Shown here: positions 1-59,925 of the stretch, piece after piece
Position numbering within the stretch: position 1 is the stretch's first letter
Layout: the number at the start of each line of letters is the position of its first letter
Assembly (NCBI GenBank): GCA_018969385.1
Contig: JAGWYL010000003.1
Coordinates: forward strand, 1 to 59,925
Length of the DNA stretch: 59,925 nucleotides
DNA from: Patescibacteria group bacterium
GTDB taxonomy: Bacteria > Patescibacteriota > Minisyncoccia > Phycocordibacterales > Phycocordibacteraceae
Reading direction: 5' to 3'
Program-made: the position numbers and the translations under genes
The notes under the pieces: model-generated
What the model was told of the DNA's origin: nothing
Database searches by the model: none
Seen by the model: only the letters and a program-made list of their open reading frames with translations

Positions 1-90
1 GCGGCCCGCGGTTCGAATCCTCCACCTTTCGGCACAAAGCCAGAAAAAGCCGGACATACCGTGTCCGGCTTTTTCTGGCTTTGTGCGCCG
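1..90. repeat. Copy 1 (truncated by window edge) of a tRNA-associated hairpin element
   Basis: Exact 90-bp match to 1366-1455. Contains a perfect 25-bp inverted repeat (32-56/62-86, loop TACCG) and a GGTTCGAATCC T-arm-like motif. Confidence 0.95.
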
Positions 91-112
91 TATGGCACGA
101 GGTTAGAACGGC
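82..112. repeat. 31-bp direct repeat, left copy
   Basis: TGTGCGCCGTATGGCACGAGGTTAGAACGGC matches 724-754 at 28/31; the pair brackets the kinase gene. Confidence 0.9.
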
Positions 113-113
113 A

Positions 114-704
114 CTAGCTATTCAGGGTGAAAGGCTTTAATCCGTCTATGACGACATCGGCATAGCTTTTTGGGTTATCTCTCGCAAAATATTCGTCTTC
201 CTCCTTAAGCCAGTTTTTCCATTCCGCCTCAACTTCCTTTTGAGTTTTTCCTGTAGCAAGGTCGCGTTCCGTCCCCCGCCTGAAACAGACATCCTCCGGT
301 GTATCGATGAAAATTGCCATACTTATGTACTTTCGAAACTCCCGTCTTGAAGAACTCACACCTTCAAGAATCATAATAGGGGTTACAGGCTTATCGATTA
401 CGGGTTCGGGTTTATGGTTAGGCCACCATTTTGATCGCGGATAACTAATATTAGTTGCACCGGCCATAATTGGCTCAAAGACTCTCTCTATGATAATTGG
501 CCACCAGTTAAGCGGGTTATCCCAACTTGCAAAATCATCCTGACGGATAACCTCAGCGTTCAATACCTCCGAAAGTAGACCTGCAAATGTTGATTTACCA
601 GAACCACCATGCCCGTCTATGGCGATGAAAAGTACATTGCCGACTTTCGGTGATTTTTTTGCGAGAGATTCTCTTATTCGAGCAAGTAGCTCCGAATCGC
701 GCAT
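114..704 (-). CDS. P-loop nucleoside/uridine kinase-like protein
   Basis: IAIDGHGGSGKST Walker A, DDF, ILEGV motifs. Start moved to MRDSELL (704). Visibly more AT-rich than the backbone. Confidence 0.8.
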   Translation of the reverse strand: MRDSELLARIRESLAKKSPKVGNVLFIAIDGHGGSGKSTFAGLLSEVLNAEVIRQDDFASWDNPLNWWPIIIERVFEPIMAGATNISYPRSKWWPNHKPEPVIDKPVTPIMILEGVSSSRREFRKYISMAIFIDTPEDVCFRRGTERDLATGKTQKEVEAEWKNWLKEEDEYFARDNPKSYADVVIDGLKPFTLNS

Positions 705-723
705 TGTCAAAATATACACTATC

Positions 724-754
724 TGTGCGCCCTCTGGCACGAGATTAGAACGGC
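724..754. repeat. 31-bp direct repeat, right copy
   Basis: TGTGCGCCCTCTGGCACGAGATTAGAACGGC; begins with the same TGTGCGCC as the tRNA-Tyr 3' end on this strand. Confidence 0.9.
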
Positions 755-766
755 TATGGAGGGTGT

Positions 767-1297
767 ATGATTCTGGGTATGAATGACTTGCACGCGAGAT
801 GGTCGCATAGATGGCTATCGCCGAAGGCTGAGGCGCGAAAGTCCGCAATTCACGGCACAGGAGTTTTTGCAGTTGAATCCATTAAACAGGGCGAGACCGT
901 CGGCGTGCTTGGCGGGGTCGTCGTGCCCGTGAGCGACATACGTGAATATTGGAAAATCATGGGGCATGTCGGAATTCAGATCGACGATGGATTCTTTATC
1001 GTTCCGACGACACGCGACGAACTCGAAAGCAAAGGCGTTTTTAACCATTCGTGCGATCCGAACATTGGGTACAGCAATAGCATTACCTTTGTCGCAATGC
1101 GAGACATTGGTGCCGGTGAAGAGCTCGTGTTTGACTACGCGTTCAATGAGACCTATCACAACCCTATGGAATGCCATTGCGGCACCGCCCACTGTAGGAA
1201 GATGTTTACGGGAAACGACTGGAAACTGAAAGAATTGCAGGACAGATACGGCGCGTACTTCTCGCCCTATCTCCGTTCGAAGATTGGCAAAGCTTAG
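767..1297 (+). CDS. SET-domain lysine methyltransferase with post-SET cysteines
   Basis: HGTGVFA, NHSCDPN, RDIGAGEELVFDY, CHCGTAHCR motifs; GGAGG upstream. Confidence 0.9.
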   Translation: MILGMNDLHARWSHRWLSPKAEARKSAIHGTGVFAVESIKQGETVGVLGGVVVPVSDIREYWKIMGHVGIQIDDGFFIVPTTRDELESKGVFNHSCDPNIGYSNSITFVAMRDIGAGEELVFDYAFNETYHNPMECHCGTAHCRKMFTGNDWKLKELQDRYGAYFSPYLRSKIGKA

Positions 1298-1299
1298 GT

Positions 1300-1318
1300 G
1301 TGCGCCGGGTAGGATTCG
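1300..1318 (-). repeat. 19-bp duplication of the tRNA-Tyr 3' end (att-like)
   Basis: GTGCGCCGGGTAGGATTCG is identical to 1448-1466. Confidence 0.95.
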
Positions 1319-1365
1319 CCTCTTGGCCTGCTGGCCTCGAGACCTTTGTGCCCTCTTCGGGCACT

Positions 1366-1455
1366 GCGGCCCGCGGTTCGAATCCTCCACCTTTCGGCAC
1401 AAAGCCAGAAAAAGCCGGACATACCGTGTCCGGCTTTTTCTGGCTTTGTGCGCCG
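1366..1455. repeat. Copy 2 of the tRNA-associated hairpin element
   Basis: Identical to 1-90; 25-bp perfect stem at 1397-1421/1427-1451 abutting the tRNA 3' end. Confidence 0.95.
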
Positions 1456-1532
1456 GGTAGGATTCGAACCTACGTAGCCGCAAGGGCGACTGGTTTACAG
1501 CCAGTTGCGATTGACCACTCCGCCACCGACGC
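1449..1532 (-). tRNA. tRNA-Tyr (GTA)
   Basis: Acceptor stem GCGTCGG/CCGGCGC, D arm TGGCGGAGTGGTCAATCGCA, anticodon arm ACTGG-CTGTAAA-CCAGT, long variable arm, GGTTCGAATCC T arm. CCA not encoded. Confidence 0.95.
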
Positions 1533-1561
1533 AATGAGGCTGAGTATAGCCGAAACCCGAA

Positions 1562-2818
1562 CTATCTTCCAGTCTTGAGCACGAGAACATCACGCTTCCC
1601 TTTCCGGACAAGCGCGTGGCCGCCCGGGAGGTCGCCTGCGTAGATTTTCTGGTCGGGGTCGGTAATGGTCATGCCGCCAAGCGTGATGCCCTTCCCTTCG
1701 ATGAGCCGCCGCGCGTCCGACTTCGATGTCGCGACCCCTCCCTCGACGAGCACCTCCGCGAGCGAGCGTCCGGTATCAAGGTCGGACCTTGATACGGTGA
1801 CGGAAGGAGCCTCGGCGAGGGCGACGGCGAGGGCGTCACGGGAAAGCTCCGTGAACGGCGTGTCGCCGAACAAGGCGTCCGTGGCCGCGGCCGCGAAGGC
1901 GGCCGCGGCGGGTCCGTGGACGGCTTCGGTGACGAGGCGCGCGAGCGTTTCCTGCGCCTCGCGCGCGGACGGATCCGCGGCATGCTTCTCCATGAGCGCC
2001 ATGATTTCTCCGATCGGCAGGTCGGTGTACACCATGAAATACCGCTCAAGTCCCGCATCAGGCAACTGCAGCCAGAACTGATAGAACCGGAAGGGCGACG
2101 TCTTCTTCGGGTCGAGCCACACGGGGTTGCCCTCGCTCTTGCCGAATTTCTTGCCGGCCGCGTCCGTGATGAGCGGTACGGTGAGAGCATACGTCTCGGC
2201 ACCGGTCTTCTTCCGAATGAGGTCGACGCCGGAAAGAAGATTCGTCCATTGGTCCGTGCCGCCCACCTGGAGGTCGCAGCCATACTTCGCATGGAGCATC
2301 AGGAAGTCGTAACCCTGGAGGAGCGCGTACGTGAACTCGGTAAAGGAGATGCTCTCGTCCGGCGTCGCAAGGCGCTTCGCGATGAGCTCGCGCTTCACGA
2401 GGTCGTTGACGCTGAAATGCTTCGCGACATCGCGGAGGAACGGGATGAGCTTCAGCTTTCCGAGCCAGTTCGCATTGTCCACCATCGTAAAGCGGGTCTG
2501 GTGGAGGATTCCTTTCAGCTGCTTCTTGAGCGCCTGCGCGTTCTTCGCGAGCGTTTTCTCGTCAAGGAGCGTCCGCTCCCCCACTTCGCGCGGGTCGCCT
2601 ATCATCCCCGTGCCGCCGCCGACGAGGAAGATGAGCTTGTGTCCCGCTTCCCCGAGGCGCTTCATGAGGAGGATGGGCACCAGGTGGCCCACGTGAAGCG
2701 AGTCGGCGGTCGGGTCGATGCCGAGGTACGCGGTCCGGGGCTTTCCCAATATGGTCTCAAGCGGCGCGGAGGTCTGTTCCGCGAGTCCGCGCGCCACGAG
2801 TTCTTCGGCGAATGTCAT
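1562..2818 (-). CDS. tyrS: Tyrosine--tRNA ligase
   Basis: YLGIDPTADSLHVGH, LQGYDF, QVGGTDQWTN, KFGKS motifs and C-terminal S4 domain; start at MTFAEEL. Confidence 0.97.
   Translation of the reverse strand: MTFAEELVARGLAEQTSAPLETILGKPRTAYLGIDPTADSLHVGHLVPILLMKRLGEAGHKLIFLVGGGTGMIGDPREVGERTLLDEKTLAKNAQALKKQLKGILHQTRFTMVDNANWLGKLKLIPFLRDVAKHFSVNDLVKRELIAKRLATPDESISFTEFTYALLQGYDFLMLHAKYGCDLQVGGTDQWTNLLSGVDLIRKKTGAETYALTVPLITDAAGKKFGKSEGNPVWLDPKKTSPFRFYQFWLQLPDAGLERYFMVYTDLPIGEIMALMEKHAADPSAREAQETLARLVTEAVHGPAAAAFAAAATDALFGDTPFTELSRDALAVALAEAPSVTVSRSDLDTGRSLAEVLVEGGVATSKSDARRLIEGKGITLGGMTITDPDQKIYAGDLPGGHALVRKGKRDVLVLKTGR
1773..1795. repeat. Perfect 11-bp-arm palindrome inside tyrS
   Basis: GTATCAAGGTC-G-GACCTTGATAC; encodes VSRSDLDT in frame. 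Confidence 0.7.
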
Positions 2819-2889
2819 ACGGGCTAGTATACCGCATTCGCCGATACGGGAATGCGCGGGCACGCAAGAAGCAGTAGTATACCGGTATC

Positions 2890-3561
2890 ATGAAGCGTCC
2901 ATTCGGCACCATTCTGAAATATGAGGACATGAAGGATGTTCCTGCCGCTGACAGCGGCGAGTCGCTCGTCGAAGTCGGCACGTATGACCCAGCCATCCTT
3001 GCCGAGTATGAGCAGCATGACATGCGTCCGTACACGGGCGAGCAGATATTCGTTCGCGACACGCTCGCACGGAAGCTGGCGAACGTTAATGACGCGCTTA
3101 TGCAAAGCGGATTGCGTCTGCGCGTGGTGTACGGCTATAGGCATCCGGAGGTGCAGACGCTTTATTTCAACCGACGCAAGGATGCACTGCGCAAGGAACG
3201 TGCGCGCCTCTCCGAAGATGAACTTACCGCACTTGCACACAACTACACTGCCGAGCCGTCCCTTGGCGGCCATCCGATGGGAGCGGCCGTCGACCTGACT
3301 ATGGCCGGAAAGGATGGCATGCCGGTTGATATGGGAACTGCCATATCGGACTTCAGCACGGAAAAGATCGTCACTGATGCAGCCGGCCTGACCAGCGAGC
3401 AGGTGCGGAATCGGCGCATGCTTCATGACGCGATGGTTGCCGAAGGATTCGCGCCATACTACGGGGAGTGGTGGCATTTCTCGTATGGAGACAAGGAGTG
3501 GGCGGCATTTTACGGTAGGCCATCCGCACTGTTCGCGCGGGTCAATTTCAAATTCCCGTAG
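2890..3561 (+). CDS. D-alanyl-D-alanine dipeptidase (VanX/DdpX-like, M15)
   Basis: VVYGYR, GGHPMGAAVDLT and EWWHFSYGD zinc-peptidase motifs. Confidence 0.88.
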   Translation: MKRPFGTILKYEDMKDVPAADSGESLVEVGTYDPAILAEYEQHDMRPYTGEQIFVRDTLARKLANVNDALMQSGLRLRVVYGYRHPEVQTLYFNRRKDALRKERARLSEDELTALAHNYTAEPSLGGHPMGAAVDLTMAGKDGMPVDMGTAISDFSTEKIVTDAAGLTSEQVRNRRMLHDAMVAEGFAPYYGEWWHFSYGDKEWAAFYGRPSALFARVNFKFP

Positions 3562-3576
3562 TACAGTAGTACGCAT

Positions 3577-4929
3577 ATGAAGTCAGTCGCAGATACTTGG
3601 AGTCTCGGTGACGGTTCAGTGAATACCGAGCGGTATTCCCCTTCTCTAGCGGGCACGCTGCTCGTCAACGACGGGACGGCTGTCCACGACGTCGCTGAAC
3701 TGGTTGCCCGGTACGGTTCTCCGCTTGAGATTTTCATTCCGGATACGCTTTCGACACGCGTGCGTGCGGTTCGTGACGCGTTTGATGCAGAGATTCGAGC
3801 CGCGGGATACCGCGGCTCTTTCGCATACCACTATCCGATGAAGGTGAATCAGCGGAAGGAGTTCGTCATGACTGCGGTTCGCGCGGGCGCGAACCTGGAA
3901 ACCTCGTCTCGCAACGAGCTCGCGCTCCTGAAGCGCGCATTCGATGACGGTACGCTCCCGAATTCGGTTCGTGTGCTCTGTAATGGCCCCAAGACGGAAG
4001 CATACCTCGCGCTTGCGCTCGAGATGCATCGCGAGGGGCGCAGCGTCACGCCGATAATCGAGAGCGAAGAGGAGCTGCGCGCCCTCGAAACGTATGACGG
4101 ACCCGTCGGCGTCCGTGCGGACATGAAGCTCAAGATAAGCTCTCATTGGGACAAGAAACATAACCGCTTCGGACTTCCTGAAGATCAGCTGCTCTCGCTT
4201 CCAGCGATACCGAATCTCACCATCGTTTCGTATCACATCAGCTCGCAGATCGAGTCGCTCGACGAAGTCGTGAAGCCGGTCGAGCACATCGTCCAGGTGT
4301 ATGCCGCCCTGCACAAAAGGAACCCCGGGCTTACCACCGTGAACATCGGCGGCGGCGCGGGCATCCCGTATAAGAAGAAGCCGCTCTATTCTATCGAGGA
4401 GCTCGCGGCGGGCGTTGTCCATGCGTGCGCAAGCGCCGCGAAGGCCAATGCAGTGGAGCAACCGAACATCATTTGCGAGTGGGGCCGCTTCATGGCGGCA
4501 CCGGCACAGCTTACGGTCTTCAAGATCATCGGCGCGAAGCGCATCGTCGATGCGCCGGCGAAAGCCTGGTACATCATAGACGGCAGTTTCATCACGGACC
4601 TTCCCGATACCTGGTCCATCCACCAGCGCTGGCATTTCGTTCCCGTCAACGGGCTTGGAAGTGCGGGTCAAACGCCGGTCTGGTTCGCGGGAAGTTCGTG
4701 CGACAGTGATGACGAATACGTACCGGACGAGGGCGCGATAATGATGCCGCCGCTTAGCGACTCCGCACTCTATGTAGCGGCACTCGACACGGGTGCATAT
4801 CAGGACTCTCTTTCTTCGCGGCACTGCCTCCTTTCCCATCCGCGCCGCATTGCCTTGGCGGGCGGACACGTGAGCGAGCACGATGCACCGGATACGCCGG
4901 TGTCCATTGGCGCTCTTTTCGGCTGGTGA
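3577..4929 (+). CDS. PLP-dependent fold-type III basic amino acid decarboxylase (arginine decarboxylase-like)
   Basis: YHYPMKVNQ PLP-lysine motif (SpeA-like YPxKxNQ), NIGGG, CEWGRF, SCDSDD, DTGAYQ. Confidence 0.8.
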   Translation: MKSVADTWSLGDGSVNTERYSPSLAGTLLVNDGTAVHDVAELVARYGSPLEIFIPDTLSTRVRAVRDAFDAEIRAAGYRGSFAYHYPMKVNQRKEFVMTAVRAGANLETSSRNELALLKRAFDDGTLPNSVRVLCNGPKTEAYLALALEMHREGRSVTPIIESEEELRALETYDGPVGVRADMKLKISSHWDKKHNRFGLPEDQLLSLPAIPNLTIVSYHISSQIESLDEVVKPVEHIVQVYAALHKRNPGLTTVNIGGGAGIPYKKKPLYSIEELAAGVVHACASAAKANAVEQPNIICEWGRFMAAPAQLTVFKIIGAKRIVDAPAKAWYIIDGSFITDLPDTWSIHQRWHFVPVNGLGSAGQTPVWFAGSSCDSDDEYVPDEGAIMMPPLSDSALYVAALDTGAYQDSLSSRHCLLSHPRRIALAGGHVSEHDAPDTPVSIGALFGW

Positions 4930-4946
4930 ACGGACCTGTCGGTAAA

Positions 4947-4975
4947 TTGACGGAGGTCATTTTTTGACTTATAAC
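4947..4975 (+). promoter_or_regulatory. Sigma70-type promoter for argS
   Basis: TTGACG-17 nt-TATAAC. Confidence 0.7.
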
Positions 4976-5039
4976 TATTGCGGACTGCCGGAATCGGCAT
5001 GTTCCATCCGCAACCAAGAACCAAGGAAAGGACAGCGCA

Positions 5040-6785
5040 ATGCTGGGCCAGATCGAAACAGCGCTCTCTAAGGCGCTCACTTCCGTGTTTGGCGTCGCGC
5101 ACAAGCCGACACTCACACGGACACCAAATCTCAAATTCGGCGACGTCGCATGGAATTGCATCCCCGCTGCGAAGGCGGCTGGCATTGAACCGGCGAGGAT
5201 GGCCACGGAGCTCGCCACCGAGCTCTCCGCCTCGCCGCTTATCAGTGCCGTCTCGACGCAGGGGCCATACCTGAATATCACGGTCGTTTCGAAGGTGCTC
5301 TTCGGGACTGCCGTGACGCTCTCTGGCGCGTCCGGGCGCATCCAGACGGAGCAGCCGAAACGTGTGATGGTGGAATACCTTTCCCCCAACACGAACAAGC
5401 CGCTTCACCTCGGGCACGTTCGTAACGGCGTGCTCGGCATGGCTTTGTCGAACATCCTGCATGCAGCCGGACATACGGTTATCAAGGCCGACCTGGTGAA
5501 CGACCGCGGCATTCACATCTGTAAGAGCATGCTCGCCTACCTGAAGACGGGAGCGAACATGACGCCTGAGTCGCTCGGCAAGAAGCCGGATCACTTCGTG
5601 GGCGACATGTACGTCAAGTACGACAAGCTTGAGAAGGCGGCGAAGGAAGATGGCACGGACAAGAAGCTCGAAGCCGAACTTACGCTCATGCTGCAGAAGT
5701 GGGAGGACGGCGACCCGGATACCATCGCTCTCTGGGAAAAGATGAACGGGTGGGTCTATGAAGGGTTCGAGAAGACCATGGAGACCTACGGCTTCCGCTT
5801 CGACAAGATGTATTACGAGTCCGGGCTGTACAAGCTCGGCAAGGACATCGTCGAAGACGGGCTTGCGCGCGGCATCTTCACGCGCTTGCCCGACGGAGCG
5901 GTCGCCTATGAGCTGCCAATCGATCAGTTCGGGACGAATCCGGACGGCGGCCCGCAGCTGTTCACGCTGCTCCGGGCGAACGGGACCTGCCTCTACACCA
6001 CGCAAGATCTGGCGACGGCGAAGCTCAAGTTCGAGGAGTTCGCCCTCGATCGTTCCATCTATGTGGTCGGCGACGAGCAGGACCAGCATTTCAAGAGCCT
6101 GTTCTCGGCTCTTGGTGCTCTCGGCTATGACTGGGCTCTCCAGTGTTCCCACTTCTCCTACGGGATGGTGGAACTTCCGGAGGGCCGCATGAAGTCGCGC
6201 GAAGGCACGGTCGTGGACGCTGATGACCTCTACAGCGACATGGTCAAACGGGCCAGCGCTGCAATCAGTCAGAAGAGCGGCGAGCAGGATGACGGGCAGC
6301 TTGCGCGGCGCGGGGAGACCCTCGCACTCGCAGCTATCAAGTTCTTCCTGCTCTACCCTGCACCGAAGACGACCATCGTCTACGATCCGGCCAAGTCGCT
6401 CGACTTCGAGGGCGAGACCGGGGCGTACTGCCTTTACGCGTATGCTCGCATCAAGAAGCTGTTGCAGACAGCGCGGATGCAGGGAATCTCCTGGTCGTCG
6501 CTGCGGTATCCTGCATCTCTCACCGATGACGACCGCCTACTGGCGCTCGAGCTCCTCGAGTTCCCGCAGACGGTCTTCAACGCAGCCGAAGTGGAAAAGC
6601 CGGCCCATGTCGCGCGCAAGGTCCTGAAGCTTTCCCGGACGCTTCATCGGTTCTATGCGAACCAGCCGGTGCTTACGAGTCCTCCGGCCGTCCGTGAAGC
6701 GCGCCTTGCGCTCCTCGAGGCGACCGCAAAGACGATCGCCTGGGGGCTGGAACTTCTCGGTATCGATGTTCTTGAGCAAATGTGA
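5040..6785 (+). CDS. argS: Arginine--tRNA ligase
   Basis: EYLSPNTNKPLHLGHVRN, NDRGIHICK, MKSREG, FEGETGAYCLYAYARI; purine-rich SD upstream. Confidence 0.96.
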   Translation: MLGQIETALSKALTSVFGVAHKPTLTRTPNLKFGDVAWNCIPAAKAAGIEPARMATELATELSASPLISAVSTQGPYLNITVVSKVLFGTAVTLSGASGRIQTEQPKRVMVEYLSPNTNKPLHLGHVRNGVLGMALSNILHAAGHTVIKADLVNDRGIHICKSMLAYLKTGANMTPESLGKKPDHFVGDMYVKYDKLEKAAKEDGTDKKLEAELTLMLQKWEDGDPDTIALWEKMNGWVYEGFEKTMETYGFRFDKMYYESGLYKLGKDIVEDGLARGIFTRLPDGAVAYELPIDQFGTNPDGGPQLFTLLRANGTCLYTTQDLATAKLKFEEFALDRSIYVVGDEQDQHFKSLFSALGALGYDWALQCSHFSYGMVELPEGRMKSREGTVVDADDLYSDMVKRASAAISQKSGEQDDGQLARRGETLALAAIKFFLLYPAPKTTIVYDPAKSLDFEGETGAYCLYAYARIKKLLQTARMQGISWSSLRYPASLTDDDRLLALELLEFPQTVFNAAEVEKPAHVARKVLKLSRTLHRFYANQPVLTSPPAVREARLALLEATAKTIAWGLELLGIDVLEQM

Positions 6786-6852
6786 CCGTTGAATTCTTGC
6801 CGGTCACGAACTGTGGCGTCCTACGGGGCGCCACTTTCTTTTGATACCTCTT

Positions 6853-6881
6853 TTGACAAATTCTCTGATATTTTATATTGT
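6853..6881 (+). promoter_or_regulatory. Probable promoter of the 205-aa gene
   Basis: TTGACA-17 nt-TATTGT in an AT-rich spacer. Confidence 0.5.
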
Positions 6882-6916
6882 TCGTCTGAAACTTCATAGC
6901 TGCGAGAGGTAACGCT

Positions 6917-7534
6917 ATGTCGCTTGTTCTTCCGACTGATGACGTCCCACGACGACCCCGCGGGAAGCCGTTGACGCCGGTCGAAGCACATCCCGTTTGG
7001 GAAGCCGGCCATTATTACGCGGTGAAGGGCGCGACCGAATGGTCACGCGTCGGATGGGAACTACTCGAGCGGCTCGCGCACCCCGAGGCCGCACGTCTGC
7101 TTTTCATCGACGATGTGCACGAACTCGACGAAGTTGGTACGCACGAACGGGATAATCCCCGCATCGACTTCAACCCGTCATCCACGCACACCGTCATGGA
7201 ATCCGAAGTCCTTGACGATGCCTACGAGGTGCTTGAACCGCTCATGCGGCTGCCGAAACGAAAGCGAGTACGGTATTCGGCCAACAAGAAGACCTGGCGG
7301 TGCTCCGGTCATCTGCTCATCCGCGATGACAGCATCCCCACCTGCCTCTTCTACGACCTTGGCCTGACAGTGCGCAAATGCCTTCTTGGCTATCGTTCGG
7401 CGGTCAACATCTTGCCGAAAGCGTACGAGCTTCAGCAGCGGCGGCTTCGGAAAGTGGTTAATAAGGCATTGCCGGGATTCGGACTTACGGTCATCCTGCA
7501 TGACCTCGACGGAAACTGGGAATATCTGGAATGA
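6917..7534 (+). CDS. Hypothetical protein, possibly Rossmann/HUP-like alpha/beta fold
   Basis: GAGG SD and own promoter; EAGHYY, LLFIDDVH, AVNILP segments. Confidence 0.65.
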   Translation: MSLVLPTDDVPRRPRGKPLTPVEAHPVWEAGHYYAVKGATEWSRVGWELLERLAHPEAARLLFIDDVHELDEVGTHERDNPRIDFNPSSTHTVMESEVLDDAYEVLEPLMRLPKRKRVRYSANKKTWRCSGHLLIRDDSIPTCLFYDLGLTVRKCLLGYRSAVNILPKAYELQQRRLRKVVNKALPGFGLTVILHDLDGNWEYLE

Positions 7535-7641
7535 CCACGATTCACATAGCAGTTTAGCGGCATGCATTTTTCCTCAATGCATGCCGTTACTTTTTATATG
7601 CGGATGCGTCACGGGCCCTGGTGCGGTAGTATGGTGCAATC

Positions 7642-8349
7642 ATGGATACGAAGAAGACCATAGGGGTCCTTGGCGGCATGGGCGCGGCCGCATCCGCTGA
7701 TTTCTATCAGCGGCTCGTCGAGCTTGCGCAGAAGGAATTCGGCGCGGTCAGGGATTCGGACTTCCCTCCCATGCTCATCTATAATCTTTCCATACGCGAT
7801 TTCGACGAGACCGGCGTCGTAGATGCTGACAGCGTCATCGCTCAGCTCGTCGCGGGTGTGCGGACACTTGAGTCCGCCGGTGCCGATTTCTTCGTCGTGC
7901 CCTGCAATACGGTACACCGCTTCGCGAAGGAGATGAGCGACGCGGTTTCCATCCCGCTCGTGAGCATCATCGACGCCACCGCTGACGCGGTACAGGACGA
8001 TGGCCTGAGGAAGGTCGGTATTCTGAGCTCACAGACGACGCGGAACGAATCGTTATATGAAAAGGCGCTCGCGTCTCGCGGCATAGCGGTGCTCCACGCG
8101 GATGATGCGGAGCAGGCGAAAATCAATGAGGTCATCGCGCACGTCATGCGGGGCACGAACGGCGCCGAGGACGTGGCGGCGCTTGCGGCAATCGCGAACC
8201 GCTTCAAAGCCGAGGGCGCTGAGGGCGTCGCGCTCGGCTGCACCGAATTGCCGCTCGCCATCACGCAAAAGGACGCCGCTCTTCCGCTCTATGGCTCGAC
8301 GGAAATCCTGGCCCGCGCCGCGCTCAAGTACTCGCTCGGGACTGCGTAG
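7642..8349 (+). CDS. Aspartate/glutamate racemase family protein (RacX/YgeA-like)
   Basis: GVLGGMG, PCNT and GCTE catalytic cysteine motifs. Confidence 0.92.
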   Translation: MDTKKTIGVLGGMGAAASADFYQRLVELAQKEFGAVRDSDFPPMLIYNLSIRDFDETGVVDADSVIAQLVAGVRTLESAGADFFVVPCNTVHRFAKEMSDAVSIPLVSIIDATADAVQDDGLRKVGILSSQTTRNESLYEKALASRGIAVLHADDAEQAKINEVIAHVMRGTNGAEDVAALAAIANRFKAEGAEGVALGCTELPLAITQKDAALPLYGSTEILARAALKYSLGTA

Positions 8350-8433
8350 CGGCGCAGCGTCTCGACAAGCAGGATATGGCGTGCCATAGTGCTCGCGGAG
8401 CGCTATTGCTTCGCACACATTGGAGTACGTCCG

Positions 8434-9446
8434 ATGCAACGAAATCAGCATCCTGTACAGCAGTTGGCGACGGGCGAGAAGCTGTCCGTCACCTCCTATA
8501 GATTCTCGAGTTCACAGCACGGGCCGAAAGTCTATCTCCAGGCGAATATCCACGGTCCTGAGGTGCTCGGCACCGCAGTGCTCACGAAGCTGCTTCCCTG
8601 GTTGCACGAAATGGAAACCAAGGATATGTGCGGTTCCGTGATAGTCGTGCCCTGCGCGAACCCCATGGCCGTCCAGCAGACGGCATACAACAGCATGATA
8701 GGGCGCTGGAACGGCAGGAGCGGCATGAACTGGAATCGCATCACACCCCTGTCGGCGAATGGAGCGGCCATCTGGAGGAGCGGCAGTTTTACGAAAGGAT
8801 CAAGAACGCTCCAAACCCGTCGATAGAGAAGAAGCTTGCTGCGACCTTGCGCGTCTTATCCTGGAGTGCCGATTACGTAGTGGATATCCACACGACGGGC
8901 AATGAGAGCATCGTGCACCTTTTCACGTTCTCGTGGATGGATGAGGCGTTCGCGAGACTCGGCTGCCCGGTACACATCCACATCGATGACGACGGACCGG
9001 CGGGCGCATTCGACGAATCCCATGTGCTTCCGTTCCTAAAATCGATGTCGAGGGACCTCATACCGAAGGCGTGCACGTGGGAGATCGGCTCGCATGGCAG
9101 GATTCCGTCCCAAACGCTGCTCGACCGCAGCGTCGTTCTCAAGCTATGGCTCCGTTCTGTCTGGGACGGAACCACTGCACAGTCTAATGCGCGGTCACTG
9201 TCGAAGCCGGCAGCATTCAAGCGGCTCGGGCATCTGCATGCGCCGTTCGGGGGCTACTACACGTGGCAGAAGAAACCCGGTAGCGCGGTCAAGGCTGGAG
9301 AGACGTATGCGTACGTTTTCCAACCCTGGAACGGGATACGCCGGAAGGCCGTCGCCGAGTTCGACTTCGTCTTGCTCGGCATCTATGGCGCCGACGCGAC
9401 CGCAGCGCACGAACAGATCGGCTGTTTTGCCGCCGACCCGGTGTAG
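8434..9446 (+). pseudogene. Succinylglutamate desuccinylase/aspartoacylase (M14-like) gene split by a frameshift
   Basis: First frame has QANIHGPE, PCANP and NWNR. The second frame continues with DYVVDIHT and a C-terminal biotinyl-like segment. Frames join around the C4 run at 8746-8749. Confidence 0.8.
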
Positions 9447-9582
9447 TACAAGGGGTCTTGTGCATATATGTTCCGTCTGCAATGGCTGATCCTCACGGGT
9501 CGGCCATTGTTCTATAAAAATCGGGTCCGATCCAGCATGATGCCGGAGTCGGACCCGAAACAGACCGTGTGTGGCCTGTACG

Positions 9583-10572
9583 TTACTTCACCCATGCCGT
9601 GCCGCTTCTCCCCGGAAGACGTCCTTGCTTCGAGAAGCTCAGACGTTCGAAGCATTCAGAGTTTCGGAGTGCTTCCGGCAGTCCGTCGAGCGGGACAATT
9701 GCACACGACGCGCCCCGGTTAGACGCTTCTGCGAGAAATGCGTCCAGCATAGCGGCGAGCGCTTCCTCGCCGTCGAAGCGCGAGTAAGCGACATTCGTCA
9801 TGACAGCGGTGCCTTCCTGGAACGAGTACAGCGCGCAGCCGTGTGTCGCCTCATCGACCGTAAAGACACGGTACTGCTCAAGAGTGTTCATGATACGCTC
9901 GCGGCCCTGATCCCCGGCGTAGTCTTCGCCGAGGAAGAGCTTGATTTCCGGTACATCAGTAAGCTCGGCCTTCCTGACGAACTTGAAGCGCCGCATGTCC
10001 GAGTGCACGAACGTTCCGGAGCCGCTCGCCGTCAGAAGTTCCGCGAGAAGCGCGTGTGGATGGTGCGCATCGAACAGATGAACTGTCTCCACCGCGCGTT
10101 CGCAGGCGTTCGCAGCAAGGTCGAGGGTCAGTGTCCAGTCCCGGCTCACTTTCCCGTCGGCAATAAGCTTACGGACTTCCGAAACCGAGGCGTTATTGAG
10201 AACCGTGCCGTCCGCGAGCGTGCAGTTGCCCTCGCACAGGAGGATGAGCTTGTGCAAATTGCACTCATTCGCGATACCGGCGACGTACTCCTTCTCGTTG
10301 CCCCGGACGACGGACTGGACATAGATGGAGTCGGGCAGACCGTTCCAGAACATAGCGTCCATGGCTTCCGCGACGATGACAGGAACGCCATTCTCAAGGA
10401 GAAGCTCGATGTCCTCGCTGAGGATGGCCATATCATCGGAGTGGATTTGCGCGATGCCGTACGGCATGATGAGCACGTTACGGCCGCGCGTGTTGCGCAG
10501 ACAGTGGAGCGCTGCGCGGACCGCTGCAGTGTCGTCGGCGTAGGCGCGTCGCCGCGCTTGCTTTTCAGACAT
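9583..10572 (-). CDS. Degenerate ArgA-like protein (amino-acid-kinase domain plus GNAT-like domain)
   Basis: VHLFDAHHPHALLAELLTASGSGTFV, then VRKAELTDVPEI; AAGGAG SD. Confidence 0.7.
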   Translation of the reverse strand: MSEKQARRRAYADDTAAVRAALHCLRNTRGRNVLIMPYGIAQIHSDDMAILSEDIELLLENGVPVIVAEAMDAMFWNGLPDSIYVQSVVRGNEKEYVAGIANECNLHKLILLCEGNCTLADGTVLNNASVSEVRKLIADGKVSRDWTLTLDLAANACERAVETVHLFDAHHPHALLAELLTASGSGTFVHSDMRRFKFVRKAELTDVPEIKLFLGEDYAGDQGRERIMNTLEQYRVFTVDEATHGCALYSFQEGTAVMTNVAYSRFDGEEALAAMLDAFLAEASNRGASCAIVPLDGLPEALRNSECFERLSFSKQGRLPGRSGTAWVK

Positions 10573-10719
10573 CAGATACTCCTTCGCCCTATCAGAGGGC
10601 TTGACTGAGAGTTACGGGGAGTTTGGACGACATGAGTTGGAAAATATCGTCCGAAAACACTTTACACCGCACGTCAAGCACTGTCCACTTGACATGCGGT
10701 CATGATGTCGTGCCAAAAA

Positions 10720-12342
10720 TCAGGCGACAAGCGGCAATTCGACGATGAAGGTGGAGCCCCTATCCTTCCCTTCCGACTCGGCGCGGATGGTACCGCCGTG
10801 GGCAGTCACGATGTTCTTCGCGATGAAGAGCCCGTAGCCGGTCGAGTGGACGTTTATCTTTTGCGATTCCTTGCCGTGGCCGCCTTCCGTGAAGAGGCGT
10901 GCCTTGTCCTCGTCCGTGATGCCGACGCCCGTGTCCTTGACCGCGAAGACGGCTTTCCCGTCCTTTCTCGAAAGCGTGACATTGATGCTTCCCGAAGGCG
11001 TGTAGTTGATGGAGTTGTCCACGAGGTTCCCGAGTACGTGATCGCCGAGCTCCACCTTGTCGGCGGATACGGTATACGGCTTACCCGCTTCATCGGCTGC
11101 GTACGTGAGCGTAAGGCCCTTCGCATCGGCGTGCTCCCTGAGCTTCGCGACCGCTGCGGCTGCGAGCGCATCGAGGTCGAGCGGCTCCTTCGTATACTCC
11201 ACGGTCCCCTTCTTCTGGTTCGAGGCCTTGAGGATCTGCAGAACGGACGTCACGCTGTCACGCGATTGCGTGAGGGCGCGGTCGACGAACGGCTTCATGC
11301 CGTCCGGCAGCGCGCCGAAGTCGCCCTCGGAAAGCGCCGCGAAGGCGCCCATGTCCTTCGTGAGGAAGTTCTTCACCTCGTGGCTGATGAAACGGATGAG
11401 GTTTTCCTGCCGCTGGTTCGTGTCTTCAAGTTCTACGGCGAGCTTCTCTATCCGCTCCCGCTGTTCCACCTCCTTTACGACGCCGCGCGCGAGAAGAAGG
11501 CCGACGATGAGGATGAGCACGAACAGGCTGGTCCGGAAGAGTATGAGGATAGGATCGGTGGTGAAGATGAGCTCGAGCAGTGTCGCTATCGCGAGTGCGG
11601 ACACGAGGAGCGCCGTTCCGATCTCTTTCACGTTCAGCACGCGTCCCGTATAGATCGCGTATGCCGTCAATCCGATGAACGGGAGCAGGAATAGCGTCCC
11701 GAACGCAACGAAAGAGGAATTGCCGAGAAATGCGGGGAGTATGAAGCTGAACGCGAGTATTAGCAGTATCGTGGCGAACGTGCCGAGCAGTATCAGGCGG
11801 TACGGCCTTCGCTCCGCGCCCTGCGCACGGAGCGTCTTTTGCACCAGGAAGAACAGAGCGCCGATATCGAGCATGAGAACCAGGATGCCGAACAGGATGA
11901 TTCCGGGGCCGTTGACGACCTGGGTTACCTGCCCGTTTACGGAAAAGCTGCTGACCGCCGTGAAGACGAGCGGCGTGAGCGTGATGACCGAAACGAGGAG
12001 CGTCGCTGGAAGCACGGCGAGACGATACCAGCGAGGCAAGGGATGCTCCCGGTCCGGAAAGACGAAGAAGAAGGTGAAGAGCGAATAGGCGAACCAGACC
12101 GCGGTGAACATGATCATCCGCAGGAACCACAGCACGATAAGGGGGCTTGAGGACTGGTAGATCGCGTAGTTGAAAAGGCTCCAGACGACCGACGTTCCCG
12201 TGAGCGCCAGGAAGAAGCGATGCGTGATGCTGCCCATGTCGCTCAGATACACGACGAAACCCGTCGATATGAGTATCGCGGCTACCGCACCTACGGAAAG
12301 GAGCCCCGCGTTAACGTCGATTGCCAGGACCCCGTTCAGCAT
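10720..12342 (-). CDS. Sensor histidine kinase with N-terminal multi-TM domain
   Basis: Many hydrophobic helices, H-box ISHEVKN, N-box NLVDNSINYT, DTGVGI, STGYGLFIAK; start MLNGVL. Confidence 0.93.
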   Translation of the reverse strand: MLNGVLAIDVNAGLLSVGAVAAILISTGFVVYLSDMGSITHRFFLALTGTSVVWSLFNYAIYQSSSPLIVLWFLRMIMFTAVWFAYSLFTFFFVFPDREHPLPRWYRLAVLPATLLVSVITLTPLVFTAVSSFSVNGQVTQVVNGPGIILFGILVLMLDIGALFFLVQKTLRAQGAERRPYRLILLGTFATILLILAFSFILPAFLGNSSFVAFGTLFLLPFIGLTAYAIYTGRVLNVKEIGTALLVSALAIATLLELIFTTDPILILFRTSLFVLILIVGLLLARGVVKEVEQRERIEKLAVELEDTNQRQENLIRFISHEVKNFLTKDMGAFAALSEGDFGALPDGMKPFVDRALTQSRDSVTSVLQILKASNQKKGTVEYTKEPLDLDALAAAAVAKLREHADAKGLTLTYAADEAGKPYTVSADKVELGDHVLGNLVDNSINYTPSGSINVTLSRKDGKAVFAVKDTGVGITDEDKARLFTEGGHGKESQKINVHSTGYGLFIAKNIVTAHGGTIRAESEGKDRGSTFIVELPLVA

Positions 12343-12344
12343 AG

Positions 12345-14357
12345 CTATATTGGAAAGGTAGCACGATAATGGCCGTGATTGTAGAAGTTGATAACCGCAT
12401 CGGGGTGAAGCGCGGCAGCCTCGGCTCTGGAGTTGAATCTGACTGACGAAAAGACGGCGGCATTGAGGAACACGGGACTGTGCCACCCGGTCAGGCTGAG
12501 GAGCGGAAGGACTATCTCGTTACGGTATCCGTCATAATTGAGCGTACGAGAGGCGAAGTCGCGCATCTCCGCTACGAGCCGCGCTCGCTCTCCTTCCGGG
12601 AGATGATGGAGGAAGAGGACGGTCATCGCGATGTCGAAAAAATGCGGAGGAAATGCCGTCGGGAGCGTGAAGATGTCGTTATCCGCGGCTATGACCAGTA
12701 TCGAGTCGCCTGCTTCCCGCTCGTAATCAAGCAGCGCCTCCTTCGTGAGGCCGCTCACATGGATGAAACGGACACCCGGAAGATTCCGCAGGTTCCTTTC
12801 AGCATAGGCGCGCGCGCCCGAAGATATGTCGAATCCGACGATGGTGACGGGGCAGTGTGCGTCGTGTGCCCCAAGCCGTTCGATGAACTGTCGCTCCGCT
12901 TCCATGCTGCCACTCCCGAGCGAAGCGATGCGAAGGCGCGTACCGCCCGGCACGCGTGCTGCGGATTCGGTAAGGTAGCCGACGACCGGCTCTATGATTC
13001 CCGGCCGCGGTCTCCGTTCGATTTCCGACATCTTCTCGTGGAAGATCTCGTCGAGTTCGGGAAGCAGCTCGTTTATTTCGAGCAGGTGTTCGCGCCGTAT
13101 GCGTTTACGCGCGCCGTACAGCCATGTAAGGTAGCGTAAGGGTGAGCGGAGGGATTCGAAGAAAAGGATATTCTGTTCCACGGCGTACTGCTGATCCGGC
13201 AGGCCGTACGAAAGCATGCCGAGTTTCGCTGCAACCGCGTCGAGCTGTGCGCGCCGTTCGGTAGGAACAGCGGACGCCTGTGCGCGCCCGTCAACGGAAC
13301 TTTCCGGCACCTTCCGATAGCTTACCTCCGTCGGCGGCGCGGACTTTCCGATGCGGAAGACGAGGATGGGCGTCGTGCCGGCGGGTACGAGCTGCTTGAT
13401 TGCTTCATAGGCGCCGCCGATACGGGACCTGTCTGCATTCCCAAACAGCCGCGCGACCGCCGGGATGTCGAGGGAGCGAGCAAGGAACAGGAGACCGGTG
13501 ACAATCTGCACCGAATAGCCGTTCGCGGCGGCGCCGAGCCATGCGCGCTCAAGCGCGCGTCCGGTCTCAAGATAGGCAGAGCGGTCAAGCGTGCTGCCGT
13601 AGAGCACGACGAGCGCGGACGCGCTCGCATCCTGCTTCGCGTTCGTTTCCGCGACGAGGGTCGGGAAGCCGGCGAGAGAAAGGAGGCGGGCGACCGGCCA
13701 GTAGCGCAGGATAGCGAAGAGAGCCTTTGCGGGCGGCGGAAGCTCCAAGGTGTCGATGTGCAAGCCGGGCTCGCCTGCCCGATTCCTTGCCGCAGACCAG
13801 AAGATGCTCCCGAAGAAAAGCGCGTGCAGCGGCCGGTTGGACAGCGCCGTCTCCTCCATCACCGTGAGCGCGCGCGCGGCGCGCTCCATGCGCTCGCGTT
13901 CCTCTATGAGGGCGATACCGACTCCAGACTCGGAACCCCTCACAGCATCCCTAAGCGCCTCGCGCATCGCATCCGAGAGCGGCGCGACCGCATACGCCTT
14001 CCGGTTCGTGTGGCGCTTCAGGATGGAACGGCGCAATGCAGCCTCTTGCGCGCTCGGTTCGCCGCCCGAGGAAAGCTCAAGCGTAGCTACGCGCTCCCCT
14101 TCCGCATGGTACGTCACGCGCGGCAGGAAGCCTTGCGAGAGGGATTCCAGCCGCGCGTTCTCTATAGCGGCGCCGAGCGCGATGAGCGTGCCGCTTCGTT
14201 CGAAATTCAGGAGCTCATTGTCGAGTTCGGGCCGATAGAAGAAGTCGATTGCGGACCCGCGGACCTCGAACCGCCACGGCTGCGAATTATCGCCGGACGG
14301 CGCGGCGGCGGCGGCTTCAAGTATCGCTCGCAGCTTTTCCGGAGGTATGCCGGCCAT
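12345..14357 (-). CDS. Nitroreductase-family domain fused to a class I SAM-dependent methyltransferase
   Basis: AAPSGDNSQPWRF, RHTNRKAY, TGRALERAWL in the N half; IASLGSGS, VGFDIS, FDIAMTVLFLHHL in the C half. Confidence 0.85.
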   Translation of the reverse strand: MAGIPPEKLRAILEAAAAAPSGDNSQPWRFEVRGSAIDFFYRPELDNELLNFERSGTLIALGAAIENARLESLSQGFLPRVTYHAEGERVATLELSSGGEPSAQEAALRRSILKRHTNRKAYAVAPLSDAMREALRDAVRGSESGVGIALIEERERMERAARALTVMEETALSNRPLHALFFGSIFWSAARNRAGEPGLHIDTLELPPPAKALFAILRYWPVARLLSLAGFPTLVAETNAKQDASASALVVLYGSTLDRSAYLETGRALERAWLGAAANGYSVQIVTGLLFLARSLDIPAVARLFGNADRSRIGGAYEAIKQLVPAGTTPILVFRIGKSAPPTEVSYRKVPESSVDGRAQASAVPTERRAQLDAVAAKLGMLSYGLPDQQYAVEQNILFFESLRSPLRYLTWLYGARKRIRREHLLEINELLPELDEIFHEKMSEIERRPRPGIIEPVVGYLTESAARVPGGTRLRIASLGSGSMEAERQFIERLGAHDAHCPVTIVGFDISSGARAYAERNLRNLPGVRFIHVSGLTKEALLDYEREAGDSILVIAADNDIFTLPTAFPPHFFDIAMTVLFLHHLPEGERARLVAEMRDFASRTLNYDGYRNEIVLPLLSLTGWHSPVFLNAAVFSSVRFNSRAEAAALHPDAVINFYNHGHYRATFPI

Positions 14358-14360
14358 ACG

Positions 14361-15482
14361 CTACAGTCCGATGGATGCGAAGAAGTTCGCTCGCGCCGCT
14401 TCGCGGTTCGAAACGGTTTCCGGCGCATGGTAATCAGGGTCAAGAAGCGCATCGAGGCTCACCTCGCACTTTTCCTCCCGCACCGGCAGCCCGAGCGCGA
14501 GGCGCTTCAGCACATAGGCGATGGCCGCTCCGGAAAGCGTCGCCGCGTCGCCCGGCTGCGGCCAGGAGTATATCTCGCGGCCCACCTGGAGGAGCGATTG
14601 CATCATGCGTTCCGTGACGAAGTGCTGCCCTGCTATCTTCGTCGCGAGTTTCGGAAGCTCGGAGGGTTCGAACGACTTGAAAGACTCGAGCGTCACGTCG
14701 CCGATGATGCCGTTGAAGAGCGGCTTTGCGCGGTCGAGGTCGAATCGCTCCGTCTCGATGATGATGTTGTCGCCGTTGTCGGTCGCCATCACCACCGGTA
14801 TGCCGCGCTCGCGCGCGGCGATGCGGAGGCGTATCTTCATCTCAAGGTTGTCCGTTTCCTCGACGAGGACGTCCACGCCCGAGAGGAACTCGGCAAGATT
14901 CCCGTCAGTGACGCCTCCGTCATAGGCCGTGATGTCCGCATAGGGGTCGAGCTGGTAGAGGTACTCGCGCACCAGGTCCGCCTTCTTCCGCCCCACGGAA
15001 AGGAAGTCGAAGCGGATGCGGTTCAGGTTCGACGGGGAGACCTCGTCCGGGTCGGCTATCTTGATGCTCCGCGCGCCACCCATGAGCGCGAACGTAAGTG
15101 CGCCGTGGCTGCCCACGGATAGCCCCGCGTACGCGACGGTGAGTCCATAGAGCTTCTGCTGCTCCTCGTGCGTTACGATATTCCTGTTGCGCGCCGTGCG
15201 AATCTCAAGATGCTCGTCGCAGGGCAGGTAATGCGCAAGCGTGCCGCTCCAGGGAAAGTAGAACCACTCGCCGAGGGCGTCGGGAGCGCGTAGGGCGGCA
15301 TACGCATCCTTATACGCCGCGAGGTCGGCCGCATAATCCTTGATGAACTTATAGCGCGGATTACGGATGAGGAACTGGTCCTCAAGCAGGAGGTCGTACC
15401 GGTCTACCACCCGGGTCGGCGAAAGGCGTGCCTTAAATTCCGCAAAGGTCTCCTTCGCACGATCGAGCCGCTCCGGCCTCAT
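14361..15482 (-). CDS. ThiF/E1-like adenylating enzyme, Rv1355c/MoeY type
   Basis: WFYFPWSG, RTARNRNIVTHEEQ, YAGLSVGS, ADPDEVSPSNLNRI, EETDNLEMK. Confidence 0.88.
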   Translation of the reverse strand: MRPERLDRAKETFAEFKARLSPTRVVDRYDLLLEDQFLIRNPRYKFIKDYAADLAAYKDAYAALRAPDALGEWFYFPWSGTLAHYLPCDEHLEIRTARNRNIVTHEEQQKLYGLTVAYAGLSVGSHGALTFALMGGARSIKIADPDEVSPSNLNRIRFDFLSVGRKKADLVREYLYQLDPYADITAYDGGVTDGNLAEFLSGVDVLVEETDNLEMKIRLRIAARERGIPVVMATDNGDNIIIETERFDLDRAKPLFNGIIGDVTLESFKSFEPSELPKLATKIAGQHFVTERMMQSLLQVGREIYSWPQPGDAATLSGAAIAYVLKRLALGLPVREEKCEVSLDALLDPDYHAPETVSNREAARANFFASIGL

Positions 15483-15506
15483 GGAAAAATCTTAGCACGT
15501 TTCGGC

Positions 15507-17060
15507 TTAGGAAGGGCGCACCACCCATTGCTGCTTCACGCCCGGCCTGAAATAGAGCGGGTCCTCGTACGGCCAGAAGACGAGGCGGGGCTCCGCGCGC
15601 TTTCCGAGGAATTCGGAAAGCTCGCGATACTCGGAATTCTTCTCGCGGAGGTTCTTTACGATTTCCGTAAGCAGTTCCGCCTGGAGCACCTTGCCGGCCT
15701 CCTTGCCGGGCTTCTGCTCGATGTTCACTTCGAGGTACTGGTCCTGGTTGTGGTCGTACTTCGTGACGAGCGCTATCTTGCCCGTCATGTGCGGAGCGAA
15801 CCGCTTGTCGAGGAGCACCTGGCGTATCGTTTCCGGGTAGATCTGGAGCCCGTAGAGCGTCGTCGCGAGGTCGATGCGCTCGTAGACGTAGACGAACGGG
15901 AGCTTCAGCACCTGCTTCGCAATGCCCGCCTTGCGTATCTCGCGCTCGAGATCGATGCCGTGCGTACGGCAGCGCTCGACGATTTCCTTGAACGAATAGA
16001 CGCCGCCGTGGTCGCCGATGGAATAGCGGATGAGCGGGAGCGCGCTGTCCCCCGTGAGGAGGACTTCCCCGTTCGGCGCTTCGAACGAGACGAACTCCGG
16101 CAGGTACTGCGCGAGCGTGGGCGTCTTCATGGTGCCGCGGAAGAGGTCGTTGAAGAGCGCTTCGTTGTCGCGCGCGAGGCGGCGGATGAGTATGGAAAGC
16201 GGCGTCTCGAACGCCATGGTGCCGATGTCGGCGCTGCCGTAGATGTTCGCGGTATCGGTGAGCGGGTTCTTCACGTTCGCGCGCGACGCGACGTAATCGC
16301 GGAACTCCTCGGTGAATGCTTCCGCAGCGAAGAGAAGCGCGACCCGGTGCTTGTCGAACGTCGCGCCATGCGCCGGCGCCTCGTCGATGACGTCTTTCAG
16401 GAACGGCGGGTAGCCGGCCAGTATGAGCTGTTCGTACTGCGGTGCGAGGTCGCGCAGTATCTTGAATATCTCGGACTTGTTGATGCCGGGCGTTATGACG
16501 GAGACGGGATATCCGCGCCGTCCGAGGAGGTCGAACGCCTCATACGTGATGAGTCCGCCGATCCAGACGCCCATACCGAAACAGACGATGACGAGCGTCG
16601 ACTTATTGAGTTCGAGCGAGCTCGAGCGATAGAAGAGCTCGTGTATGAACGAAGAGTGGTCGTCCACTTCGTGCGAACGCCCGAAGTACGTCGGCGCGCC
16701 CGTCGAGCCGGACGTTGCGGTGAGGACGTGCGGCGCGCGCAGCGAACCGTTCCAGAAGAGTTCCTTGAACGGGTATGCGTGCAGGTAATTCTGCTTGGTG
16801 ACCGGAGGCACGATGGCGAGGTCCGACGGCGATTCCACGAGCTCCGCATGCACGTGATTATCCTTGAGGAAGCGCTTGTACGCGGGAACGCCGCTCGCCG
16901 CGCGCTTGAAGAGGTCAAGCGCCGTGCGCTGCTGGCTGCGCGACCATTCCTGGCTCGTTTTCGCGGAGAGCTGCTCGAGCAACGGCACATGCGTTCGCGC
17001 CGCAGCGTTTCCGTTCGCATTCCTACCGCGGCTTATCGGCCGCAGGCTGGATCGCTTCAT
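15507..17060 (-). CDS. Phenylacetate-CoA ligase-like (PaaK/F390 synthetase family) adenylate-forming enzyme
   Basis: TSGSTGAPTYF, FGMGVWIGG, AGYPPFL, YGSADIG, LIRYSIGDHG. Confidence 0.87.
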   Translation of the reverse strand: MKRSSLRPISRGRNANGNAAARTHVPLLEQLSAKTSQEWSRSQQRTALDLFKRAASGVPAYKRFLKDNHVHAELVESPSDLAIVPPVTKQNYLHAYPFKELFWNGSLRAPHVLTATSGSTGAPTYFGRSHEVDDHSSFIHELFYRSSSLELNKSTLVIVCFGMGVWIGGLITYEAFDLLGRRGYPVSVITPGINKSEIFKILRDLAPQYEQLILAGYPPFLKDVIDEAPAHGATFDKHRVALLFAAEAFTEEFRDYVASRANVKNPLTDTANIYGSADIGTMAFETPLSILIRRLARDNEALFNDLFRGTMKTPTLAQYLPEFVSFEAPNGEVLLTGDSALPLIRYSIGDHGGVYSFKEIVERCRTHGIDLEREIRKAGIAKQVLKLPFVYVYERIDLATTLYGLQIYPETIRQVLLDKRFAPHMTGKIALVTKYDHNQDQYLEVNIEQKPGKEAGKVLQAELLTEIVKNLREKNSEYRELSEFLGKRAEPRLVFWPYEDPLYFRPGVKQQWVVRPS

Positions 17061-17079
17061 GTGCGAACACTCTAACACA

Positions 17080-18105
17080 TCATGAGATATTTGTGAAGAC
17101 CTTTGCGAAGTTATCCACAACCCCGCCCATGTCCTCCGGCGAGGGGATGGCGATACGAAGCGTGTCGACGAGGAGTGACTTGGCCTCCGGGAAGCGGCTC
17201 ATATCCTCCCCGAGGGCGACGCGGACGCCGAGTCCCCCGAGCTTTTCGGCTGCCTCGCGCGCATGCGGAACATGAATGAACGCGAAGTTCGTTTCCGTGG
17301 GGAGCGTCTGCACGTTCGGAAGCGCTTGGAGCGCCTCGAAGAAGGACGCTCGCATCCTGATGACCGCGTCGCGCCTCTCCTTCACCTTTTCCGCGCGGCC
17401 AAGGAGCGCGAGCGCCGCAGCGGCGCTTTCGTGCGCGACCGGCCACGGCAGGAGTTCCCTTTGCATGCGTTCCACCGCTTCAGGTGCGGCGATGGCGTAG
17501 CCTACGCGCGCGCCCGGTATGCCGAACGCTTTCGAAAGGGTGCGCAGGATGATGAGATTCGGCTTGAGCGTGAGAGACGGCAGGAGCGTCCGTCCGGAGT
17601 ATTCGAAGTACGCTTCGTCGGAAACCGTGATGACATCATTTAGGGATGCGGTTTCAAGCACGCGCGCGGCATCCGCATCCTTGATGCCGCAGCCGAGCGG
17701 GTTGTTCGGGTTGCAGAGGAACACCGCCTTCGGCTTCCCTGCGGTAATCGCGGCAAGCGTGCGGCGCAGCGGGAATTCCGGCTCTCCCGCCTCGCTTTCG
17801 TACGGCACCGGCACGATTTCCGAACCGACGCGGTCGAGGATGCGCTCATAGCCGTAGAACGTGGGTACGGGCAGCACCGCTTCGCCCTTCCCCACGTACG
17901 CGCGGGCTATCGCCTCTATGGCCGCATCGGAGCCGGGAGTCACGAGGATGCAATCCTCCGGCACGTCGGCGTACGCGGCAAGCGCCGCCTTGAGCGCCGT
18001 GTAGTCCGGATACGTGCCGAGTTCCATCCGCCCGAATCCGCGTGCCGCTTCGACGAGCTCGTCGTCGAGGAGCCAGTAGCTTTCGTTCTTATCGAGGGGA
18101 ATCAT
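17080..18105 (-). CDS. HisC-like class I/II PLP aminotransferase
   Basis: TPGSDAAI, LCNPNNP, DEAYFEY, RTLSKAFGIPGARVGY. Confidence 0.88.
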   Translation of the reverse strand: MIPLDKNESYWLLDDELVEAARGFGRMELGTYPDYTALKAALAAYADVPEDCILVTPGSDAAIEAIARAYVGKGEAVLPVPTFYGYERILDRVGSEIVPVPYESEAGEPEFPLRRTLAAITAGKPKAVFLCNPNNPLGCGIKDADAARVLETASLNDVITVSDEAYFEYSGRTLLPSLTLKPNLIILRTLSKAFGIPGARVGYAIAAPEAVERMQRELLPWPVAHESAAAALALLGRAEKVKERRDAVIRMRASFFEALQALPNVQTLPTETNFAFIHVPHAREAAEKLGGLGVRVALGEDMSRFPEAKSLLVDTLRIAIPSPEDMGGVVDNFAKVFTNIS

Positions 18106-18108
18106 AGG

Positions 18109-18153
18109 GACAGCGTACAGCGTACAGGTTGCAGCGTACAGTCGTACAGGTTG
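18109..18153. repeat. 7-bp-period tandem array
   Basis: GTACAGC/GTACAGG/TTGCAGC units immediately upstream of the aminotransferase start. Confidence 0.85.
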
Positions 18154-18174
18154 TGCATACTGAACGTGGTCAAT

Positions 18175-18203
18175 TTGACATTTGAAACGTGTGGGGGTAT
18201 TAT
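18175..18203 (+). promoter_or_regulatory. Near-consensus sigma70 promoter of the T-box leader
   Basis: TTGACA-17 nt-TATTAT. Confidence 0.85.
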
Positions 18204-18209
18204 CCTTTC

Positions 18210-18510
18210 AGACGATTCCTGATAACCGTAATGCTTTCGATTCCGGTCCCCCGTGAGATAGGCAAAGCCGTCATCTCACGGGGGGTTGGGCCGGAATCGC
18301 TCCGTGAGATAGGCAAAGCCGCCATCTCACGGGGCAAGGCGGCTTCTGCGTGAGTGGAAGCCCGGACTCCCCCGTAATCATGGGATACCCGATGTCGCGA
18401 GAGCGGAGTCGGCATGAGGTTCGCCTTCGGGCGGACAAAGTAAGGTGGCACCGCGGAAATCCGCCCTTACGATACGAGCGCATTGCGTTCGCATCGCGAG
18501 GGCGGTTTTT
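18210..18510 (+). ncRNA. T-box riboswitch leader
   Basis: Stem III GTTCGCC-TTCG-GGCGGAC, T-box AAGGTGGCACCGCGG (18442-18456), antiterminator partner CGCCCTT, terminator CCGCCCT...AGGGCGG followed by T5 (18461-18510). The 5' boundary is estimated from the promoter. Confidence 0.85.
18251..18334 (+). repeat. Two tandem 33-bp hairpin repeats in the T-box leader
   Basis: CCGTGAGATAGGCAAAGCCG(T/C)CATCTCACGGGG at 18251-18283 and 18302-18334, one mismatch. Confidence 0.9.
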
Positions 18511-18549
18511 CATTTTGGAAACCGCATTGTCCTTTGGAAGGGTACTCAG

Positions 18550-19380
18550 ATGACAGAGGAATTCGTGTTCACCAATGAGCTCATCGCCGGGTCTGTAACG
18601 CTCCGTGGCGACGCGAAGGCGGTCATAAGCACCGTCGCATACGAGCATCCCGACGGGATGCCGGCGCGGTTCGCGGCAGGGCTCATTCCGGCATTCGTCC
18701 TCGCACGCCAATTGCGTGAGAGAGGCATCTTCACCATTGTCCGGATCATCGATCCGACGAGGGTGGCCAACTACTGCAACGGCTGGCAGATGGGGTCGGA
18801 TAAGCTTGACCAGGTCGTCGGTGAGCTCGCGGCGATGCTTGAGGATCGGATCAGCACTACCGAATCGTGCATGCCGCTCACGGGAACGAGCATCCGCCTC
18901 CTCCGAAGCTTGGCGAACGAGCTTGAGGAAGCCGATGGCGCTGTGGGCGAGATGCTTGAACGGTTGCGCTGCTCGGGTCGGCGACACGGAGGTGAGAATG
19001 GTGCGCGTAACGTTGCGCTTTACGCGGCTGCACACCCGTTCTCGTGGCTCGATCTCTTGCACGATTCGTTGTGGAGGGGTCGGTCTTATGAGGCATATCA
19101 GCACATAAACCTCATGAGCAAACCGGAGAGCCGCTTCAGCGTGATGCGCGCATATCTCCGCGACCGTCATCCGGAGATCGCATCGAAAGCGCCGAGGATC
19201 GACCTCGAGATGAAGGTCTGCAATACGCCTTGCTACCTTCGCCTCGACGATGAGCCGACCTTCGACGACTTCATGCGCGACGGTTACGACACGACGCTTG
19301 AGACGTATTACGCCTTACGAACGCGGTCGCAGAACCATCGTCGTGCCTATAACGACTTCAAGGTGCTTTCCCGTTACTGA
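18550..19380 (+). CDS. Hypothetical T-box-controlled protein, possibly class I aaRS/CDPS-like fold
   Basis: SD GGAAGG; directly after the T-box terminator and followed by its own terminator. Confidence 0.75.
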   Translation: MTEEFVFTNELIAGSVTLRGDAKAVISTVAYEHPDGMPARFAAGLIPAFVLARQLRERGIFTIVRIIDPTRVANYCNGWQMGSDKLDQVVGELAAMLEDRISTTESCMPLTGTSIRLLRSLANELEEADGAVGEMLERLRCSGRRHGGENGARNVALYAAAHPFSWLDLLHDSLWRGRSYEAYQHINLMSKPESRFSVMRAYLRDRHPEIASKAPRIDLEMKVCNTPCYLRLDDEPTFDDFMRDGYDTTLETYYALRTRSQNHRRAYNDFKVLSRY

Positions 19381-19393
19381 AAGTGCCTATTAC

Positions 19394-19434
19394 GCCCGGT
19401 ACCGCATACTTCGTGCGGCACCGGGCTCCCTTTT
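19394..19434 (+). terminator. Intrinsic terminator-like hairpin
   Basis: GCCCGGTACCGCA / TGCGGCACCGGGC followed by TCCCTTTT. Confidence 0.6.
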
Positions 19435-19461
19435 ATCGGAAACTCCTAGTATGATTCGCCT

Positions 19462-20154
19462 ATGAAGACACTCGGCATGCTCGGCGGCGTCGGTCCGCAG
19501 ACGACCGCGGAGACCTATCTTTCGGTCATAGAGGCGGTCCGCAAGGCCGGCCGCGACTCCTATCCCCCCATCGTCGTGTACAATCTCCCCTTTCCCTTCC
19601 GCGTCGAACGCGAAGCGATAGTGGAAGGAAGGAACGCGGAGCAGATGATTCCCTTCCTGACCGAGGGTGCTCGGGTTCTCGAACGTTCGGGTGCCGATTT
19701 CGGCATCCTTCCCTGCAATACGCTCCACGCTTACATCGAGGATGTCCGAAAGGCGTCCTCCGTCCCTTTCCTGTCCATACTTGAGGAAACGGCGCGCGCG
19801 CTTTCTGCGTTCGAACCGAAGACGATAGGATTCCTGGCGACACGCTCCACGCTCGCAAGCGGCATATACGAGCGCGCGCTCGCAGGGACCGGACGAGCGT
19901 TCGTCTATCCGGCGGAGGATGAACAGATGGCGCTTACGGAGATGATAGTGCGCCTCCTTGCGGGTTCCCCCGGATATGAAGAACGCGCGGTCGTGGAGAC
20001 GGTGGCGGAGTCGCTCGCCGCCCGCGGCGCAGACGTCATCCTGCTCGCCTGCACCGATATCCAGCTCGCGGCGAGACACGCTGACGTGCCCGTGCCGATA
20101 GTCGACACGATGGAAGTGCTTGGCAATGCGGCTGTTCGCGAACTCCTCGCCTGA
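19462..20154 (+). CDS. Second aspartate/glutamate racemase family protein
   Basis: GMLGGVGP, PCNT, ACTD motifs. Confidence 0.9.
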   Translation: MKTLGMLGGVGPQTTAETYLSVIEAVRKAGRDSYPPIVVYNLPFPFRVEREAIVEGRNAEQMIPFLTEGARVLERSGADFGILPCNTLHAYIEDVRKASSVPFLSILEETARALSAFEPKTIGFLATRSTLASGIYERALAGTGRAFVYPAEDEQMALTEMIVRLLAGSPGYEERAVVETVAESLAARGADVILLACTDIQLAARHADVPVPIVDTMEVLGNAAVRELLA

Positions 20155-20155
20155 C

Positions 20156-20638
20156 CTACGCAAGCAGGATGAGCGCGGCCAGAGGACCCACGAACCACCA
20201 GAAGAAGAGCTGGGTATCCGTGAAGAGCGTGATGAGCGGCTTGCCGATGTCGTACACGGTCTGGAACGCGAGCACCTGATAGAGAAGCGTCAGGATGAAG
20301 CCTGCGGTGAGTACGGAAATGACGATGAGCGAGAAGACGCCGAAGAGGTTGAAATCCACGGCGACCTTGCGGACGAGGTAGAACGCCGCGCCCGCGAGGA
20401 CGGCGAAGAGCACGAGCGAGACGAGGAACGCGGAAGCGCCCGATGCCTTCACGAGCGCTGCGCGATACGGGAAGACGCTGTAGATGGCGTATGCCACGTA
20501 AAGCGAGATGACGCACGCGACGAACGGCCCGCGTCCGGCCGTGCGCGCGAAGATGAATATCGCGACGGCAAGCGCGATAAAGATGAGCATCCCCGTGGCA
20601 TCACTCGTTATTACTGCAGCAAGAAGCGGCGTCTGCAT
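20156..20638 (-). CDS. Hypothetical multi-pass membrane protein
   Basis: Several hydrophobic helices; codon style matches the backbone. Confidence 0.75.
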   Translation of the reverse strand: MQTPLLAAVITSDATGMLIFIALAVAIFIFARTAGRGPFVACVISLYVAYAIYSVFPYRAALVKASGASAFLVSLVLFAVLAGAAFYLVRKVAVDFNLFGVFSLIVISVLTAGFILTLLYQVLAFQTVYDIGKPLITLFTDTQLFFWWFVGPLAALILLA

Positions 20639-20699
20639 GCGCTCAGCTTACCGCCTTTGGCGTGTCGCTGATAGTGCCCGCCTGTGCATTTTCCTGAAG

Positions 20700-20731
20700 C
20701 CTGTCAGCTGTACGCTGTAACCTGTCAGCTA
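20700..20731. repeat. 7-bp-period tandem array
   Basis: CCTGTCA GCTGTAC GCTGTAA CCTGTCA GCTA, just after the dnaJ stop. Confidence 0.85.
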
Positions 20732-20733
20732 TT

Positions 20734-21816
20734 TCAGAGCCCTTCCGTCTTCAGGTCCTCGACCGCTTTCTTCGCGTTGCCCGAAAGTTTCTGCGGCATG
20801 ATGACGCGAACGTTGATGAGCAGGTCGCCGCGCGTTCCCTGGAGCGCTACGCCCTTGCCGCGGATGCGCAGCACCTCTTCCGCGCGCCGCATCGCGGGTA
20901 CTTTCACTTCTATGGTCTTGCCGTCGATGGTTTCGACGGAAACCGTGGCGCCGAGAAGCGCATCCGTGAGCTTCACCGGAAGCTCCATGAGAAGATTCGC
21001 GCCGTCCTTGCGGAAGACCGGATGCGGCTGCACGTGCACTTTGACGTAGAGGTCGCCCGGCGTGCCGCCCTTCACCGCTTCGCCCTTCTGCGGAAGGCGT
21101 ATCATCTCGCCGTTGTCCATGCCCGCGGGAATGTCTATGGAAATCTCTTCTTCCTTGCGGTGCACGCCGTGTCCGCCGCAGGCGGTGCACTTCTCCTTCG
21201 GAATCTTGCCGGTCCCTTCGCAGGCCGGGCAGGCGCGCACGCTGGTGAATGCGCCAAGGATGGAATTGCGCGTCTCATGCACGCGCCCCGAGCCGCCGCA
21301 GGTGGAACAGGTCTCAAGTTCGGTTCCCGGCTTAGCGCCGGAGCCGTGGCACACGTCGCAGGCGGACACTTTCGCGAGCAGCACGGAGCGTTTCGCGCCA
21401 AGGACGGACTCCTTGAAGGAAATCTGGATGTCGATGGAGATGTCGCGTCCGCGCTTCCCGCGTGCCTGCCGGCTGCCGCCGAAGATATCGCCGAAGCCGT
21501 CGAACAGGTCGCCGAAGTCGAACTCCGCTCCCTGGCCGCCGAAGCCCTGCTGGAACTGCGAGAAGTCGAACCCGCCGAAGCCGGCGCCCTGTCCCTGCGA
21601 TCCGCCTCCCGCGAAGGATTGCCCGTAGGTGTCGTACTCCCGACGGCGCTTGTCATCGCCGAGAACGCTGTACGCCTCCGTTATTTCCTTGAACTTCGCT
21701 TCGTCGCCGCCCTTGTCCGGGTGATACTTCTGGGCGAGCTTGCGGAACGCTTTCTTGATGTCGTCCTTCGACGCCTTCTTGTCGACGCCGAGCGTTTCGT
21801 AGTAATTCTTGGCCAT
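20734..21816 (-). CDS. dnaJ: Chaperone DnaJ
   Basis: J domain with HPD, G/F region, four CxxCxGxG repeats. Confidence 0.98.
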   Translation of the reverse strand: MAKNYYETLGVDKKASKDDIKKAFRKLAQKYHPDKGGDEAKFKEITEAYSVLGDDKRRREYDTYGQSFAGGGSQGQGAGFGGFDFSQFQQGFGGQGAEFDFGDLFDGFGDIFGGSRQARGKRGRDISIDIQISFKESVLGAKRSVLLAKVSACDVCHGSGAKPGTELETCSTCGGSGRVHETRNSILGAFTSVRACPACEGTGKIPKEKCTACGGHGVHRKEEEISIDIPAGMDNGEMIRLPQKGEAVKGGTPGDLYVKVHVQPHPVFRKDGANLLMELPVKLTDALLGATVSVETIDGKTIEVKVPAMRRAEEVLRIRGKGVALQGTRGDLLINVRVIMPQKLSGNAKKAVEDLKTEGL

Positions 21817-21918
21817 AGGTATCGAGATTATACGCGCATCCCTAAGGTATGCAAAAAGCTAGCCGCAAGCACCATGAATATGATGCTTGCGGCTATTCGC
21901 GGACGGCGCGCTGCGGCG

Positions 21919-22311
21919 TCAAGTGAGCTCGAACGTGCCCTTTTCGAACACGGTGTGCTTCCCGGCCGTCGTCATCGGGCGCCTCGCTTCCGGCTCCGAC
22001 ACATAGTGCGTGAGCCAGACGGTTCGCGTCTCCCCCGCCACCTTGATGGTGATGGAATCGCAGCCGGAATGGTCGCCGAAGTGCGGTGTGGCGCTCTTGA
22101 TCGTGCCGATAATCATCCCGGCGGGGTCATCGTCGCGCACGAACTTGAACTGGCGCCCCACGAGCTGCTCGGGGTCCGTAATCTCAGGCGGCAGCCCGAG
22201 AATCTTGAGCACTTCGCGTATGGGCGGCGATGCGCGCGGTACGTAAGCTTCCTTGCGGGCGGCAACCGCGGCGGGCGTGTCCACCTGCCCTTCTTCTACA
22301 TGTCTTGTCAT
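21919..22311 (-). CDS. Orphan hypothetical protein inserted between dnaK and dnaJ
   Basis: AGGAGG SD and a strong own promoter. Confidence 0.6.
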   Translation of the reverse strand: MTRHVEEGQVDTPAAVAARKEAYVPRASPPIREVLKILGLPPEITDPEQLVGRQFKFVRDDDPAGMIIGTIKSATPHFGDHSGCDSITIKVAGETRTVWLTHYVSEPEARRPMTTAGKHTVFEKGTFELT

Positions 22312-22338
22312 ACGGAACTCTCCTCCTGATTCGAGAGA

Positions 22339-22366
22339 ATTATATCACACGCTACCTATACGTCAA
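22339..22366 (-). promoter_or_regulatory. Promoter of the orphan gene
   Basis: TTGACG-16 nt-TATAAT with extended TGn. Confidence 0.7.
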
Positions 22367-22398
22367 TTCACGCGAAGACGAGCGGCATCCATTCATAC

Positions 22399-22428
22399 GC
22401 ACGCGGCCCACATGTACGGGCCGCGTGC
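22399..22428 (-). terminator. Hairpin downstream of dnaK
   Basis: GCACGCGGCCC / GGGCCGCGTGC 11-bp stem. Confidence 0.55.
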
Positions 22429-22450
22429 AGTGTGGGAACCGCCTGTATGG

Positions 22451-24352
22451 CTACTCCTTCTCCTTGAACTCCGCGTCCGTGGGGCCGCCCGAGGCATCCG
22501 AGGGCGGCGGGGTCTCCCCTCCCGGGGCGGCGCTTCCCGAGTCCTGCTGCGCCTTCATCATCGCCTCCCCTATCTTGGAGAGCGAAGCGGAGAGCGCCTC
22601 GGTCGCGGACTTGAGCGCATCCGCATCCTCGCCACCGCGCGCGGCCTTCACCGCCTCCGCCTTCTCGTTCACTTCCTTCACGATATCCGCAGGGGCTTTG
22701 CCGCCCGCGTCCTTCACCGCTTTCTCCGCCGTGTAGACCATCTGGTCCGCGACATTGCGCGCGTCCGCGAGCGCCTTGCGCTTCTCGTCCTCGCCCGCGT
22801 GCATCTCCGCGTCTTTCTTCATCTTCTCGATATCGGCATCCGAGAGCCCGGTGGAGCCTTCGATGCGGATGCTCTGCTCCTTGCCGCTCGTCTTCTCCTT
22901 CGCCTTGACCGTGAGGATGCCGTTCGCGTCGACATCGAAGGTCACCTCGACCTGCGGAAGCCCTCGCGGCGCGGGCGGTATGCCGTCCAGCATGAACTTG
23001 CCGAGCGACTTGTTGTCAGCGCTCATCGCGCGCTCGCCCTGCGTGATGTGGATTTCCACGGAGGTCTGGTTATCCGCGGCGGTGGAGAAGGTCTGGGAAC
23101 GCGAGGTCGGTATGGCGGTATTGCGCTCGATGAGCTTCGTCGCGACGCCGCCCATCGTCTCTATCGCGAGCGAAAGCGGTATGACGTCGACGAGGAGGAT
23201 ATCCTTCACGTCGCCCTGCATGATGCCGGCCTGTATGGCCGCGCCTACCGCCACCACCTCGTCCGGATTCACGCCCATGTGCAGCTCCTTCCCGAACAGC
23301 TTCTTCACCTCCTCCTGTATCTTCGGCATGCGCGTCTGGCCGCCGACCATGACAATCTCATTGATGTCGGAAGGCTTCAGGTTCGCGGCGTCGAGCGCAC
23401 GCTTCGTGATGTCGATGGAGCGCGTGATGTATTCCTCCGCAAGGGACTCGAGGGTGGCGCGCGTCATCTTCACGAGAAGGTGCTGCGGCGTGCCGCCCGA
23501 GTCCACGGTGATGAACGGTATGTTCACTTCGGACTCGTTCGAAGAGGAGAGCTCGTGCTTCGCCTTCTCCGCCGCTTCGTCGAGGCGCTGGAGCGCGAGC
23601 GGGTCCTTGGACACGTCGATGCCGCTCTGCCTCTTGAATTCGTCCGCAAGATACCGGACGATCTTCTGGTCGATGTCGCGGCCGCCCATGTGGCTGTCCC
23701 CGTCCGTGGACTTCACTTCGATGACGTCGTCGCCGACCTCGAGCACGGATACGTCGAAGGTGCCGCCGCCGAAGTCGAAGACGACTATCTTCTCATCCTT
23801 CTTCTTATTGAAACCGTACGCGAGCGCCGCGGCCGTAGGCTCGTTGATGATGCGCTTCACGTCGAGGCCCGCTATCTTCCCCGCCGCCTTCGTGGCGCTT
23901 CGCTGGCTGTCGTCGAAGTATGCAGGAACGGTGATGATGGCTTCGGTAATCTTCTCTCCGAGCTTCGCCTCCGCGTCCGCCTTCATCTTGCCGAGAATCA
24001 TCGCGGAAATCTCTTCGGGACGGTAATCCTTGTCGCCAAGGTGAATCAGGACGCCGCCGTCTGGACCTTCCTTCACTTCGTACGGGACGATGTCCTTATC
24101 GCGCTTCACGGCTTCATCGGAAAAGCGGTGACCCATGAAGCGCTTGATGCCGTAGATGGTGTTCTTGGGATTCGTGACGCCCTGGCGCTTTGCGAGCGTG
24201 CCCACGAGCCGCTCGCCGTTCTTCGCGATGGCGACGACGGACGGCATGGTGCGCGAACCTTCCGCGTTCTCAAGGACGCGCGGTTCGCCGCCCTCCATGA
24301 TAGCCATGGCGGAATTCGTAGTGCCGAGGTCAATGCCGAGTATCTTTGCCAT
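22451..24352 (-). CDS. dnaK: Chaperone DnaK
   Basis: [36 protein letters not shown]. Confidence 0.99.
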
Positions 24353-24360
24353 AAGAAATA

Positions 24361-24393
24361 GGTTACAGGTGACAGCGTACAGCTGACAGCTTA
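24361..24393. repeat. 7-bp-period tandem array
   Basis: GGTTACA GGTGACA GCGTACA GCTGACA GCTTA, just upstream of dnaK. Confidence 0.85.
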
Positions 24394-24449
24394 TAAATGC
24401 ATCCTCCGCGCCCGTAGCAAAACCATTTTATACATTTTAACCTTCGCCA

Positions 24450-24989
24450 TCAAGCATGGCCAGCGAAGTGGTAGACGCGGACTTTGGCCGGGCGGATGAC
24501 GGAGTCCCCGAGTTTCCAACCCCTTTCCAGGACCGCAGAGACGGTATCGTCCGCTCCGGCGGAAGGCGCCGGATCCTGGCCGAGCGCGTCGTGGAGCGCT
24601 GGATTGAAGGCTTCACCCGCTTCCCCGAGCGGTTCGAGTCCGAGCGACGAGAAGCCGCCCTCGAGCTGCCTCACGATGCCTGCGAAGCCTTCCGGCAGCC
24701 CGCCGTGCTCCTTCGCGCGCTCGAGCGCGTCGAAGGCGGGCAGGAGCGCCTCCGCCGCTTTTATTACGCCGCGCATCCTCTCTGCCTTCTTCTCTTCGTC
24801 GAACCGCTTAAGCGCGTTCACGTAGTCCGCCTTTGCACGCTGCCAGCCGTCAAGGTACTCCTGCTTCTCCGTCTTGCAGGCGTCCAGTTCGCTCGTGAGC
24901 TTCGCGATTCGCTTCTCCGGGTCGCTCCCCCTAGGCGGCTCGTTATTTTCCGGTTCGAATTCGAACTCTTCGTCTCCTGTCTCACTCAT
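24450..24989 (-). CDS. grpE: Nucleotide exchange factor GrpE
   Basis: RAKADYVN, FNPALHDA, GWKLGDSVIRPAKV. Confidence 0.95.
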   Translation of the reverse strand: MSETGDEEFEFEPENNEPPRGSDPEKRIAKLTSELDACKTEKQEYLDGWQRAKADYVNALKRFDEEKKAERMRGVIKAAEALLPAFDALERAKEHGGLPEGFAGIVRQLEGGFSSLGLEPLGEAGEAFNPALHDALGQDPAPSAGADDTVSAVLERGWKLGDSVIRPAKVRVYHFAGHA

Positions 24990-25020
24990 GCGCCAACTAT
25001 GCCCGAAGTTCTGGGGCAAA

Positions 25021-25416
25021 TCAAATCTGATCACCGCGGAATATGGCTTCTACATTGTTACCTTCCGGGTCGAGCACGAAAGCAACATAGCGCCCGGTCG
25101 GATAGCGCTCCCTGCCACCGGGTGCTCCGTAGTCTGTTGCGCCAGCTCCTATGGCCGCTGCATAGAACGCCTCGACAGTCCCCTCCGAGTCTGCAGAGAA
25201 CGCAACGTGCAATCCTTTCGAGACCGATCTCCCCTCCTTCGGCATCGAAATCCAGAAGAAGGGTCTGTCCACGCCGTATCCGCAAGACGTCTCCTTCTCA
25301 AGCAGTCGACGCATATTGAGTGGCGCTAGTGCGGCGTCATAAAAATGAAGCATCTTCCGATAGTCCAGGACGGCGAATCCGATGTGGTCAAGCGGGCTTA
25401 GTACCATCTCCGTCAT
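25021..25416 (-). CDS. VOC/glyoxalase family protein
   Basis: DHIGFAV, HVAFSA, FVLDPEGNNVE. Confidence 0.88.
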   Translation of the reverse strand: MTEMVLSPLDHIGFAVLDYRKMLHFYDAALAPLNMRRLLEKETSCGYGVDRPFFWISMPKEGRSVSKGLHVAFSADSEGTVEAFYAAAIGAGATDYGAPGGRERYPTGRYVAFVLDPEGNNVEAIFRGDQI

Positions 25417-25446
25417 TAATCCGATGATAGCATCGGGCGGTCCAAA

Positions 25447-25481
25447 TCGATATCAAGGTCCTCGATATCAAGGTCCGACCT
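25447..25481. repeat. Tandem 15-mer ending in an AGGTCCGACCT palindrome
   Basis: TCGATATCAAGGTCC x2 followed by GACCT. Confidence 0.75.
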
Positions 25482-25513
25482 CGCCGCGATGTCAACTTTT
25501 ACAGGCAAACGAA

Positions 25514-25535
25514 AGCGTCCCCATCCGGGGACGCT
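25514..25535 (-). terminator. Terminator hairpin after rpsI
   Basis: AGCGTCCCC-ATCC-GGGGACGCT. Confidence 0.65.
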
Positions 25536-25542
25536 CCTTCGA

Positions 25543-25941
25543 TTAACGCTTACTCCACTGCTTCCGCTTCCTGGCTTTGACGAGTCCCGGCTTCTTGCGC
25601 TCCTTCGCGCGCGGGTCGCGGGTGAGGAGTCCCTCCGCTTTGACCGCCTTGCGGGTATTCGGTTCCGCCTTGATGAGCGCGCGAGCGATGGCATGGCGCA
25701 CCGCGGCGGCCTGCGCGGCGATGCCGCCGCCCGAGACCTGTGCCCTCACCGCGTACGTCTTCGCCGTTTCGGTTCCCGTGAGCGCCTCCGTCGCGACCTT
25801 GGTGCGTTCGTCCGTGTGGAAATAGTCCGCGGCAGAAACGCCGTTCACGGTAACGGATGCGGAGTCCGCCTCGACGAGCCGCACGCTCGCGATGGCGGTC
25901 TTCCTGCGTCCGACTGCTTGGATGGTATCTTTCGTAGCCAT
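25543..25941 (-). CDS. rpsI: 30S ribosomal protein S9
   Basis: GRRKTAIA, GGGIAAQA, RKRKQWSKR. Confidence 0.98.
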   Translation of the reverse strand: MATKDTIQAVGRRKTAIASVRLVEADSASVTVNGVSAADYFHTDERTKVATEALTGTETAKTYAVRAQVSGGGIAAQAAAVRHAIARALIKAEPNTRKAVKAEGLLTRDPRAKERKKPGLVKARKRKQWSKR

Positions 25942-25947
25942 TGTATT

Positions 25948-25973
25948 TCTGTACGCTGTCAGCTGTACGCTAA
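25948..25973. repeat. 7-bp-period tandem array
   Basis: TCTGTAC GCTGTCA GCTGTAC GCTAA between rplM and rpsI. Confidence 0.8.
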
Positions 25974-26374
25974 TCTTTTATCGTAAGACGCTTCATGCGC
26001 TCCTTGCGGAGGCGGTTGCGCGGAATCATGCCGTCCACCGTCTTGCGGATGACCTCGGCGACGCCCTTCTTCGCGATGAGTTCGGCCATCGTGGTGGCGC
26101 GCTGGCCGCCCGGATAACCCGTGTAGCGCAGGTACACCTTCCCTGCCGTGCGGCGCTCCGAAAGATGGAGCTTGTCCGCGTTCGTGATGACGACCTTCAC
26201 GGGGAGGACGCGCTCCTTCGTGAACTGCGCCATGCGCTTGCCGAGAAGAGCGTGCGCAGCTTCGCTCGCGACGCGTCCGAGCGTGCGGTCCGTGGCGTCG
26301 ATGGCGTACGTCGCCGGGGAGACGGCGCGCTTTGCGGCTTTCTTCTTCGTGGATGCGTTCATTGCGGTTGTCAT
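25970..26374 (-). CDS. rplM: 50S ribosomal protein L13
   Basis: IDATDRTLGRVAS, YTGYPGG, GMIPRNRL. Confidence 0.97.
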   Translation of the reverse strand: MTTAMNASTKKKAAKRAVSPATYAIDATDRTLGRVASEAAHALLGKRMAQFTKERVLPVKVVITNADKLHLSERRTAGKVYLRYTGYPGGQRATTMAELIAKKGVAEVIRKTVDGMIPRNRLRKERMKRLTIKD

Positions 26375-26406
26375 GGTGTTTTACAGGAAATCGGAGTACG
26401 AGGCAA

Positions 26407-26760
26407 CTAGACGAAGGCGATGTACGCGAGCTTGCGCGCATCGTTCGCGCCGCGCTTCGCGCGCTTCACGATGCGCGTGTACCCGCCTGCGCGTTCCGCA
26501 TAGCGCGGTGCGACCGCTGCGAAGAGCTTCTTGACGGCGGCCTCGTCCGCGAGGCTTGCAGCCGCGAGGCGGCGGCTCGCGAGCGTTCCCCGCTTCCCAT
26601 AGGTGACGAGACGCTCGATGTACGGGCGCAGCTCCTTCGCTTTCGCTTCAGTGGTTGAGATGCGTTCGTGCATGATGAGAGAACGCGCCAAGGAGCGCAG
26701 CAGCGCGCGCCGCTGGTTCGTCGGCCGGTTGAACGCACGTCCTTTTGATCGGTGTCGCAT
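26407..26760 (-). CDS. rplQ: 50S ribosomal protein L17
   Basis: MRHR, ERISTTEAKAKELR, RAGGYTRI. Confidence 0.98.
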   Translation of the reverse strand: MRHRSKGRAFNRPTNQRRALLRSLARSLIMHERISTTEAKAKELRPYIERLVTYGKRGTLASRRLAAASLADEAAVKKLFAAVAPRYAERAGGYTRIVKRAKRGANDARKLAYIAFV

Positions 26761-26783
26761 AGGTCAGTACCAGGAAGCAACTG

Positions 26784-27737
26784 CTAATCCGCCTTGAGCG
26801 AAAGACCGAGCCCGGCAAGCGCCGCCTCGATTTCCGTTATGGCCTTGTCGCCGATGCCATCCAGTTCCTTAAGCGCACTTGCGGTCTTGCGCGCAAGGCC
26901 CGCTGCGGACTTGATGCCCGCCTCCTCGAGTGCCGTCGTGACGCGCGTCGAAAGGCCGAGCTCCGAGACCTTCGCCTTTCCGCCGGCGGCGGAACCGCTC
27001 TCGACGGAAGCGGATTCAGAGGCGCTCGCCTCCGCTTCCGTCTCCGGCTCCTCCTGGAAGCCGATGATGGACTTGAGCTGATTTATCATTATCTCGATGG
27101 AACGCTCGAGCGCCTCATGCGGCTTCACCGTGCCGTTCGTCTCGATGAGGATGCGGAGGCGGTTGAAGTCCGTGCGGTCGCCGACGCGCATGTTCTCCAC
27201 TTCGTAGTTTACGCGGCGGATAGGCGTGAACGTCGCATCGAGCGCGATGGTGCCGATGTCTACCTTGTCGCGGGTGAGCACCTCGCGCGGCACGTAGCCG
27301 AGGCCGCGCTCGACGGTCGCTTCGAGTTCGAAGTCCACCTTGCCCGAAATGTCCGCGATGTGCTGGTCCGGGTTGGCTATCTCTACCTGCGAAGGCAGCG
27401 TGAAGTCCTTCGCGGTGACCGTCTTCGGGCTCTTCACGGAAAGACGGATGGTCTGCGCATCATCGCCGTGAAGGACGAAGTGGATGCGCTTCAGGTTAAG
27501 CAGGATTTCCATGACGCTCTCGCGGACGCCCTCGATGGTGGCGTATTCGTGCGGGACGTTCTCTATCTTCACGGACGTGATGGCCGCGCCTGGAAGCGAG
27601 GAAAGGATGATGCGGCGGAGGCTGTTGCCGAGCGTGTGGCCGTACCCGGGGTACAGGGAGTCTATCTCGTAGGTGCCGACCATCTCCTCTTCGGAAACGA
27701 TGCGGGGCTTACTCGGGAGCGTGACGTGGTATTCCAT
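26784..27737 (-). CDS. rpoA: RNA polymerase alpha subunit
   Basis: GYGHTLGNSLRRIILSSLPG, IALDATFTPIRRVNY, alpha-CTD. Confidence 0.98.
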   Translation of the reverse strand: MEYHVTLPSKPRIVSEEEMVGTYEIDSLYPGYGHTLGNSLRRIILSSLPGAAITSVKIENVPHEYATIEGVRESVMEILLNLKRIHFVLHGDDAQTIRLSVKSPKTVTAKDFTLPSQVEIANPDQHIADISGKVDFELEATVERGLGYVPREVLTRDKVDIGTIALDATFTPIRRVNYEVENMRVGDRTDFNRLRILIETNGTVKPHEALERSIEIMINQLKSIIGFQEEPETEAEASASESASVESGSAAGGKAKVSELGLSTRVTTALEEAGIKSAAGLARKTASALKELDGIGDKAITEIEAALAGLGLSLKAD

Positions 27738-27768
27738 AACTCAATCGATTACCGGCGTGTAAATAAGG

Positions 27769-28377
27769 CTAGCGGCTGTAGAACGAGAGCACGGCACTCA
27801 TGTCTCCCGCGGGGTCCGCGGAGAGAAGCGTCGGCAGGGTCGAAACTTCGCCTTGCATGTCCTTCGGACTCCACGAGAGCCACGACGGAAGCGGACGCTC
27901 CGCGAAGCGTTCCGCGAACCCTTCGAACCCCTTGTGGGCCCTGCTCCCGTCGCGCACCGCGATGCGGTCGCCGACGGAAACCATGTGCGAAGGCACGCGG
28001 ATCTTCTTGCCGTTCACCGTGATGTGCCCGTGCGCGACCATCTGGCGCGCGCCCCGGCGGGTCGGCGAAAGGCCGAGCCGCCAGATGATGTTGTCGAGAC
28101 GCATCTCGAGCGTCCGGTGCAGGAGCTCCGCGGGGTTCGCGCCGTGCTTCGCCATGACTTCCTTCACGTAGCGCGCGAACTGCCGTTCCGGAACGCCGTA
28201 GGTGATGCGGACCTTCTGCTTCTCGAGCATCTGCTTCCCGTACTCGGACGGACCGCGGCCGCGGCGCTTCACGCGTCCGCCGCGCGCTTCGGAAAGCGCG
28301 AACTTCTGCGTCTGCGCCTTTTCGAAGACGCTTGCGCCGAGGCGCTTCGCTATCTTGTATCGGGGTCCGGTTTTCAT
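27769..28377 (-). CDS. rpsD: 30S ribosomal protein S4
   Basis: GPRYKIAKR, SEYGKQMLEKQK, EMRLDN, ARQMVAHGH. Confidence 0.98.
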   Translation of the reverse strand: MKTGPRYKIAKRLGASVFEKAQTQKFALSEARGGRVKRRGRGPSEYGKQMLEKQKVRITYGVPERQFARYVKEVMAKHGANPAELLHRTLEMRLDNIIWRLGLSPTRRGARQMVAHGHITVNGKKIRVPSHMVSVGDRIAVRDGSRAHKGFEGFAERFAERPLPSWLSWSPKDMQGEVSTLPTLLSADPAGDMSAVLSFYSR

Positions 28378-28413
28378 GAAGAATGGATGAGAAGCTTATC
28401 GATGGATCAAATG

Positions 28414-28848
28414 CTACACGCGGCGCGGCTTCGGCGGACGCGGGCCGTTATGCGGGACAGGCGTCGCATCCTTGATGCTGCGTATCTGCACGCCCTTGCC
28501 CGCGAACGCGCGAAGCGCGCTCTCGCGGCCGGCGCCGATGCCGCGGATGATGACATCGGCTTCCTTGAGGCCGATCTGCATGCCCTTCTCGCCGAGGAGC
28601 TCGCCCACCTTCGCCGCCGCATACGGCGTGGACTTGCGCGCGCCGGAGAAGCCGAGCGAACCCGCGGAAGAGGACATGACCGCATTGCCCTTCTCGTCCG
28701 TGAGGACCGCCTTCGTATTGTTGAAGGTGGCTTCCACGTGCAGGATGCCGCGCTCGAGGCGGCGCTTCGATGACTTCGAGAGCGCGCGCTCCTTGCGCCC
28801 CTGGTCGAGGCCGCGTCCGGATTTCTTGATGATTCGTTTCTTTCCCAT
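28414..28848 (-). CDS. rpsK: 30S ribosomal protein S11
   Basis: ATFNNT, RKSTPYAA, TPVPHNGPRP. Confidence 0.98.
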   Translation of the reverse strand: MGKKRIIKKSGRGLDQGRKERALSKSSKRRLERGILHVEATFNNTKAVLTDEKGNAVMSSSAGSLGFSGARKSTPYAAAKVGELLGEKGMQIGLKEADVIIRGIGAGRESALRAFAGKGVQIRSIKDATPVPHNGPRPPKPRRV

Positions 28849-28872
28849 GGTGATGAATGATTAGGGTACGGC

Positions 28873-29253
28873 CTACGTCTTCTCGAGCGTACGGCGGCCG
28901 GAACCCATCGTCTTGCGCACGTTTCCGCGGACGGTGCGCGAATTCGTCTTCGTGCGGCCCCCGCGCACCGGGAGGTGGCGCTCATGGCGCATGCCGCGCG
29001 CCGAGCGGATGTCCTTCAAGCGCTTGATGTCCTGGCCGATCTCGCGGCGGAGCTCTCCTTCGATGGTGTAGCCCTCGCAGAGCTCGCGCACGGTCCGTTC
29101 CTCTTCCGTCGAGAGGTCCTTGCCCTTCTTGGAAAACGCTATGCCCGCTTTGGTGAGGATATCCTTAGCGCGTGCGGGACCGATGCCGTAGATGAGCGGC
29201 AGCGTGTAGGACAGCTGTTTGTCGTCGGGAAGGGTGACACCTGCGATACGCAT
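28873..29253 (-). CDS. rpsM: 30S ribosomal protein S13
   Basis: MRIAGV, IYGIG, LPVRGGRTKTNSRT. Confidence 0.98.
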   Translation of the reverse strand: MRIAGVTLPDDKQLSYTLPLIYGIGPARAKDILTKAGIAFSKKGKDLSTEEERTVRELCEGYTIEGELRREIGQDIKRLKDIRSARGMRHERHLPVRGGRTKTNSRTVRGNVRKTMGSGRRTLEKT

Positions 29254-29285
29254 AGATACGGGTAGGATTAACGTACGTAAACGAT

Positions 29286-29402
29286 TCAGCCCTGGCGCGC
29301 CTTCCGGCGCGGATTGCGCTTATTGATACGATACAGGCGCCCGCCGCGGCGGACTATCTGATCTCCAGGCTGCTGTTTCTTGATTGAAGCGCGCACTTTC
29401 AT
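29286..29402 (-). CDS. rpmJ: 50S ribosomal protein L36, cysteine-free type (missing from the ORF track)
   Basis: Manual translation [38 protein letters not shown], between infA and rpsM. Confidence 0.95.
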
Positions 29403-29436
29403 GACTGCGGTACGAGATTGAAAACTTTATAAAGCC

Positions 29437-29655
29437 TTAAGTCAGGCGGCGCACTATCCTCGCCCGACCGCCGTACGGATCCTCGATAAGCTCGACTTGG
29501 TCGCCCATGAGAACGCGTATGCGATGCAAACGCATCCTCCCCGCCAGGTACGCTAGTACCAGTTCGTCGGAAGGCATACGGACACGGAAAAGCTGGTTAG
29601 GCAACACCTCTTCGACAGTTCCAACTGCCGTTTCTTTAGCCTCTTTTTCTTCCAT
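29437..29655 (-). CDS. infA: Translation initiation factor IF-1
   Basis: GTVEEVLPNQLFRV, AYLAGRMR, IRVLMGDQV. Confidence 0.96.
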   Translation of the reverse strand: MEEKEAKETAVGTVEEVLPNQLFRVRMPSDELVLAYLAGRMRLHRIRVLMGDQVELIEDPYGGRARIVRRLT

Positions 29656-29710
29656 GTGACGCGTTATGCATCTTAACAGGACTGCTTATGCGAGTCAATG
29701 CGCACCCCGG

Positions 29711-30922
29711 TCAGGAGGGGCTGTTGACCACCACCGTGATGCCTTTCGGGTCCGCGGGGAAGGTTCCGGACCAGAAGGGGCGCAGGACGATGAGGGCCTT
29801 TTTCACCTCCGGGAAGCCGGACAGCACCACCTGCGCCGCGTCGCGGGTCTTCCCAGCGACCGCGCTCGCGATCTTACCCGGATCGACCGTCCACACGATG
29901 GTTACGTTCCCGGAGAGGGAGAACGAGACGGAGGTCGCGTCCGCATTGGGGGCACTTCCCGAAGGCTTGAGCGTGAGCCCGCTCGTGCCGGTAAGCGTCA
30001 CCGGTTCCCCGTGATAGGCGGCGCCGAGCACCTGGGCCGACACCGCGGACGCGAGAGCGGATTCAGGAAAGACAATCGCGAGCGCGCTTCCCTTCTCCTT
30101 CACGTCAACATTGCCCGTGGCGCTCGATGCCGCGGGCGGTAGTGCGGTGTAGGTCTCGAAGTCCGCGCCGGGCAGGAGGATGTATCCCGGAGGAACATCC
30201 GCGGCAAGCGCGGTCTTGAGGTCCCCTCCGAGCGTGGTCGTGAGGGCCGCTTCCGTCTTTGCAGCGGTCGCCGCATCGACCTTCGGACGCGTGCCGGAGA
30301 AGCCGCCCGCCATCGGTGCGGTCGACTTCGCGTACACTTTCGTGAACTCCGACGTGCCGGCGAATCCGGGGACCGTAAAGGAAGTCGCACCGATATTATA
30401 GGAGTCGCCGGTCTTGTCCGCATAGACCATCGCGGACACGGTTCCGGGAGTTCCGCCCTTGGCGGCAGGAACGGTGATGGCGGCGTGGATGCGGTACACG
30501 AGCCCGCTCGTGCTCTCGAAACGCGTCTTCGCGACGAGCGGCTGCGCCTTCGTCTGCTCGTTGTAGACCGTAATCATGCCGGAGGCGGCAGTATCGACCG
30601 TCTCGCTTCCGGTGCTCGGCACGGTCTGCGTCGCGAGCTTCTCAACCGAGATGAATTCGAACGGCAGCGAAGAGGTCGAGGTCATGGCGGTGAAAGTGCC
30701 GTTCACGAGCACCGAATCGGTGGTCGGGTCTACCTCGATGCGCGCGCCGGAGAAGAAGTAGAGGACGCCCACGGACACTCCGATGACCGCGATGACGATG
30801 ATAACGAGCAGATACGGGAAGCGTCGCTCGCTCCGCGGCGGAGGCGACGTAAGCGGTTCTCCCGCGTCTTCCTGCGGTCTCACGCGTCTTGAAGGAGGGA
30901 TGATGTCGTCAAAAGTGCGCAT
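29711..30922 (-). CDS. Membrane-anchored hypothetical protein (resembles the baseplate-J-like proteins annotated in Parcubacteria)
   Basis: One N-terminal TM helix and a beta-rich extracellular part (ASGMITVYN, VYADKTGDSYNI). Family from recollection only. Confidence 0.6.
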   Translation of the reverse strand: MRTFDDIIPPSRRVRPQEDAGEPLTSPPPRSERRFPYLLVIIVIAVIGVSVGVLYFFSGARIEVDPTTDSVLVNGTFTAMTSTSSLPFEFISVEKLATQTVPSTGSETVDTAASGMITVYNEQTKAQPLVAKTRFESTSGLVYRIHAAITVPAAKGGTPGTVSAMVYADKTGDSYNIGATSFTVPGFAGTSEFTKVYAKSTAPMAGGFSGTRPKVDAATAAKTEAALTTTLGGDLKTALAADVPPGYILLPGADFETYTALPPAASSATGNVDVKEKGSALAIVFPESALASAVSAQVLGAAYHGEPVTLTGTSGLTLKPSGSAPNADATSVSFSLSGNVTIVWTVDPGKIASAVAGKTRDAAQVVLSGFPEVKKALIVLRPFWSGTFPADPKGITVVVNSPS

Positions 30923-31041
30923 GCGGGTATCATTAGGCGGAATGCGTGCAGTATACCGCTTCCTAGGCGGGGCGGATACCGCTTTCTGTGCATTACCCGG
31001 TACCCAGCTGAAAATCCCCTTCGGCGATTGTCGTTCGTGCC

Positions 31042-32208
31042 TTAGCGGACGCTTACCTGTTCGGTGCTCTTGTTCGCGAAAAGCGCGAGCATGGAGAGGA
31101 ATTCGTCAGCGTGCGCCTCGCCGCGCGTGTGAATGTAGGGTGCGAGCTGTTCCGGAGCGACCGGTATGACGGAAAAGGGCTCGTCGGAAAGCCGCAGTTC
31201 CGGGAGCGGCGTCTCGACGATGAGGCGCTGCATGAACGGCCGGACATCCGCGTCGGAAAGGAGGAATACCACGCGCGGCAACGGGAAGCGGGACGCGAAA
31301 TCCGCGAGCGTCTCACGGAACCGCGTACGCCAAGTCTCGCGCGCTTCGCCAAGACGCGTGTCGTCGACGCGCGTGGCAACCGCATCATCGGCAAGCCGCC
31401 GCATGTCCGGCAGCGCGCCCGCCTCCCCGGCGCCGGCGTGCGCATGCGCGAGACGCAAAAGGTCGTTGAGGCCGCAGGAGCACGTCGCTACGTCGACCAG
31501 TATGCCGCGCTTCACGAGGCTCACGGCCGTGGCCTCTCCCGTAACGTCGACGATGAGGTAGTCGCGCTCATGCGGGTACACGTCGCGGAATACGGTGTAA
31601 GCGACGAACGGGAACCCCACGACGCGCATGGATTTGCGGTTATAGGCGCGTGCGATAGCGCCCTTTATCGCGAGCGCGGCCTGCTCAAGAAGCGTCGTGG
31701 TGAGCACGACAAGTTCTGCACGCGTCGCGCGCTTGCCGAAGGGCTCGTTCGTCTCGTATCCGTTCAAGAGCGTCGCGATGACCGCATGATCGGTAAGCAC
31801 CCTCCCGGGCTCGAGACGAGCTTCCTCCTTGCCGAAGGTCTCGGAAATCAGCGCATGAGAGAAGGTGAACGCGGACTTGCGCTCGACTATCCTGACGTCG
31901 ATATCGGTCTTCTCCCACGGAGCGGCAACGGAAACGAGTATGTCGTCAACCGCCCCGGAACCGGTTCCGCGCGCGAGCGCGGCGGCGCCTTCGCGGGTCA
32001 AGCGGCCGAGCAGGTCCGAAAGCGCGCGCTCGAGGTCCGAAAGCAGGAGCGAGTCCTCGCGCATGCGTATCTCTTCCCGCGCGGTATAGAGTATGACCGG
32101 CATGTCGTCATCCGCGAATGCGGCATACGCGCCGCCGACGGATGCGGAACCGATGTCGATGAGCGCGAGCGTCCGACGCTTCTTGCGGAAGAGACTGCCG
32201 AAGTGCAT
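31042..32208 (-). CDS. Hypothetical protein with FtsA/PilM-like actin-fold motifs
   Basis: LIDIGSASVGG and LIVDVTGEAT phosphate-loop-like motifs; start MHFGSLF. Confidence 0.6.
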   Translation of the reverse strand: MHFGSLFRKKRRTLALIDIGSASVGGAYAAFADDDMPVILYTAREEIRMREDSLLLSDLERALSDLLGRLTREGAAALARGTGSGAVDDILVSVAAPWEKTDIDVRIVERKSAFTFSHALISETFGKEEARLEPGRVLTDHAVIATLLNGYETNEPFGKRATRAELVVLTTTLLEQAALAIKGAIARAYNRKSMRVVGFPFVAYTVFRDVYPHERDYLIVDVTGEATAVSLVKRGILVDVATCSCGLNDLLRLAHAHAGAGEAGALPDMRRLADDAVATRVDDTRLGEARETWRTRFRETLADFASRFPLPRVVFLLSDADVRPFMQRLIVETPLPELRLSDEPFSVIPVAPEQLAPYIHTRGEAHADEFLSMLALFANKSTEQVSVR

Positions 32209-32260
32209 GGGCTGATTATACGATACGCCCGTGCGCTTCCTAATGCTCCGCGCGCATCCT

Positions 32261-34195
32261 TTACGGCGCGGCGAGTACCGCTTTGATTCGGCGGACGCCG
32301 GCAGAGGAAGCTTCCTCCTTCTGGATCTTGAAGCGCTTTCCGCCTTCTCCGAGTTCCGCGGTGTTCGCGACATGCGGCCCGCCGCAGAACTCGATGGAGA
32401 ACGCGTCGGCAAACTTCGGATCGGCATCTGAAGCGTCTTTGGGGCCGACGGAATATACGCTCACCTGTTCCGGATATGTGGCGCCGAATTCGTGCTCCGC
32501 GCCGAGCTTCTCCGCATCTTCCTTTCTCATGACGGTGCGGGTCACCGGGAGCGCCTCGCCTATCTTCTCGTTCACGATGCGCTCGACCTCCCTCTTCTGC
32601 TCGTCCGTCAGCTTCGTGCCGTAGTTGAAATCGATACGGAGGCGCTCGCTCGTGATGTTGCTTCCGCGCTGATGCACCTCCGGCCCGAGTACCATCTGGA
32701 GCGCCTTTAGCAGGATGTGATGCGCGGTGTGATAGCGGATGGTTTCAGCCTGGTGGTCCGCAAGCCCGCCCGCGAACTTCTGCGCGGCGCCGGCACGGGA
32801 TTCCTCTCGGTGCTTCTTCATCAGGCCTTCATACAAGTCGAGTTCCTGGTCGCTCATTGTTATGCCGTGTTCTTCCGCGATTTCGCGCGTAAGTTCCAAA
32901 GGGAAACCGTATGTAGTGAATAGAACAAACGCATACGACCCAAGTATTTGCTTATATTTTTCGAGCTGCCGTTCTAGTTCACGCATGCCGTTCGCGAGCG
33001 TCTTCCGGAACTGCGCCTCTTCCTTCGCAAGCTCGTCACGGATGAAATCATGATTCGCCTTCACGAACGGATACTGGTCCGCATAGGCGTCTCCGTAGCC
33101 CTCAGCGACTTCGGGAAGCACAGTATCCTTGATGCCGAGCTTGTCCGCCTCGCGGATGCTTCGGCGGATGAGGCGGCGCAGCACATAACCCTGTTCGCTG
33201 TTCGCGGGCGTGATGCCGCTAGCAAGCATGAAGGACGCGGCGCGCATGTGGTCGAGGACGATGCGGAACGAACGGGTCGTCGCGGCGTCTGTGCCGTACC
33301 CCGTGCCGGAGCGCTCTGTGATGACATTCCGCGCCGCATCGAAGACATCTATGAGGAAGACATCCGGATCGCCGTGCGTCGCAGCCGCGAGCCGCTCAAG
33401 CCCGCCGCCGAAGTCGACGTTCCGCTTCGGAAGCTCGCCGAAGGAATCATCGCTCTTCTTTATGAATTGCATGAACACCGAGTTGCCTATCTCGATGAAG
33501 CGGCCGCAATCGCAGTTCGGATGACACTCGCGGCCGAAGCGCGGGTCGTGCGGCACACCGAAGTCGTAGAAGACTTCCGAGTCCGGTCCGCCGATTTCGC
33601 CCGAGGGCATCTTGCTCGGCGTGCCCGCGCGGCTCCACCAGTTCTTCTTGGCACCGTAGGCGAAGATGCGGCCGCCCTGCATGCCGAGCTCGCCGCCGCG
33701 CTCCTCGGTATCGAGCGCTACGAATGCAGCGTTAATTCCCTCTTTCGCAAACAGCTCTTTCCAGATCCCTACGGACTCGTCGTCTGCCGGCATGCCCGCT
33801 TCCTTATCGCCAGAGAAAACGGTGACGTAGAGGTTCTTAGGGTCGAGCCCCAGCCCGCTCTTGCCGTCCGTGAGGAATTCGAAGAACCACGGCAGCTGCT
33901 CCGCTTTGAAATAATCGCCGAGGCTCCAGTTTCCGAGCATCTCGAAAAACGTGGTGTGGCGGTTATCGCCCACTTCTTCGATGTCGTCGGCGCGGAAACT
34001 CATCTGCGAATCGACGAGGCGCGTACCTTCCGGGTGCGCCTGTCCCATGAGATACGGCACCAGAGGCTGCATGCCCGAACTCGTGAAAAGGGTCGTCGGG
34101 TCGTTCTCCGGCACGACGGGCGCTGAGGGAATGACCGCGTGTCCGCGCGCTTTGAAGAAATCGAGATAGCGCTTGCGCACTTCTGAAACGTTCAT
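32261..34195 (-). CDS. alaS: Alanine--tRNA ligase, short form without C-Ala domain
   Basis: TLFTSSGMQP, HTTFFEMLGNWS, HTAHH and EFCGGPH editing motifs. Confidence 0.97.
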   Translation of the reverse strand: MNVSEVRKRYLDFFKARGHAVIPSAPVVPENDPTTLFTSSGMQPLVPYLMGQAHPEGTRLVDSQMSFRADDIEEVGDNRHTTFFEMLGNWSLGDYFKAEQLPWFFEFLTDGKSGLGLDPKNLYVTVFSGDKEAGMPADDESVGIWKELFAKEGINAAFVALDTEERGGELGMQGGRIFAYGAKKNWWSRAGTPSKMPSGEIGGPDSEVFYDFGVPHDPRFGRECHPNCDCGRFIEIGNSVFMQFIKKSDDSFGELPKRNVDFGGGLERLAAATHGDPDVFLIDVFDAARNVITERSGTGYGTDAATTRSFRIVLDHMRAASFMLASGITPANSEQGYVLRRLIRRSIREADKLGIKDTVLPEVAEGYGDAYADQYPFVKANHDFIRDELAKEEAQFRKTLANGMRELERQLEKYKQILGSYAFVLFTTYGFPLELTREIAEEHGITMSDQELDLYEGLMKKHREESRAGAAQKFAGGLADHQAETIRYHTAHHILLKALQMVLGPEVHQRGSNITSERLRIDFNYGTKLTDEQKREVERIVNEKIGEALPVTRTVMRKEDAEKLGAEHEFGATYPEQVSVYSVGPKDASDADPKFADAFSIEFCGGPHVANTAELGEGGKRFKIQKEEASSAGVRRIKAVLAAP

Positions 34196-34216
34196 TGCAT
34201 CGAAGATACCACGGCG

Positions 34217-35482
34217 CTATTTCTTAGGGAACGTGCCGGATGCCGCGAGCGACAGGCGTGAGAGCGGCACGAGGTCCGCCGCCTGGCGGATGTCCGCGAG
34301 CGATACCGCGCGGATGATATCGGGAAGCGCGTAGAGGTAGTCGAGCTCCCGCCCTTCGGTTCCGATGCGATGCAGGGCGCGCGCAAGGCCGCGCGACGTG
34401 GAGAGCGAGACGAGGTATGAGCCGGCGAGTTCCTCGTGCTTCCTCGCGAGCGCTTCCTCCGTGAGGCCGTTCACGAAGAACTCACGCACTTCGGCGCGAA
34501 GCTTGGCGAGCGACTCTTCGTACCGCTCCGGCGAGAACGTGGCCCACACCTTGAGACAGCCGTCCGCGCCGTCTTCGAATCCGCCGAGCCGCGCGTAGAC
34601 GCCGTAGGAAAGGCCGTCGCGCTCGCGGATAGTCTGCATGAGGTGCGACGTGACGCTTCCGCCGAGCATCTCGGCCAGCACGAAGGATGGGTGGAAAAGA
34701 GGGTCGGCAGTCGTGATGCCGAGCGTCGCGCCGAGGAACACGTCGACGTTCGCCTTGTCCCGCATCGGGATGAGCTTCACGTCAGCGTTCGGCATCTTGC
34801 GGTTCCGTATCTTGGGAACGCCCGCTTCGGTTCCCCGCTTGAGCCGCTTGAATGCCGCATCCGCAGCCGCCCTCGCCTCCTCAGGAACGAGGTCGCCAGT
34901 GATGGAAAGGACAAGACCGCCGGTGCCGAGCATCTTCCGGAACGCGAGAAGCTCGGGACGCCGTACCGAACGGACGCTGCGTTCGAACGCGTCGAGCGAG
35001 CCCGGATGATTCACATGAGCATCGTCATAGAGAAGATTCAAGAGCGCGCGTTCCGCCGCAGCGCGCGTGTCTGAACGCTCTTCGCGGATATTCCCTGCGG
35101 CGCGCGCCTTAGCGGCGCGCACTTCAGCCTCAGGAAAAGCCGCGAGCGTGAGGCTCTCGCTCGCCGCATGAAGCAGGAACGGGAGGTCTTCCGGAAAACA
35201 GCGTCCGGAAAAATACGTGCGGTCGCCGTCCGCAAAGAACGAGAGCTCCGCGGCGCGGTCCGAAAGCGCGCCGCGGAACGCATCCTTGCGCTTCTTGGTT
35301 GTTCCGGCATCGAGCAGTCCCGCCGCAAGAATCGGCAGCGCTTCCTTCGCGCGCGCGACATGATTCGGTCCGCCGAAGACGCTCCCCTCTACCGAGACCA
35401 CGTCAGGGGTGGGCAGCGCGGCTATGAACAGCCGGCCTCCCGCGAGTTCCGCTTCCGCTGCCTTGTGCGTGTCGCGCATCAT
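34217..35482 (-). CDS. M16 (insulinase) family non-catalytic subunit
   Basis: No HxxEH; IRERDGLSYGVYA; start overlaps the upstream stop (ATGA). Confidence 0.85.
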   Translation of the reverse strand: MMRDTHKAAEAELAGGRLFIAALPTPDVVSVEGSVFGGPNHVARAKEALPILAAGLLDAGTTKKRKDAFRGALSDRAAELSFFADGDRTYFSGRCFPEDLPFLLHAASESLTLAAFPEAEVRAAKARAAGNIREERSDTRAAAERALLNLLYDDAHVNHPGSLDAFERSVRSVRRPELLAFRKMLGTGGLVLSITGDLVPEEARAAADAAFKRLKRGTEAGVPKIRNRKMPNADVKLIPMRDKANVDVFLGATLGITTADPLFHPSFVLAEMLGGSVTSHLMQTIRERDGLSYGVYARLGGFEDGADGCLKVWATFSPERYEESLAKLRAEVREFFVNGLTEEALARKHEELAGSYLVSLSTSRGLARALHRIGTEGRELDYLYALPDIIRAVSLADIRQAADLVPLSRLSLAASGTFPKK

Positions 35483-36792
35483 GCCTGTGTCGAGACGAAC
35501 CAGCCCGCGGTCTGCGCGTCGTCCGTAAAGTACCGTTTCGCGACCTCGCGGATCTTCGCGGAGGTGACGGACGACAGCGCGCGCGGAAAGAGCGTGAAGC
35601 GCGTCCAGTCTCCAGCAGCTATCTCTTCGTTCATCGCGGAGAGGAACGCGTACGGGCCGTCCCGACGCGCCGCTATCGCCGCGCGCACGTTCTTCTTCGC
35701 GCGCGTAAGCTCCGCGGGCTCGACGCCCTTCGCGGCGATGCGCGCGTACTCGTGCTTCACGAGCAGCTCCGCCTTCGCGTGCGCGGTGCGCGGCGAGAGC
35801 GTCACGTACGTCGTGAACAGGGACGGGTCGTGGAACTGATAGCACATGGCGGTCACGGACGTGGCGAGTGCGGTGTCCACGAGCGACCGGTAGAGCCTGC
35901 TCGTCTTGCCGTCCGAAAGTATGAGCGAAAGCAGTACGAGCGCCGGCATGTCCGGGTGCGTCGCCTGGGGAATCTTGTGCGCGAGCGCCATCATGTCCGC
36001 GCCGCCCGCGCGCGTGAGCGTCACGCGCCGCTCGCCCTCCTGCTTCGGCTCGACGGTGTAGAGCGCGGGAATCGGGTGAGGCGCTTTCGGGTGCGCGCCG
36101 AACTGTTCGGCGATGTGCGCGAGGGTTTCCGCTTCGTCGAAACCGCCCGCAACGGTTACGGTGGCATTGTCCGGCCAGTAGAAGTCGTCATAGAACGCCT
36201 TCAAACGCTCGATAGGCACGTTCTCTATGTCGCTCCGCCACCCTATCGTGGAGTGGTGGTACGGGTGCGCCTCGTACGCGAGCGCCCAAAGCTGCTTGTC
36301 GAGCGCCTCGAACGGCTGGTTCTCTCCGCGCTCATACTCGTTCCGCACCACCGGCATCTCCGAGACGCGGTCTTCTTCGCGGATGCGCGCGCGGCGCATG
36401 CGGTCCGCTTCGAACGAGATAGCGGTCGGCAAAAGTTCCCGCGGCAGCACTTCGAAATAGTTCGTCCGGTCCGTCCACGTCGTCGCGTTCACCAAGGCGC
36501 CCTTCGCCTCGAGCAGGTTCCAGAGGTCATTCCCCTTCTCGCGATTGTAATTCTCCGAACCCTTGAACATGAGGTGTTCGAGGAGATGCGTAGCGCCGGT
36601 GTAACCGAGCGCTTCGTTCCGAGAGCCGACGCGATACGTGACCATGAATCCCGCGACGGGCGAATCGGGATGCGGCGCGAGCAGTATCGTGAGGCCGTTC
36701 CCCTCGAGTCGGTATTCGTGTATGCCTTCCTGTTCGCGGACGAACGTGGTGCCGGGAACATAGGGCGGAGCAAAGACGTGCGTGCGCGGCAT
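35479..36792 (-). CDS. M16 zinc peptidase catalytic subunit
   Basis: HLLEHLMFKGS, NATTWTDRTNY, FYDDFYWPDNA. Confidence 0.92.
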   Translation of the reverse strand: MPRTHVFAPPYVPGTTFVREQEGIHEYRLEGNGLTILLAPHPDSPVAGFMVTYRVGSRNEALGYTGATHLLEHLMFKGSENYNREKGNDLWNLLEAKGALVNATTWTDRTNYFEVLPRELLPTAISFEADRMRRARIREEDRVSEMPVVRNEYERGENQPFEALDKQLWALAYEAHPYHHSTIGWRSDIENVPIERLKAFYDDFYWPDNATVTVAGGFDEAETLAHIAEQFGAHPKAPHPIPALYTVEPKQEGERRVTLTRAGGADMMALAHKIPQATHPDMPALVLLSLILSDGKTSRLYRSLVDTALATSVTAMCYQFHDPSLFTTYVTLSPRTAHAKAELLVKHEYARIAAKGVEPAELTRAKKNVRAAIAARRDGPYAFLSAMNEEIAAGDWTRFTLFPRALSSVTSAKIREVAKRYFTDDAQTAGWFVSTQA

Positions 36793-36896
36793 CGGTGCAG
36801 GATACCAAGCGCGCGGACCCCCGGCAATTCGGCGGCGCGGGCGAGCACTCCAAAAGCCGTGCAGACCAAGCGCGAAGCGGTCTTGAATCCGACGCG

Positions 36897-37565
36897 CTAC
36901 AGCCAGTCTATCGGCTCCTTCCCGTTCGCGATGAGATATTCGTTCGCCTTCTTGAAGTGCCCGTTGCCGAAGAATCCAGCGTTCGCGGAGAAAGGGGAAG
37001 GGTGCGGTGATTCGAGCACGAGGTGCTTCTCGCGGTCGATGTGCGCGCCCTTCGCCTTCGCATAGTTCCCCCACAGCATGAAAACCAGATGCTCCCGTTC
37101 CGAGGAGAGCGCGGCGACCGCCGCATCCGTAAACCGCTCCCAGCCCTTCCCCTGATGCGAGCCGGCGAGGCGCGCGCGAACCGTAAGCGTGGCATTGAGG
37201 AGCAGGACGCCCTGCGCGGCCCAGCGTTCGAGGCTCCCGTCGCGATGCGCCATCGGCTTGCCGTACTCGCTTTCGATTTCCTTGAAGATGTTCTGGAGGG
37301 ACGGCGGAAGCGTGACGCCTTCGTCGACGGCGAAACAGAGCCCGTTCGCCTGCCGCGGGCCGTGGTACGGGTCCTGTCCCAGGATGACGACTTTCACCGA
37401 ATCGAACGGACAGAGGTCGAACGCGCGGAAGATGTATCTCGGCGGCGGGTACACGGTCTCGCCCGCGTACTCCTTCTTAACGAACGCGGTCAGTTCGGCG
37501 AAGTACGGCTCATCGAACTCGCCGGCAAGCCTCTCCTTCCAGGACGGGTCTATGCGCACTTCCAT
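36897..37565 (-). CDS. ung: Uracil-DNA glycosylase
   Basis: GQDPYHG, PPSLQNIF, HPSPFSA. Confidence 0.98.
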   Translation of the reverse strand: MEVRIDPSWKERLAGEFDEPYFAELTAFVKKEYAGETVYPPPRYIFRAFDLCPFDSVKVVILGQDPYHGPRQANGLCFAVDEGVTLPPSLQNIFKEIESEYGKPMAHRDGSLERWAAQGVLLLNATLTVRARLAGSHQGKGWERFTDAAVAALSSEREHLVFMLWGNYAKAKGAHIDREKHLVLESPHPSPFSANAGFFGNGHFKKANEYLIANGKEPIDWL

Positions 37566-37568
37566 AGC

Positions 37569-37832
37569 TCACGCGAACGCGCCCTCCTCCGCAAGGAGCG
37601 CCCGCTTCTTCCGGGAGCCGCCGCGATTGTACCGGCCTACGGAACCGTCCGCTCGGACGACGCGGTGGCAGGGTACGGCGGGGTCATAGTTACGCTTCAT
37701 GATGCTGCCCACGGCGCGCGCGGCGCCCGGATGGCCGGCAGCCGCGGCGACTTCGCCATAGGTGCGCGTCTGCCCCTTCGGAATCTGTCGGACGATGTCG
37801 CGCACGTGCGCGGCGAATGCCGTATCCTTCAT
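37569..37832 (-). CDS. Minimal O6-methylguanine-DNA methyltransferase (C-terminal domain only)
   Basis: TYGEVA, ARAVG, PCHRVV. Confidence 0.88.
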   Translation of the reverse strand: MKDTAFAAHVRDIVRQIPKGQTRTYGEVAAAAGHPGAARAVGSIMKRNYDPAVPCHRVVRADGSVGRYNRGGSRKKRALLAEEGAFA

Positions 37833-38620
37833 GGCTTCTTCGCGGATGCGCGATGGAGCGCAAGCAGCTTCTTTCCCGCGGCTTCGCGGTACGGGCAGAA
37901 TTCGCAGGCGCCGCCCGAAGGCGGGACCGCATCCGCATCGAGGCAGGCCTGGATTTGCGGAAGGACTTCATCTATCCAGTCCGTGGTTCCAGTACACGGC
38001 ACGACGGTGACCTCGAACTCGAGCTTGCCGTCGAACGCCTCCTTGTCCGAACTCGCGTTCGCGTACACGAAGTAGCCGGTGTCGGACACAGGAAACCCGT
38101 TCTGGCGCAGGAGCCACTGGTATACGCCCATCTGCCGGCGATACTGCTCTTCCCACGAAGAATCCGCGAGCGATTCGATGGTCCCGCTCTTCGACGTTGC
38201 CTTATAGTCTACGACGATGAGCTCGCCCTTCGGGTTCACCCAGATATCGTCCACCGCGCCGGAAATCGTAAAGCCCGTCGGCTTGTGGTGATATTCGATG
38301 CCTTCGAAATTCTCCCTCCAGGTGCCCATTCGCGCGTGCGCGAAGGGTACGGCGTCAATCTTGTAGTGCGTCATGAGAGGATGCGCGGAGCCGGCCGCGC
38401 GGTGCGCGTCGAACTCCTTCTTCAGAAGCGCGTCAACCGCGACGTTCAGCGTGAATGCGGGACCGCGGGGCCTCGCGGTCCCGAGCTTGTTGTCGAGATA
38501 GAAACAGCGCGGGCACTCCATGAACAGGTCTATCTTCGAGCGCGAAAGACGCCACTTCTTGCCGCCGTAGTTCCAATCGGCGCTGCGGTTCGGGTTATAC
38601 GATTTCTTGAATTCGCTCAT
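37829..38620 (-). CDS. PD-(D/E)XK nuclease family protein
   Basis: SGAVDD, VVDYKAT, QMGVYQWL; CPRC and CEFCPY. Confidence 0.88.
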   Translation of the reverse strand: MSEFKKSYNPNRSADWNYGGKKWRLSRSKIDLFMECPRCFYLDNKLGTARPRGPAFTLNVAVDALLKKEFDAHRAAGSAHPLMTHYKIDAVPFAHARMGTWRENFEGIEYHHKPTGFTISGAVDDIWVNPKGELIVVDYKATSKSGTIESLADSSWEEQYRRQMGVYQWLLRQNGFPVSDTGYFVYANASSDKEAFDGKLEFEVTVVPCTGTTDWIDEVLPQIQACLDADAVPPSGGACEFCPYREAAGKKLLALHRASAKKP

Positions 38621-38623
38621 GCG

Positions 38624-39145
38624 CTAGTTGGCGAACGTACTGAAAGGCGCGACGACCGGCTGTCCGGTATCGAAGTCGACATAGACGCTGTCGTCCGCGA
38701 GATTGAACGCGCCGTCGCCGTTGTCGCGGTAGAGCACCACCGCATAGGTGCCGCCCTGCACGGTAGCGCGCAGAAGCGGCACGACGACGTTTATCGACGG
38801 TCCGCGCACGTACCGAGCGCCGAGCGCATTGCCGCGTTCGCTGCCGTGGTACTCATGCACCACCACCCAGACGCCGGGCGGCGGGACGGTGACGGATTCG
38901 ACGATGACCGAATCGCCCGCAGCTTGGTCCTTTACGGAGACCGCGCCGCTCGCGTCCTGCGGGAGCGACGGCGTGGAGGTGGCGCTCGCCGCGGAAACGG
39001 TATCCGCGCCCGTGCCGGGCGCGGGCGGAAGCGCGATATCGCTCGGGCTCGAATACCACACCACGGTGACCACCATGCCGATGCCGACGCCGAGCGCGAT
39101 GAGGCCGACGGTGCGGAGGTTCGACTCAGAATTGCTGTTGTTCAT
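38624..39145 (-). CDS. Hypothetical membrane-anchored protein
   Basis: One TM helix, then a beta-rich domain (GVWVVVH, ALGARY, YAVVLYRDNGD). Confidence 0.65.
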   Translation of the reverse strand: MNNSNSESNLRTVGLIALGVGIGMVVTVVWYSSPSDIALPPAPGTGADTVSAASATSTPSLPQDASGAVSVKDQAAGDSVIVESVTVPPPGVWVVVHEYHGSERGNALGARYVRGPSINVVVPLLRATVQGGTYAVVLYRDNGDGAFNLADDSVYVDFDTGQPVVAPFSTFAN

Positions 39146-39977
39146 ACGGATGCGGCAAGGCGAGGAGCGCATCCGCTTCCGCAAGCGTCTCCCCGATGCG
39201 CTCCGGGGGAAGGCCCGCGGCGGCGAGCGCCTCTTTCCTTTCCCGTAGCATATCACACGCGGTCACGCCCGCCTCGATGAGGAGGCGCTTCTCGTTCTTC
39301 TTAAGCGACGAGAGCGCGGTGACGGGATATACGCGAGCAAAGCACATGCGGTCGTAGAGGTTCCCGCGTGCCGGGTAATCCCAGCCGATGAGTTCCACGC
39401 CGGAGCAGGACGCATACTGGACGGCCTGGCTCGTGAACTTCGTATTGGTGATGAGGAAGCCGCGGTCGACGGGACAGGTCTGGAATTGCGATTCGCAGTT
39501 CCAGATGTCGTCGAAGCGGGATTTGACGTAGAGCGCGACCTTGACGTCCGTCCGGTAGCCGACGTCATTATGATACTTGAGCTCCGCGGCGAGGTTCTCG
39601 CCGCCGCGCGTCGCGTAGAAATCCGTCTCGTGGGTCACGCACTTCCCTTTCATGAGCTTGCGCGTCTCCACCGTCCATCCCTCCTTGCGGAAGAGGTGCG
39701 ACACGAAATCCTCGAACGGGTGGCCGGTCGGCCCGAACCCGAGCAGCGCGCGGCGGAGCGCATAGCGCGCGGCGACGGGCTTCGTCTCGTTGCGCAAGAG
39801 CGTGAACGCCCGCCGGTATACGTCATGCGTCCGGGAACCTTCGCGCACCGTGCGGGCGACCTCTTCGGCGATGCCGTGCGCGGCGTGCTTGCCCGCGCCG
39901 GAACGCAGCAGCGATTCCTCGAGCTTGCGGGAGTCGAACGCTTCGGCGCTCCCATCCGATTTTATGATGGTCGGCAT
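39126..39977 (-). CDS. ATP-cone plus restriction-endonuclease-like protein
   Basis: IIKSDGSAEAFDSRKL (ATP-cone), GFGPTGHPFE, HETD, AELKYH. Confidence 0.82.
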   Translation of the reverse strand: MPTIIKSDGSAEAFDSRKLEESLLRSGAGKHAAHGIAEEVARTVREGSRTHDVYRRAFTLLRNETKPVAARYALRRALLGFGPTGHPFEDFVSHLFRKEGWTVETRKLMKGKCVTHETDFYATRGGENLAAELKYHNDVGYRTDVKVALYVKSRFDDIWNCESQFQTCPVDRGFLITNTKFTSQAVQYASCSGVELIGWDYPARGNLYDRMCFARVYPVTALSSLKKNEKRLLIEAGVTACDMLRERKEALAAAGLPPERIGETLAEADALLALPHPYEQQQF

Positions 39978-39978
39978 A

Positions 39979-40425
39979 TCACTTGGCCGCCTGCGCTCCT
40001 GTCGTCGTCGCGAGCGCGCCGTTCACGTAGAGCGAGATGTCCGCGTCGGCAGGTGCCGTCGCGGTGACGGAGAACGGCTTCGTATCGGGAAGCATGAGGC
40101 AGCTTCCGGTATCCGGCGGCGCGGAAATGTCGACGCGTATCCGCTCGGGAGTCGACGACGCATCGGTTGTCGCAGCGGCGGTGACGACATAGCAGGGAGT
40201 CGGCACCGCTACCGAGCCGCTTACGGTGTGCGTACCCCTGCGATAGGAATCGGCATATGAATCGAGCGCCACCGGAGGCGCTTCCGCAGCGACCTTAGGA
40301 GCAGGCACGGCGACTTCGCGCGCGCGCTCCACGGAAATGGAGTATGCGGCGAGGAGGACGATGCCGACGCAAAGAAGCGCTACCCAGAACTGCGGCCGCC
40401 GCGTCATTTCAAGAAACCGTGCCAT
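39979..40425 (-). CDS. Hypothetical secreted/membrane-anchored protein
   Basis: N-terminal hydrophobic helix; PTPCY and CLML cysteine pair. Confidence 0.65.
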   Translation of the reverse strand: MARFLEMTRRPQFWVALLCVGIVLLAAYSISVERAREVAVPAPKVAAEAPPVALDSYADSYRRGTHTVSGSVAVPTPCYVVTAAATTDASSTPERIRVDISAPPDTGSCLMLPDTKPFSVTATAPADADISLYVNGALATTTGAQAAK

Positions 40426-41488
40426 GAATGCCGTCTATGATACCACCGCCGAGCAGTTCGTCACCCGCATAGAGCGCGAGCGACTGGCCCGTTGCGACAT
40501 AGTCCGAAAGCGGCATCTCGGGAACGAAGATACCCCCACGCGCACCTTTCTTCGTGAACGTGCCGGAAACGCGCTGACCGTGGTAGCGGTACTGCGCGGT
40601 AACCGGTCCCGTGCAAGGCGCGAGCAGGTTCACCTCAAAGAGCGAGAGCGCGCGCGGCGCTTCGAAGATGCCCTGCGGCCGCGCGCTATGCGAGACGATG
40701 AGTTCGTTATCCCGCATCCGCTTTCCGACCACGTACCACGGACCCGCGGCAGCATCCCTAAGCGCGACGCGCTCGCCGAGCGTATAGAGCACGGCCCCGT
40801 CGTGCGTTCCCGCTTCCCCGCCGTCCTCGTCGAGCGCCTTTCCCGCAATGGGCGAGAATTCGGTGCGGAGATACTCCTCCACCGAGACCGCGCCGAGAAA
40901 ACAGATGCCCTGGCTGTCCCGCTTCGACGCGACCGGCAAGCCGAAGCGCCGCGCCTGCGAGCGGACGTGGATCTTCTCCATGCCGCCCACGGGAAAGAGC
41001 GTCATGTCGAGCGCGGCTTTCGAGACCGCCCAGAGAAAGTAACTCTGGTCCTTGGCGGGGTCGCTTCCGCGCAAGACGTGCGTCTCTCCGCCATCATGCG
41101 TTATGCGCGCGTAGTGGCCCGTCGCAAGGTATGCCGCGCCCCGCTCTTTCGCATAGCGCGCGAACGCGCCGAACTTCACGTCGCGATTGCACATGACATC
41201 CGGATTCGGCGTACGGCCGTCCGCGTATTCCCGGAGCAAGTAGTCGATGACGCCGCGGCGATACTCTTCGCTCGCGTCGAGCGTCCTAAACGGGATGCGC
41301 AGGTGCGCCGCGACGCGCATCGCGTCCCTGCGGTCTTCCGCCCACGTACACGGCATGCCGGGCGGATACCATCCCTTGATGAAGACGCCCGTGACGCGGG
41401 CGCCCGCCCGCTTGAGGAGCGCGGCGGAGACGGCGGAATCGACGCCTCCCGAGAGGCCCACGTACACCGCTTGTCCGCGCAGGTTCAT
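40409..41488 (-). CDS. mnmA: tRNA 2-thiouridine synthase MnmA
   Basis: SGGVDS, TPNPDVMCN, ATGHYAR, KDQSYFL, DSQGICF. Confidence 0.97.
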   Translation of the reverse strand: MNLRGQAVYVGLSGGVDSAVSAALLKRAGARVTGVFIKGWYPPGMPCTWAEDRRDAMRVAAHLRIPFRTLDASEEYRRGVIDYLLREYADGRTPNPDVMCNRDVKFGAFARYAKERGAAYLATGHYARITHDGGETHVLRGSDPAKDQSYFLWAVSKAALDMTLFPVGGMEKIHVRSQARRFGLPVASKRDSQGICFLGAVSVEEYLRTEFSPIAGKALDEDGGEAGTHDGAVLYTLGERVALRDAAAGPWYVVGKRMRDNELIVSHSARPQGIFEAPRALSLFEVNLLAPCTGPVTAQYRYHGQRVSGTFTKKGARGGIFVPEMPLSDYVATGQSLALYAGDELLGGGIIDGIHGTVS

Positions 41489-41579
41489 CCCTTTTATATA
41501 GCATCACTTGACGCGGCGGCGAAGCGTGCGATTCTATAGCTGCTCGGACGTTCGAGCTCTCGTGCGAAAGGAGGCTGTC

Positions 41580-41879
41580 ATGCACGGCCTTGTACATTCA
41601 CAGCATGAGTTATTCGGCCTGATTTATATTCTCTTACACGGGCCGGTAACCGTAAAGAACCCGAAGAAACGGCGCGATACCCTGACGCTTCAGCCTGCGG
41701 ACGGCGGATTCGAAGTCCTCGAGCTATGCGTGTGCGTCTCCACGCGCACGCGACGCGGCAGGCCATGGTACGTCATTCCGGAGCGCGGCGGACGCGGTCT
41801 CCCGATACGCCAGTGGGAAGCACTTCAGGAAAAAGGAGTCGTCACTATCGGGAAATACAAGGAGGGTCGCGATGCATAA
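41580..41879 (+). CDS. Orphan hypothetical protein (opposite strand to neighbours)
   Basis: Strong AAGGAGG SD before ATG 41580. Confidence 0.5.
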   Translation: MHGLVHSQHELFGLIYILLHGPVTVKNPKKRRDTLTLQPADGGFEVLELCVCVSTRTRRGRPWYVIPERGGRGLPIRQWEALQEKGVVTIGKYKEGRDA

Positions 41880-41906
41880 CACTGCCGTCGCGACCCTCTA
41901 CCCTTT

Positions 41907-42911
41907 TTATAGGTACAAGAGTTGGTTACGCTCATGCTCCGCGTACGTCCTCGCGTAGTGCATCTTTCCGTCCTTTCCGGTGAGGTAGTAGAGGTCGGCG
42001 GTCTTCGCGGGTGTGAGAGCGGCAAGAAGCGCGTCGAGTCCGGGATTGCATATGGGACCGGGCGGCAACCCCGCGTGCAGATACGTGTTATAGGGCGAGT
42101 CGCTCGACAGTTCCGCGAGCGAAGGGGCGTGCGTCGCCGTCCCTTCGATATAGCCGAACACCGCATCGACCTGGAGCGGCATCCCGAGACGCACGCGGTT
42201 CCAGAGTATGCCGGCGACCATGCGACGGTCCGCGGGCGTACGCGCTTCCTTCTCGATGAGCGACGCCATCGTGACGATGTCCGGAAGCGCATGTCCCGAT
42301 GCTGCGATAGCGGGCGTTATGCTCGCGATGCGCGCATCGAAGTTGGCGCGCATCGCCGCTACGATATCCGCCGCAGACGCGGATGGGAGGAACTCGTACG
42401 TATCGGGAAACAGGTAGCCTTCGTCCCCTTTCGCGGCGGCGATGAACGACGGAGCGTCCGCTTCCGGAAGCTCGCGTGCGATAAGCGCGGACATGTCGCG
42501 GACCGTATAGCCTTCCGGGAAAGTGATGCGGACGGCGGCTATGCCGAACGCGCCGTGCGTAAGGCGTTCCGCAACGCCTGCGATGCCAAGGGGCCTCGTG
42601 AAGCGGTACACGCCGGCCTTAAGAGCGCTCGCGCGTCCGGCGACGCGCACGTACGCCGAAAAGAGTCCGGCGGACGTTATTATGCCGTTCGTAGAAAGCG
42701 ACGTGGAAATCTCGGACAGCGGCTCTCCCGCGCGTATCGTGACGTACGCATCGTTCGGGAACGAGGCGGCGGGCACGAGGAACGCGAACGCGTAGCAGGC
42801 GAGCGCAAGGAGGAAAAGAGCGGACCCGTACGCGTAGCGGGCGCGGAAGGAATGCAGGTGTTCGGCAACCGCGCGCCGCGCGCCGTAAAATCCGCGAAGG
42901 AGTGCTTCCAT
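41907..42911 (-). CDS. mltG: Endolytic transglycosylase MltG
   Basis: ITFPEG, EGYLFPDTY, MASLIEKE, PYNTY, GLPPGPICNPG. Confidence 0.95.
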   Translation of the reverse strand: MEALLRGFYGARRAVAEHLHSFRARYAYGSALFLLALACYAFAFLVPAASFPNDAYVTIRAGEPLSEISTSLSTNGIITSAGLFSAYVRVAGRASALKAGVYRFTRPLGIAGVAERLTHGAFGIAAVRITFPEGYTVRDMSALIARELPEADAPSFIAAAKGDEGYLFPDTYEFLPSASAADIVAAMRANFDARIASITPAIAASGHALPDIVTMASLIEKEARTPADRRMVAGILWNRVRLGMPLQVDAVFGYIEGTATHAPSLAELSSDSPYNTYLHAGLPPGPICNPGLDALLAALTPAKTADLYYLTGKDGKMHYARTYAEHERNQLLYL

Positions 42912-42915
42912 GGAA

Positions 42916-44298
42916 CTACGTCGGCAGGTTCGAAGGCGCCGACGTGGTGGTCGACTGTATGCGCGAAAGGGACGGCGTCGCGACGGCGGAAGACGGGATG
43001 TGGAAGAGCGTCGCTATTTCCTCGACGCTCATCGTCATCCACGGCATCTTGAACGGCTCGTTGAAGTACGAACGGCGCCGCGCGGCTTCCAAGAGTTCCG
43101 TCATCTTGCGCCGCGTGCGGAAGAAGCCGGGGTCTTCCCACGGATAATCGTAGAATTCCTCCGACCAGCGGCCGGCCGCTTCAAGCCCGTTGAACTGCTC
43201 GGATGAGAAGGGGCGGAACATGGTGCTCGTCAGCATGCCGTGCATCGCGCTCTTGTGCTTTCCCGGAGCGGTGATGTAGAGGCAGCGGATGCCGATGTCG
43301 AACGCGACCTTGCCGATATTGCGCTCGATGGCTGCCATGATATCCACCTGGCCTTTCGTCGGGTTCGGGAATCCGCGCGACTTTCGCACCACCTTCGTCA
43401 CGGGGTCAACGTACTCGACCTCGCTCGTGACCTCTTCGCGTATCTGCTGCACTATCTCGTGCCCTTCGTCCTTCCAGGTGTACTTCCCTCCTTTCTTATT
43501 CTTCTTGCCCTTGTACTTGTCGCCCTTCGTCATCTGGATGACGAAATGCAGCCAGACCTGTTCGCCGGGACCGAGCGAACCGAGGAACTCGAGCACCTGC
43601 GCCATCGGGTCTATCTGCTCCTCGGCCTTGAGGCGGGGCTGGTCGAGGCCGTAGTCGACGTAGGATTTTATCGGATACGGATCCGGCTTCGTATGCTGGT
43701 ATTCGCAACCCCATATATCCTGCACCGGGTCCGTGACGGCTACGCCGAGCGTGTAGTCCGGAACTTCGACGAGCTGGATGCCGGGGTACTGCGCGTAAAA
43801 GCTGCTCTCCACCTGGCGGCGGATACGGTCCCAGACCCAGATATAAAAATGGAGCTTGCCTTCGACGGAGACTATCTCGAACGACCACCACGGCTTCACG
43901 CGGCCGAGCCAGTAGCGCTTGTACCAGGTGTTGATGCCCGGCGCGAAATGGATTCCGGCAAGCACCGCTTCCATCGCGAGCGGAGACTTGCGCGTATCGC
44001 GAGGCAGGCGCAACTCAAGGAGCACCGGTTTCTGGAGGTCGTGCGCCATGAACATCGCCTGCCGGTACTGTATCCAGCGTATCCAGGAGAAGCGCCACAC
44101 GATGTACGGCATCCAGAGAGGCGCGAAAAAGAGCGTGAGGCGGAATCCCGAAACGATGACGTCCGGCGCGAAGAGGTACATGACGAAGACCGCGAGCACG
44201 TACGCCGGGATGAGCACGAACGCCGAGAAGGTGAAGCCGTATGCTTTTCTCGTCCCCTCCGCCCAGCTTTCGAGCGCGTGCAGGAATGGAAGTTCCAT
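42916..44298 (-). CDS. Conserved hypothetical protein with N-terminal TM helices
   Basis: 460-aa ORF with backbone codon style; WWSFEIVS, YAQYP, EEIATLFHIP. Confidence 0.75.
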   Translation of the reverse strand: MELPFLHALESWAEGTRKAYGFTFSAFVLIPAYVLAVFVMYLFAPDVIVSGFRLTLFFAPLWMPYIVWRFSWIRWIQYRQAMFMAHDLQKPVLLELRLPRDTRKSPLAMEAVLAGIHFAPGINTWYKRYWLGRVKPWWSFEIVSVEGKLHFYIWVWDRIRRQVESSFYAQYPGIQLVEVPDYTLGVAVTDPVQDIWGCEYQHTKPDPYPIKSYVDYGLDQPRLKAEEQIDPMAQVLEFLGSLGPGEQVWLHFVIQMTKGDKYKGKKNKKGGKYTWKDEGHEIVQQIREEVTSEVEYVDPVTKVVRKSRGFPNPTKGQVDIMAAIERNIGKVAFDIGIRCLYITAPGKHKSAMHGMLTSTMFRPFSSEQFNGLEAAGRWSEEFYDYPWEDPGFFRTRRKMTELLEAARRRSYFNEPFKMPWMTMSVEEIATLFHIPSSAVATPSLSRIQSTTTSAPSNLPT

Positions 44299-44368
44299 AT
44301 CACCCGCAGTATACCGAGCGACGGTTCAAAACCGAAACGACTTGTTCCCAGGTATGCCGGAGAAAGCC

Positions 44369-44492
44369 GAAGAGCGCACCGCCCTTTGGCGGTGCGCTCT
44401 TCATGAAGAGGCATGCGTGTTCTTTTCCTTGGTTCCCGGCGAGCGAACGCGCGGTTCGGAAGCCTAAAGGAGTTCGCTTCCGAACCGCGCGT
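44369..44492. repeat. Two long perfect intergenic hairpins
   Basis: 15-bp stem 44369-44383/44388-44402 and 17-bp stem 44447-44463/44476-44492. Confidence 0.85.
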
Positions 44493-44512
44493 CCCGAGCC
44501 GGTCTTGGAGTC

Positions 44513-45574
44513 CTACGCCGCCTGATACGTTCCTTCCTTGGAACGCTTGAAGTAGCGGCGGTCGTTGAGGTTCACGAGGATGGTGTTGTCCTTCACGTAG
44601 CGCGTCTTCTTCACCGCGGCGATGACCTCTTCCTTCGTGAGCGGCTTCTTCGCGAGCGCTTCGCGGATGACGTCGCGCACGACGCCCGGCTTATAGCCCC
44701 ACTCCTTGAGCGCGTAGAGTCCGCGGCCCACGAGCACGAAGCGCGAGTCCTTGATGAGCTCATTGTGCGTGGTCGCCACGTGCGCGCGCTTATTGAAAAG
44801 CGTACCGATGGCTTTCGCCACCTCGCTGAAATGCATCGGCTTCCCGTGGCGCTTAATGGCGAGGTACGCGTAATCGCGGATGCCCTTCGTGCGGATGCCG
44901 GAAGAGGTCGCGCGTCCCCATTCGGCGAGCGGATTGACAGAAATGGTCTTGGAGAGCGAAAGCCAGCGCTTCAGCACCTCTTCATTGCGGTACGCGTCGT
45001 TCACCTCCTTGAGCTCGTCGAGGAAGCGGTCCATGAGCTCGCTCTCCGGCACCACGTCCTCGTCATCGAGCGAAAGGTAGAGTTTCGAAAGCGCTTCGTG
45101 CACGCGTTCGGCCGTATTCTTATCCACATGCCAGCGCGCGTAGAAGTCGTCCGTCTCGCGTTCGCGGAAGAACGCGCTTCCGACGACGAGGAGGAAGCGG
45201 ATGCGGTTGCGCGCCTTCTCGTCCTTCGAAAGGCCGGCGAGCAGCTCCTCTTCGGCGACGATACCGCCGAGGCCGGCGACATGCTTGCGAAGCTCTTCGA
45301 ACGACGCGCCCGCATCCGCGAAGGCCTTTCCGGCGCGGACGGCATCGAGACCCGCTGCCTCTATCTGCCGCACGCGCTCGCGCGTGACGTCCCAGCGGGA
45401 GCCGATCTCTTCAAGCGTCTGGCGCACGGCCGAGGTGCCGAGACCGAAGCGGAGCGTCAAGACTTCCCGGGCGCGGCTCGGTATCTCGGCAAGCAAGCGC
45501 TTCACGAGCGCCGCCGTGTCGAAACTGAGTTCGAACGTGCCCTTCGTCTTCTTCGTTCCGGTCGTCTTAGCCAT
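44513..45574 (-). CDS. Sigma70 region 4 plus C-terminal winged-HTH protein
   Basis: LRFGL...TLEEIGSRWDVTRERVRQIE; C-terminal KPMHFSEV...HNELI...FVLVGRGLYAL. Confidence 0.8.
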   Translation of the reverse strand: MAKTTGTKKTKGTFELSFDTAALVKRLLAEIPSRAREVLTLRFGLGTSAVRQTLEEIGSRWDVTRERVRQIEAAGLDAVRAGKAFADAGASFEELRKHVAGLGGIVAEEELLAGLSKDEKARNRIRFLLVVGSAFFRERETDDFYARWHVDKNTAERVHEALSKLYLSLDDEDVVPESELMDRFLDELKEVNDAYRNEEVLKRWLSLSKTISVNPLAEWGRATSSGIRTKGIRDYAYLAIKRHGKPMHFSEVAKAIGTLFNKRAHVATTHNELIKDSRFVLVGRGLYALKEWGYKPGVVRDVIREALAKKPLTKEEVIAAVKKTRYVKDNTILVNLNDRRYFKRSKEGTYQAA

Positions 45575-45639
45575 ACGTTGCGTGATTTATATGTGTTCTA
45601 ATATACAGGATAACGGGAAATTAGTCAAATCGCCCGAAT

Positions 45640-48519
45640 CTACGCTGCCGGAAGCACGATATTCAGCACCTTGCCCGCGATATATACCACCCGGAGAGGC
45701 TCCCTTCCCGCAAGGAGCGCGGCAACCGCCGGGAGCGCGCGCGCCTTCTCGAGCGCGTCAGCTTCGCTAAGGCTCTTCGCGAGGATGAGATTCCCGCGCA
45801 GCTTGCCGTTCACCTGCACCGCCACCGTCTCGGTATCGCTCTCGAGGTCGCGGGCGTCCGCGACCGGCCACGGCGCCTCTGCGACGAGACCCGCGCCGCC
45901 AAGCGAACCGTAGAGGTGTTCGGAAAGATGCGGCGCGAACGGCGCGAGCATGACGAGGAAGGCGCGCACTGCCTCGCGCGGCACGGTCGGCGCGTCTTCG
46001 AATCCGTTCAAGAGCGTCATGAGCGCCGCGACTCCCGTGTTGAACTTGAACCGGTCGCCGTCCGCGGCGATCTTCACGCTCGCGCGCGCGAGCGCCTTCC
46101 GCAGCGCGTCATCCACGGGCGCGTCCGTCGCGCGTTCTGCGAGCCGGACGACGCGCTCGAGGAACTTGCGCATGCCCGCCACGCCCTCAAGGCTCCACGG
46201 GTACGCGCCCGGTTCGTTATAGGGGCCGATGAAGGCGAGGAAGATGCGGACCGCATCCGCACCGTACCGGGCGACGAAGTCGTCCGGATTCACGACGTTC
46301 CCTCTCGACTTCGACATCTTCTGGCCGTCCGGTCCCATGATGAGACCCCGATTGAACCGTTCGCGAAACGGTTCCGCCGTCGGAACGAGCGCGAGGTCAT
46401 AGAGCGCCTTGTGGAAGAAGCGCGCGTAGAGGAGATGCATCGTGGTGTGCTCGCTCCCGCCCGAATAGCGGTCGACGGGCAGCCAGTCCTTCATCGCCTT
46501 CGGCTCGGAGAAGCGCTCGGCATCGCCCGCGTCGAGATAACGGAGGAAATACCAGGAGGAGTCGACGAACGTGTCGAGGGTGTCGAACTCCGGGGTCCAT
46601 CCCTTGCCGAAGATGTTCTCGACGCGCGCGGCAAGCTCCTTCGAGGAAGCGAGCGGCGGTTCGCCGGTGGGCGTGAAGTCGACGTCCGTCGGAAGTTCCC
46701 ACGGCAGATGCTCCGCCGGAACCGCATGCGGTTTCCCCTCGGGATCGTACACGATGGGGATGGGACACCCCCAGTAGCGCTGGCGCGAGACGAGCCAGTC
46801 GCGTAAGCGGTAGTTCGTGACCGGTTCCCCGCCGACTTCTCTAACGATGTCCGGAATCGCTTCGCGATTGTTCCGCCCGGTGTACGCACCGGAGTCGACC
46901 AGGATGCCGCCGCCCGTATACGCCGCATCGTGCCCTTGCATGCGTTCCCACACGACGTCGCGCTCCATGAGCGTGAGGAAGTCGCGAACCTCGTCCCGCG
47001 GTATCCAGAGCGTCTCGTGCTTGGCGTCTTCTTCCGCCGATACGCTTTCGCGCTCGCCGTTCGCAAGCTCGAAATAAAGGTAGCGGAACCGCGCGCGGAC
47101 GTTATGCTTCTTCTGCTGGTGGAAGAACTCGATGTACGAGATACCTCCGAGCTGGCGCACGAACGCGGGATGCAGGTACCCGGACTCTTCACGAATCTCG
47201 CGGATGCCCGTTTCTTCCGGCGTCTCGCCCTCTTCGATGCCGCCGGAAATGAATGAGCGTATGTCCGGATGTTCGCGCCACTGGATGCACAGGTACTCGT
47301 CCTTCTCCCAGTGCTTCACGATGCACATGACCGCGTTGCGTTCCGTAAACGGCTCATCCTCATGAACGGCATCGCCGCCGGTCTCGCGATGCGAAACGGG
47401 CGCTACGACCTGGCGGACAGGCAGGTCGTGCTTCTTCGCGAAGTCGAAGTCGCGCTCATCGTGCGCCGGTACCGCCATGACGGCGCCCGTGCCGTAGGAA
47501 GCGAACACGTAGTCCGCGACATACACCGGAATCTCTTCCTTGGTCGCCGGATTCACCGTGATGACGCCTTCGAGCCGCACGCCGGTCTTGTCCTTATTCT
47601 CCGAGCGTTCGCGCTCCGTCTTCCGCCGCGTCTCCTCGATGTACGCGGCGACGTCCGTCTCGTTCGCAAGGGACGGCAAAAGCTCGCCGACGAGCGGATG
47701 TTCCGGCGCGAGCACGAGGTACGTCGCGCCGTAGAGCGTGTCCGCGCGCGTCGTGAAGACATCTACGCGCACAGGCTCCATGCTTCGCGCATCCTCCACC
47801 GATGCGGTTTCCGCAGCGCGTATGAAAAAAGGGATGCGCGCGCCTTCGGACTTCCCTATCCACGCGCGCTCGGCCTCCTTTATCTCTTCGCGCCACGCGA
47901 GCGCATCAAGGTCGGCAAGCAGGCGCTCCGCATAGTCCGTAATCTTGAGGAACCACTGCGTCAAGTTCCGTTCCTCGACCGGCGTGCCGCACCGTTCGCA
48001 CGCGCCGTCGATTACCTGCTCGTTCGCGAGCACGGTGCGGTCCTTGGGGCACCACTTCACGGGCGCCTTCCGTCGCTCCGCAAGCCCGTGCTCGTAGAGC
48101 TTCGTAAAGAGCCACTGCGTCCAGCGATAGTAATCCGGTTCGCACGTGACCACTTCCTTCGACCAGTCGAAGGATGCGCCCATGCTCGCGAGCTGCGCGC
48201 GCATGCGCTCCATGTTCGCGTAGGTCCATGCCTTCGGATCGAGACCGTGCTTGATTGCCGCGTTCTCGGCGGGCAGGCCGAACGCGTCGAACCCTATGGG
48301 AAAGAGCACGTTCCTCCCGCGCGCGCGGAGCATGCGCGCGTAGATGTCCGTAACCGAAAACGCGTACCAGTGCCCTATGTGGAGGTCTCCCGAGGGATAC
48401 GGGAATTCGACAAGGAGGTAATACGGTTCCTTCCCGGCCTCATCAAGGTCCGTCGTACCGTAGCCGGCGGCCTTCCAACGCTCCTGCGCTTCCTTCTCTA
48501 TCCGCGTATGGTCGTACAT
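45640..48519 (-). CDS. leuS: Leucine--tRNA ligase with inserted Nudix domain
   Basis: FPYPSGDLHIGH, FTTRADT, SRQRYWGCPIP, KMSKS; Nudix box GGIEEGETPEETGIREIREESG. Confidence 0.96.
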   Translation of the reverse strand: MYDHTRIEKEAQERWKAAGYGTTDLDEAGKEPYYLLVEFPYPSGDLHIGHWYAFSVTDIYARMLRARGRNVLFPIGFDAFGLPAENAAIKHGLDPKAWTYANMERMRAQLASMGASFDWSKEVVTCEPDYYRWTQWLFTKLYEHGLAERRKAPVKWCPKDRTVLANEQVIDGACERCGTPVEERNLTQWFLKITDYAERLLADLDALAWREEIKEAERAWIGKSEGARIPFFIRAAETASVEDARSMEPVRVDVFTTRADTLYGATYLVLAPEHPLVGELLPSLANETDVAAYIEETRRKTERERSENKDKTGVRLEGVITVNPATKEEIPVYVADYVFASYGTGAVMAVPAHDERDFDFAKKHDLPVRQVVAPVSHRETGGDAVHEDEPFTERNAVMCIVKHWEKDEYLCIQWREHPDIRSFISGGIEEGETPEETGIREIREESGYLHPAFVRQLGGISYIEFFHQQKKHNVRARFRYLYFELANGERESVSAEEDAKHETLWIPRDEVRDFLTLMERDVVWERMQGHDAAYTGGGILVDSGAYTGRNNREAIPDIVREVGGEPVTNYRLRDWLVSRQRYWGCPIPIVYDPEGKPHAVPAEHLPWELPTDVDFTPTGEPPLASSKELAARVENIFGKGWTPEFDTLDTFVDSSWYFLRYLDAGDAERFSEPKAMKDWLPVDRYSGGSEHTTMHLLYARFFHKALYDLALVPTAEPFRERFNRGLIMGPDGQKMSKSRGNVVNPDDFVARYGADAVRIFLAFIGPYNEPGAYPWSLEGVAGMRKFLERVVRLAERATDAPVDDALRKALARASVKIAADGDRFKFNTGVAALMTLLNGFEDAPTVPREAVRAFLVMLAPFAPHLSEHLYGSLGGAGLVAEAPWPVADARDLESDTETVAVQVNGKLRGNLILAKSLSEADALEKARALPAVAALLAGREPLRVVYIAGKVLNIVLPAA

Positions 48520-48546
48520 GCGTAAGAATGCGCAGTATAGCGCACG

Positions 48547-49506
48547 CTAGCGGAGCGTCTTCGGCGCGGGCGGATACCGCTCCGGGTCGATGGTGCGCGC
48601 GAAGCACGCCTGGCCGGCCGCGTGCGCCCAGCCCTCCGTGCTGCCGCTTCCAAGCGACGCGGGGGAAGGTCCCGCGGTTGCCGAATCAAGACTCGGACGA
48701 TTGAAATCGGCGCAGAGCTCGAATGTCGTCGTGCCGGTCGCCCGGTATCCGTACGCTGCGCCGGTCTGCGGGTCCGTCGGAATCGCGGAACCGGACAGCG
48801 GGTCGGCAAGGGCGGCAAGCGTCGCCGGCAGCGCCGCCTTCTGCTGCCAGTAGTTCACCACCTGCCACTGTATGGTCGAAAGGTCATTCGTCTTCTGCGC
48901 GTCAAGACGCATGAGGCGCGCGTCTGCGGGCGTTCCCACGATAAAAAAGCCGACGACGATGCTCGCGAGCGCGATAAGCGCGAACGCGCCGCAGAGATAC
49001 CGCTCCGTGCGCAGGTGGACATCCCAATAGCCTCGCAGGTCGTAGGTGAAGTATCCGAACGCGAGTATCGCGACGATGAGCACGACAAGCACCTTGAGCA
49101 GGAACGCCAGGGTGAGCTCTTCGCCGCGGAAGAACGAGGTCAGGAGCGTGATGACGTCGATGGCCACCGTGGCGCCAGCTGCGAAGAGCGTGAACAGGAC
49201 GGCCCAGCGGCGCACCCATACGTCTCTTCGCGAGGGGTCGCGCGCGATGGAGCGGCGGATGAGGAGCGCGAGCGCGACGTAAACGGGCGCGAGCACGAGA
49301 AGCGATGCCATCTCATAGGGCATGCCGCCCGCGTACGGGTCCGGCCGGTAGGAGAGCACGTTCGGCAGGCCGTAATCGATGTAGTTGAATATGAGAAAGA
49401 CGAACGAGACGACAGACCAGTAGAGCGCGAGCATCGCCCCGGCCCACATGAAGAAGTCCTTCGGCGTTACCCGCGCACGCGCGGCGGTTTCTGCGGTCGG
49501 TTCCAT
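48547..49506 (-). CDS. Hypothetical membrane protein (DUF5671-like)
   Basis: Multiple TM helices, C-terminal PTDPQTG...YGY...FELCADF. Confidence 0.7.
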   Translation of the reverse strand: MEPTAETAARARVTPKDFFMWAGAMLALYWSVVSFVFLIFNYIDYGLPNVLSYRPDPYAGGMPYEMASLLVLAPVYVALALLIRRSIARDPSRRDVWVRRWAVLFTLFAAGATVAIDVITLLTSFFRGEELTLAFLLKVLVVLIVAILAFGYFTYDLRGYWDVHLRTERYLCGAFALIALASIVVGFFIVGTPADARLMRLDAQKTNDLSTIQWQVVNYWQQKAALPATLAALADPLSGSAIPTDPQTGAAYGYRATGTTTFELCADFNRPSLDSATAGPSPASLGSGSTEGWAHAAGQACFARTIDPERYPPAPKTLR

Positions 49507-49687
49507 CGCGTGATTATACCACGCGATATGAAATACGAAGACCCACGAAGGAATCTTCGCGGGCCTTTGGTTTACAGAGCGAATTCTTCGCGCCAGCGTA
49601 GAGCACTATCTTCTTCTTGCCGCTATGGCTATGGCTCTACGCTGCTGTTTTCCAAAGAACATCTTGTCTTCCCTTGTGACGCCTGCG

Positions 49688-50131
49688 CTATCCCTGCAGG
49701 ATGTCATTGAATCTGGCACGCACATACTTCAGGACGCCCTCTCGGTTGCGGAAGAGCACCTTGAGCGGATCGCATTCGCGCCCAGACCCGAATCGAGCCT
49801 CCGGCGAGATATGCCCGTTGTACTCAACGGATACGCACAGGTCGCGTCCGCATGGACGAATCCTGATAAGAGCGCGAGCCTTTGACGGCTCCACGAGATC
49901 TACGCCGAGGTCACTGAAGCTCTCGAGTATCATCTCGCCCGTGCTCTCACGCAGGTCCGTATCCTTTGCGGAAATGGATACCCGCTTTATCCAGGAGCGA
50001 TCCGATACCCGCGTATGCCCCGTGACATGCGTTATGCACGAGCGCTGCGGCGGGTAGTACGCCGGGCTTTCGCTTGCGCACGCCCCGAGAAGGAGCGGCG
50101 CAGCAAGAACGATGACTGCCTTCGTGTTCAT
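49688..50131 (-). CDS. Putative lipoprotein
   Basis: Lipobox LLLGAC; AGGAGG SD. Confidence 0.6.
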   Translation of the reverse strand: MNTKAVIVLAAPLLLGACASESPAYYPPQRSCITHVTGHTRVSDRSWIKRVSISAKDTDLRESTGEMILESFSDLGVDLVEPSKARALIRIRPCGRDLCVSVEYNGHISPEARFGSGRECDPLKVLFRNREGVLKYVRARFNDILQG

Positions 50132-50140
50132 CGTCGCCTC

Positions 50141-50548
50141 CTATCGCACGGAGCCGAGGATATACGGAAGCAGGTAATGCTCCGGTGCCGTGAGGAACGC
50201 GTAGGCAACAACCAACGCGAGCCCAACGAACACTTCGCCCGATTGCCGGCGAAACAAGCCATGCGGCATCAGGTAAATCACGATGCAGGCGATGATGCCC
50301 GCATCGATGAATATCTTCATCGCCGCAGTGAAGCCGGGGATGAAGAGTACGCCGATTGCAAGCGCGGCTCCGGTCGCGAGCTTCAGGTCATGAGTCTGCC
50401 TCTTGAAGGCAGCCTCGTAGACAAGGCCGACGACCGCGAAGGCCAGCAACCCGATGACAACGTAAATGCGTACGTCCTGTGCAGACGTGTGCGCACTGAC
50501 CACCGTGGTAGCATGCTGCAACCACGGGGCAACGTGGTGGTATTTCAT
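50141..50548 (-). CDS. Hypothetical membrane protein
   Basis: About 4 hydrophobic helices; GGGAG SD before ATG 50548. Confidence 0.55.
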   Translation of the reverse strand: MKYHHVAPWLQHATTVVSAHTSAQDVRIYVVIGLLAFAVVGLVYEAAFKRQTHDLKLATGAALAIGVLFIPGFTAAMKIFIDAGIIACIVIYLMPHGLFRRQSGEVFVGLALVVAYAFLTAPEHYLLPYILGSVR

Positions 50549-50629
50549 CTCACACTCCCTATTGTGCAACCGCTCAATTTGCGGCGATGTACTGTAACAC
50601 TATATTGGCCTGCTTGTCAAGCCCTCCGA

Positions 50630-50915
50630 CTTTCCCTTCTCTTAAAGCATTCCGGGCCCCATTCTGCCCTTGCTCCACCCCTCCACGACTCATGCTCGCT
50701 TTGCGCTGGCCTTGCTGGCCACCCCTTCCGAAAGCGTCTCACTTTCCTCCCGTTGCCCCATCCCTCTTGTTCCCTGCGACCTGTTCCATCCCTTCCGCTC
50801 CCCATCCCTCTTGTTCCCCTCGTCTCATACCTTCCCCCACCCTCGTGTCTCTTTCCGTCCTCTTTCCGTCCCTTTTTCGTCCGCTTTCCGTCTCTTCTCC
50901 GTCCCCTTCCCCCGT
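50630..50915. repeat. Polypyrimidine/polypurine low-complexity tract
   Basis: Strongly C/T-rich plus strand; 19-bp direct repeat at 50756-50774 and 50800-50818; CTTTCCGTC x3. Confidence 0.8.
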
Positions 50916-50919
50916 TTGA

Positions 50920-50966
50920 TGCAAAAGAACCTTAACGCAACTTTGTTGCGTTAAGGTTCTTTTGCA
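50920..50966. terminator. Perfect 22-bp hairpin downstream of ychF
   Basis: TGCAAAAGAACCTTAACGCAAC-TTT-GTTGCGTTAAGGTTCTTTTGCA. Confidence 0.7.
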
Positions 50967-51022
50967 TTCAGGAGTGAGGAAGGGCAGATGGATTAAGAGC
51001 ACCGTGGCGGGGAGAAGTGCGG

Positions 51023-52132
51023 TTAGGAGTGGAGGAAAACCATCACGTCCCCGTCCGCGACCACGTATTCTTTCCCTTCCGTGCGGACGAGCCCCTTTTC
51101 GCGCGCGGCGGCGTAGGAGCCCGCGGACAGGAGCGACTCGGCGGCGATGACTTCCGCGCGGATGAACTTGTCCATGAAATCGGTGTGTATCGCCGCGCCG
51201 GCGACGGGTGCCGTCGCGCCCCTCGGGATGGTCCACGCGCGCGTTTCCTTCACGCCGGTGGTGAAAAATGATATGAGGTCGAGCGTCGCGTACGCGCCGC
51301 GGATGAGGTCCGCGAGCCCGTCCGCATGCACGCCAAGTTCCTCACGGAATCCGGCGCGGTCTTCGTCCGCGACATCGTTGAGCTCCCGTTCGGTCGCGGC
51401 GTCCACCATGACGTAGCGGGAGCCGAGCGCTGCAATCGCTTCGTATGCCTCCGCCGCGCGGCCGTCCGTAAGCTCGTCGAGGTTGTGCCCGCCGGACTTG
51501 CGGTTGAGCGCATAGAGGACCGGCTTCATCGTGAGGAGATTGAGGTGCGCGATGAGCGCGATCTCTTCGTCCGAAAGCCCCGCCTTGCCCGCGAAGGTTC
51601 CGCGCGCGAAGGCTTGGCCGAGCTTCGCGAGAACGGCTGCCTCGGCGATGGCCGCCTTCTGGCCGGCCTTCACGTCGCGCGCAAGCTTCTCCTCGCGCTT
51701 CTTGACCTGTTCCGAGTCCGCGAGTACGAGCTCGAGGTTGATTATCTCGATGTCGCGCACCGGATTCACTTCCCCGTCCACATGATGGATGTCCGCATCG
51801 TCGAAGAAGCGGACGACCTCGAGGATGGCGTCCGTCTCGCGGATATGCGTGAGGAACTGGTTGCCGAGGCCCTCGCCTTCGGACGCACCGCGCACGAGCC
51901 CCGCGATATCCACGAATTCGACCGCGGCGGGAACCGTCTTCTCGGAAGACGAAAACTTAGCGAGCGCCTCAAGGCGCGCATCCGGCACGCCGACGACGCC
52001 CACCGACGGGTCGATGGTGCAGAACGGATAGTTCTCCGCCGGCACGCTCGCCTTGGTGAGCGCATTAAAAAGCGTCGATTTCCCGACGTTCGGCAGTCCG
52101 ACGATTCCTATCTTCAGTTGTGTACTGGCCAT
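51023..52132 (-). CDS. ychF: Ribosome-binding ATPase YchF
   Basis: [46 protein letters not shown]. Confidence 0.97.
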
Positions 52133-52325
52133 AATAAGTTGAAATAACCGGGATGAACCCCGACACTTGAAGCTTCTCTTGCGTGCCGACAATCTTCTCT
52201 ACGGTTCTCAATACTATCGCACGTTTCTGTTCGAAGTTCAAATCGCCTGACAGAAGTTCCTCCATCGATTCGGCGTAGTCGTTGATCTCTTCCCCACTTG
52301 GCGTTGGGTTATAGTCATTCTTCAA
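52065..52325 (-). pseudogene. Probable C-terminal remnant of a large serine recombinase overlapping the ychF start
   Basis: FEQKRAIVLRTVEKIVG...GFIP resembles LSR C-termini (recollection); no catalytic N-terminus; reads into ychF in another frame. Confidence 0.55.
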
Positions 52326-52331
52326 TCCCGT

Positions 52332-52628
52332 ATGTTAAGTGTCAAAGAATTAGTCTCCCCGTACCGTGGCTCTGAAAAGACCTACGAGATGGTTAAGGAC
52401 CAGATAGAAGAACGCTGGGGTGAGGAGTGTGCCGAGGAGTTCGATCCCACATGCGACGCAATGCCTTACGCCTCTTGGGTCGCCTACGGGTACCAGGTAA
52501 GGAAGGGCCAGAAGTCGCTCAAATCGATTACATTCATCGATTCCAAAGACGCAACAACGGGCGAAGTGAGAAAAATAAAGAGAACGGTGAATTTATTCCA
52601 TCGTCGCCAGGTCGAGAAAGCCCCATGA
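52332..52628 (+). CDS. ArdC N-terminal-like ssDNA-binding protein
   Basis: YASWVAYGYQVRKGQK...LFHRRQVE pattern. Confidence 0.6.
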   Translation: MLSVKELVSPYRGSEKTYEMVKDQIEERWGEECAEEFDPTCDAMPYASWVAYGYQVRKGQKSLKSITFIDSKDATTGEVRKIKRTVNLFHRRQVEKAP

Positions 52629-52858
52629 TTACCAAACGCATGACGGTTACTCGTGCCCCTGGGACCGAGAATACGCCCATGGTGAAGATTGCGAATCGTA
52701 CGCTTGACGCTATGGGCTTCGGAATCGGCGCATCAGTCGTTGTTGCTTACGAGCAGGAACGAAACGTTATTAGTATCAGCTTAGGAACTAAACATGAATC
52801 AAACATCTTATCGAAGTCGCCTGTCGCCTTACCAGCTCAAACCGCAGCATCCCATTGA
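52625..52858 (+). CDS. SymE/AbrB-like small protein
   Basis: PMVKIANRTLDAMGFGIGASVVV pattern; ATGA overlap with the upstream stop. Confidence 0.45.
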   Translation: MITKRMTVTRAPGTENTPMVKIANRTLDAMGFGIGASVVVAYEQERNVISISLGTKHESNILSKSPVALPAQTAASH

Positions 52859-53366
52859 TGTGATGCGTGCGAAGGTTTACGACGTGCAAGACAAAGAGAA
52901 TCCTATACGCGCCGAGATTGAGAAGTGCATCGGCACCCACACTATCAAGGCAGTAGTCGAAGAAGATCGGCAGACGCTCGATGCAATGGGCGTGGACGGA
53001 TTGATATCGTTCCTTTGCACTATGACCAAAGACGGCCGCGTGCTGTCGCAGGGTCGTGGCAGTGCAATGATTGGACCTCAAAATCGATTCTTTCAGAGAA
53101 CTGTTGCGTGTGCCTTTAATTCGGCCTTGGCAGATGCCGCTATCCGGGCAACAAAGGTATTAGATCAGCTTCGTGACAAATCAGGAGCAGAGGAAACATA
53201 CGAAGATAGCGCCCCGGAACCTGCTACTGATAAGCAACGGGAATATCTCAAACAGTTGATTCAAGCCAACGTGAGAGACGAGAGTGCGCTTGCTACGTGG
53301 ATGAATCGCATCGGTGAGATCTCGAAGTCGGAAGCATCAGACGCGATAAAGTCATTCAAGAACTAG
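52794..53366 (+). CDS. Hypothetical phage-like protein, possibly Rad52/Sak-like single-strand annealing protein
   Basis: GRVLSQGRGSA...AFNSALADA, then C-terminal PATDKQREYL...SKSEASDAI module. Confidence 0.5.
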   Translation: MNQTSYRSRLSPYQLKPQHPIDVMRAKVYDVQDKENPIRAEIEKCIGTHTIKAVVEEDRQTLDAMGVDGLISFLCTMTKDGRVLSQGRGSAMIGPQNRFFQRTVACAFNSALADAAIRATKVLDQLRDKSGAEETYEDSAPEPATDKQREYLKQLIQANVRDESALATWMNRIGEISKSEASDAIKSFKN

Positions 53367-53373
53367 TTGTGGT

Positions 53374-53556
53374 ATGAGGTATCGAGTTTGGCTATCTGAA
53401 ACAGAGCCATTGCCCGTTGAGGTTGAAGCCGACAATCCCACTCACGCACAGCAAAAGGTCGAGGAGATGCTGTATAAGGGAACGCTGTGGGAGGAAAATT
53501 CAATCGAAATGAGCGAGGGGTGTCTTGAAGTCAGTAGTGTTGAACAGGTCGCGTAA
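53374..53556 (+). CDS. Small acidic hypothetical protein
   Basis: 60-aa ORF continuing the plus-strand operon up to a terminator. Confidence 0.5.
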   Translation: MRYRVWLSETEPLPVEVEADNPTHAQQKVEEMLYKGTLWEENSIEMSEGCLEVSSVEQVA

Positions 53557-53558
53557 AA

Positions 53559-53595
53559 ACAAGAACGGCGGGTCTTTTGGATCCGCCGTTCTTGT
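53559..53595. terminator. Bidirectional terminator between convergent island genes
   Basis: ACAAGAACGGCGG / CCGCCGTTCTTGT 13-bp stem. Confidence 0.7.
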
Positions 53596-53610
53596 TGTGT
53601 TGCCTAGAGA

Positions 53611-53724
53611 TCAAGCTCGTCTACGGGTGGCTTTCTCCAGAGTTTCAGCATCCGTAAGCTTGATTCCGTAATGCTTGAGATACAACGCTCTGAATTCGTC
53701 GAGCTTGTCTTTCGGGATCATCAT
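53611..53724 (-). CDS. 37-aa ORF (MMIPKDKLDEFRALYLKHYGIKLTDAETLEKATRRRA), possibly truncated
   Basis: Manual translation; ATGA-coupled to the upstream gene. Confidence 0.4.
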   Translation of the reverse strand: MMIPKDKLDEFRALYLKHYGIKLTDAETLEKATRRRA

Positions 53725-54059
53725 TGCGAGCGTGCGACACACTTCCTCGAGCCGTTGCTTTCCCACTGATATCCGGAATCGCACACGCAAATGGGGACAT
53801 CATCTGAATCGCTTAATCCGCCCCAGACCGCGTGTGGCCCCCAGCTCCTTTCGCAAATACGATCCGGTTCCACACAATCAGATGCAACCAGCGGGTCATT
53901 CTCAAGAGCCGTGTTCCCTGTTATTGCATTGACCCGGTCGCAGACTCTCTTGGCTACGGACAGTTCGCTTGCCGTCGGTGCCTGAGGTTTGAATGAATAG
54001 AATACGACCGCAGCAAACGCCGCTATGATCACCAGTCCGATGAGCGTTTGGCGGGTCAT
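53721..54059 (-). CDS. Membrane-anchored cysteine-rich protein with an EGF-like C-terminus
   Basis: N-terminal TM helix, six Cys, CVCDSGYQW...C. Confidence 0.55.
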   Translation of the reverse strand: MTRQTLIGLVIIAAFAAVVFYSFKPQAPTASELSVAKRVCDRVNAITGNTALENDPLVASDCVEPDRICERSWGPHAVWGGLSDSDDVPICVCDSGYQWESNGSRKCVARSQ

Positions 54060-54062
54060 GAC

Positions 54063-54293
54063 TTACACAAATAACGAATACACAAAGATACCTACCACAA
54101 TGAAAGTGGCCCAAAAGAATCGATGAGCCGCGGCATCAGGGTTTTGTCCTGTAGCACCTTGTTCCCGCTTCTCGGCCGGGCTGAGCTCGAAACTGAGCGC
54201 TGCAAGGATAGCCACGATAGACAGCCACATATGCTGGTCCCACAAACGATACGCGGCGATTGCACCCAGAATCCATACAACAATCTGCAACAT
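54063..54293 (-). CDS. Small membrane protein
   Basis: Three hydrophobic segments from MLQIVVW. Confidence 0.45.
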   Translation of the reverse strand: MLQIVVWILGAIAAYRLWDQHMWLSIVAILAALSFELSPAEKREQGATGQNPDAAAHRFFWATFIVVGIFVYSLFV

Positions 54294-54771
54294 AGGAAAG
54301 ACGCTTAGCCGGGTAATGCTGGCGCGTCGTGTATCTATAGACACTGAACCGCATGCCAGCTGGTCTTGCGACCCGTGACCCTTTCGGACCACGACCCAAC
54401 GAAGGAATGGCTGAACATGCGGTTCAGTGTCTTCGTTGGGTTTTCTTGGCCATGCCTACGGTTTAAGCCGTAAGTTTAGGCCACTCACCTATAAATCTTA
54501 TCATGTGACTAAAGAGAACCCTATGCACTAGGGTAAAGTCCATAAAACACGATTTGCGATTATGCACTGGAGTAAATATCAGACGATATGTTTTGATCCG
54601 ATTGTTACTTACTCTTGCTAGCTTTAGCGGTTTTGAGAGCCAGCCGTTTTGCTTCCCGCTTTCGTCCACCCCTCCAAAGCGTCCTATTGTCCGGTGGCGG
54701 GAGTTTGATAGTGAAGTTGAACGGAATCCCCTTCCCTCGCCCTGAGCCTAAAAATTGGCCGCTAGAGAGCA

Positions 54772-54792
54772 GACAATGCCTACGCGCAGCAT
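54772..54792 (-). pseudogene. Displaced original 5' end of ychF
   Basis: ATG CTG CGC GTA GGC ATT GTC = MLRVGIV, then divergence and a stop soon after. Confidence 0.8.
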
Positions 54793-54841
54793 CAGCCCAA
54801 GGTACAGCGAACGGACCGAAATGGGAAGGTCGCGCGCGCGG

Positions 54842-55366
54842 TCACGAAGGCGAATCCTTCGGGACGTACGTGCGCGTGAGTATGTGCGCGTACTCGAGCA
54901 CGCCTCCCGTGACGAACACGCCGACGGCGTACAGGACGCACATGCCGAAATACCCGAGTCCGACGCCGCCGAAGAACGTGAGGAGCAGTATCCCGAGGTA
55001 CCCGGAGAGCGAGACCGCGCCGCCGAACCAGAGCGGGACATAGCGCTTCGCCATGAGCCAGAGGTCGAAGATGATGAAAAGTATGAGCGTATTCTCGAAC
55101 CAGAACGCTGCGGTGAGCACCCGTTCCGACCCGAAGGGACTGCCGTACTCAAGAAGCGCGAGAAGCGGATTCACGATGAGGAGCGCGAGCACGCTCGCCG
55201 CGAGCGCGCGGCCGAGCCGCGTGAGGTACACGCGCTCGTGCTCGTCCATGACGCCGTCCGCAAGCGCACGCACGCGCCCGTATTCGGCGAAGAGCGCGAT
55301 GCCCGCGCCAAGGAGCGCGGCGAGCGCGTGAAGGTCAATGAGAAGCGGATAGACGACGTCCGTCAT
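54842..55366 (-). CDS. Hypothetical multi-pass membrane protein
   Basis: Several hydrophobic helices; backbone codon style. Confidence 0.7.
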   Translation of the reverse strand: MTDVVYPLLIDLHALAALLGAGIALFAEYGRVRALADGVMDEHERVYLTRLGRALAASVLALLIVNPLLALLEYGSPFGSERVLTAAFWFENTLILFIIFDLWLMAKRYVPLWFGGAVSLSGYLGILLLTFFGGVGLGYFGMCVLYAVGVFVTGGVLEYAHILTRTYVPKDSPS

Positions 55367-55369
55367 GGG

Positions 55370-55597
55370 CTAGCGCTGCATGAGCTTCTGCAGTTCTCCG
55401 CGATACTTGCGCATGACCTCCATCGAAGCCTTCATCTCGCTCTCTCCTCCTTTCTTGCGGCGCTCGACCTCCTCGCTAATCTTCTTGAACAGGTCCGGGT
55501 CCTTCTTCACGAGCGCGAGTATCTGCTCCCGCTGCGCCTCCGGCACGTCCTTCATCTTCCAATTCGCCACCAGACGCAGTATGAAATCTTTCAGCAT
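55370..55597 (-). CDS. Small helical hypothetical protein
   Basis: 75 aa, extended -10 box upstream. Confidence 0.7.
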   Translation of the reverse strand: MLKDFILRLVANWKMKDVPEAQREQILALVKKDPDLFKKISEEVERRKKGGESEMKASMEVMRKYRGELQKLMQR

Positions 55598-55684
55598 AGT
55601 TCGTAAAGGATACCACGCGCCATGCGGGTGAGAAGCGTACGGCCTTGAAGGGTACTTCGCCGGCGCGCTGTTCGGACACGCGCG

Positions 55685-56098
55685 TCAGTCCGGCTGGACG
55701 GGATGATAGCGAAGCACGAGGCCGCGGATGGTGCGCGTGGCGAAGTAGAGGCTTACGAGGAAGATGAGCGCGATGACGGTCACCAGGATGTCCTTCAAGG
55801 AGAAGCCGAGGCCTGCGCGGTAGCGGTCGAGCGCGGAGCCGCCGAATATGAGAAGTCCGGCGACGGCGAGCAGCAGGTTTATCCAGTGAATCCCGCGCTG
55901 GCGCGGATTCGTGACGCCTGCGGCAAGCACGAGCGCCAGTAAGACGATGATGGTCGAGAACGCGGAAAGCAGATTGTCGCCCGCGACGGACTCCGTTATG
56001 AATACGAGTATCGCGGCGAACACGAACAGCACCCGCACGATGTCACCGTAGTAGTGCGGAACGCTCCTGAAATGCGAACCATGTGGTTGGTCATCCAT
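55685..56098 (-). CDS. Hypothetical membrane protein
   Basis: About four TM helices. Confidence 0.7.
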   Translation of the reverse strand: MDDQPHGSHFRSVPHYYGDIVRVLFVFAAILVFITESVAGDNLLSAFSTIIVLLALVLAAGVTNPRQRGIHWINLLLAVAGLLIFGGSALDRYRAGLGFSLKDILVTVIALIFLVSLYFATRTIRGLVLRYHPVQPD

Positions 56099-56157
56099 GA
56101 TGGGCGGGATGATACCACATTATTTCCATTTCGGCAAGGAGTTGGGGATAACGCCTG

Positions 56158-56586
56158 CTAGTGCAGATGGGTGAAAAGATACAGCCCGAGAGGCAGGAGC
56201 CAGGTGAACCAGTCGAAGATGCCCTTACGCCAGAGCTGGCGGTAGATGCGGCGCTGCAGATAGAATTCCTGGAACGTTATGAACGCGGTCGTGAGCGCGA
56301 GGACGACGTAGAGCGCGGCGGCGTTCCCGAAAAAGCGCTGCGAGATGAAGGCCGCGAAAAAGAGGATGAGAAGCGCGCCTGCGAGGTGGAAGAGCGCGCG
56401 ATAGAGCGAAAGAGAGTAGCCGTACCGTCCCCTGCCGTACCGCCGGAACGAACGGTTAAGCGCGGCGTCGTATGCGCGCGTGCCGCGCACCCATTGCCCG
56501 CGGACGCGGGCGCGAAACGGATACATCCGGTCCGGCAGCGTGACGAGCGCATGGTATGAGTCCTTCACGAACGCGTGGCGACGCAT
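56158..56586 (-). CDS. Hypothetical membrane protein
   Basis: TGCTATACT 6 nt before ATG; C-terminal TM helices. Confidence 0.65.
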   Translation of the reverse strand: MRRHAFVKDSYHALVTLPDRMYPFRARVRGQWVRGTRAYDAALNRSFRRYGRGRYGYSLSLYRALFHLAGALLILFFAAFISQRFFGNAAALYVVLALTTAFITFQEFYLQRRIYRQLWRKGIFDWFTWLLPLGLYLFTHLH

Positions 56587-56637
56587 GGATACAGTATAGC
56601 AACGCGCTTCGCGCGCGCGGGCCGATGCGCACTCGCG

Positions 56638-56883
56638 CTAGAGGATGACCGTCGCCTGGTTCGAAGAGATTTCCGCGATGCCACCCGCGTGAACTTCGAA
56701 GTGATAGGCCTGTCCGTCCGCGGCTTCCACGTACGCTTCGCCCTGTGAGAGCTCGGCAACGGTCGGCTCGTGATTCGCGAGTACGGTGAACACCCCTTCC
56801 GTCCCCGGAAGCCGTACGGCATTCGCTTCCCCGTCGAAGAGATTCTCGCCGACGCGCGCGATGGTGAGATGGAAAGTCTTCAT
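56638..56883 (-). CDS. atpC: ATP synthase epsilon subunit (beta-sandwich only)
   Basis: LPGTEGVFTVLANHEP, GGIAEI; follows atpD. Confidence 0.9.
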   Translation of the reverse strand: MKTFHLTIARVGENLFDGEANAVRLPGTEGVFTVLANHEPTVAELSQGEAYVEAADGQAYHFEVHAGGIAEISSNQATVIL

Positions 56884-56920
56884 ACGAGCCGGCAGTGCAC
56901 GCCCTCTGAATTTTCAGGAA

Positions 56921-56951
56921 GCTGCACGCTGTACGCTGCACGCTGTAAGCT
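56921..56951. repeat. 7-bp-period tandem array
   Basis: GCTGCAC GCTGTAC GCTGCAC GCTGTAA GCT between atpD and atpC. Confidence 0.85.
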
Positions 56952-56959
56952 CATGCGCA

Positions 56960-58333
<1,374 letters not shown>

Positions 58334-58337
58334 CTAT

Positions 58338-58437
58338 AGCTTACAGGTTGCAGCTTACAGCGTGCAGCTTTTAATGCAAAATCTTGTAATTCATACGGTT
58401 CGGAAGCTGCCAGCTGTACGCTGTCACCTATCAGCTA
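58338..58437. repeat. Two inverted 7-bp-period arrays between atpG and atpD
   Basis: AGC TTACAGG TTGCAGC TTACAGC GTGCAGC (58338-58370) and GCTGCCA GCTGTAC GCTGTCA CCTATCA GCTA (58406-58437). Confidence 0.85.
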
Positions 58438-59339
58438 GCTAACGCTTCGCGGCCGCCCACGATTTCCGACACTTCGCGCGTGATGGCCGCCTGGCGCACT
58501 TTGTTGTACTTGCGCGTCAGGAGTTCCGCCATCTCATCGGACTTGTCCGATGCGCTCTTCATCGCGACCATGCGCGCGGAATGTTCCGAAGCCTTCGCCT
58601 CGAGCAGCATGTGGTAGAGCGACACCGCGACGAGGCGCGGGACGAGCACCGCGAGCACCTCTTCCGGCGACGGCTCCACCATGTAGGACGCGGGCGAAGC
58701 GACGGGCGCGTCGTCGCTCCACTTCCCCTTCGCCGGCGTGATGTCGGACACGAGCCGGCTGATGCCTTCGAGCGAAAGCGGCAGGAGCTTGCGCAGGGTC
58801 GGCACCTGTTCGAAGGTGGAACGGAAGTTGCTGTACGCCGCGACGACCTCGTCGAACTCACCCGCGAGGAATCCCGCGGAGAGCTTCCGGGAAAGCTCCT
58901 GCATCACGGAAAGCGGAACGTCGTCGCGCTTGTTCTCGAACGCTTCCGGAATCGCGTAACCGCGGCGGCGGAAGTACTCCTCGCCCTTCCTCCCGTATGC
59001 GTAGACGATGACATCGTTCACGTCCCTGCCCTTCACGAAGCGCGCCGCTTCCTTGATGACGCCGCTGTTGAGCGCGCCCGCGAGTCCCTTGTCGCTCGTG
59101 ATGAGGACGAGCGCGGTCTTCTTCACGGCACGCTCGCGCGCGAGCGGATGCCGCGCGAGGTCCGCGCTTCCCGAAAGGCGCGCGAGCACGGAGAGCGCGG
59201 CGCGCGCATACGGGCGTCCGGCAATCGCGGACCCCTGGGTCTTGCGCATCTTCGCCGCGGAGACGGCCTCCATCGCGCGCGTGACCTTGTTCGTGCGCTT
59301 CTTCGCGCTTATCTGATTCTTGATGTCCTTGAGAGCCAT
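58431..59339 (-). CDS. atpG: ATP synthase F1 gamma subunit
   Basis: KVTRAMEAVSAAKM, SDKGLAG, SEHSARMVAM, RQAAITREVSEI. Confidence 0.98.
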   Translation of the reverse strand: MALKDIKNQISAKKRTNKVTRAMEAVSAAKMRKTQGSAIAGRPYARAALSVLARLSGSADLARHPLARERAVKKTALVLITSDKGLAGALNSGVIKEAARFVKGRDVNDVIVYAYGRKGEEYFRRRGYAIPEAFENKRDDVPLSVMQELSRKLSAGFLAGEFDEVVAAYSNFRSTFEQVPTLRKLLPLSLEGISRLVSDITPAKGKWSDDAPVASPASYMVEPSPEEVLAVLVPRLVAVSLYHMLLEAKASEHSARMVAMKSASDKSDEMAELLTRKYNKVRQAAITREVSEIVGGREALAS

Positions 59340-59379
59340 ACGTGAATATGCGGTCTGCGGGAAGCAAGCGTACGTTTCC

Positions 59380-59925
59380 TTATGCGCCCGCGGGAGCGTG
59401 CAGCTTCACGAACGCTTCGAGCTTTTGGCGAAGCACCTTCTCCGTCGCGTCGCTGATGACCTTCTCCTCGCGGATAGCGCCGAGTTCCGCGCCCGCTTCG
59501 CGCAGGAGGTAGTCGCGGAGCTTGCGTTCCATCGCGCTCGCATCATCGGGAGCGAACGAGTCGAAGTAGCCGTTTGTCGCGGCGAAGATGACCGCGGCCT
59601 CCATCTCGAACGGAAGCGGTTCGCCGCGATTCTGCTTAAGGATTTCCGTCATGCGGCGTCCCGAATCTATCTGCTTCTTCGTTTCCGGGTCGAGGTCGGA
59701 CGAGAACTGCATGAACGCCTCAAGCTCGCGGAACTGGGCAAGTTCGAGCTTTATCTTTCCGGACACTTTCTTCATCGCTTTCGTCTGCGCGGAGGAGCCC
59801 ACGCGCGAGACGGAGATACCGACGTTAACCGCGGGACGAAGACCCTTGTTGAAGAGGTCCGTCTCGAGGAATATCTGCCCGTCCGTGATTGAGATGACGT
59901 TCGTCGGGATGTACGCGGAAACGTC
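59380..59925 (-). CDS. atpA: ATP synthase F1 alpha subunit, 3' part (runs off window)
   Basis: [38 protein letters not shown]. Confidence 0.97.

Follow-up and report, generated by a model that had tools for sequence, protein, structure and literature searches.

T-box leaders with a truncated ('ultrashort') Stem I have reportedly been described for actinobacterial ileS genes by Sherwood et al. in 2015. These ileS T-boxes, including the M. tuberculosis and N. farcinica structures, have been reviewed (PMC7583486). They are translational and sequester the Shine-Dalgarno (SD) sequence, and for transcriptional T-boxes a Stem I platform is generally required (PMC7583486). In the Trp T-boxes of Firmicutes, which belong to trpS, the trp operon and rtpA/anti-TRAP, Stem I is long and carries a K-turn, an AG bulge and a distal loop, and the Rfam gathering score is reached. 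These T-boxes use a UGG specifier, UGGC/UGGU-G73 pairing and a terminator/antiterminator switch (PMC7778990). We have analysed a window of 59,925 nucleotides, i.e. the whole stretch of DNA, and have found in it a leader that resembles each of these systems in part. The elements of the leader are as follows.

18175-18203, + strand: sigma-70-type promoter, TTGACA and TATTAT with a 17-nt spacer (11 of 12 matches; the sole such site in 18000-19600).
18238-18299, + strand: T-box Stem I overall, from covariation and a model of homologous leaders.
18299-18335, + strand: extra hairpin between Stem I and Stem II, with a 33-nt core at 18302-18334.
18341-18362, + strand: Stem II (GGCUUCUGC / GUGGAAGCC), aligned to the Stem II of Rfam.
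18368-18385, + strand: predicted Stem IIA region with the F-box-like invariant CCGUAAUCAUGGGAUA, from the Rfam alignment and helix 4 of the covariation analysis.
18389-18412, + strand: covarying helix CCGAU / GUCGG at the base of a variable hairpin, located after Stem IIA/B and before Stem III.
18419-18436, + strand: Stem III (GUUCGCC UUCG GGCGGAC), from the Rfam alignment; -11.8 kcal/mol.
18442-18468, + strand: T-box sequence and antiterminator, AAGG-UGGCACC-GCGG...CCGC-CCUU, from the Rfam alignment and covariation.
18461-18510, + strand: intrinsic terminator, a stem at 18461-18505 plus UUUUU, from inverted repeat and folding energy.

At the Rfam gathering threshold, no T-box match was obtained in the window. 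A permissive local search with the Rfam T-box model (RF00230) gave a match at E = 4e-6, with 34.9 bits versus the gathering score of 93, which spans Stem II, Stem IIA/B, Stem III and the antiterminator. The low score is explained by Stem I, because it is short (22 nt in the RF00230 alignment versus 91 in the model) and has no tRNA-elbow platform. A covariance model of the 5' half was constructed from 11 homologous leaders with the window left out, and it matched positions 18234-18417 with 95.1 bits (E = 2.6e-25), the single match in 59.9 kb. Over 12 leaders, 96.5% of cells were paired, versus 38-54% when the partners were slid, and compensatory double changes were found in 24 base pairs; none of 500 shuffles reached the observed values. 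The double changes affect 11 of the 14 pairs of the two Stem I helices (helices 1 and 2), five pairs of Stem II (helix 3, 100% paired) and four of the six pairs of helix 5 (CCGAU / GUCGG). The Stem IIA helix also covaries, and its F-box-like CCGUAA(U/C)CA is invariant across the aligned leaders. The antiterminator consists of A1 (AAGG/CCUU) and A2 (GCGG/CCGC) with the 7-nt bulge UGGCACC (18446-18452) in between; these two helices (helices 6 and 7) are paired in 98-100% of cells, and pair 289-327 is AU in seven cases and GC in five.

Among T-box hallmarks, the leader has the 7-nt UGGNACC bulge, the overlapping terminator, the specifier followed by a purine, and Stem II and Stem IIA/B with an F-box-like motif, and it lacks a long Stem I and a score at the RF00230 gathering level; an AG bulge and a distal-loop platform were looked for in Stem I and are absent. 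Judged from these sequence features, the leader is almost certainly a Trp T-box. The T-box had been proposed in a preliminary description made from the letters alone, together with a covariance-model check. This check did find a match, though one below the Rfam gathering score, and the identity is upheld by the sub-threshold match, the independent 95.1-bit model and covariation. The unit read in that description, namely promoter, leader of about 300 nt with stem III, T-box, antiterminator and terminator, SD, gene of 276 aa and end hairpin, was recovered with every element in its place.

Stem I is the atypical part of the leader and was left undescribed in the preliminary description. Its lower helix is formed by 18238-18247 paired with 18290-18299 and its distal hairpin by 18248-18284, and the specifier bulge is the 5-nt GUUGG (18285-18289), in which UGG occupies 18287-18289 and is followed by G18290. 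The distal hairpin varies in length among leaders and is missing in one of them (L011), where the specifier is in a hairpin loop. The core of the extra hairpin (18302-18334) is a 97% copy of the distal hairpin of Stem I (18251-18283), and in other leaders this place is taken by a hairpin that is short and variable. The 33-nt hairpin was also considered as a dispersed repeat and rejected, with two copies in the leader and zero others across the window.

The UGG specifier followed by G was found in 18 of 18 leaders, one of which (L033) was read by hand. The antiterminator bulge across leaders is UGGC or UGGU, the mix that TBDB gives for Trp T-boxes (PMC7778990). The UGGC bulge had been taken beforehand to predict a tRNA with discriminator G73, and G73 is indeed present in ten of the ten neighbouring tRNA-Trp(CCA) genes; C18449 is the bulge base complementary to it. 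From the specifier and the bulge, the predicted cognate tRNA is tRNA-Trp. A UUG (Leu) specifier was ruled out, since L011 reads AUGGG and L033 GUGGG, and a GGG (Gly) specifier was ruled out by the mismatch of C/U in the bulge with the tRNA-Gly discriminator, which we take to be U73. TrpRS and TrpR genes (by tblastn) and a tRNA-Trp gene were sought in the window and none was found.

The 5' arm of the terminator overlaps the 3' half of the antiterminator, so that the two are mutually exclusive, and the predicted energies are -31.6 kcal/mol for the terminator versus -8.0 kcal/mol for the antiterminator. Because there is an intrinsic terminator with a U-run and the SD is free, the leader is predicted to regulate transcription. 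Like the actinobacterial ileS T-boxes, it has a short Stem I without the interdigitated T-loop platform, a specifier in a small loop, Stem II, Stem IIA/B with the F-box-like CCGUAA, Stem III and a canonical UGGN bulge. Unlike them, it has the terminator and free SD in place of SD sequestration, a specifier for Trp and not Ile, a host from the CPR ('candidate phyla radiation')/Patescibacteria and the extra hairpin that separates Stem I from Stem II. As the platform is generally required in transcriptional T-boxes (PMC7583486), the leader would either bind tRNA differently or be less efficient. With the Firmicutes Trp T-boxes it shares the UGG specifier, the pairing of UGGC/UGGU with G73, the terminator/antiterminator switch and, by prediction, induction by uncharged tRNA-Trp; it differs from them in Stem I and Rfam score, and also in its target, which is neither a synthetase, a biosynthetic gene nor a transporter. 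This target, which we call X, and the region downstream of it have the following elements.

18550-19380, + strand: gene X, 276 aa, with a class Ic aaRS-like predicted fold without HIGH or KMSKS.
19394-19434, + strand: hairpin GCCCGGUACCGCA...UGCGGCACCGGGC (19394-19426) and then UCCCUUUUAU, the likely terminator of the X transcript.
19450-19455, + strand: -10-like TATGAT; the racemase ATG lies 6 nt further on and has no SD.
19462-20154, + strand: amino-acid racemase of the Asp/Glu family (PF01177, 130.5 bits; TIGR00035, 158.8 versus the cut-off of 93.1).

The ATG of X at 18550 is preceded by an SD-like GGAAGGG at 18536-18542. A longer ORF of 311 aa from GTG 18445 was rejected because its start falls inside the T-box sequence. 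The hairpin 3' of X is the positional equivalent of a conserved hairpin in more than 20 related loci, and the -10-like layout (TAGTATAAT, 6-9 nt before the ATG) recurs in many loci; such an element without an SD suggests that the racemase is transcribed from a promoter of its own, as a leaderless mRNA. Since a hairpin follows X and the racemase has this separate element, the T-box appears to control X alone, in agreement with the single-gene unit proposed initially.

Regulation by tryptophan is also found among relatives of X. A T-box is present ahead of X orthologues in 16 of 37 distinct genes, a TrpR-type operator (ACTAGTATGCTAGT) ahead of four, whose cluster also contains a gene matching Pfam Trp_repressor, and a leader peptide with WW or WWW plus a terminator ahead of three; about ten of the 37 have no recognised regulatory element. 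A 'WW leader peptide' in L025 was discarded, being the C-terminus of an upstream transposase-like ORF. The sister subfamily, which is related to that of X by hhalign (A1 versus A5, probability 100, E = 6e-43), has Tyr T-boxes with a UAC specifier and a UGGU bulge, and its leader peptides carry Trp and Tyr codons (NWYY or NYWYH). These regulatory sequences firmly tie the Trp-linked and the Tyr-linked branch of the family to starvation for the respective amino acid, by which each is predicted to be induced. X is often near TrpRS/TyrRS and tRNA-Trp genes; canonical TrpRS coexists with X in the same loci, and several loci have duplicated TrpRS. One protein (P0069) is encoded beside tRNA-Trp, aminotransferases, an amino-acid dehydrogenase and an M20 peptidase.

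The preliminary description had treated X as an orphan with a pattern of class I aaRS or CDPS. The first of these points does not hold, because 34 close homologues and, by exhaustive search, 68 representative clusters were found, and X is thus a conserved family, confined to CPR bacteria. Searches of Pfam, NCBIfam and PDB sequences, with the single sequence and with a profile, gave zero meaningful matches, those to Fib_alpha, SSB and allantoicase being noise (E > 0.02). In the family alignment, the motif Y158-x3-H162-P163 is invariant, as are R40, R65, N77, W166, S190, E193, Y229 and E235, YEHxxGMPARF follows strand 1 and CNTPCY...EP follows strand 5 (the His is lost in subfamily 2), and HIGH and KMSKS are both absent. 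Two independent AF2 models, one for each X subfamily, were obtained with pLDDT of 91.5 and 90.2, and in the fold search proposed at the outset, run here with Foldseek, TrpRS/TyrRS account for nearly all top-50 matches of both models, with probability up to 1.00 and a weak similarity (TM 0.33-0.44, E = 2e-4 to 3e-3). The models thus make a class Ic-like fold likely, which supports the class I aaRS reading and narrows it. X is like the class Ic synthetases (TrpRS and TyrRS; PF00579) in this best fold match of both subfamilies, in its Trp and Tyr branches and in genomic linkage, and unlike them in having no HIGH, KMSKS, GxDQ or profile similarity, in being shorter and in the low TM. Pfam tRNA-synt_1b (PF00579) does not match X, and hhalign of the X family against 15 TrpRSs of CPR bacteria detected nothing (probability 0.1), so that no weight is given to a by-eye likeness of LYMAAHPF to the LMAADIL helix of TrpRS.

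The same data bear on whether X is a minimal, genuine second tryptophanyl-tRNA synthetase, induced by starvation in the manner of a T-box-controlled trpS. Synthetase genes are the commonest T-box targets, TrpRSs are the best fold matches, and duplicated TrpRSs already occur in several loci; however, the missing HIGH and KMSKS, the blank Pfam and hhalign results, the length of 276 aa versus 327-354 aa for the canonical TrpRS genes of the same loci, and the presence of these canonical genes make such a function very unlikely. A CDPS-like enzyme, consuming aminoacyl-tRNA to yield a Trp-containing cyclodipeptide or a similar product, would have a similar size, a class Ic-related fold and the same loss of ATP motifs, and the Y-x3-H-P of X loosely recalls Y-x3-E-x-P. 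We presume the hallmarks of CDPSs to be a catalytic Ser in G-x-S and the motif Y-x3-E-x-P. No G-x-S was found after strand 1 of X, where S27-x-V29 sits inside the strand, and the Glu of the motif is replaced by an invariant His; Pfam gave no CDPS match at E <= 0.1, and neither model has a CDPS chain in its top 50 from the PDB. Furthermore, since X is predicted to be on only when Trp-tRNA is scarce, as judged from three kinds of sensor, the logic would be wrong for a consumer of Trp-tRNA. The CDPS reading, one of the initial functional options, is therefore hardly credible.

The racemase downstream of X was not seen in the preliminary description and is the main new clue to the function of X. 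Its catalytic Cys85 and Cys197 are present, and both are invariant in 31 of 31 partner racemases. Within X's own subfamily, 35 of 49 loci have a racemase directly downstream of X, as do six further loci of more distant relatives, and a racemase also occurs in the third and most distant group. For subfamily 2, five loci were read: the racemase overlaps X by 4 nt in four of them, and in the fifth it begins 1 nt beyond X. In L055, TyrRS follows the racemase; L001 has no Asp/Glu racemase, and its genes next after X are those of an enolase-superfamily racemase and an AstE/AspA deacylase. We regard a functional coupling of X to the racemase as likely. To our knowledge, Asp/Glu-type racemases normally act alone, and we know of none for aromatic substrates.

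HisZ is a paralogue of HisRS that regulates HisG. As modelled, X would resemble HisZ and the CDPSs in being a synthetase-derived domain that has lost amino-acid activation and serves amino-acid metabolism with, or instead of, another enzyme. With HisZ as precedent, X could be a regulatory or specificity subunit only, i.e. a paralogue of a synthetase that is catalytically dead, binds L-Trp and acts on a constitutive racemase by switching or retargeting it. This would agree with the loss of the ATP motifs while the fold and the invariant Y-x3-H-P helix are retained, with a racemase seemingly on its own promoter while X alone is Trp-regulated, and with the translational coupling in subfamily 2, which suggests a complex. 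The complex of X and racemase is, however, putative, and loci of the L001 type (X without an Asp/Glu racemase) and a TyrRS fusion described below are left unexplained; we consider this purely regulatory role rather unlikely. HisZ is, moreover, of class II with a phosphoribosyltransferase as partner, whereas X has a racemase as partner and no sequence match to HisZ; CDPSs rely on a catalytic Ser together with Y-x3-E-x-P and use up aminoacyl-tRNAs, and X has no sequence match to them either.

A pathway of Geobacillus is said to convert D- to L-amino acids by N-succinylation, an N-succinylamino-acid racemase and a desuccinylase. Some genomes recall this pathway: next to X, or controlled by Trp T-boxes of its class, they encode a GNAT, an enolase-superfamily racemase and AstE/AspA-type deacylases. 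T-boxes of this class precede an AstE/AspA deacylase operon (L012) and a GNAT-X operon (L041). Unlike it, most loci consist of X and a cofactor-independent Asp/Glu-type racemase, and the pathway has no synthetase-like protein.

The D-amino acids classically found charged to tRNA, from which DTD clears them, are D-Tyr, D-Trp and D-Asp (PMC1807948). X might accordingly guard or convert chirality at the tRNA level, as a new D-aminoacyl-tRNA deacylase, or as an epimerase with the racemase, acting on D-Trp-tRNA(Trp), or on D-Tyr-tRNA in the Tyr branch; the reasoning is that, with a racemase in the cytosol, TrpRS and TyrRS encounter D-amino acids, so that such a guard would be required. X has exactly Trp and Tyr branches, which may be compared with the DTD substrates (PMC1807948), its predicted fold is that of enzymes which hold the aminoacyl-A76 end, and it co-locates with TrpRS, TyrRS and tRNA-Trp genes. 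In one protein (P0082), a distant relative of the X domain (hhalign probability 80) is fused N-terminally to TyrRS in the manner of an editing domain. On the other hand, a T-box senses uncharged tRNA, so that D-charged tRNA would fail to induce X; X proteins tend to be mildly acidic (median pI 6.4 and 5.6), and the fusion is a single protein at that probability. Such a guard is unlikely. It is a still less probable proposal that X and the racemase let auxotrophic bacteria use D-Trp (D-Tyr in the sister branch) in translation, with X epimerising or deacylating D-aminoacyl esters on aminoacyl-tRNA or with TrpRS/TyrRS.

The explanation that we prefer, with moderate confidence, is that X is a starvation-induced, synthetase-derived protein that partners the racemase in aromatic amino-acid salvage; its mechanism may be as follows. 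The anticodon CCA of uncharged tRNA-Trp would read UGG in the 5-nt bulge of the short, platform-less Stem I, and its free 3' end, G73-CCA, would pair with UGGC of the antiterminator bulge. This pairing would prop the weak antiterminator against the far stronger terminator, so that transcription of X would be confined to conditions of poor tRNA-Trp charging. The synthetase-derived pocket of X may then bind tryptophan or a tryptophanyl derivative, and X and the racemase may convert D-Trp, or D-/N-acyl Trp, to L-Trp usable for charging. The gene content of L001, L012 and L041 and the neighbours of P0069 are in line with salvage. X could be a specificity or regulatory subunit of the racemase as HisZ is for its enzyme, could pass the product to TrpRS, or could guard the tRNA. 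Some role of X in Trp supply is reasonably probable, and, given the racemase, the 'new amino-acid-supply protein' offered alongside the CDPS reading at the outset is the better fit. D-to-L salvage specifically is a more tentative idea, and it presupposes a natural source of D-Trp. If the racemase of subfamily 1 has its own promoter, as it seems to, it is not co-induced with X, and a two-step pathway would then be no better an account than a regulatory or guarding role.

Nothing relevant was found in the literature on T-boxes in CPR/Patescibacteria, on a synthetase paralogue together with a racemase, or on TrpRS in Patescibacteria. A transcription-terminating T-box without an elbow platform widens the design space of T-boxes, and the model of the X leaders provides a means of finding more of those that escape the Rfam threshold. 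The X family, which is conserved and has so far no annotation, is derived from or resembles class Ic synthetases, and it may add a functional type to the synthetase paralogues HisZ, CDPS, GluQRS and EpmA. If D-amino acids are in fact used in translation with its help, X would represent a novel type of factor for chiral proofreading or chirality conversion, whose switch is the charging of its cognate tRNA. CPR bacteria are generally unable to make amino acids. The present results point to an undescribed tryptophan-starvation response in these bacteria, and the X locus provides a testable entry to their acquisition of aromatic amino acids.

X, the gene for a 276-aa protein downstream of the T-box leader, was located together with its control elements by reading positions 17800-19700 of the window, and the unit proposed in the preliminary description (promoter, leader, SD, 276-aa ORF and hairpin) was recovered in full. 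The features of this unit and of the adjoining genes are as follows.

Features of the X unit and its surroundings in the window
14361-18105, minus strand: three overlapping genes upstream of X, for a HisC-like aminotransferase, a PaaK-like adenylating enzyme and a ThiF/E1-like protein
18175-18203, plus strand: strong promoter TTGACA-17-TATTAT, the sole such site in the 1.6 kb scanned
Between promoter and ATG, plus strand: leader of X, about 340 nt (sequence reading, 17800-19700)
18238-18247 with 18290-18299, plus strand: lower helix of Stem I, 9-10 bp
18285-18289, plus strand: Stem I bulge GUUGG, 5 nt, on the 3' side
18550, plus strand: ATG of X, after an SD-like GGAAGGG (sequence reading)
19380, plus strand: end of the X ORF, 276 aa (ORF call)
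19394-19426, plus strand: hairpin 3' of X
19462-20154, plus strand: Asp/Glu-family racemase gene downstream of X (profile matches)

The ThiF/E1-like protein of the divergent operon belongs to the Rv1355c family (244.8 bits), and a Pfam search with its PaaK-like adenylate-forming enzyme gave no match. At 18112-18153, between the X promoter and the start of the divergent aminotransferase (18105, minus strand), CGTACAG occurs four times, including CGTACAGGTTG twice, 22 nt apart, and these repeats may be a regulator binding site. The sole tRNA gene of the window is tRNA-Tyr(GTA) (1448-1532, minus strand), and no genes for tRNA-Trp, TrpRS or TrpR were found within the window. A LOOT RNA (Rfam RF03000; 81.9 bits against a threshold of 46.4) is present at 54362-54482 on the minus strand, with a second copy in a related locus (L010, 3977-4099).

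With Rfam at the gathering threshold no match was obtained in the leader region, but a permissive local search gave a match to the T-box model RF00230 at 18307-18471 (34.9 bits against a gathering score of 93, E = 4e-6). Because this model fits well across Stem II, the IIA/B region, Stem III and the antiterminator (AAGG-UGGCACC-GCGG / CCGC-CCUU) but not Stem I, for which the leader has 22 nt where RF00230 has 91 positions, the 3' half of the leader is a canonical T-box and the 5' half is not; no separate Rfam model exists for the present class. A covariance model of the 5' half (R1; 150 positions, 37 pairs) was built from 11 homologous leaders, the window being excluded to avoid circularity, and gave a single match in the window, at 18234-18417 (95.1 bits, E = 2.6e-25). 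In an alignment of 12 whole leaders (A3), RNAalifold found compensatory changes in 33 of 52 pairs; the specified structure including the antiterminator had 96.5% of cells paired, against 38-54% with the 3' partners slid, and double changes occurred in 24 pairs, values reached by none of 500 shuffles. The R1 match, the covariation and the local RF00230 match together sustain the T-box claim made from sequence reading. The terminator (18461-18505 plus U5) has a predicted energy of -31.6 kcal/mol and the antiterminator one of -8.0; T-boxes are usually built in this way, the weaker antiterminator needing to be stabilised by tRNA.

The Stem I distal hairpin has neither the AG bulge nor the distal-loop motif; its length differs among leaders, and it is absent in locus L011, where the specifier sits in a hairpin loop UAAAUGG. 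The sole triplet common to all 18 leaders aligned to R1 (that of locus L033 by hand) is UGG, followed by G. Among other candidate specifiers, UUG was ruled out by its failure in L011 and L033, and GGG would demand tRNA-Gly, with a discriminator misfit. The last base of the UGGN bulge is C or U across the leaders, and the tRNA-Trp(CCA) genes that ARAGORN found within a few kb of an X family gene in 9 of 26 loci all carry the discriminator G73 (10 of 10 genes). Trp T-boxes are the family with U opposite G73 in about half of the cases (TBDB, PMC7778990). From the UGG-G specifier, the C/U bulge base, the neighboring G73 genes and this known pattern, it follows that the cognate tRNA is tRNA-Trp and that the earlier prediction of G73 from the UGGC bulge was right.

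A truncated Stem I without the elbow-binding platform is typical of translational, mostly actinobacterial T-boxes that depend on Stem II, and transcriptional T-boxes generally require the platform (PMC7583486). The present leader shares the truncated Stem I with the former but has a simple intrinsic terminator and leaves its SD free, and this combination is what makes the RNA unusual; no element expected of a transcriptional switch that senses tRNA-Trp is missing from it. A peculiarity of the window's own leader is a duplication: 33 nt at the core (18302-18334) of the hairpin between Stems I and II (18299-18335) repeat the Stem I distal hairpin (18251-18283) at 97% identity, with no further copies elsewhere within the window. 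The 5' arm of the first copy could also base-pair with the second copy's 3' arm, which would enclose the specifier. A minimal leader variant in another locus (L020, 244-406) has a short Stem I and the T-box bulge UGGUAUC, without Stem II or IIA/B, and scored only 22.6 bits with R1.

Upstream elements were classed for 37 distinct members of the family.

Elements upstream of X family genes
16 distinct genes: Trp T-box of the present class
4 distinct genes: near-palindromic TATACTAGTATGCTAGTATA over the promoter, with two CTAG cores
3 distinct genes: short ORF with tandem Trp codons (MSYQFPKMNNWWGSF..., ...SSAWWWALK...), then a terminator
About 10 of the 37 distinct genes: no recognised upstream element

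In three further operons this T-box precedes an LMW-phosphatase-like or GNAT gene, which is followed by X. Loci of the TATACTAGTATGCTAGTATA type have a Pfam Trp_repressor gene 3' of the racemase, and the CTAG cores are spaced as in the E. coli trp operator. Control by T-box, by TrpR or by ribosome-mediated attenuation in each case permits expression when there is little tryptophan or charged tRNA-Trp, and the upstream sequences place X in a tryptophan regulon by these three kinds of sensor. Since all three respond to low Trp, the timing of the need for X is fixed independently of any argument from fold.

Canonical TrpRS genes were found in 18 loci, with two copies in some, and tRNA-Trp genes cluster with X. 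In the reduced CPR genome of locus L045 (649-4331), the 4.5 kb upstream of X contain two canonical TrpRS genes and two for tRNA-Trp(CCA); L001 and L012 also have two TrpRS-like genes, and one of those in L012 is extended at the N terminus by a Cys-rich segment and carries a degenerate KMSKS. In L012 a Trp T-box of the present class (3366-3210, minus strand) precedes a different operon, whose products are a 260-aa protein that weakly matches GCS2/amidoligase and an AstE/AspA-type deacylase of 252 aa; a tRNA-Trp gene comes next on the same strand. LMW phosphatase/ArsC-type genes (Pfam LMWPc) adjoin X in eight loci, including L018 (1957-2499), L036, L001 (10672-11247) and L045 (4431-4841); in L018 and L036 this gene lies between the T-box and X.

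X had been taken for an orphan, but a word-indexed search gave 34 proteins of about 280 aa with 39-50% identity, none with a Pfam domain and a single one named, from a Candidatus Liptonbacteria genome; all ten genome loci are of Patescibacteria/CPR. An exhaustive profile search of 1.8 billion representatives extended the family to 68 clusters, divided among the core family, a set of proteins of about 320 aa, and longer sequences at greater distance. Pfam domains were absent from these clusters except for P0082 (861 aa), in which a region distantly related to X (hhalign probability 80) is N-terminal to TyrRS. P0082 has Trp residues where relatives carry conserved Gly, which suggests an organism reading UGA as Gly, translated with the wrong code. 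X itself gave no match to Pfam, NCBIfam or PDB sequences, and no description of the family was found in the literature searched. The invariant blocks of the family alignment are PARF, RxxDP, CNGW, SGxxHGGxxG, YxAAHPFSW, NLMSxxE, CNTPCY and EP.

A sister subfamily of about 326 aa, from Microgenomates, is homologous to X over its full length (hhalign probability 100, E = 6e-43). Two of its loci, L055 and L056, have near-canonical upstream T-boxes (Rfam 77-87 bits) with long Stem I, specifier UAC (Tyr) and a UGGU bulge; tRNA-Tyr has the discriminator A73, which would pair with this bulge. In L055, TyrRS is 3' of the racemase, and the leader in L050-L052 is a short ORF with ...NYWYH... or ...NWYY..., then a terminator. 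Between IIA/B and the T-box sequence, L055 (2694-2988) and L056 (2657-2948) have an extra GC-rich hairpin and U-run (e.g., AUCCCCGCGGCGGGGAUUUUUUU), which looks like a second terminator inside the leader. Like associations recur in a third group, at greater distance: P0121 has an Asp_Glu_race gene (weak Pfam match) and a tRNA-synt_1b gene on its 3' side, and P0069 has tRNA-Trp on its 5' side and genes for two aminotransferases, an amino-acid dehydrogenase and an M20 peptidase on its 3' side. The operon divergent from X also has an aminotransferase gene.

AlphaFold2 on the family alignment (pLDDT 91.5, pTM 0.87) gave a Rossmann-like core of five strands, with a helical insertion separating strand 3 from strand 4 and two helices at the C terminus. 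Foldseek against PDB placed TrpRS and TyrRS best and other class I synthetases next (probability up to 1.00, E about 3e-3, TM 0.33-0.44), and for an independent model of the 326-aa subfamily (pLDDT 90.2) the top 50 were almost exclusively TyrRS and TrpRS (E down to 2e-4). Because this similarity is weak and profile-profile comparison with 15 TrpRS of the same CPR loci gave no signal, we regard the predicted fold as class Ic-like with moderate confidence. The class I part of the pattern noted earlier is supported to that degree, its CDPS part is not: neither list of the top 50 Foldseek matches contains a CDPS, and a CDPS-like enzyme is unlikely because its motifs are missing and because of the starvation logic. 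HIGH and KMSKS are likewise absent, X falling outside the synthetase family, so that a true second TrpRS is also unlikely.

In subfamily 1, to which X belongs, the next same-strand gene is an Asp/Glu-type racemase in 35 of 49 loci; in subfamily 2, the Tyr-linked sister, five loci were read, and the racemase gene begins within the end of X in four of them (4-nt overlap) and 1 nt beyond it in the other. All 31 partner racemases retain both catalytic cysteines. L001 and L007 have no Asp/Glu racemase, and X is followed there by an unknown 483-aa protein, an enolase-superfamily racemase and an AstE/AspA-type deacylase. A hairpin and then a U-run separate X from the racemase in subfamily 1, and the base of its stem, (U)ACCCRRAAC...GUUUYGGGU(A), is conserved in more than 20 loci of distant genomes, which exceeds the needs of a plain terminator. 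A TAGTATAAT-like -10-like element lies 6-9 nt before the racemase ATG, with no SD, and the window has the same layout (hairpin 19394-19426, TATGAT 19450-19455, ATG 19462). We infer that the T-box probably controls X alone and that the racemase has a separate promoter, giving a leaderless mRNA. In evolution X is linked both to a racemase that looks functional and to the machinery that charges tRNA with Trp and Tyr.

By the models, X appears to be a class Ic-like protein without ATP motifs, and its upstream sequences predict induction on Trp starvation, or on Tyr starvation in the sister branch. We propose that X has a pocket of synthetase origin that would take up tryptophan or a tryptophanyl derivative and that, with the racemase, X would supply L-Trp from D-Trp or D-/N-acyl forms. 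In this scheme X might be a specificity or regulatory subunit of the racemase, as HisZ, the HisRS paralogue, is for HisG (low probability), or a chirality guard or converter at the tRNA level (slightly lower probability), or it may serve another step of the salvage route. The tRNA-level reading takes up the observation that the D-amino acids classically charged to tRNA are D-Tyr, D-Trp and D-Asp (PMC1807948). Tryptophan salvage, the proposed biochemical function, fits because CPR bacteria are generally without amino-acid biosynthesis. X represents an uncharacterised family of known fold class, whose regulatory and genomic context is informative and unusually well constrained, and its leader is a variant T-box; both should be of interest to workers on T-boxes, synthetases and CPR bacteria.

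Follow-up and report, generated by a model that had tools for sequence, protein, structure and literature searches.

The segment between 52.1 and 54.8 kb of the window, the 59,925-nt stretch of DNA analysed here from an ultra-small Patescibacteria bacterium, is very probably (we put the probability near 0.87) the decayed remnant of an integrative element that was moved by a large serine recombinase (LSR) of a family targeting the Gly-Ile-Val codons at the start of ychF, a housekeeping GTPase gene. The junctions of this island can be read to the base, with the crossover itself located only to within the G-I-V codons, and the value of the locus lies mainly in its clean annotation as an integrative element that is most likely dead, not active.

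The gene hit by the island encodes a full-length YchF/OLA1 protein, with an MMR_HSR1 G domain and the YchF C-terminal domain, that is 69-77% identical to full-length ychF copies from the same genus over an alignment spanning residues 5-368. Its present start reads ATG GCC AGT ACA CAA CTG AAG ATA GGA ATC GTC GGA CTG CCG, where codons 1-8 (MASTQLKI, 52109..52132) are element DNA and host DNA follows from the G-I-V codons on. The original start, MLRVGIV, is stranded on the far side of the island, 49 nt below the stop of the syntenic upstream gene (54842..55366), and is followed by unrelated DNA (CSLAANF and a stop). In a relaxed search of the sense strand over 7.8 kb upstream of ychF, this stub was the one match to M-x(1-4)-[IVL]-G-[IVL]-V, and joining the two host arms in silico yields a 365-aa ychF. 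From Gly codon to Gly codon the island measures 2,672 bp; GC content between the junctions is 50.1%, versus 61-62% on both flanks, and the two junctions share a core (gTAGGCATTGTC vs aTAGGAATCGTC). These measurements bear out the sequence-only reading, which had placed the functional ychF start in island-like DNA and the original start 2.7 kb away, with TAGG(A/C)AT(C/T)GTC as the core common to both. Across the seven elements compared, the two junctions have nothing but the GG of the Gly codon in common in every case (7/7), so that the sequences alone do not fix the crossover within the G-I-V codons; the GT of the Val codon, a candidate taken from four elements, was dropped because the seven share GG only.

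Table 1. Features of the island and of the host genes around it, with coordinates in the window.
Feature	Coordinates	Strand	Details
ychF GTPase gene	51023..52132	minus	369 aa; Pfam MMR_HSR1 4e-22, YchF-GTPase_C 3e-31
3' remnant of LSR gene	52065..52325	minus	86 aa, about 16% of the protein; overlaps ychF start
attR core region	52100..52108	minus	GGAATCGTC, Gly-Ile-Val codons of ychF; element P arm meets host B' DNA
Cargo operon, four small ORFs	52332..53556	plus	98 aa 52332..52628; 77 aa 52625..52858; 190 aa 52794..53366; 60 aa 53374..53556
Hairpin (likely terminator)	53558..53596	plus	17-nt arms, 94% complementary; end of plus-strand operon
Minus-strand cargo ORFs	53611..54392	minus	59 aa 53611..53790; 112 aa 53721..54059; 109 aa 54063..54392; no family match
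LOOT RNA (Rfam RF03000)	54362..54482	minus	81.9 bits vs gathering score 46.4, E = 3e-15, model positions 1-121
Detached 3' end of recombinase gene (P' arm)	54605..54778	minus	conserved tail IPFNFTIKLPPP
attL core	54772..54780	minus	GGCATTGTC, within stranded ychF start
Stranded original ychF start	54792..54772	minus	ATGCTGCGCGTAGGCATTGTC (MLRVGIV); codons ATG CTG CGC GTA GGC ATT GTC
Host genes before ychF in empty-site order	54842..55597	minus	174-aa membrane protein (54842..55366); conserved 75-aa protein (55370..55597)

Overlapping the new ychF start by 68 nt is an 86-aa ORF, whose last 11-12 residues come from ychF P-loop DNA read in another frame and whose start lies 6 bp from a divergent ORF beginning at 52332. 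The suggestion, made from the letters alone, that this ORF is the C-terminal fragment of a recombinase-like protein with its N-terminus missing proved correct, and its homology to LSRs is confirmed. The ORF aligns with the last 75-86 residues of 541-568-aa LSRs of Resolvase + Recombinase + Zn-ribbon architecture, and in BLASTP it shares 41% identity (E = 1e-17) with residues 473-548 of a 548-aa protein in which Resolvase, Recombinase and Zn_ribbon_recom domains are present. Only six-frame searches of related genomes revealed the link to recombinases; Pfam gave no match for the ORF, and neither did PHROGs or PADLOC when run on the island ORFs. The 86-aa ORF carries no Resolvase catalytic domain, Recombinase domain (PF07508) or zinc ribbon (PF13408) detectable by Pfam, and hence does not represent a functional LSR. 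About 460 of the approximately 550 LSR codons (~84%) are gone, including the catalytic domain that sister LSRs carry (ATYxRVST...), and an element left with 86 of about 550 recombinase codons is not autonomous. The window genome holds no second copy of this recombinase and no PF00239 Resolvase domain, at a completeness of 92.6% that leaves room for a recombinase on an unassembled piece.

The missing 3' end of the gene lies at the opposite end of the island. When the P' arm is joined to the LSR fragment at the core, the same frame continues as ...LLSSGQFLGSGRGKGIPFNFTIKLPPPDNRTLWRGGRKREAKRLALKTAKASKSK and a stop. The tail motif, (I/V)PFxF(T/V)IK(L/I)PxP, is encoded at the far end of seven elements, the window's and six sisters; joining places it in frame, and its codons show many synonymous changes among the elements. 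In four uninterrupted LSR genes the motif is contiguous with the recombinase, and the alternative frame there encodes a ychF-start mimic. The stub and conserved tail are likewise present at loci L038, L039, L042, L046, L047, L048, L132 and L133. When the joined, excised-form LSR was used as query in a homology search, the integrated protein was the sole result. Over its initial ~25 bp, the window's P' arm does not follow the (A/T)CACAA-nnn-GACAT motif seen in most sisters, a point that counts against the preferred reading, and the att halves may or may not still be competent. The conserved recombinase tail, the position of attP within the recombinase gene and the LOOT RNA are all additions to what the sequence-only reading had recorded.

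Its proposal of a serine-recombinase element targeting ychF also held up in relatives. Full-length elements occupy the same ychF site in many Patescibacteria; they include five intact LSRs (551-568 aa) in the window's genus, to which the 86-aa ORF is 54-60% identical over the fragment and beside which the ychF starts, where read, are MAGTKLKIGIV or MAGSKLQIGIV. At 36 of 40 loci, related LSRs end inside an N-terminally extended ychF; there and in the same-genus elements the extended gene starts MSxxKLSIGIV or MAGTKLKIGIV, and the window conforms to this pattern. The four intact sisters with both ends mapped span 9.7-17 kb, two of them, of 12.6 and 15.2 kb, belonging to the window's genus. The two-junction anatomy repeats in six other elements from independent genomes, one of them a closed contig, which together with the single motif match in 7.8 kb argues for a genuine two-junction structure over chance. 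In intact sisters a small HTH gene adjoins the integrase, and the cargo is of restriction-modification, helicase and Prim-Pol type; no capsid genes were seen in the elements examined. A scan of IMG/VR viral contigs found recombinases of only 22-28% identity, indicating that the ychF-targeting LSR family is not among the recognised viruses, and neither the exact reconstructed attB nor the exact P-P' junction occurs in the metagenome contigs.

Empty sites exist as well, and both outcomes that the sequence-only reading had named as capable of refuting it, their absence from relatives and a lack of recombinase homology in the fragment, thus failed to occur. All 21 same-genus ychF starts read (21/21) are without the island, some of them being minimal variants (MKIGIV, MMLKIGIV, MLNIGIV), and the 75-aa gene lies upstream of ychF in 13 of the 21 loci at 64-71% identity. 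Contig breaks at ychF in two further genomes (G005 and G015) were considered as the same element and rejected, being an IS and an ordinary contig end.

The interior of the island consists of small cargo ORFs and an RNA. Those on the plus strand gave only sub-threshold Pfam hints (ArdC-N, SymE/AbrB-like, DUF3072, DpnD/PcfM), and Pfam, PHROGs and PADLOC returned nothing above such hints for any island ORF. Intact sister elements of genomes G112, G075 and G220 carry homologues of the 98-aa and 190-aa ORFs, and a homologue of the 77-aa ORF is confined to that of G112; an exact look-up of the 190-aa protein found no record. Among the minus-strand ORFs, the 112-aa product is a cysteine-rich membrane-anchored protein and the 109-aa product a membrane protein. 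The LOOT RNA is the sole copy in the window genome and is accompanied by a perfect 17-nt inverted repeat (54339-54355 / 54416-54432). LOOT was placed among the metagenomic-based RNAs in the Rfam 14 paper; here, it forms part of a defined mobile element, and the bacterial group is identified. As a marker of the ychF element family it was rejected, since it is found in 149 of 401 genomes of the order.

Comparison of these elements shows how the family operates. The P arm of the element mimics the start of ychF (here, MASTQLKI), such that the gene is intact after insertion, while the native ATG and 4-7 codons are left as a stub at the other element end. With attP located inside the LSR gene, the integrated copy closes with about 11 residues that ychF DNA encodes in another frame, and the conserved true tail (...IPFxFTIKLPxP...) is stranded at the far end on integration. 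In the window, an internal deletion would then have removed the first ~460 LSR codons along with the neighbouring HTH gene of Xis-like type and whatever replication or defence genes were present, fusing LSR codon ~465 to the start of the cargo operon, so that the first cargo ORF (98 aa) would begin at the deletion junction. The deletion would amount to roughly 7-14 kb, an estimate that derives from the 9.7-17 kb of the intact sisters and, like the content of the lost segment, is indirect because the best intact relatives are only 54-60% identical over the fragment and no close intact parent was found. Given that ~84% of the recombinase gene is lost, the element is most likely now immobile, stuck in ychF, which we infer to be permanently dependent on element DNA for its start codon; the ychF promoter is probably in element DNA too.

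A different reading holds that the island is a recombinase-less satellite, resembling a cis-mobilizable element (CIME), that has kept both att halves and is moved by the LSR of an incoming intact sister. The sequence-only reading had offered immobilisation by an internal deletion or a satellite relying on a recombinase in trans; the deletion stands, with about 460 of about 550 codons gone, and the satellite found no positive support, although both junctions remain. We consider the satellite improbable. In its favour, the two junctions can still be recognised, as can the tail-coding P' piece; the cargo ORFs are intact, as is the LOOT RNA; and the genus has intact sister elements in circulation. 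In addition, the LSR fragment has 93% DNA identity to that of another species (G584), whereas the ychF genes of the two are only 71% identical, a disparity that shows recent horizontal movement of at least the LSR fragment and that also counts against the preferred reading. Yet the window genome contains no helper LSR and no Resolvase domain, and the need to keep the ychF start explains more simply why the last ~80 LSR codons were retained. Independent remnants of 1.9 and 2.6 kb are present in G364 and G350, and truncated LSR fragments lie beside ychF in G584 and GCA_027422685.1; the small remnants of G350, G364, G584 and the window differ in interior and truncation point, with a P' side identity of 76%, and so are not copies of one spreading satellite.

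Less likely still is an old, vertically inherited scar in which selection would keep the LSR fragment either for ychF expression, to which it would contribute promoter, leader and start, or for a small protein that it encodes. A HMMER search against 1.84 billion representatives recovered 112 clusters, nearly all of 39-300 aa, that correspond to the same C-terminal piece, and fragments of 50-160 aa lie directly before ychF in many genomes, but contig ends may have cut many of the short library proteins. Just upstream of the window's fragment is a sigma-70-like site, TTGACA-17-AAGAAT (52345..52317, minus strand), which is one consensus match versus 2.1 expected by chance. The island GC is still 11-12 points below that of the host, and the fragment is missing both at the 21 same-genus ychF starts read and from most of a 201-genome family sample. 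This reading moreover concerns why the piece persists and is compatible with the deletion scenario. Separately, a candidate conserved promoter in the LSR 3' end (TTGAAx / xATAxT, ~80 nt upstream, at ~19 of 55 loci) was rejected: it coincides with the codons of the conserved LNF and IDKIV residues, and the window lacks it. That the contig is an assembly chimera of strains with and without the element is barely credible, for although the source is a metagenome-assembled bin of 32 contigs and related bins break at the ychF start, both junctions match the anatomy of six independent genomes (one a closed contig), and a chimera would not yield a stub, a frame-matched tail restored by joining the junctions and a matching core.

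The decayed-remnant reading leaves space for a tentative, and on balance unlikely, extension in which the remnant is not inert. The ychF start and the probable promoter in the last ~200 bp of the LSR gene would lock the piece in, while attL, attR and the tail might let an intact sister excise it, capture it or stack on it. If so, selection on ychF would explain the widespread LSR C-terminal fragments (112 protein clusters, many genomes), ychF would serve the defence islands of Patescibacteria as a landing pad that can be renewed, and the 93% fragment identity against 71% for ychF would be a trace of sister-element traffic.

More broadly, these self-splitting LSR elements aimed at the ychF start form a family in Patescibacteria, which is defined here by comparison and is not a published family. 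The window adds a data point on Patescibacteria-wide LSR islands that give a conserved GTPase gene a new beginning, have attP within the integrase gene that they bring and degrade where they sit, so that the host gene comes to depend on element DNA. As serine integrases are genome-engineering tools, a C-terminus changed by integration could inform directionality control.

LSR elements that insert inside genes include A118 in comK, SPbeta in spsM, skin in sigK and phi3T in kamA. The ychF family shares with them a Resolvase + Recombinase + Zn ribbon enzyme of about 550 aa in the intact sisters, a very short junction core, insertion into a protein-coding gene and a small HTH gene by the integrase. 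Those prophages interrupt their targets, whereas the ychF family repairs its target with a new start and 4-8 new codons; the ychF elements seen here lack capsid genes, and the window enzyme is gone save for 86 residues. The SPbeta family is described in bioRxiv 10.1101/2021.11.22.469490.

Phage Goe14 provides a published precedent for a self-truncating serine integrase. In Goe14, as in the ychF family, attP lies in the 3' part of the LSR gene, and integration swaps the C-terminus and leaves a detached tail piece at the other end, the counterpart of 54605..54778 in the window. Goe14 differs in LSR lineage, host phylum and target, and disrupts spoVK, whereas the ychF family keeps ychF intact and has a tail of 25-60 aa with the conserved IPFxFTIKLPxP motif. 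The intP/intX gene of Myxococcus phage Mx8 and the genes of archaeal SSV-type integrases are also altered or split by their own integration. There, too, the integrase C-terminus differs between the integrated form and the free form, but these enzymes are tyrosine recombinases, unlike the LSRs of the ychF family.

CIMEs are att-flanked remnants of ICEs or prophages that lack a recombination module. The window remnant resembles them in being flanked by both junctions and carrying cargo with no recombinase, and differs in that there is no evidence of its mobilisation in trans; because it holds the ychF start codon, its clean loss by ordinary deletion is impossible. Finally, a defective pneumococcal prophage upstream of ychF is reported to switch the expression of ychF (Chen et al. 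2019, as cited in PMC8637289). According to that secondary account, the pneumococcal attB falls in the intergenic DNA that separates a DUF951 gene from ychF, the element belongs to another family and the coding sequence is not replaced, unlike in the window. The likeness is that of a decayed element with its int end beside ychF that could influence ychF expression.

Serine-recombinase islands inserted at the start of ychF form a widespread family, and the window carries what is most likely a dead member of it. The source genome comprises 757 kb in 32 contigs (92.6% complete; the window is contig 24), and the window's relatives are labeled Patescibacteria/CPR in public records. The window's ychF encodes a full-length YchF protein with MMR_HSR1 and YchF-GTPase_C domains, followed on the same strand by a DUF5671-like membrane gene and leuS, an order that recurs in one related genome. 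The sequence-only reading held that this gene takes its start (ATG GCC AGT ACA CAA CTG AAG ATA GGA ATC GTC GGA CTG CCG) from island-like DNA, stranding the original start 2.7 kb away, and the locus bears this out at both junctions. The stub, ATG CTG CGC GTA GGC ATT GTC (MLRVGIV), runs into unrelated sequence and a stop, is separated by 49 nt from the stop codon of the upstream gene, and is the sole match of a loose start pattern in the 7.8 kb upstream of ychF; it shares with the functional start the proposed core TAGG(C/A)AT(T/C)GTC, the two Gly codons being 2,672 bp apart. Between the junctions, the GC content is 50.1%, against 61–62% on both flanks. A native, island-free ychF start was found in all 21 same-genus starts read, with minimal variants MKIGIV, MMLKIGIV and MLNIGIV, and the 75-aa gene lying beyond the stub in the window occurs upstream of ychF in 13 of these 21 loci. 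Joining the host arms in silico yields a 365-aa ychF. Just downstream of ychF, a stretch with strong C/T skew (GC skew to -0.52, AT skew -0.55) contains no convincing ORF.

Coordinates of features at the ychF locus and in compared loci
Feature	Locus	Position	Strand
C/T-skewed stretch	window	50500-50950	
ychF	window	51023..52132	minus
86-aa ORF	window	52065..52325	minus
Sigma-70-like site	window	52317-52345	minus
59-aa ORF	window	53611-53790	
112-aa ORF	window	53721-54059	minus
LOOT RNA (RF03000)	window	54362-54482	minus
Detached recombinase tail	window	54778..54605	minus
Stub	window	54792..54772	minus
Upstream gene	window	54842..55366	
75-aa gene	window	55370..55597	
LOOT RNA, intact sister	L038	7146-7267	
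LOOT RNA, intact sister	L039	12459-12572	
LOOT RNA, intact sister	L041	11130-11250	
LOOT RNA, intact sister	L042	6154-6277	
LOOT RNA, intact sister	L046	7249-7370	
Triple ychF start	L131 (G584:C46)	3480-5600	sense-oriented
Type I restriction-modification and helicase	L133 (G538:C2)	8300-15126	

The 86-aa ORF overlapping the ychF start, previously read as a recombinase C-terminus lacking its N-terminus, had no match in Pfam or PHROGs. When 401 genomes of the order were searched in all six frames, 19 others matched, nine in open frames of 520–578 aa and the remainder mostly in short frames; 15 of the 19 matches directly precede a ychF with a similar N-terminal extension (MSSLSIGIV, MSYSALSIGIV, MSGAKLTIGIV and others). 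The ORF aligns with residues 473–548 of 548-aa large serine recombinases (LSRs) at 41% identity (E = 1e-17), and those from genomes G220 and G407 contain Resolvase, Recombinase and Zn_ribbon_recom domains. This homology identifies the ORF as the tail end of an LSR gene, of which about 460 of some 550 codons, including the catalytic domain, are missing. Homology to the closest fragment (P0001) can be followed up to a few bases from 52331, which puts the deletion break practically on the start codon of the divergent 98-aa ORF. HMMER with the fragment against 1.84 billion representatives returned 112 clusters (P0001–P0112), nearly all of 39–300 aa and sharing the terminus type RxRRxAxRxxIDAF, which are either decayed copies, present in large numbers, or many genes truncated where contigs end at this assembly-breaking site. 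A sigma-70-like site (TTGACA-17-AAGAAT, 10/12) straddles the deletion junction, its -35 antisense to codons 3–5 of the 98-aa ORF and its -10 where the LSR fragment begins; the site may act as a ychF promoter created by the fusion, although such a single match is not above chance.

Both element ends were identified (INDEPENDENTLY), and their comparison places attP inside the recombinase gene itself. Once the element is integrated, the LSR frame runs over the junction and terminates in host DNA; its terminal residues are conserved because they are an out-of-frame reading of the ychF P-loop codons. When the P arm (ychF side) is joined to the P' arm (far end), the frame continues in the window and six sisters, encoding a conserved (I/V)PFxF(T/V)IK(L/I)PxP. 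The detached tail in the window ends in GKGIPFNFTIKLPPPDNRTLWRGGRKREAKRLALKTAKASKSK and a stop; the many synonymous third-position changes in a codon alignment of the tail indicate conservation at the protein level. The tail is contiguous in four related LSR genes not adjoining ychF, on contigs labeled Bacteroidota, and three of these genes contain a ychF-start mimic in an alternative frame (e.g., MSHCALTVGIV); these are uninterrupted attP forms. Two of these genes, in L093 (JBDUCW010000002.1, 85 kb) and L101 (JAUXUD010000104.1, 185 kb), sit within long contigs labeled Bacteroidota/Ferruginibacter; together with L067 and L085, they could represent large replicons that have not integrated, elements that became lodged there by a different route, or contigs assigned to the wrong bin. 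In all seven elements compared, attL and attR have in common the GG (Gly codon), A (Ile codon) and G (Val codon), whereas AT is common to both junctions in six and GT in five. So short a shared core fits the 2-bp crossover of a serine recombinase, and any crossover choice within the nine core bases keeps both reading frames.

An LSR-alignment scan with one genome per species gave 42 close loci, mostly in Patescibacteria MAGs; 36 of the 40 loci examined have an LSR ORF terminating within a ychF with an N-terminal extension. Full-length sisters, which the sequence-only reading had suggested seeking, also exist in the window's own family: among 201 genomes, five carry intact LSRs (551–568 aa; 54–60% identity to the fragment) at ychF, whose starts, where read, are MAGTKLKIGIV or MAGSKLQIGIV, and three more carry fragments. 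The family was absent from IMG/VR. Intact sisters with both ends mapped measure 9.7 kb (G300), 14.2 kb (G063), 16.5 kb (G407) and 17.0 kb (G220), and, in the same genus, 12.6 kb (G538) and 15.2 kb (G526). Several (G300, G407, G526) have a small HTH_17 gene adjoining the LSR, a candidate directionality factor. Cargo differs between elements: Prim-Pol with PriCT, a HerA/FtsK-like ATPase and NurA; DUF3800; a type I restriction-modification system with a UvrD-like helicase; and a C5 methyltransferase with an AAA_25 protein. No capsid genes were seen in sister elements. The same-genus intact element L133 encodes complete HsdR/M/S followed by the helicase, implying that the family acts as a carrier of defense islands.

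The window element retains a four-ORF plus-strand operon, a hairpin, three minus-strand ORFs, a LOOT RNA and the tail; the 98- and 190-aa operon ORFs have homologues within three intact elements and the 77-aa ORF within one. The 112-aa ORF combines an N-terminal membrane anchor with a cysteine-rich C-terminus (only match weak, cEGF-like) and shares 70 nt with the 59-aa ORF, so that one or the other may be spurious. G350 and G364 carry remnants of comparable size (2.6 kb with a 163-aa fragment and 1.9 kb with a 67-aa fragment, respectively), and truncated fragments also adjoin ychF in G584 and GCA_027422685.1 (113 aa). They differ in interior and in break point; decay by internal deletion is thus recurrent, and survival of the ychF-side piece is as expected if it carries the ychF start. 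In L131, a same-lineage remnant in a genome of the same genus, three ychF-start copies succeed one another: a stub (MLKIGMV) with the tail; the LSR fragment with a ychF start; and, separated from this by 47 bp of unrelated DNA, an entire ychF that begins natively with MLKIGIV. This arrangement could have arisen through an illegitimate join or through repair with incoming DNA, or could be a chimera of the assembly.

Immobilization by internal deletion, the first of two explanations originally offered, is thus upheld for the window element, its catalytic domain being gone. The second, an active satellite mobilized by a helper in trans, gains something from G584: over 211 nt, its LSR fragment and the window's have 93% DNA identity, against 71% for the two ychF genes, indicating that fragment DNA moved between species recently. 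However, in the assembled genome (92.6% complete) this LSR has no second copy and a Resolvase domain is lacking altogether, and the exact empty-site and circle junctions were absent from metagenome contigs; we therefore rate an active satellite unlikely.

The full-length LOOT RNA in the island is the sole copy in this genome. LOOT, placed among metagenomic-based RNAs in the Rfam 14 paper, also lies within five intact sisters, and 149 of 401 genomes from this order contain it, often as 2–4 copies; of 20 other LOOT loci, 4 have a distant serine recombinase within 2 kb. LOOT appears to be an RNA of patescibacterial mobile elements. The window locus adds a decay end-state and an RNA association to the family picture. 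The family's design, which repairs the start of its target and keeps attP within its own gene, is unusual, with a partial published precedent in the SPbeta-like phage Goe14, whose serine integrase is likewise truncated by its own integration (bioRxiv 10.1101/2021.11.22.469490).
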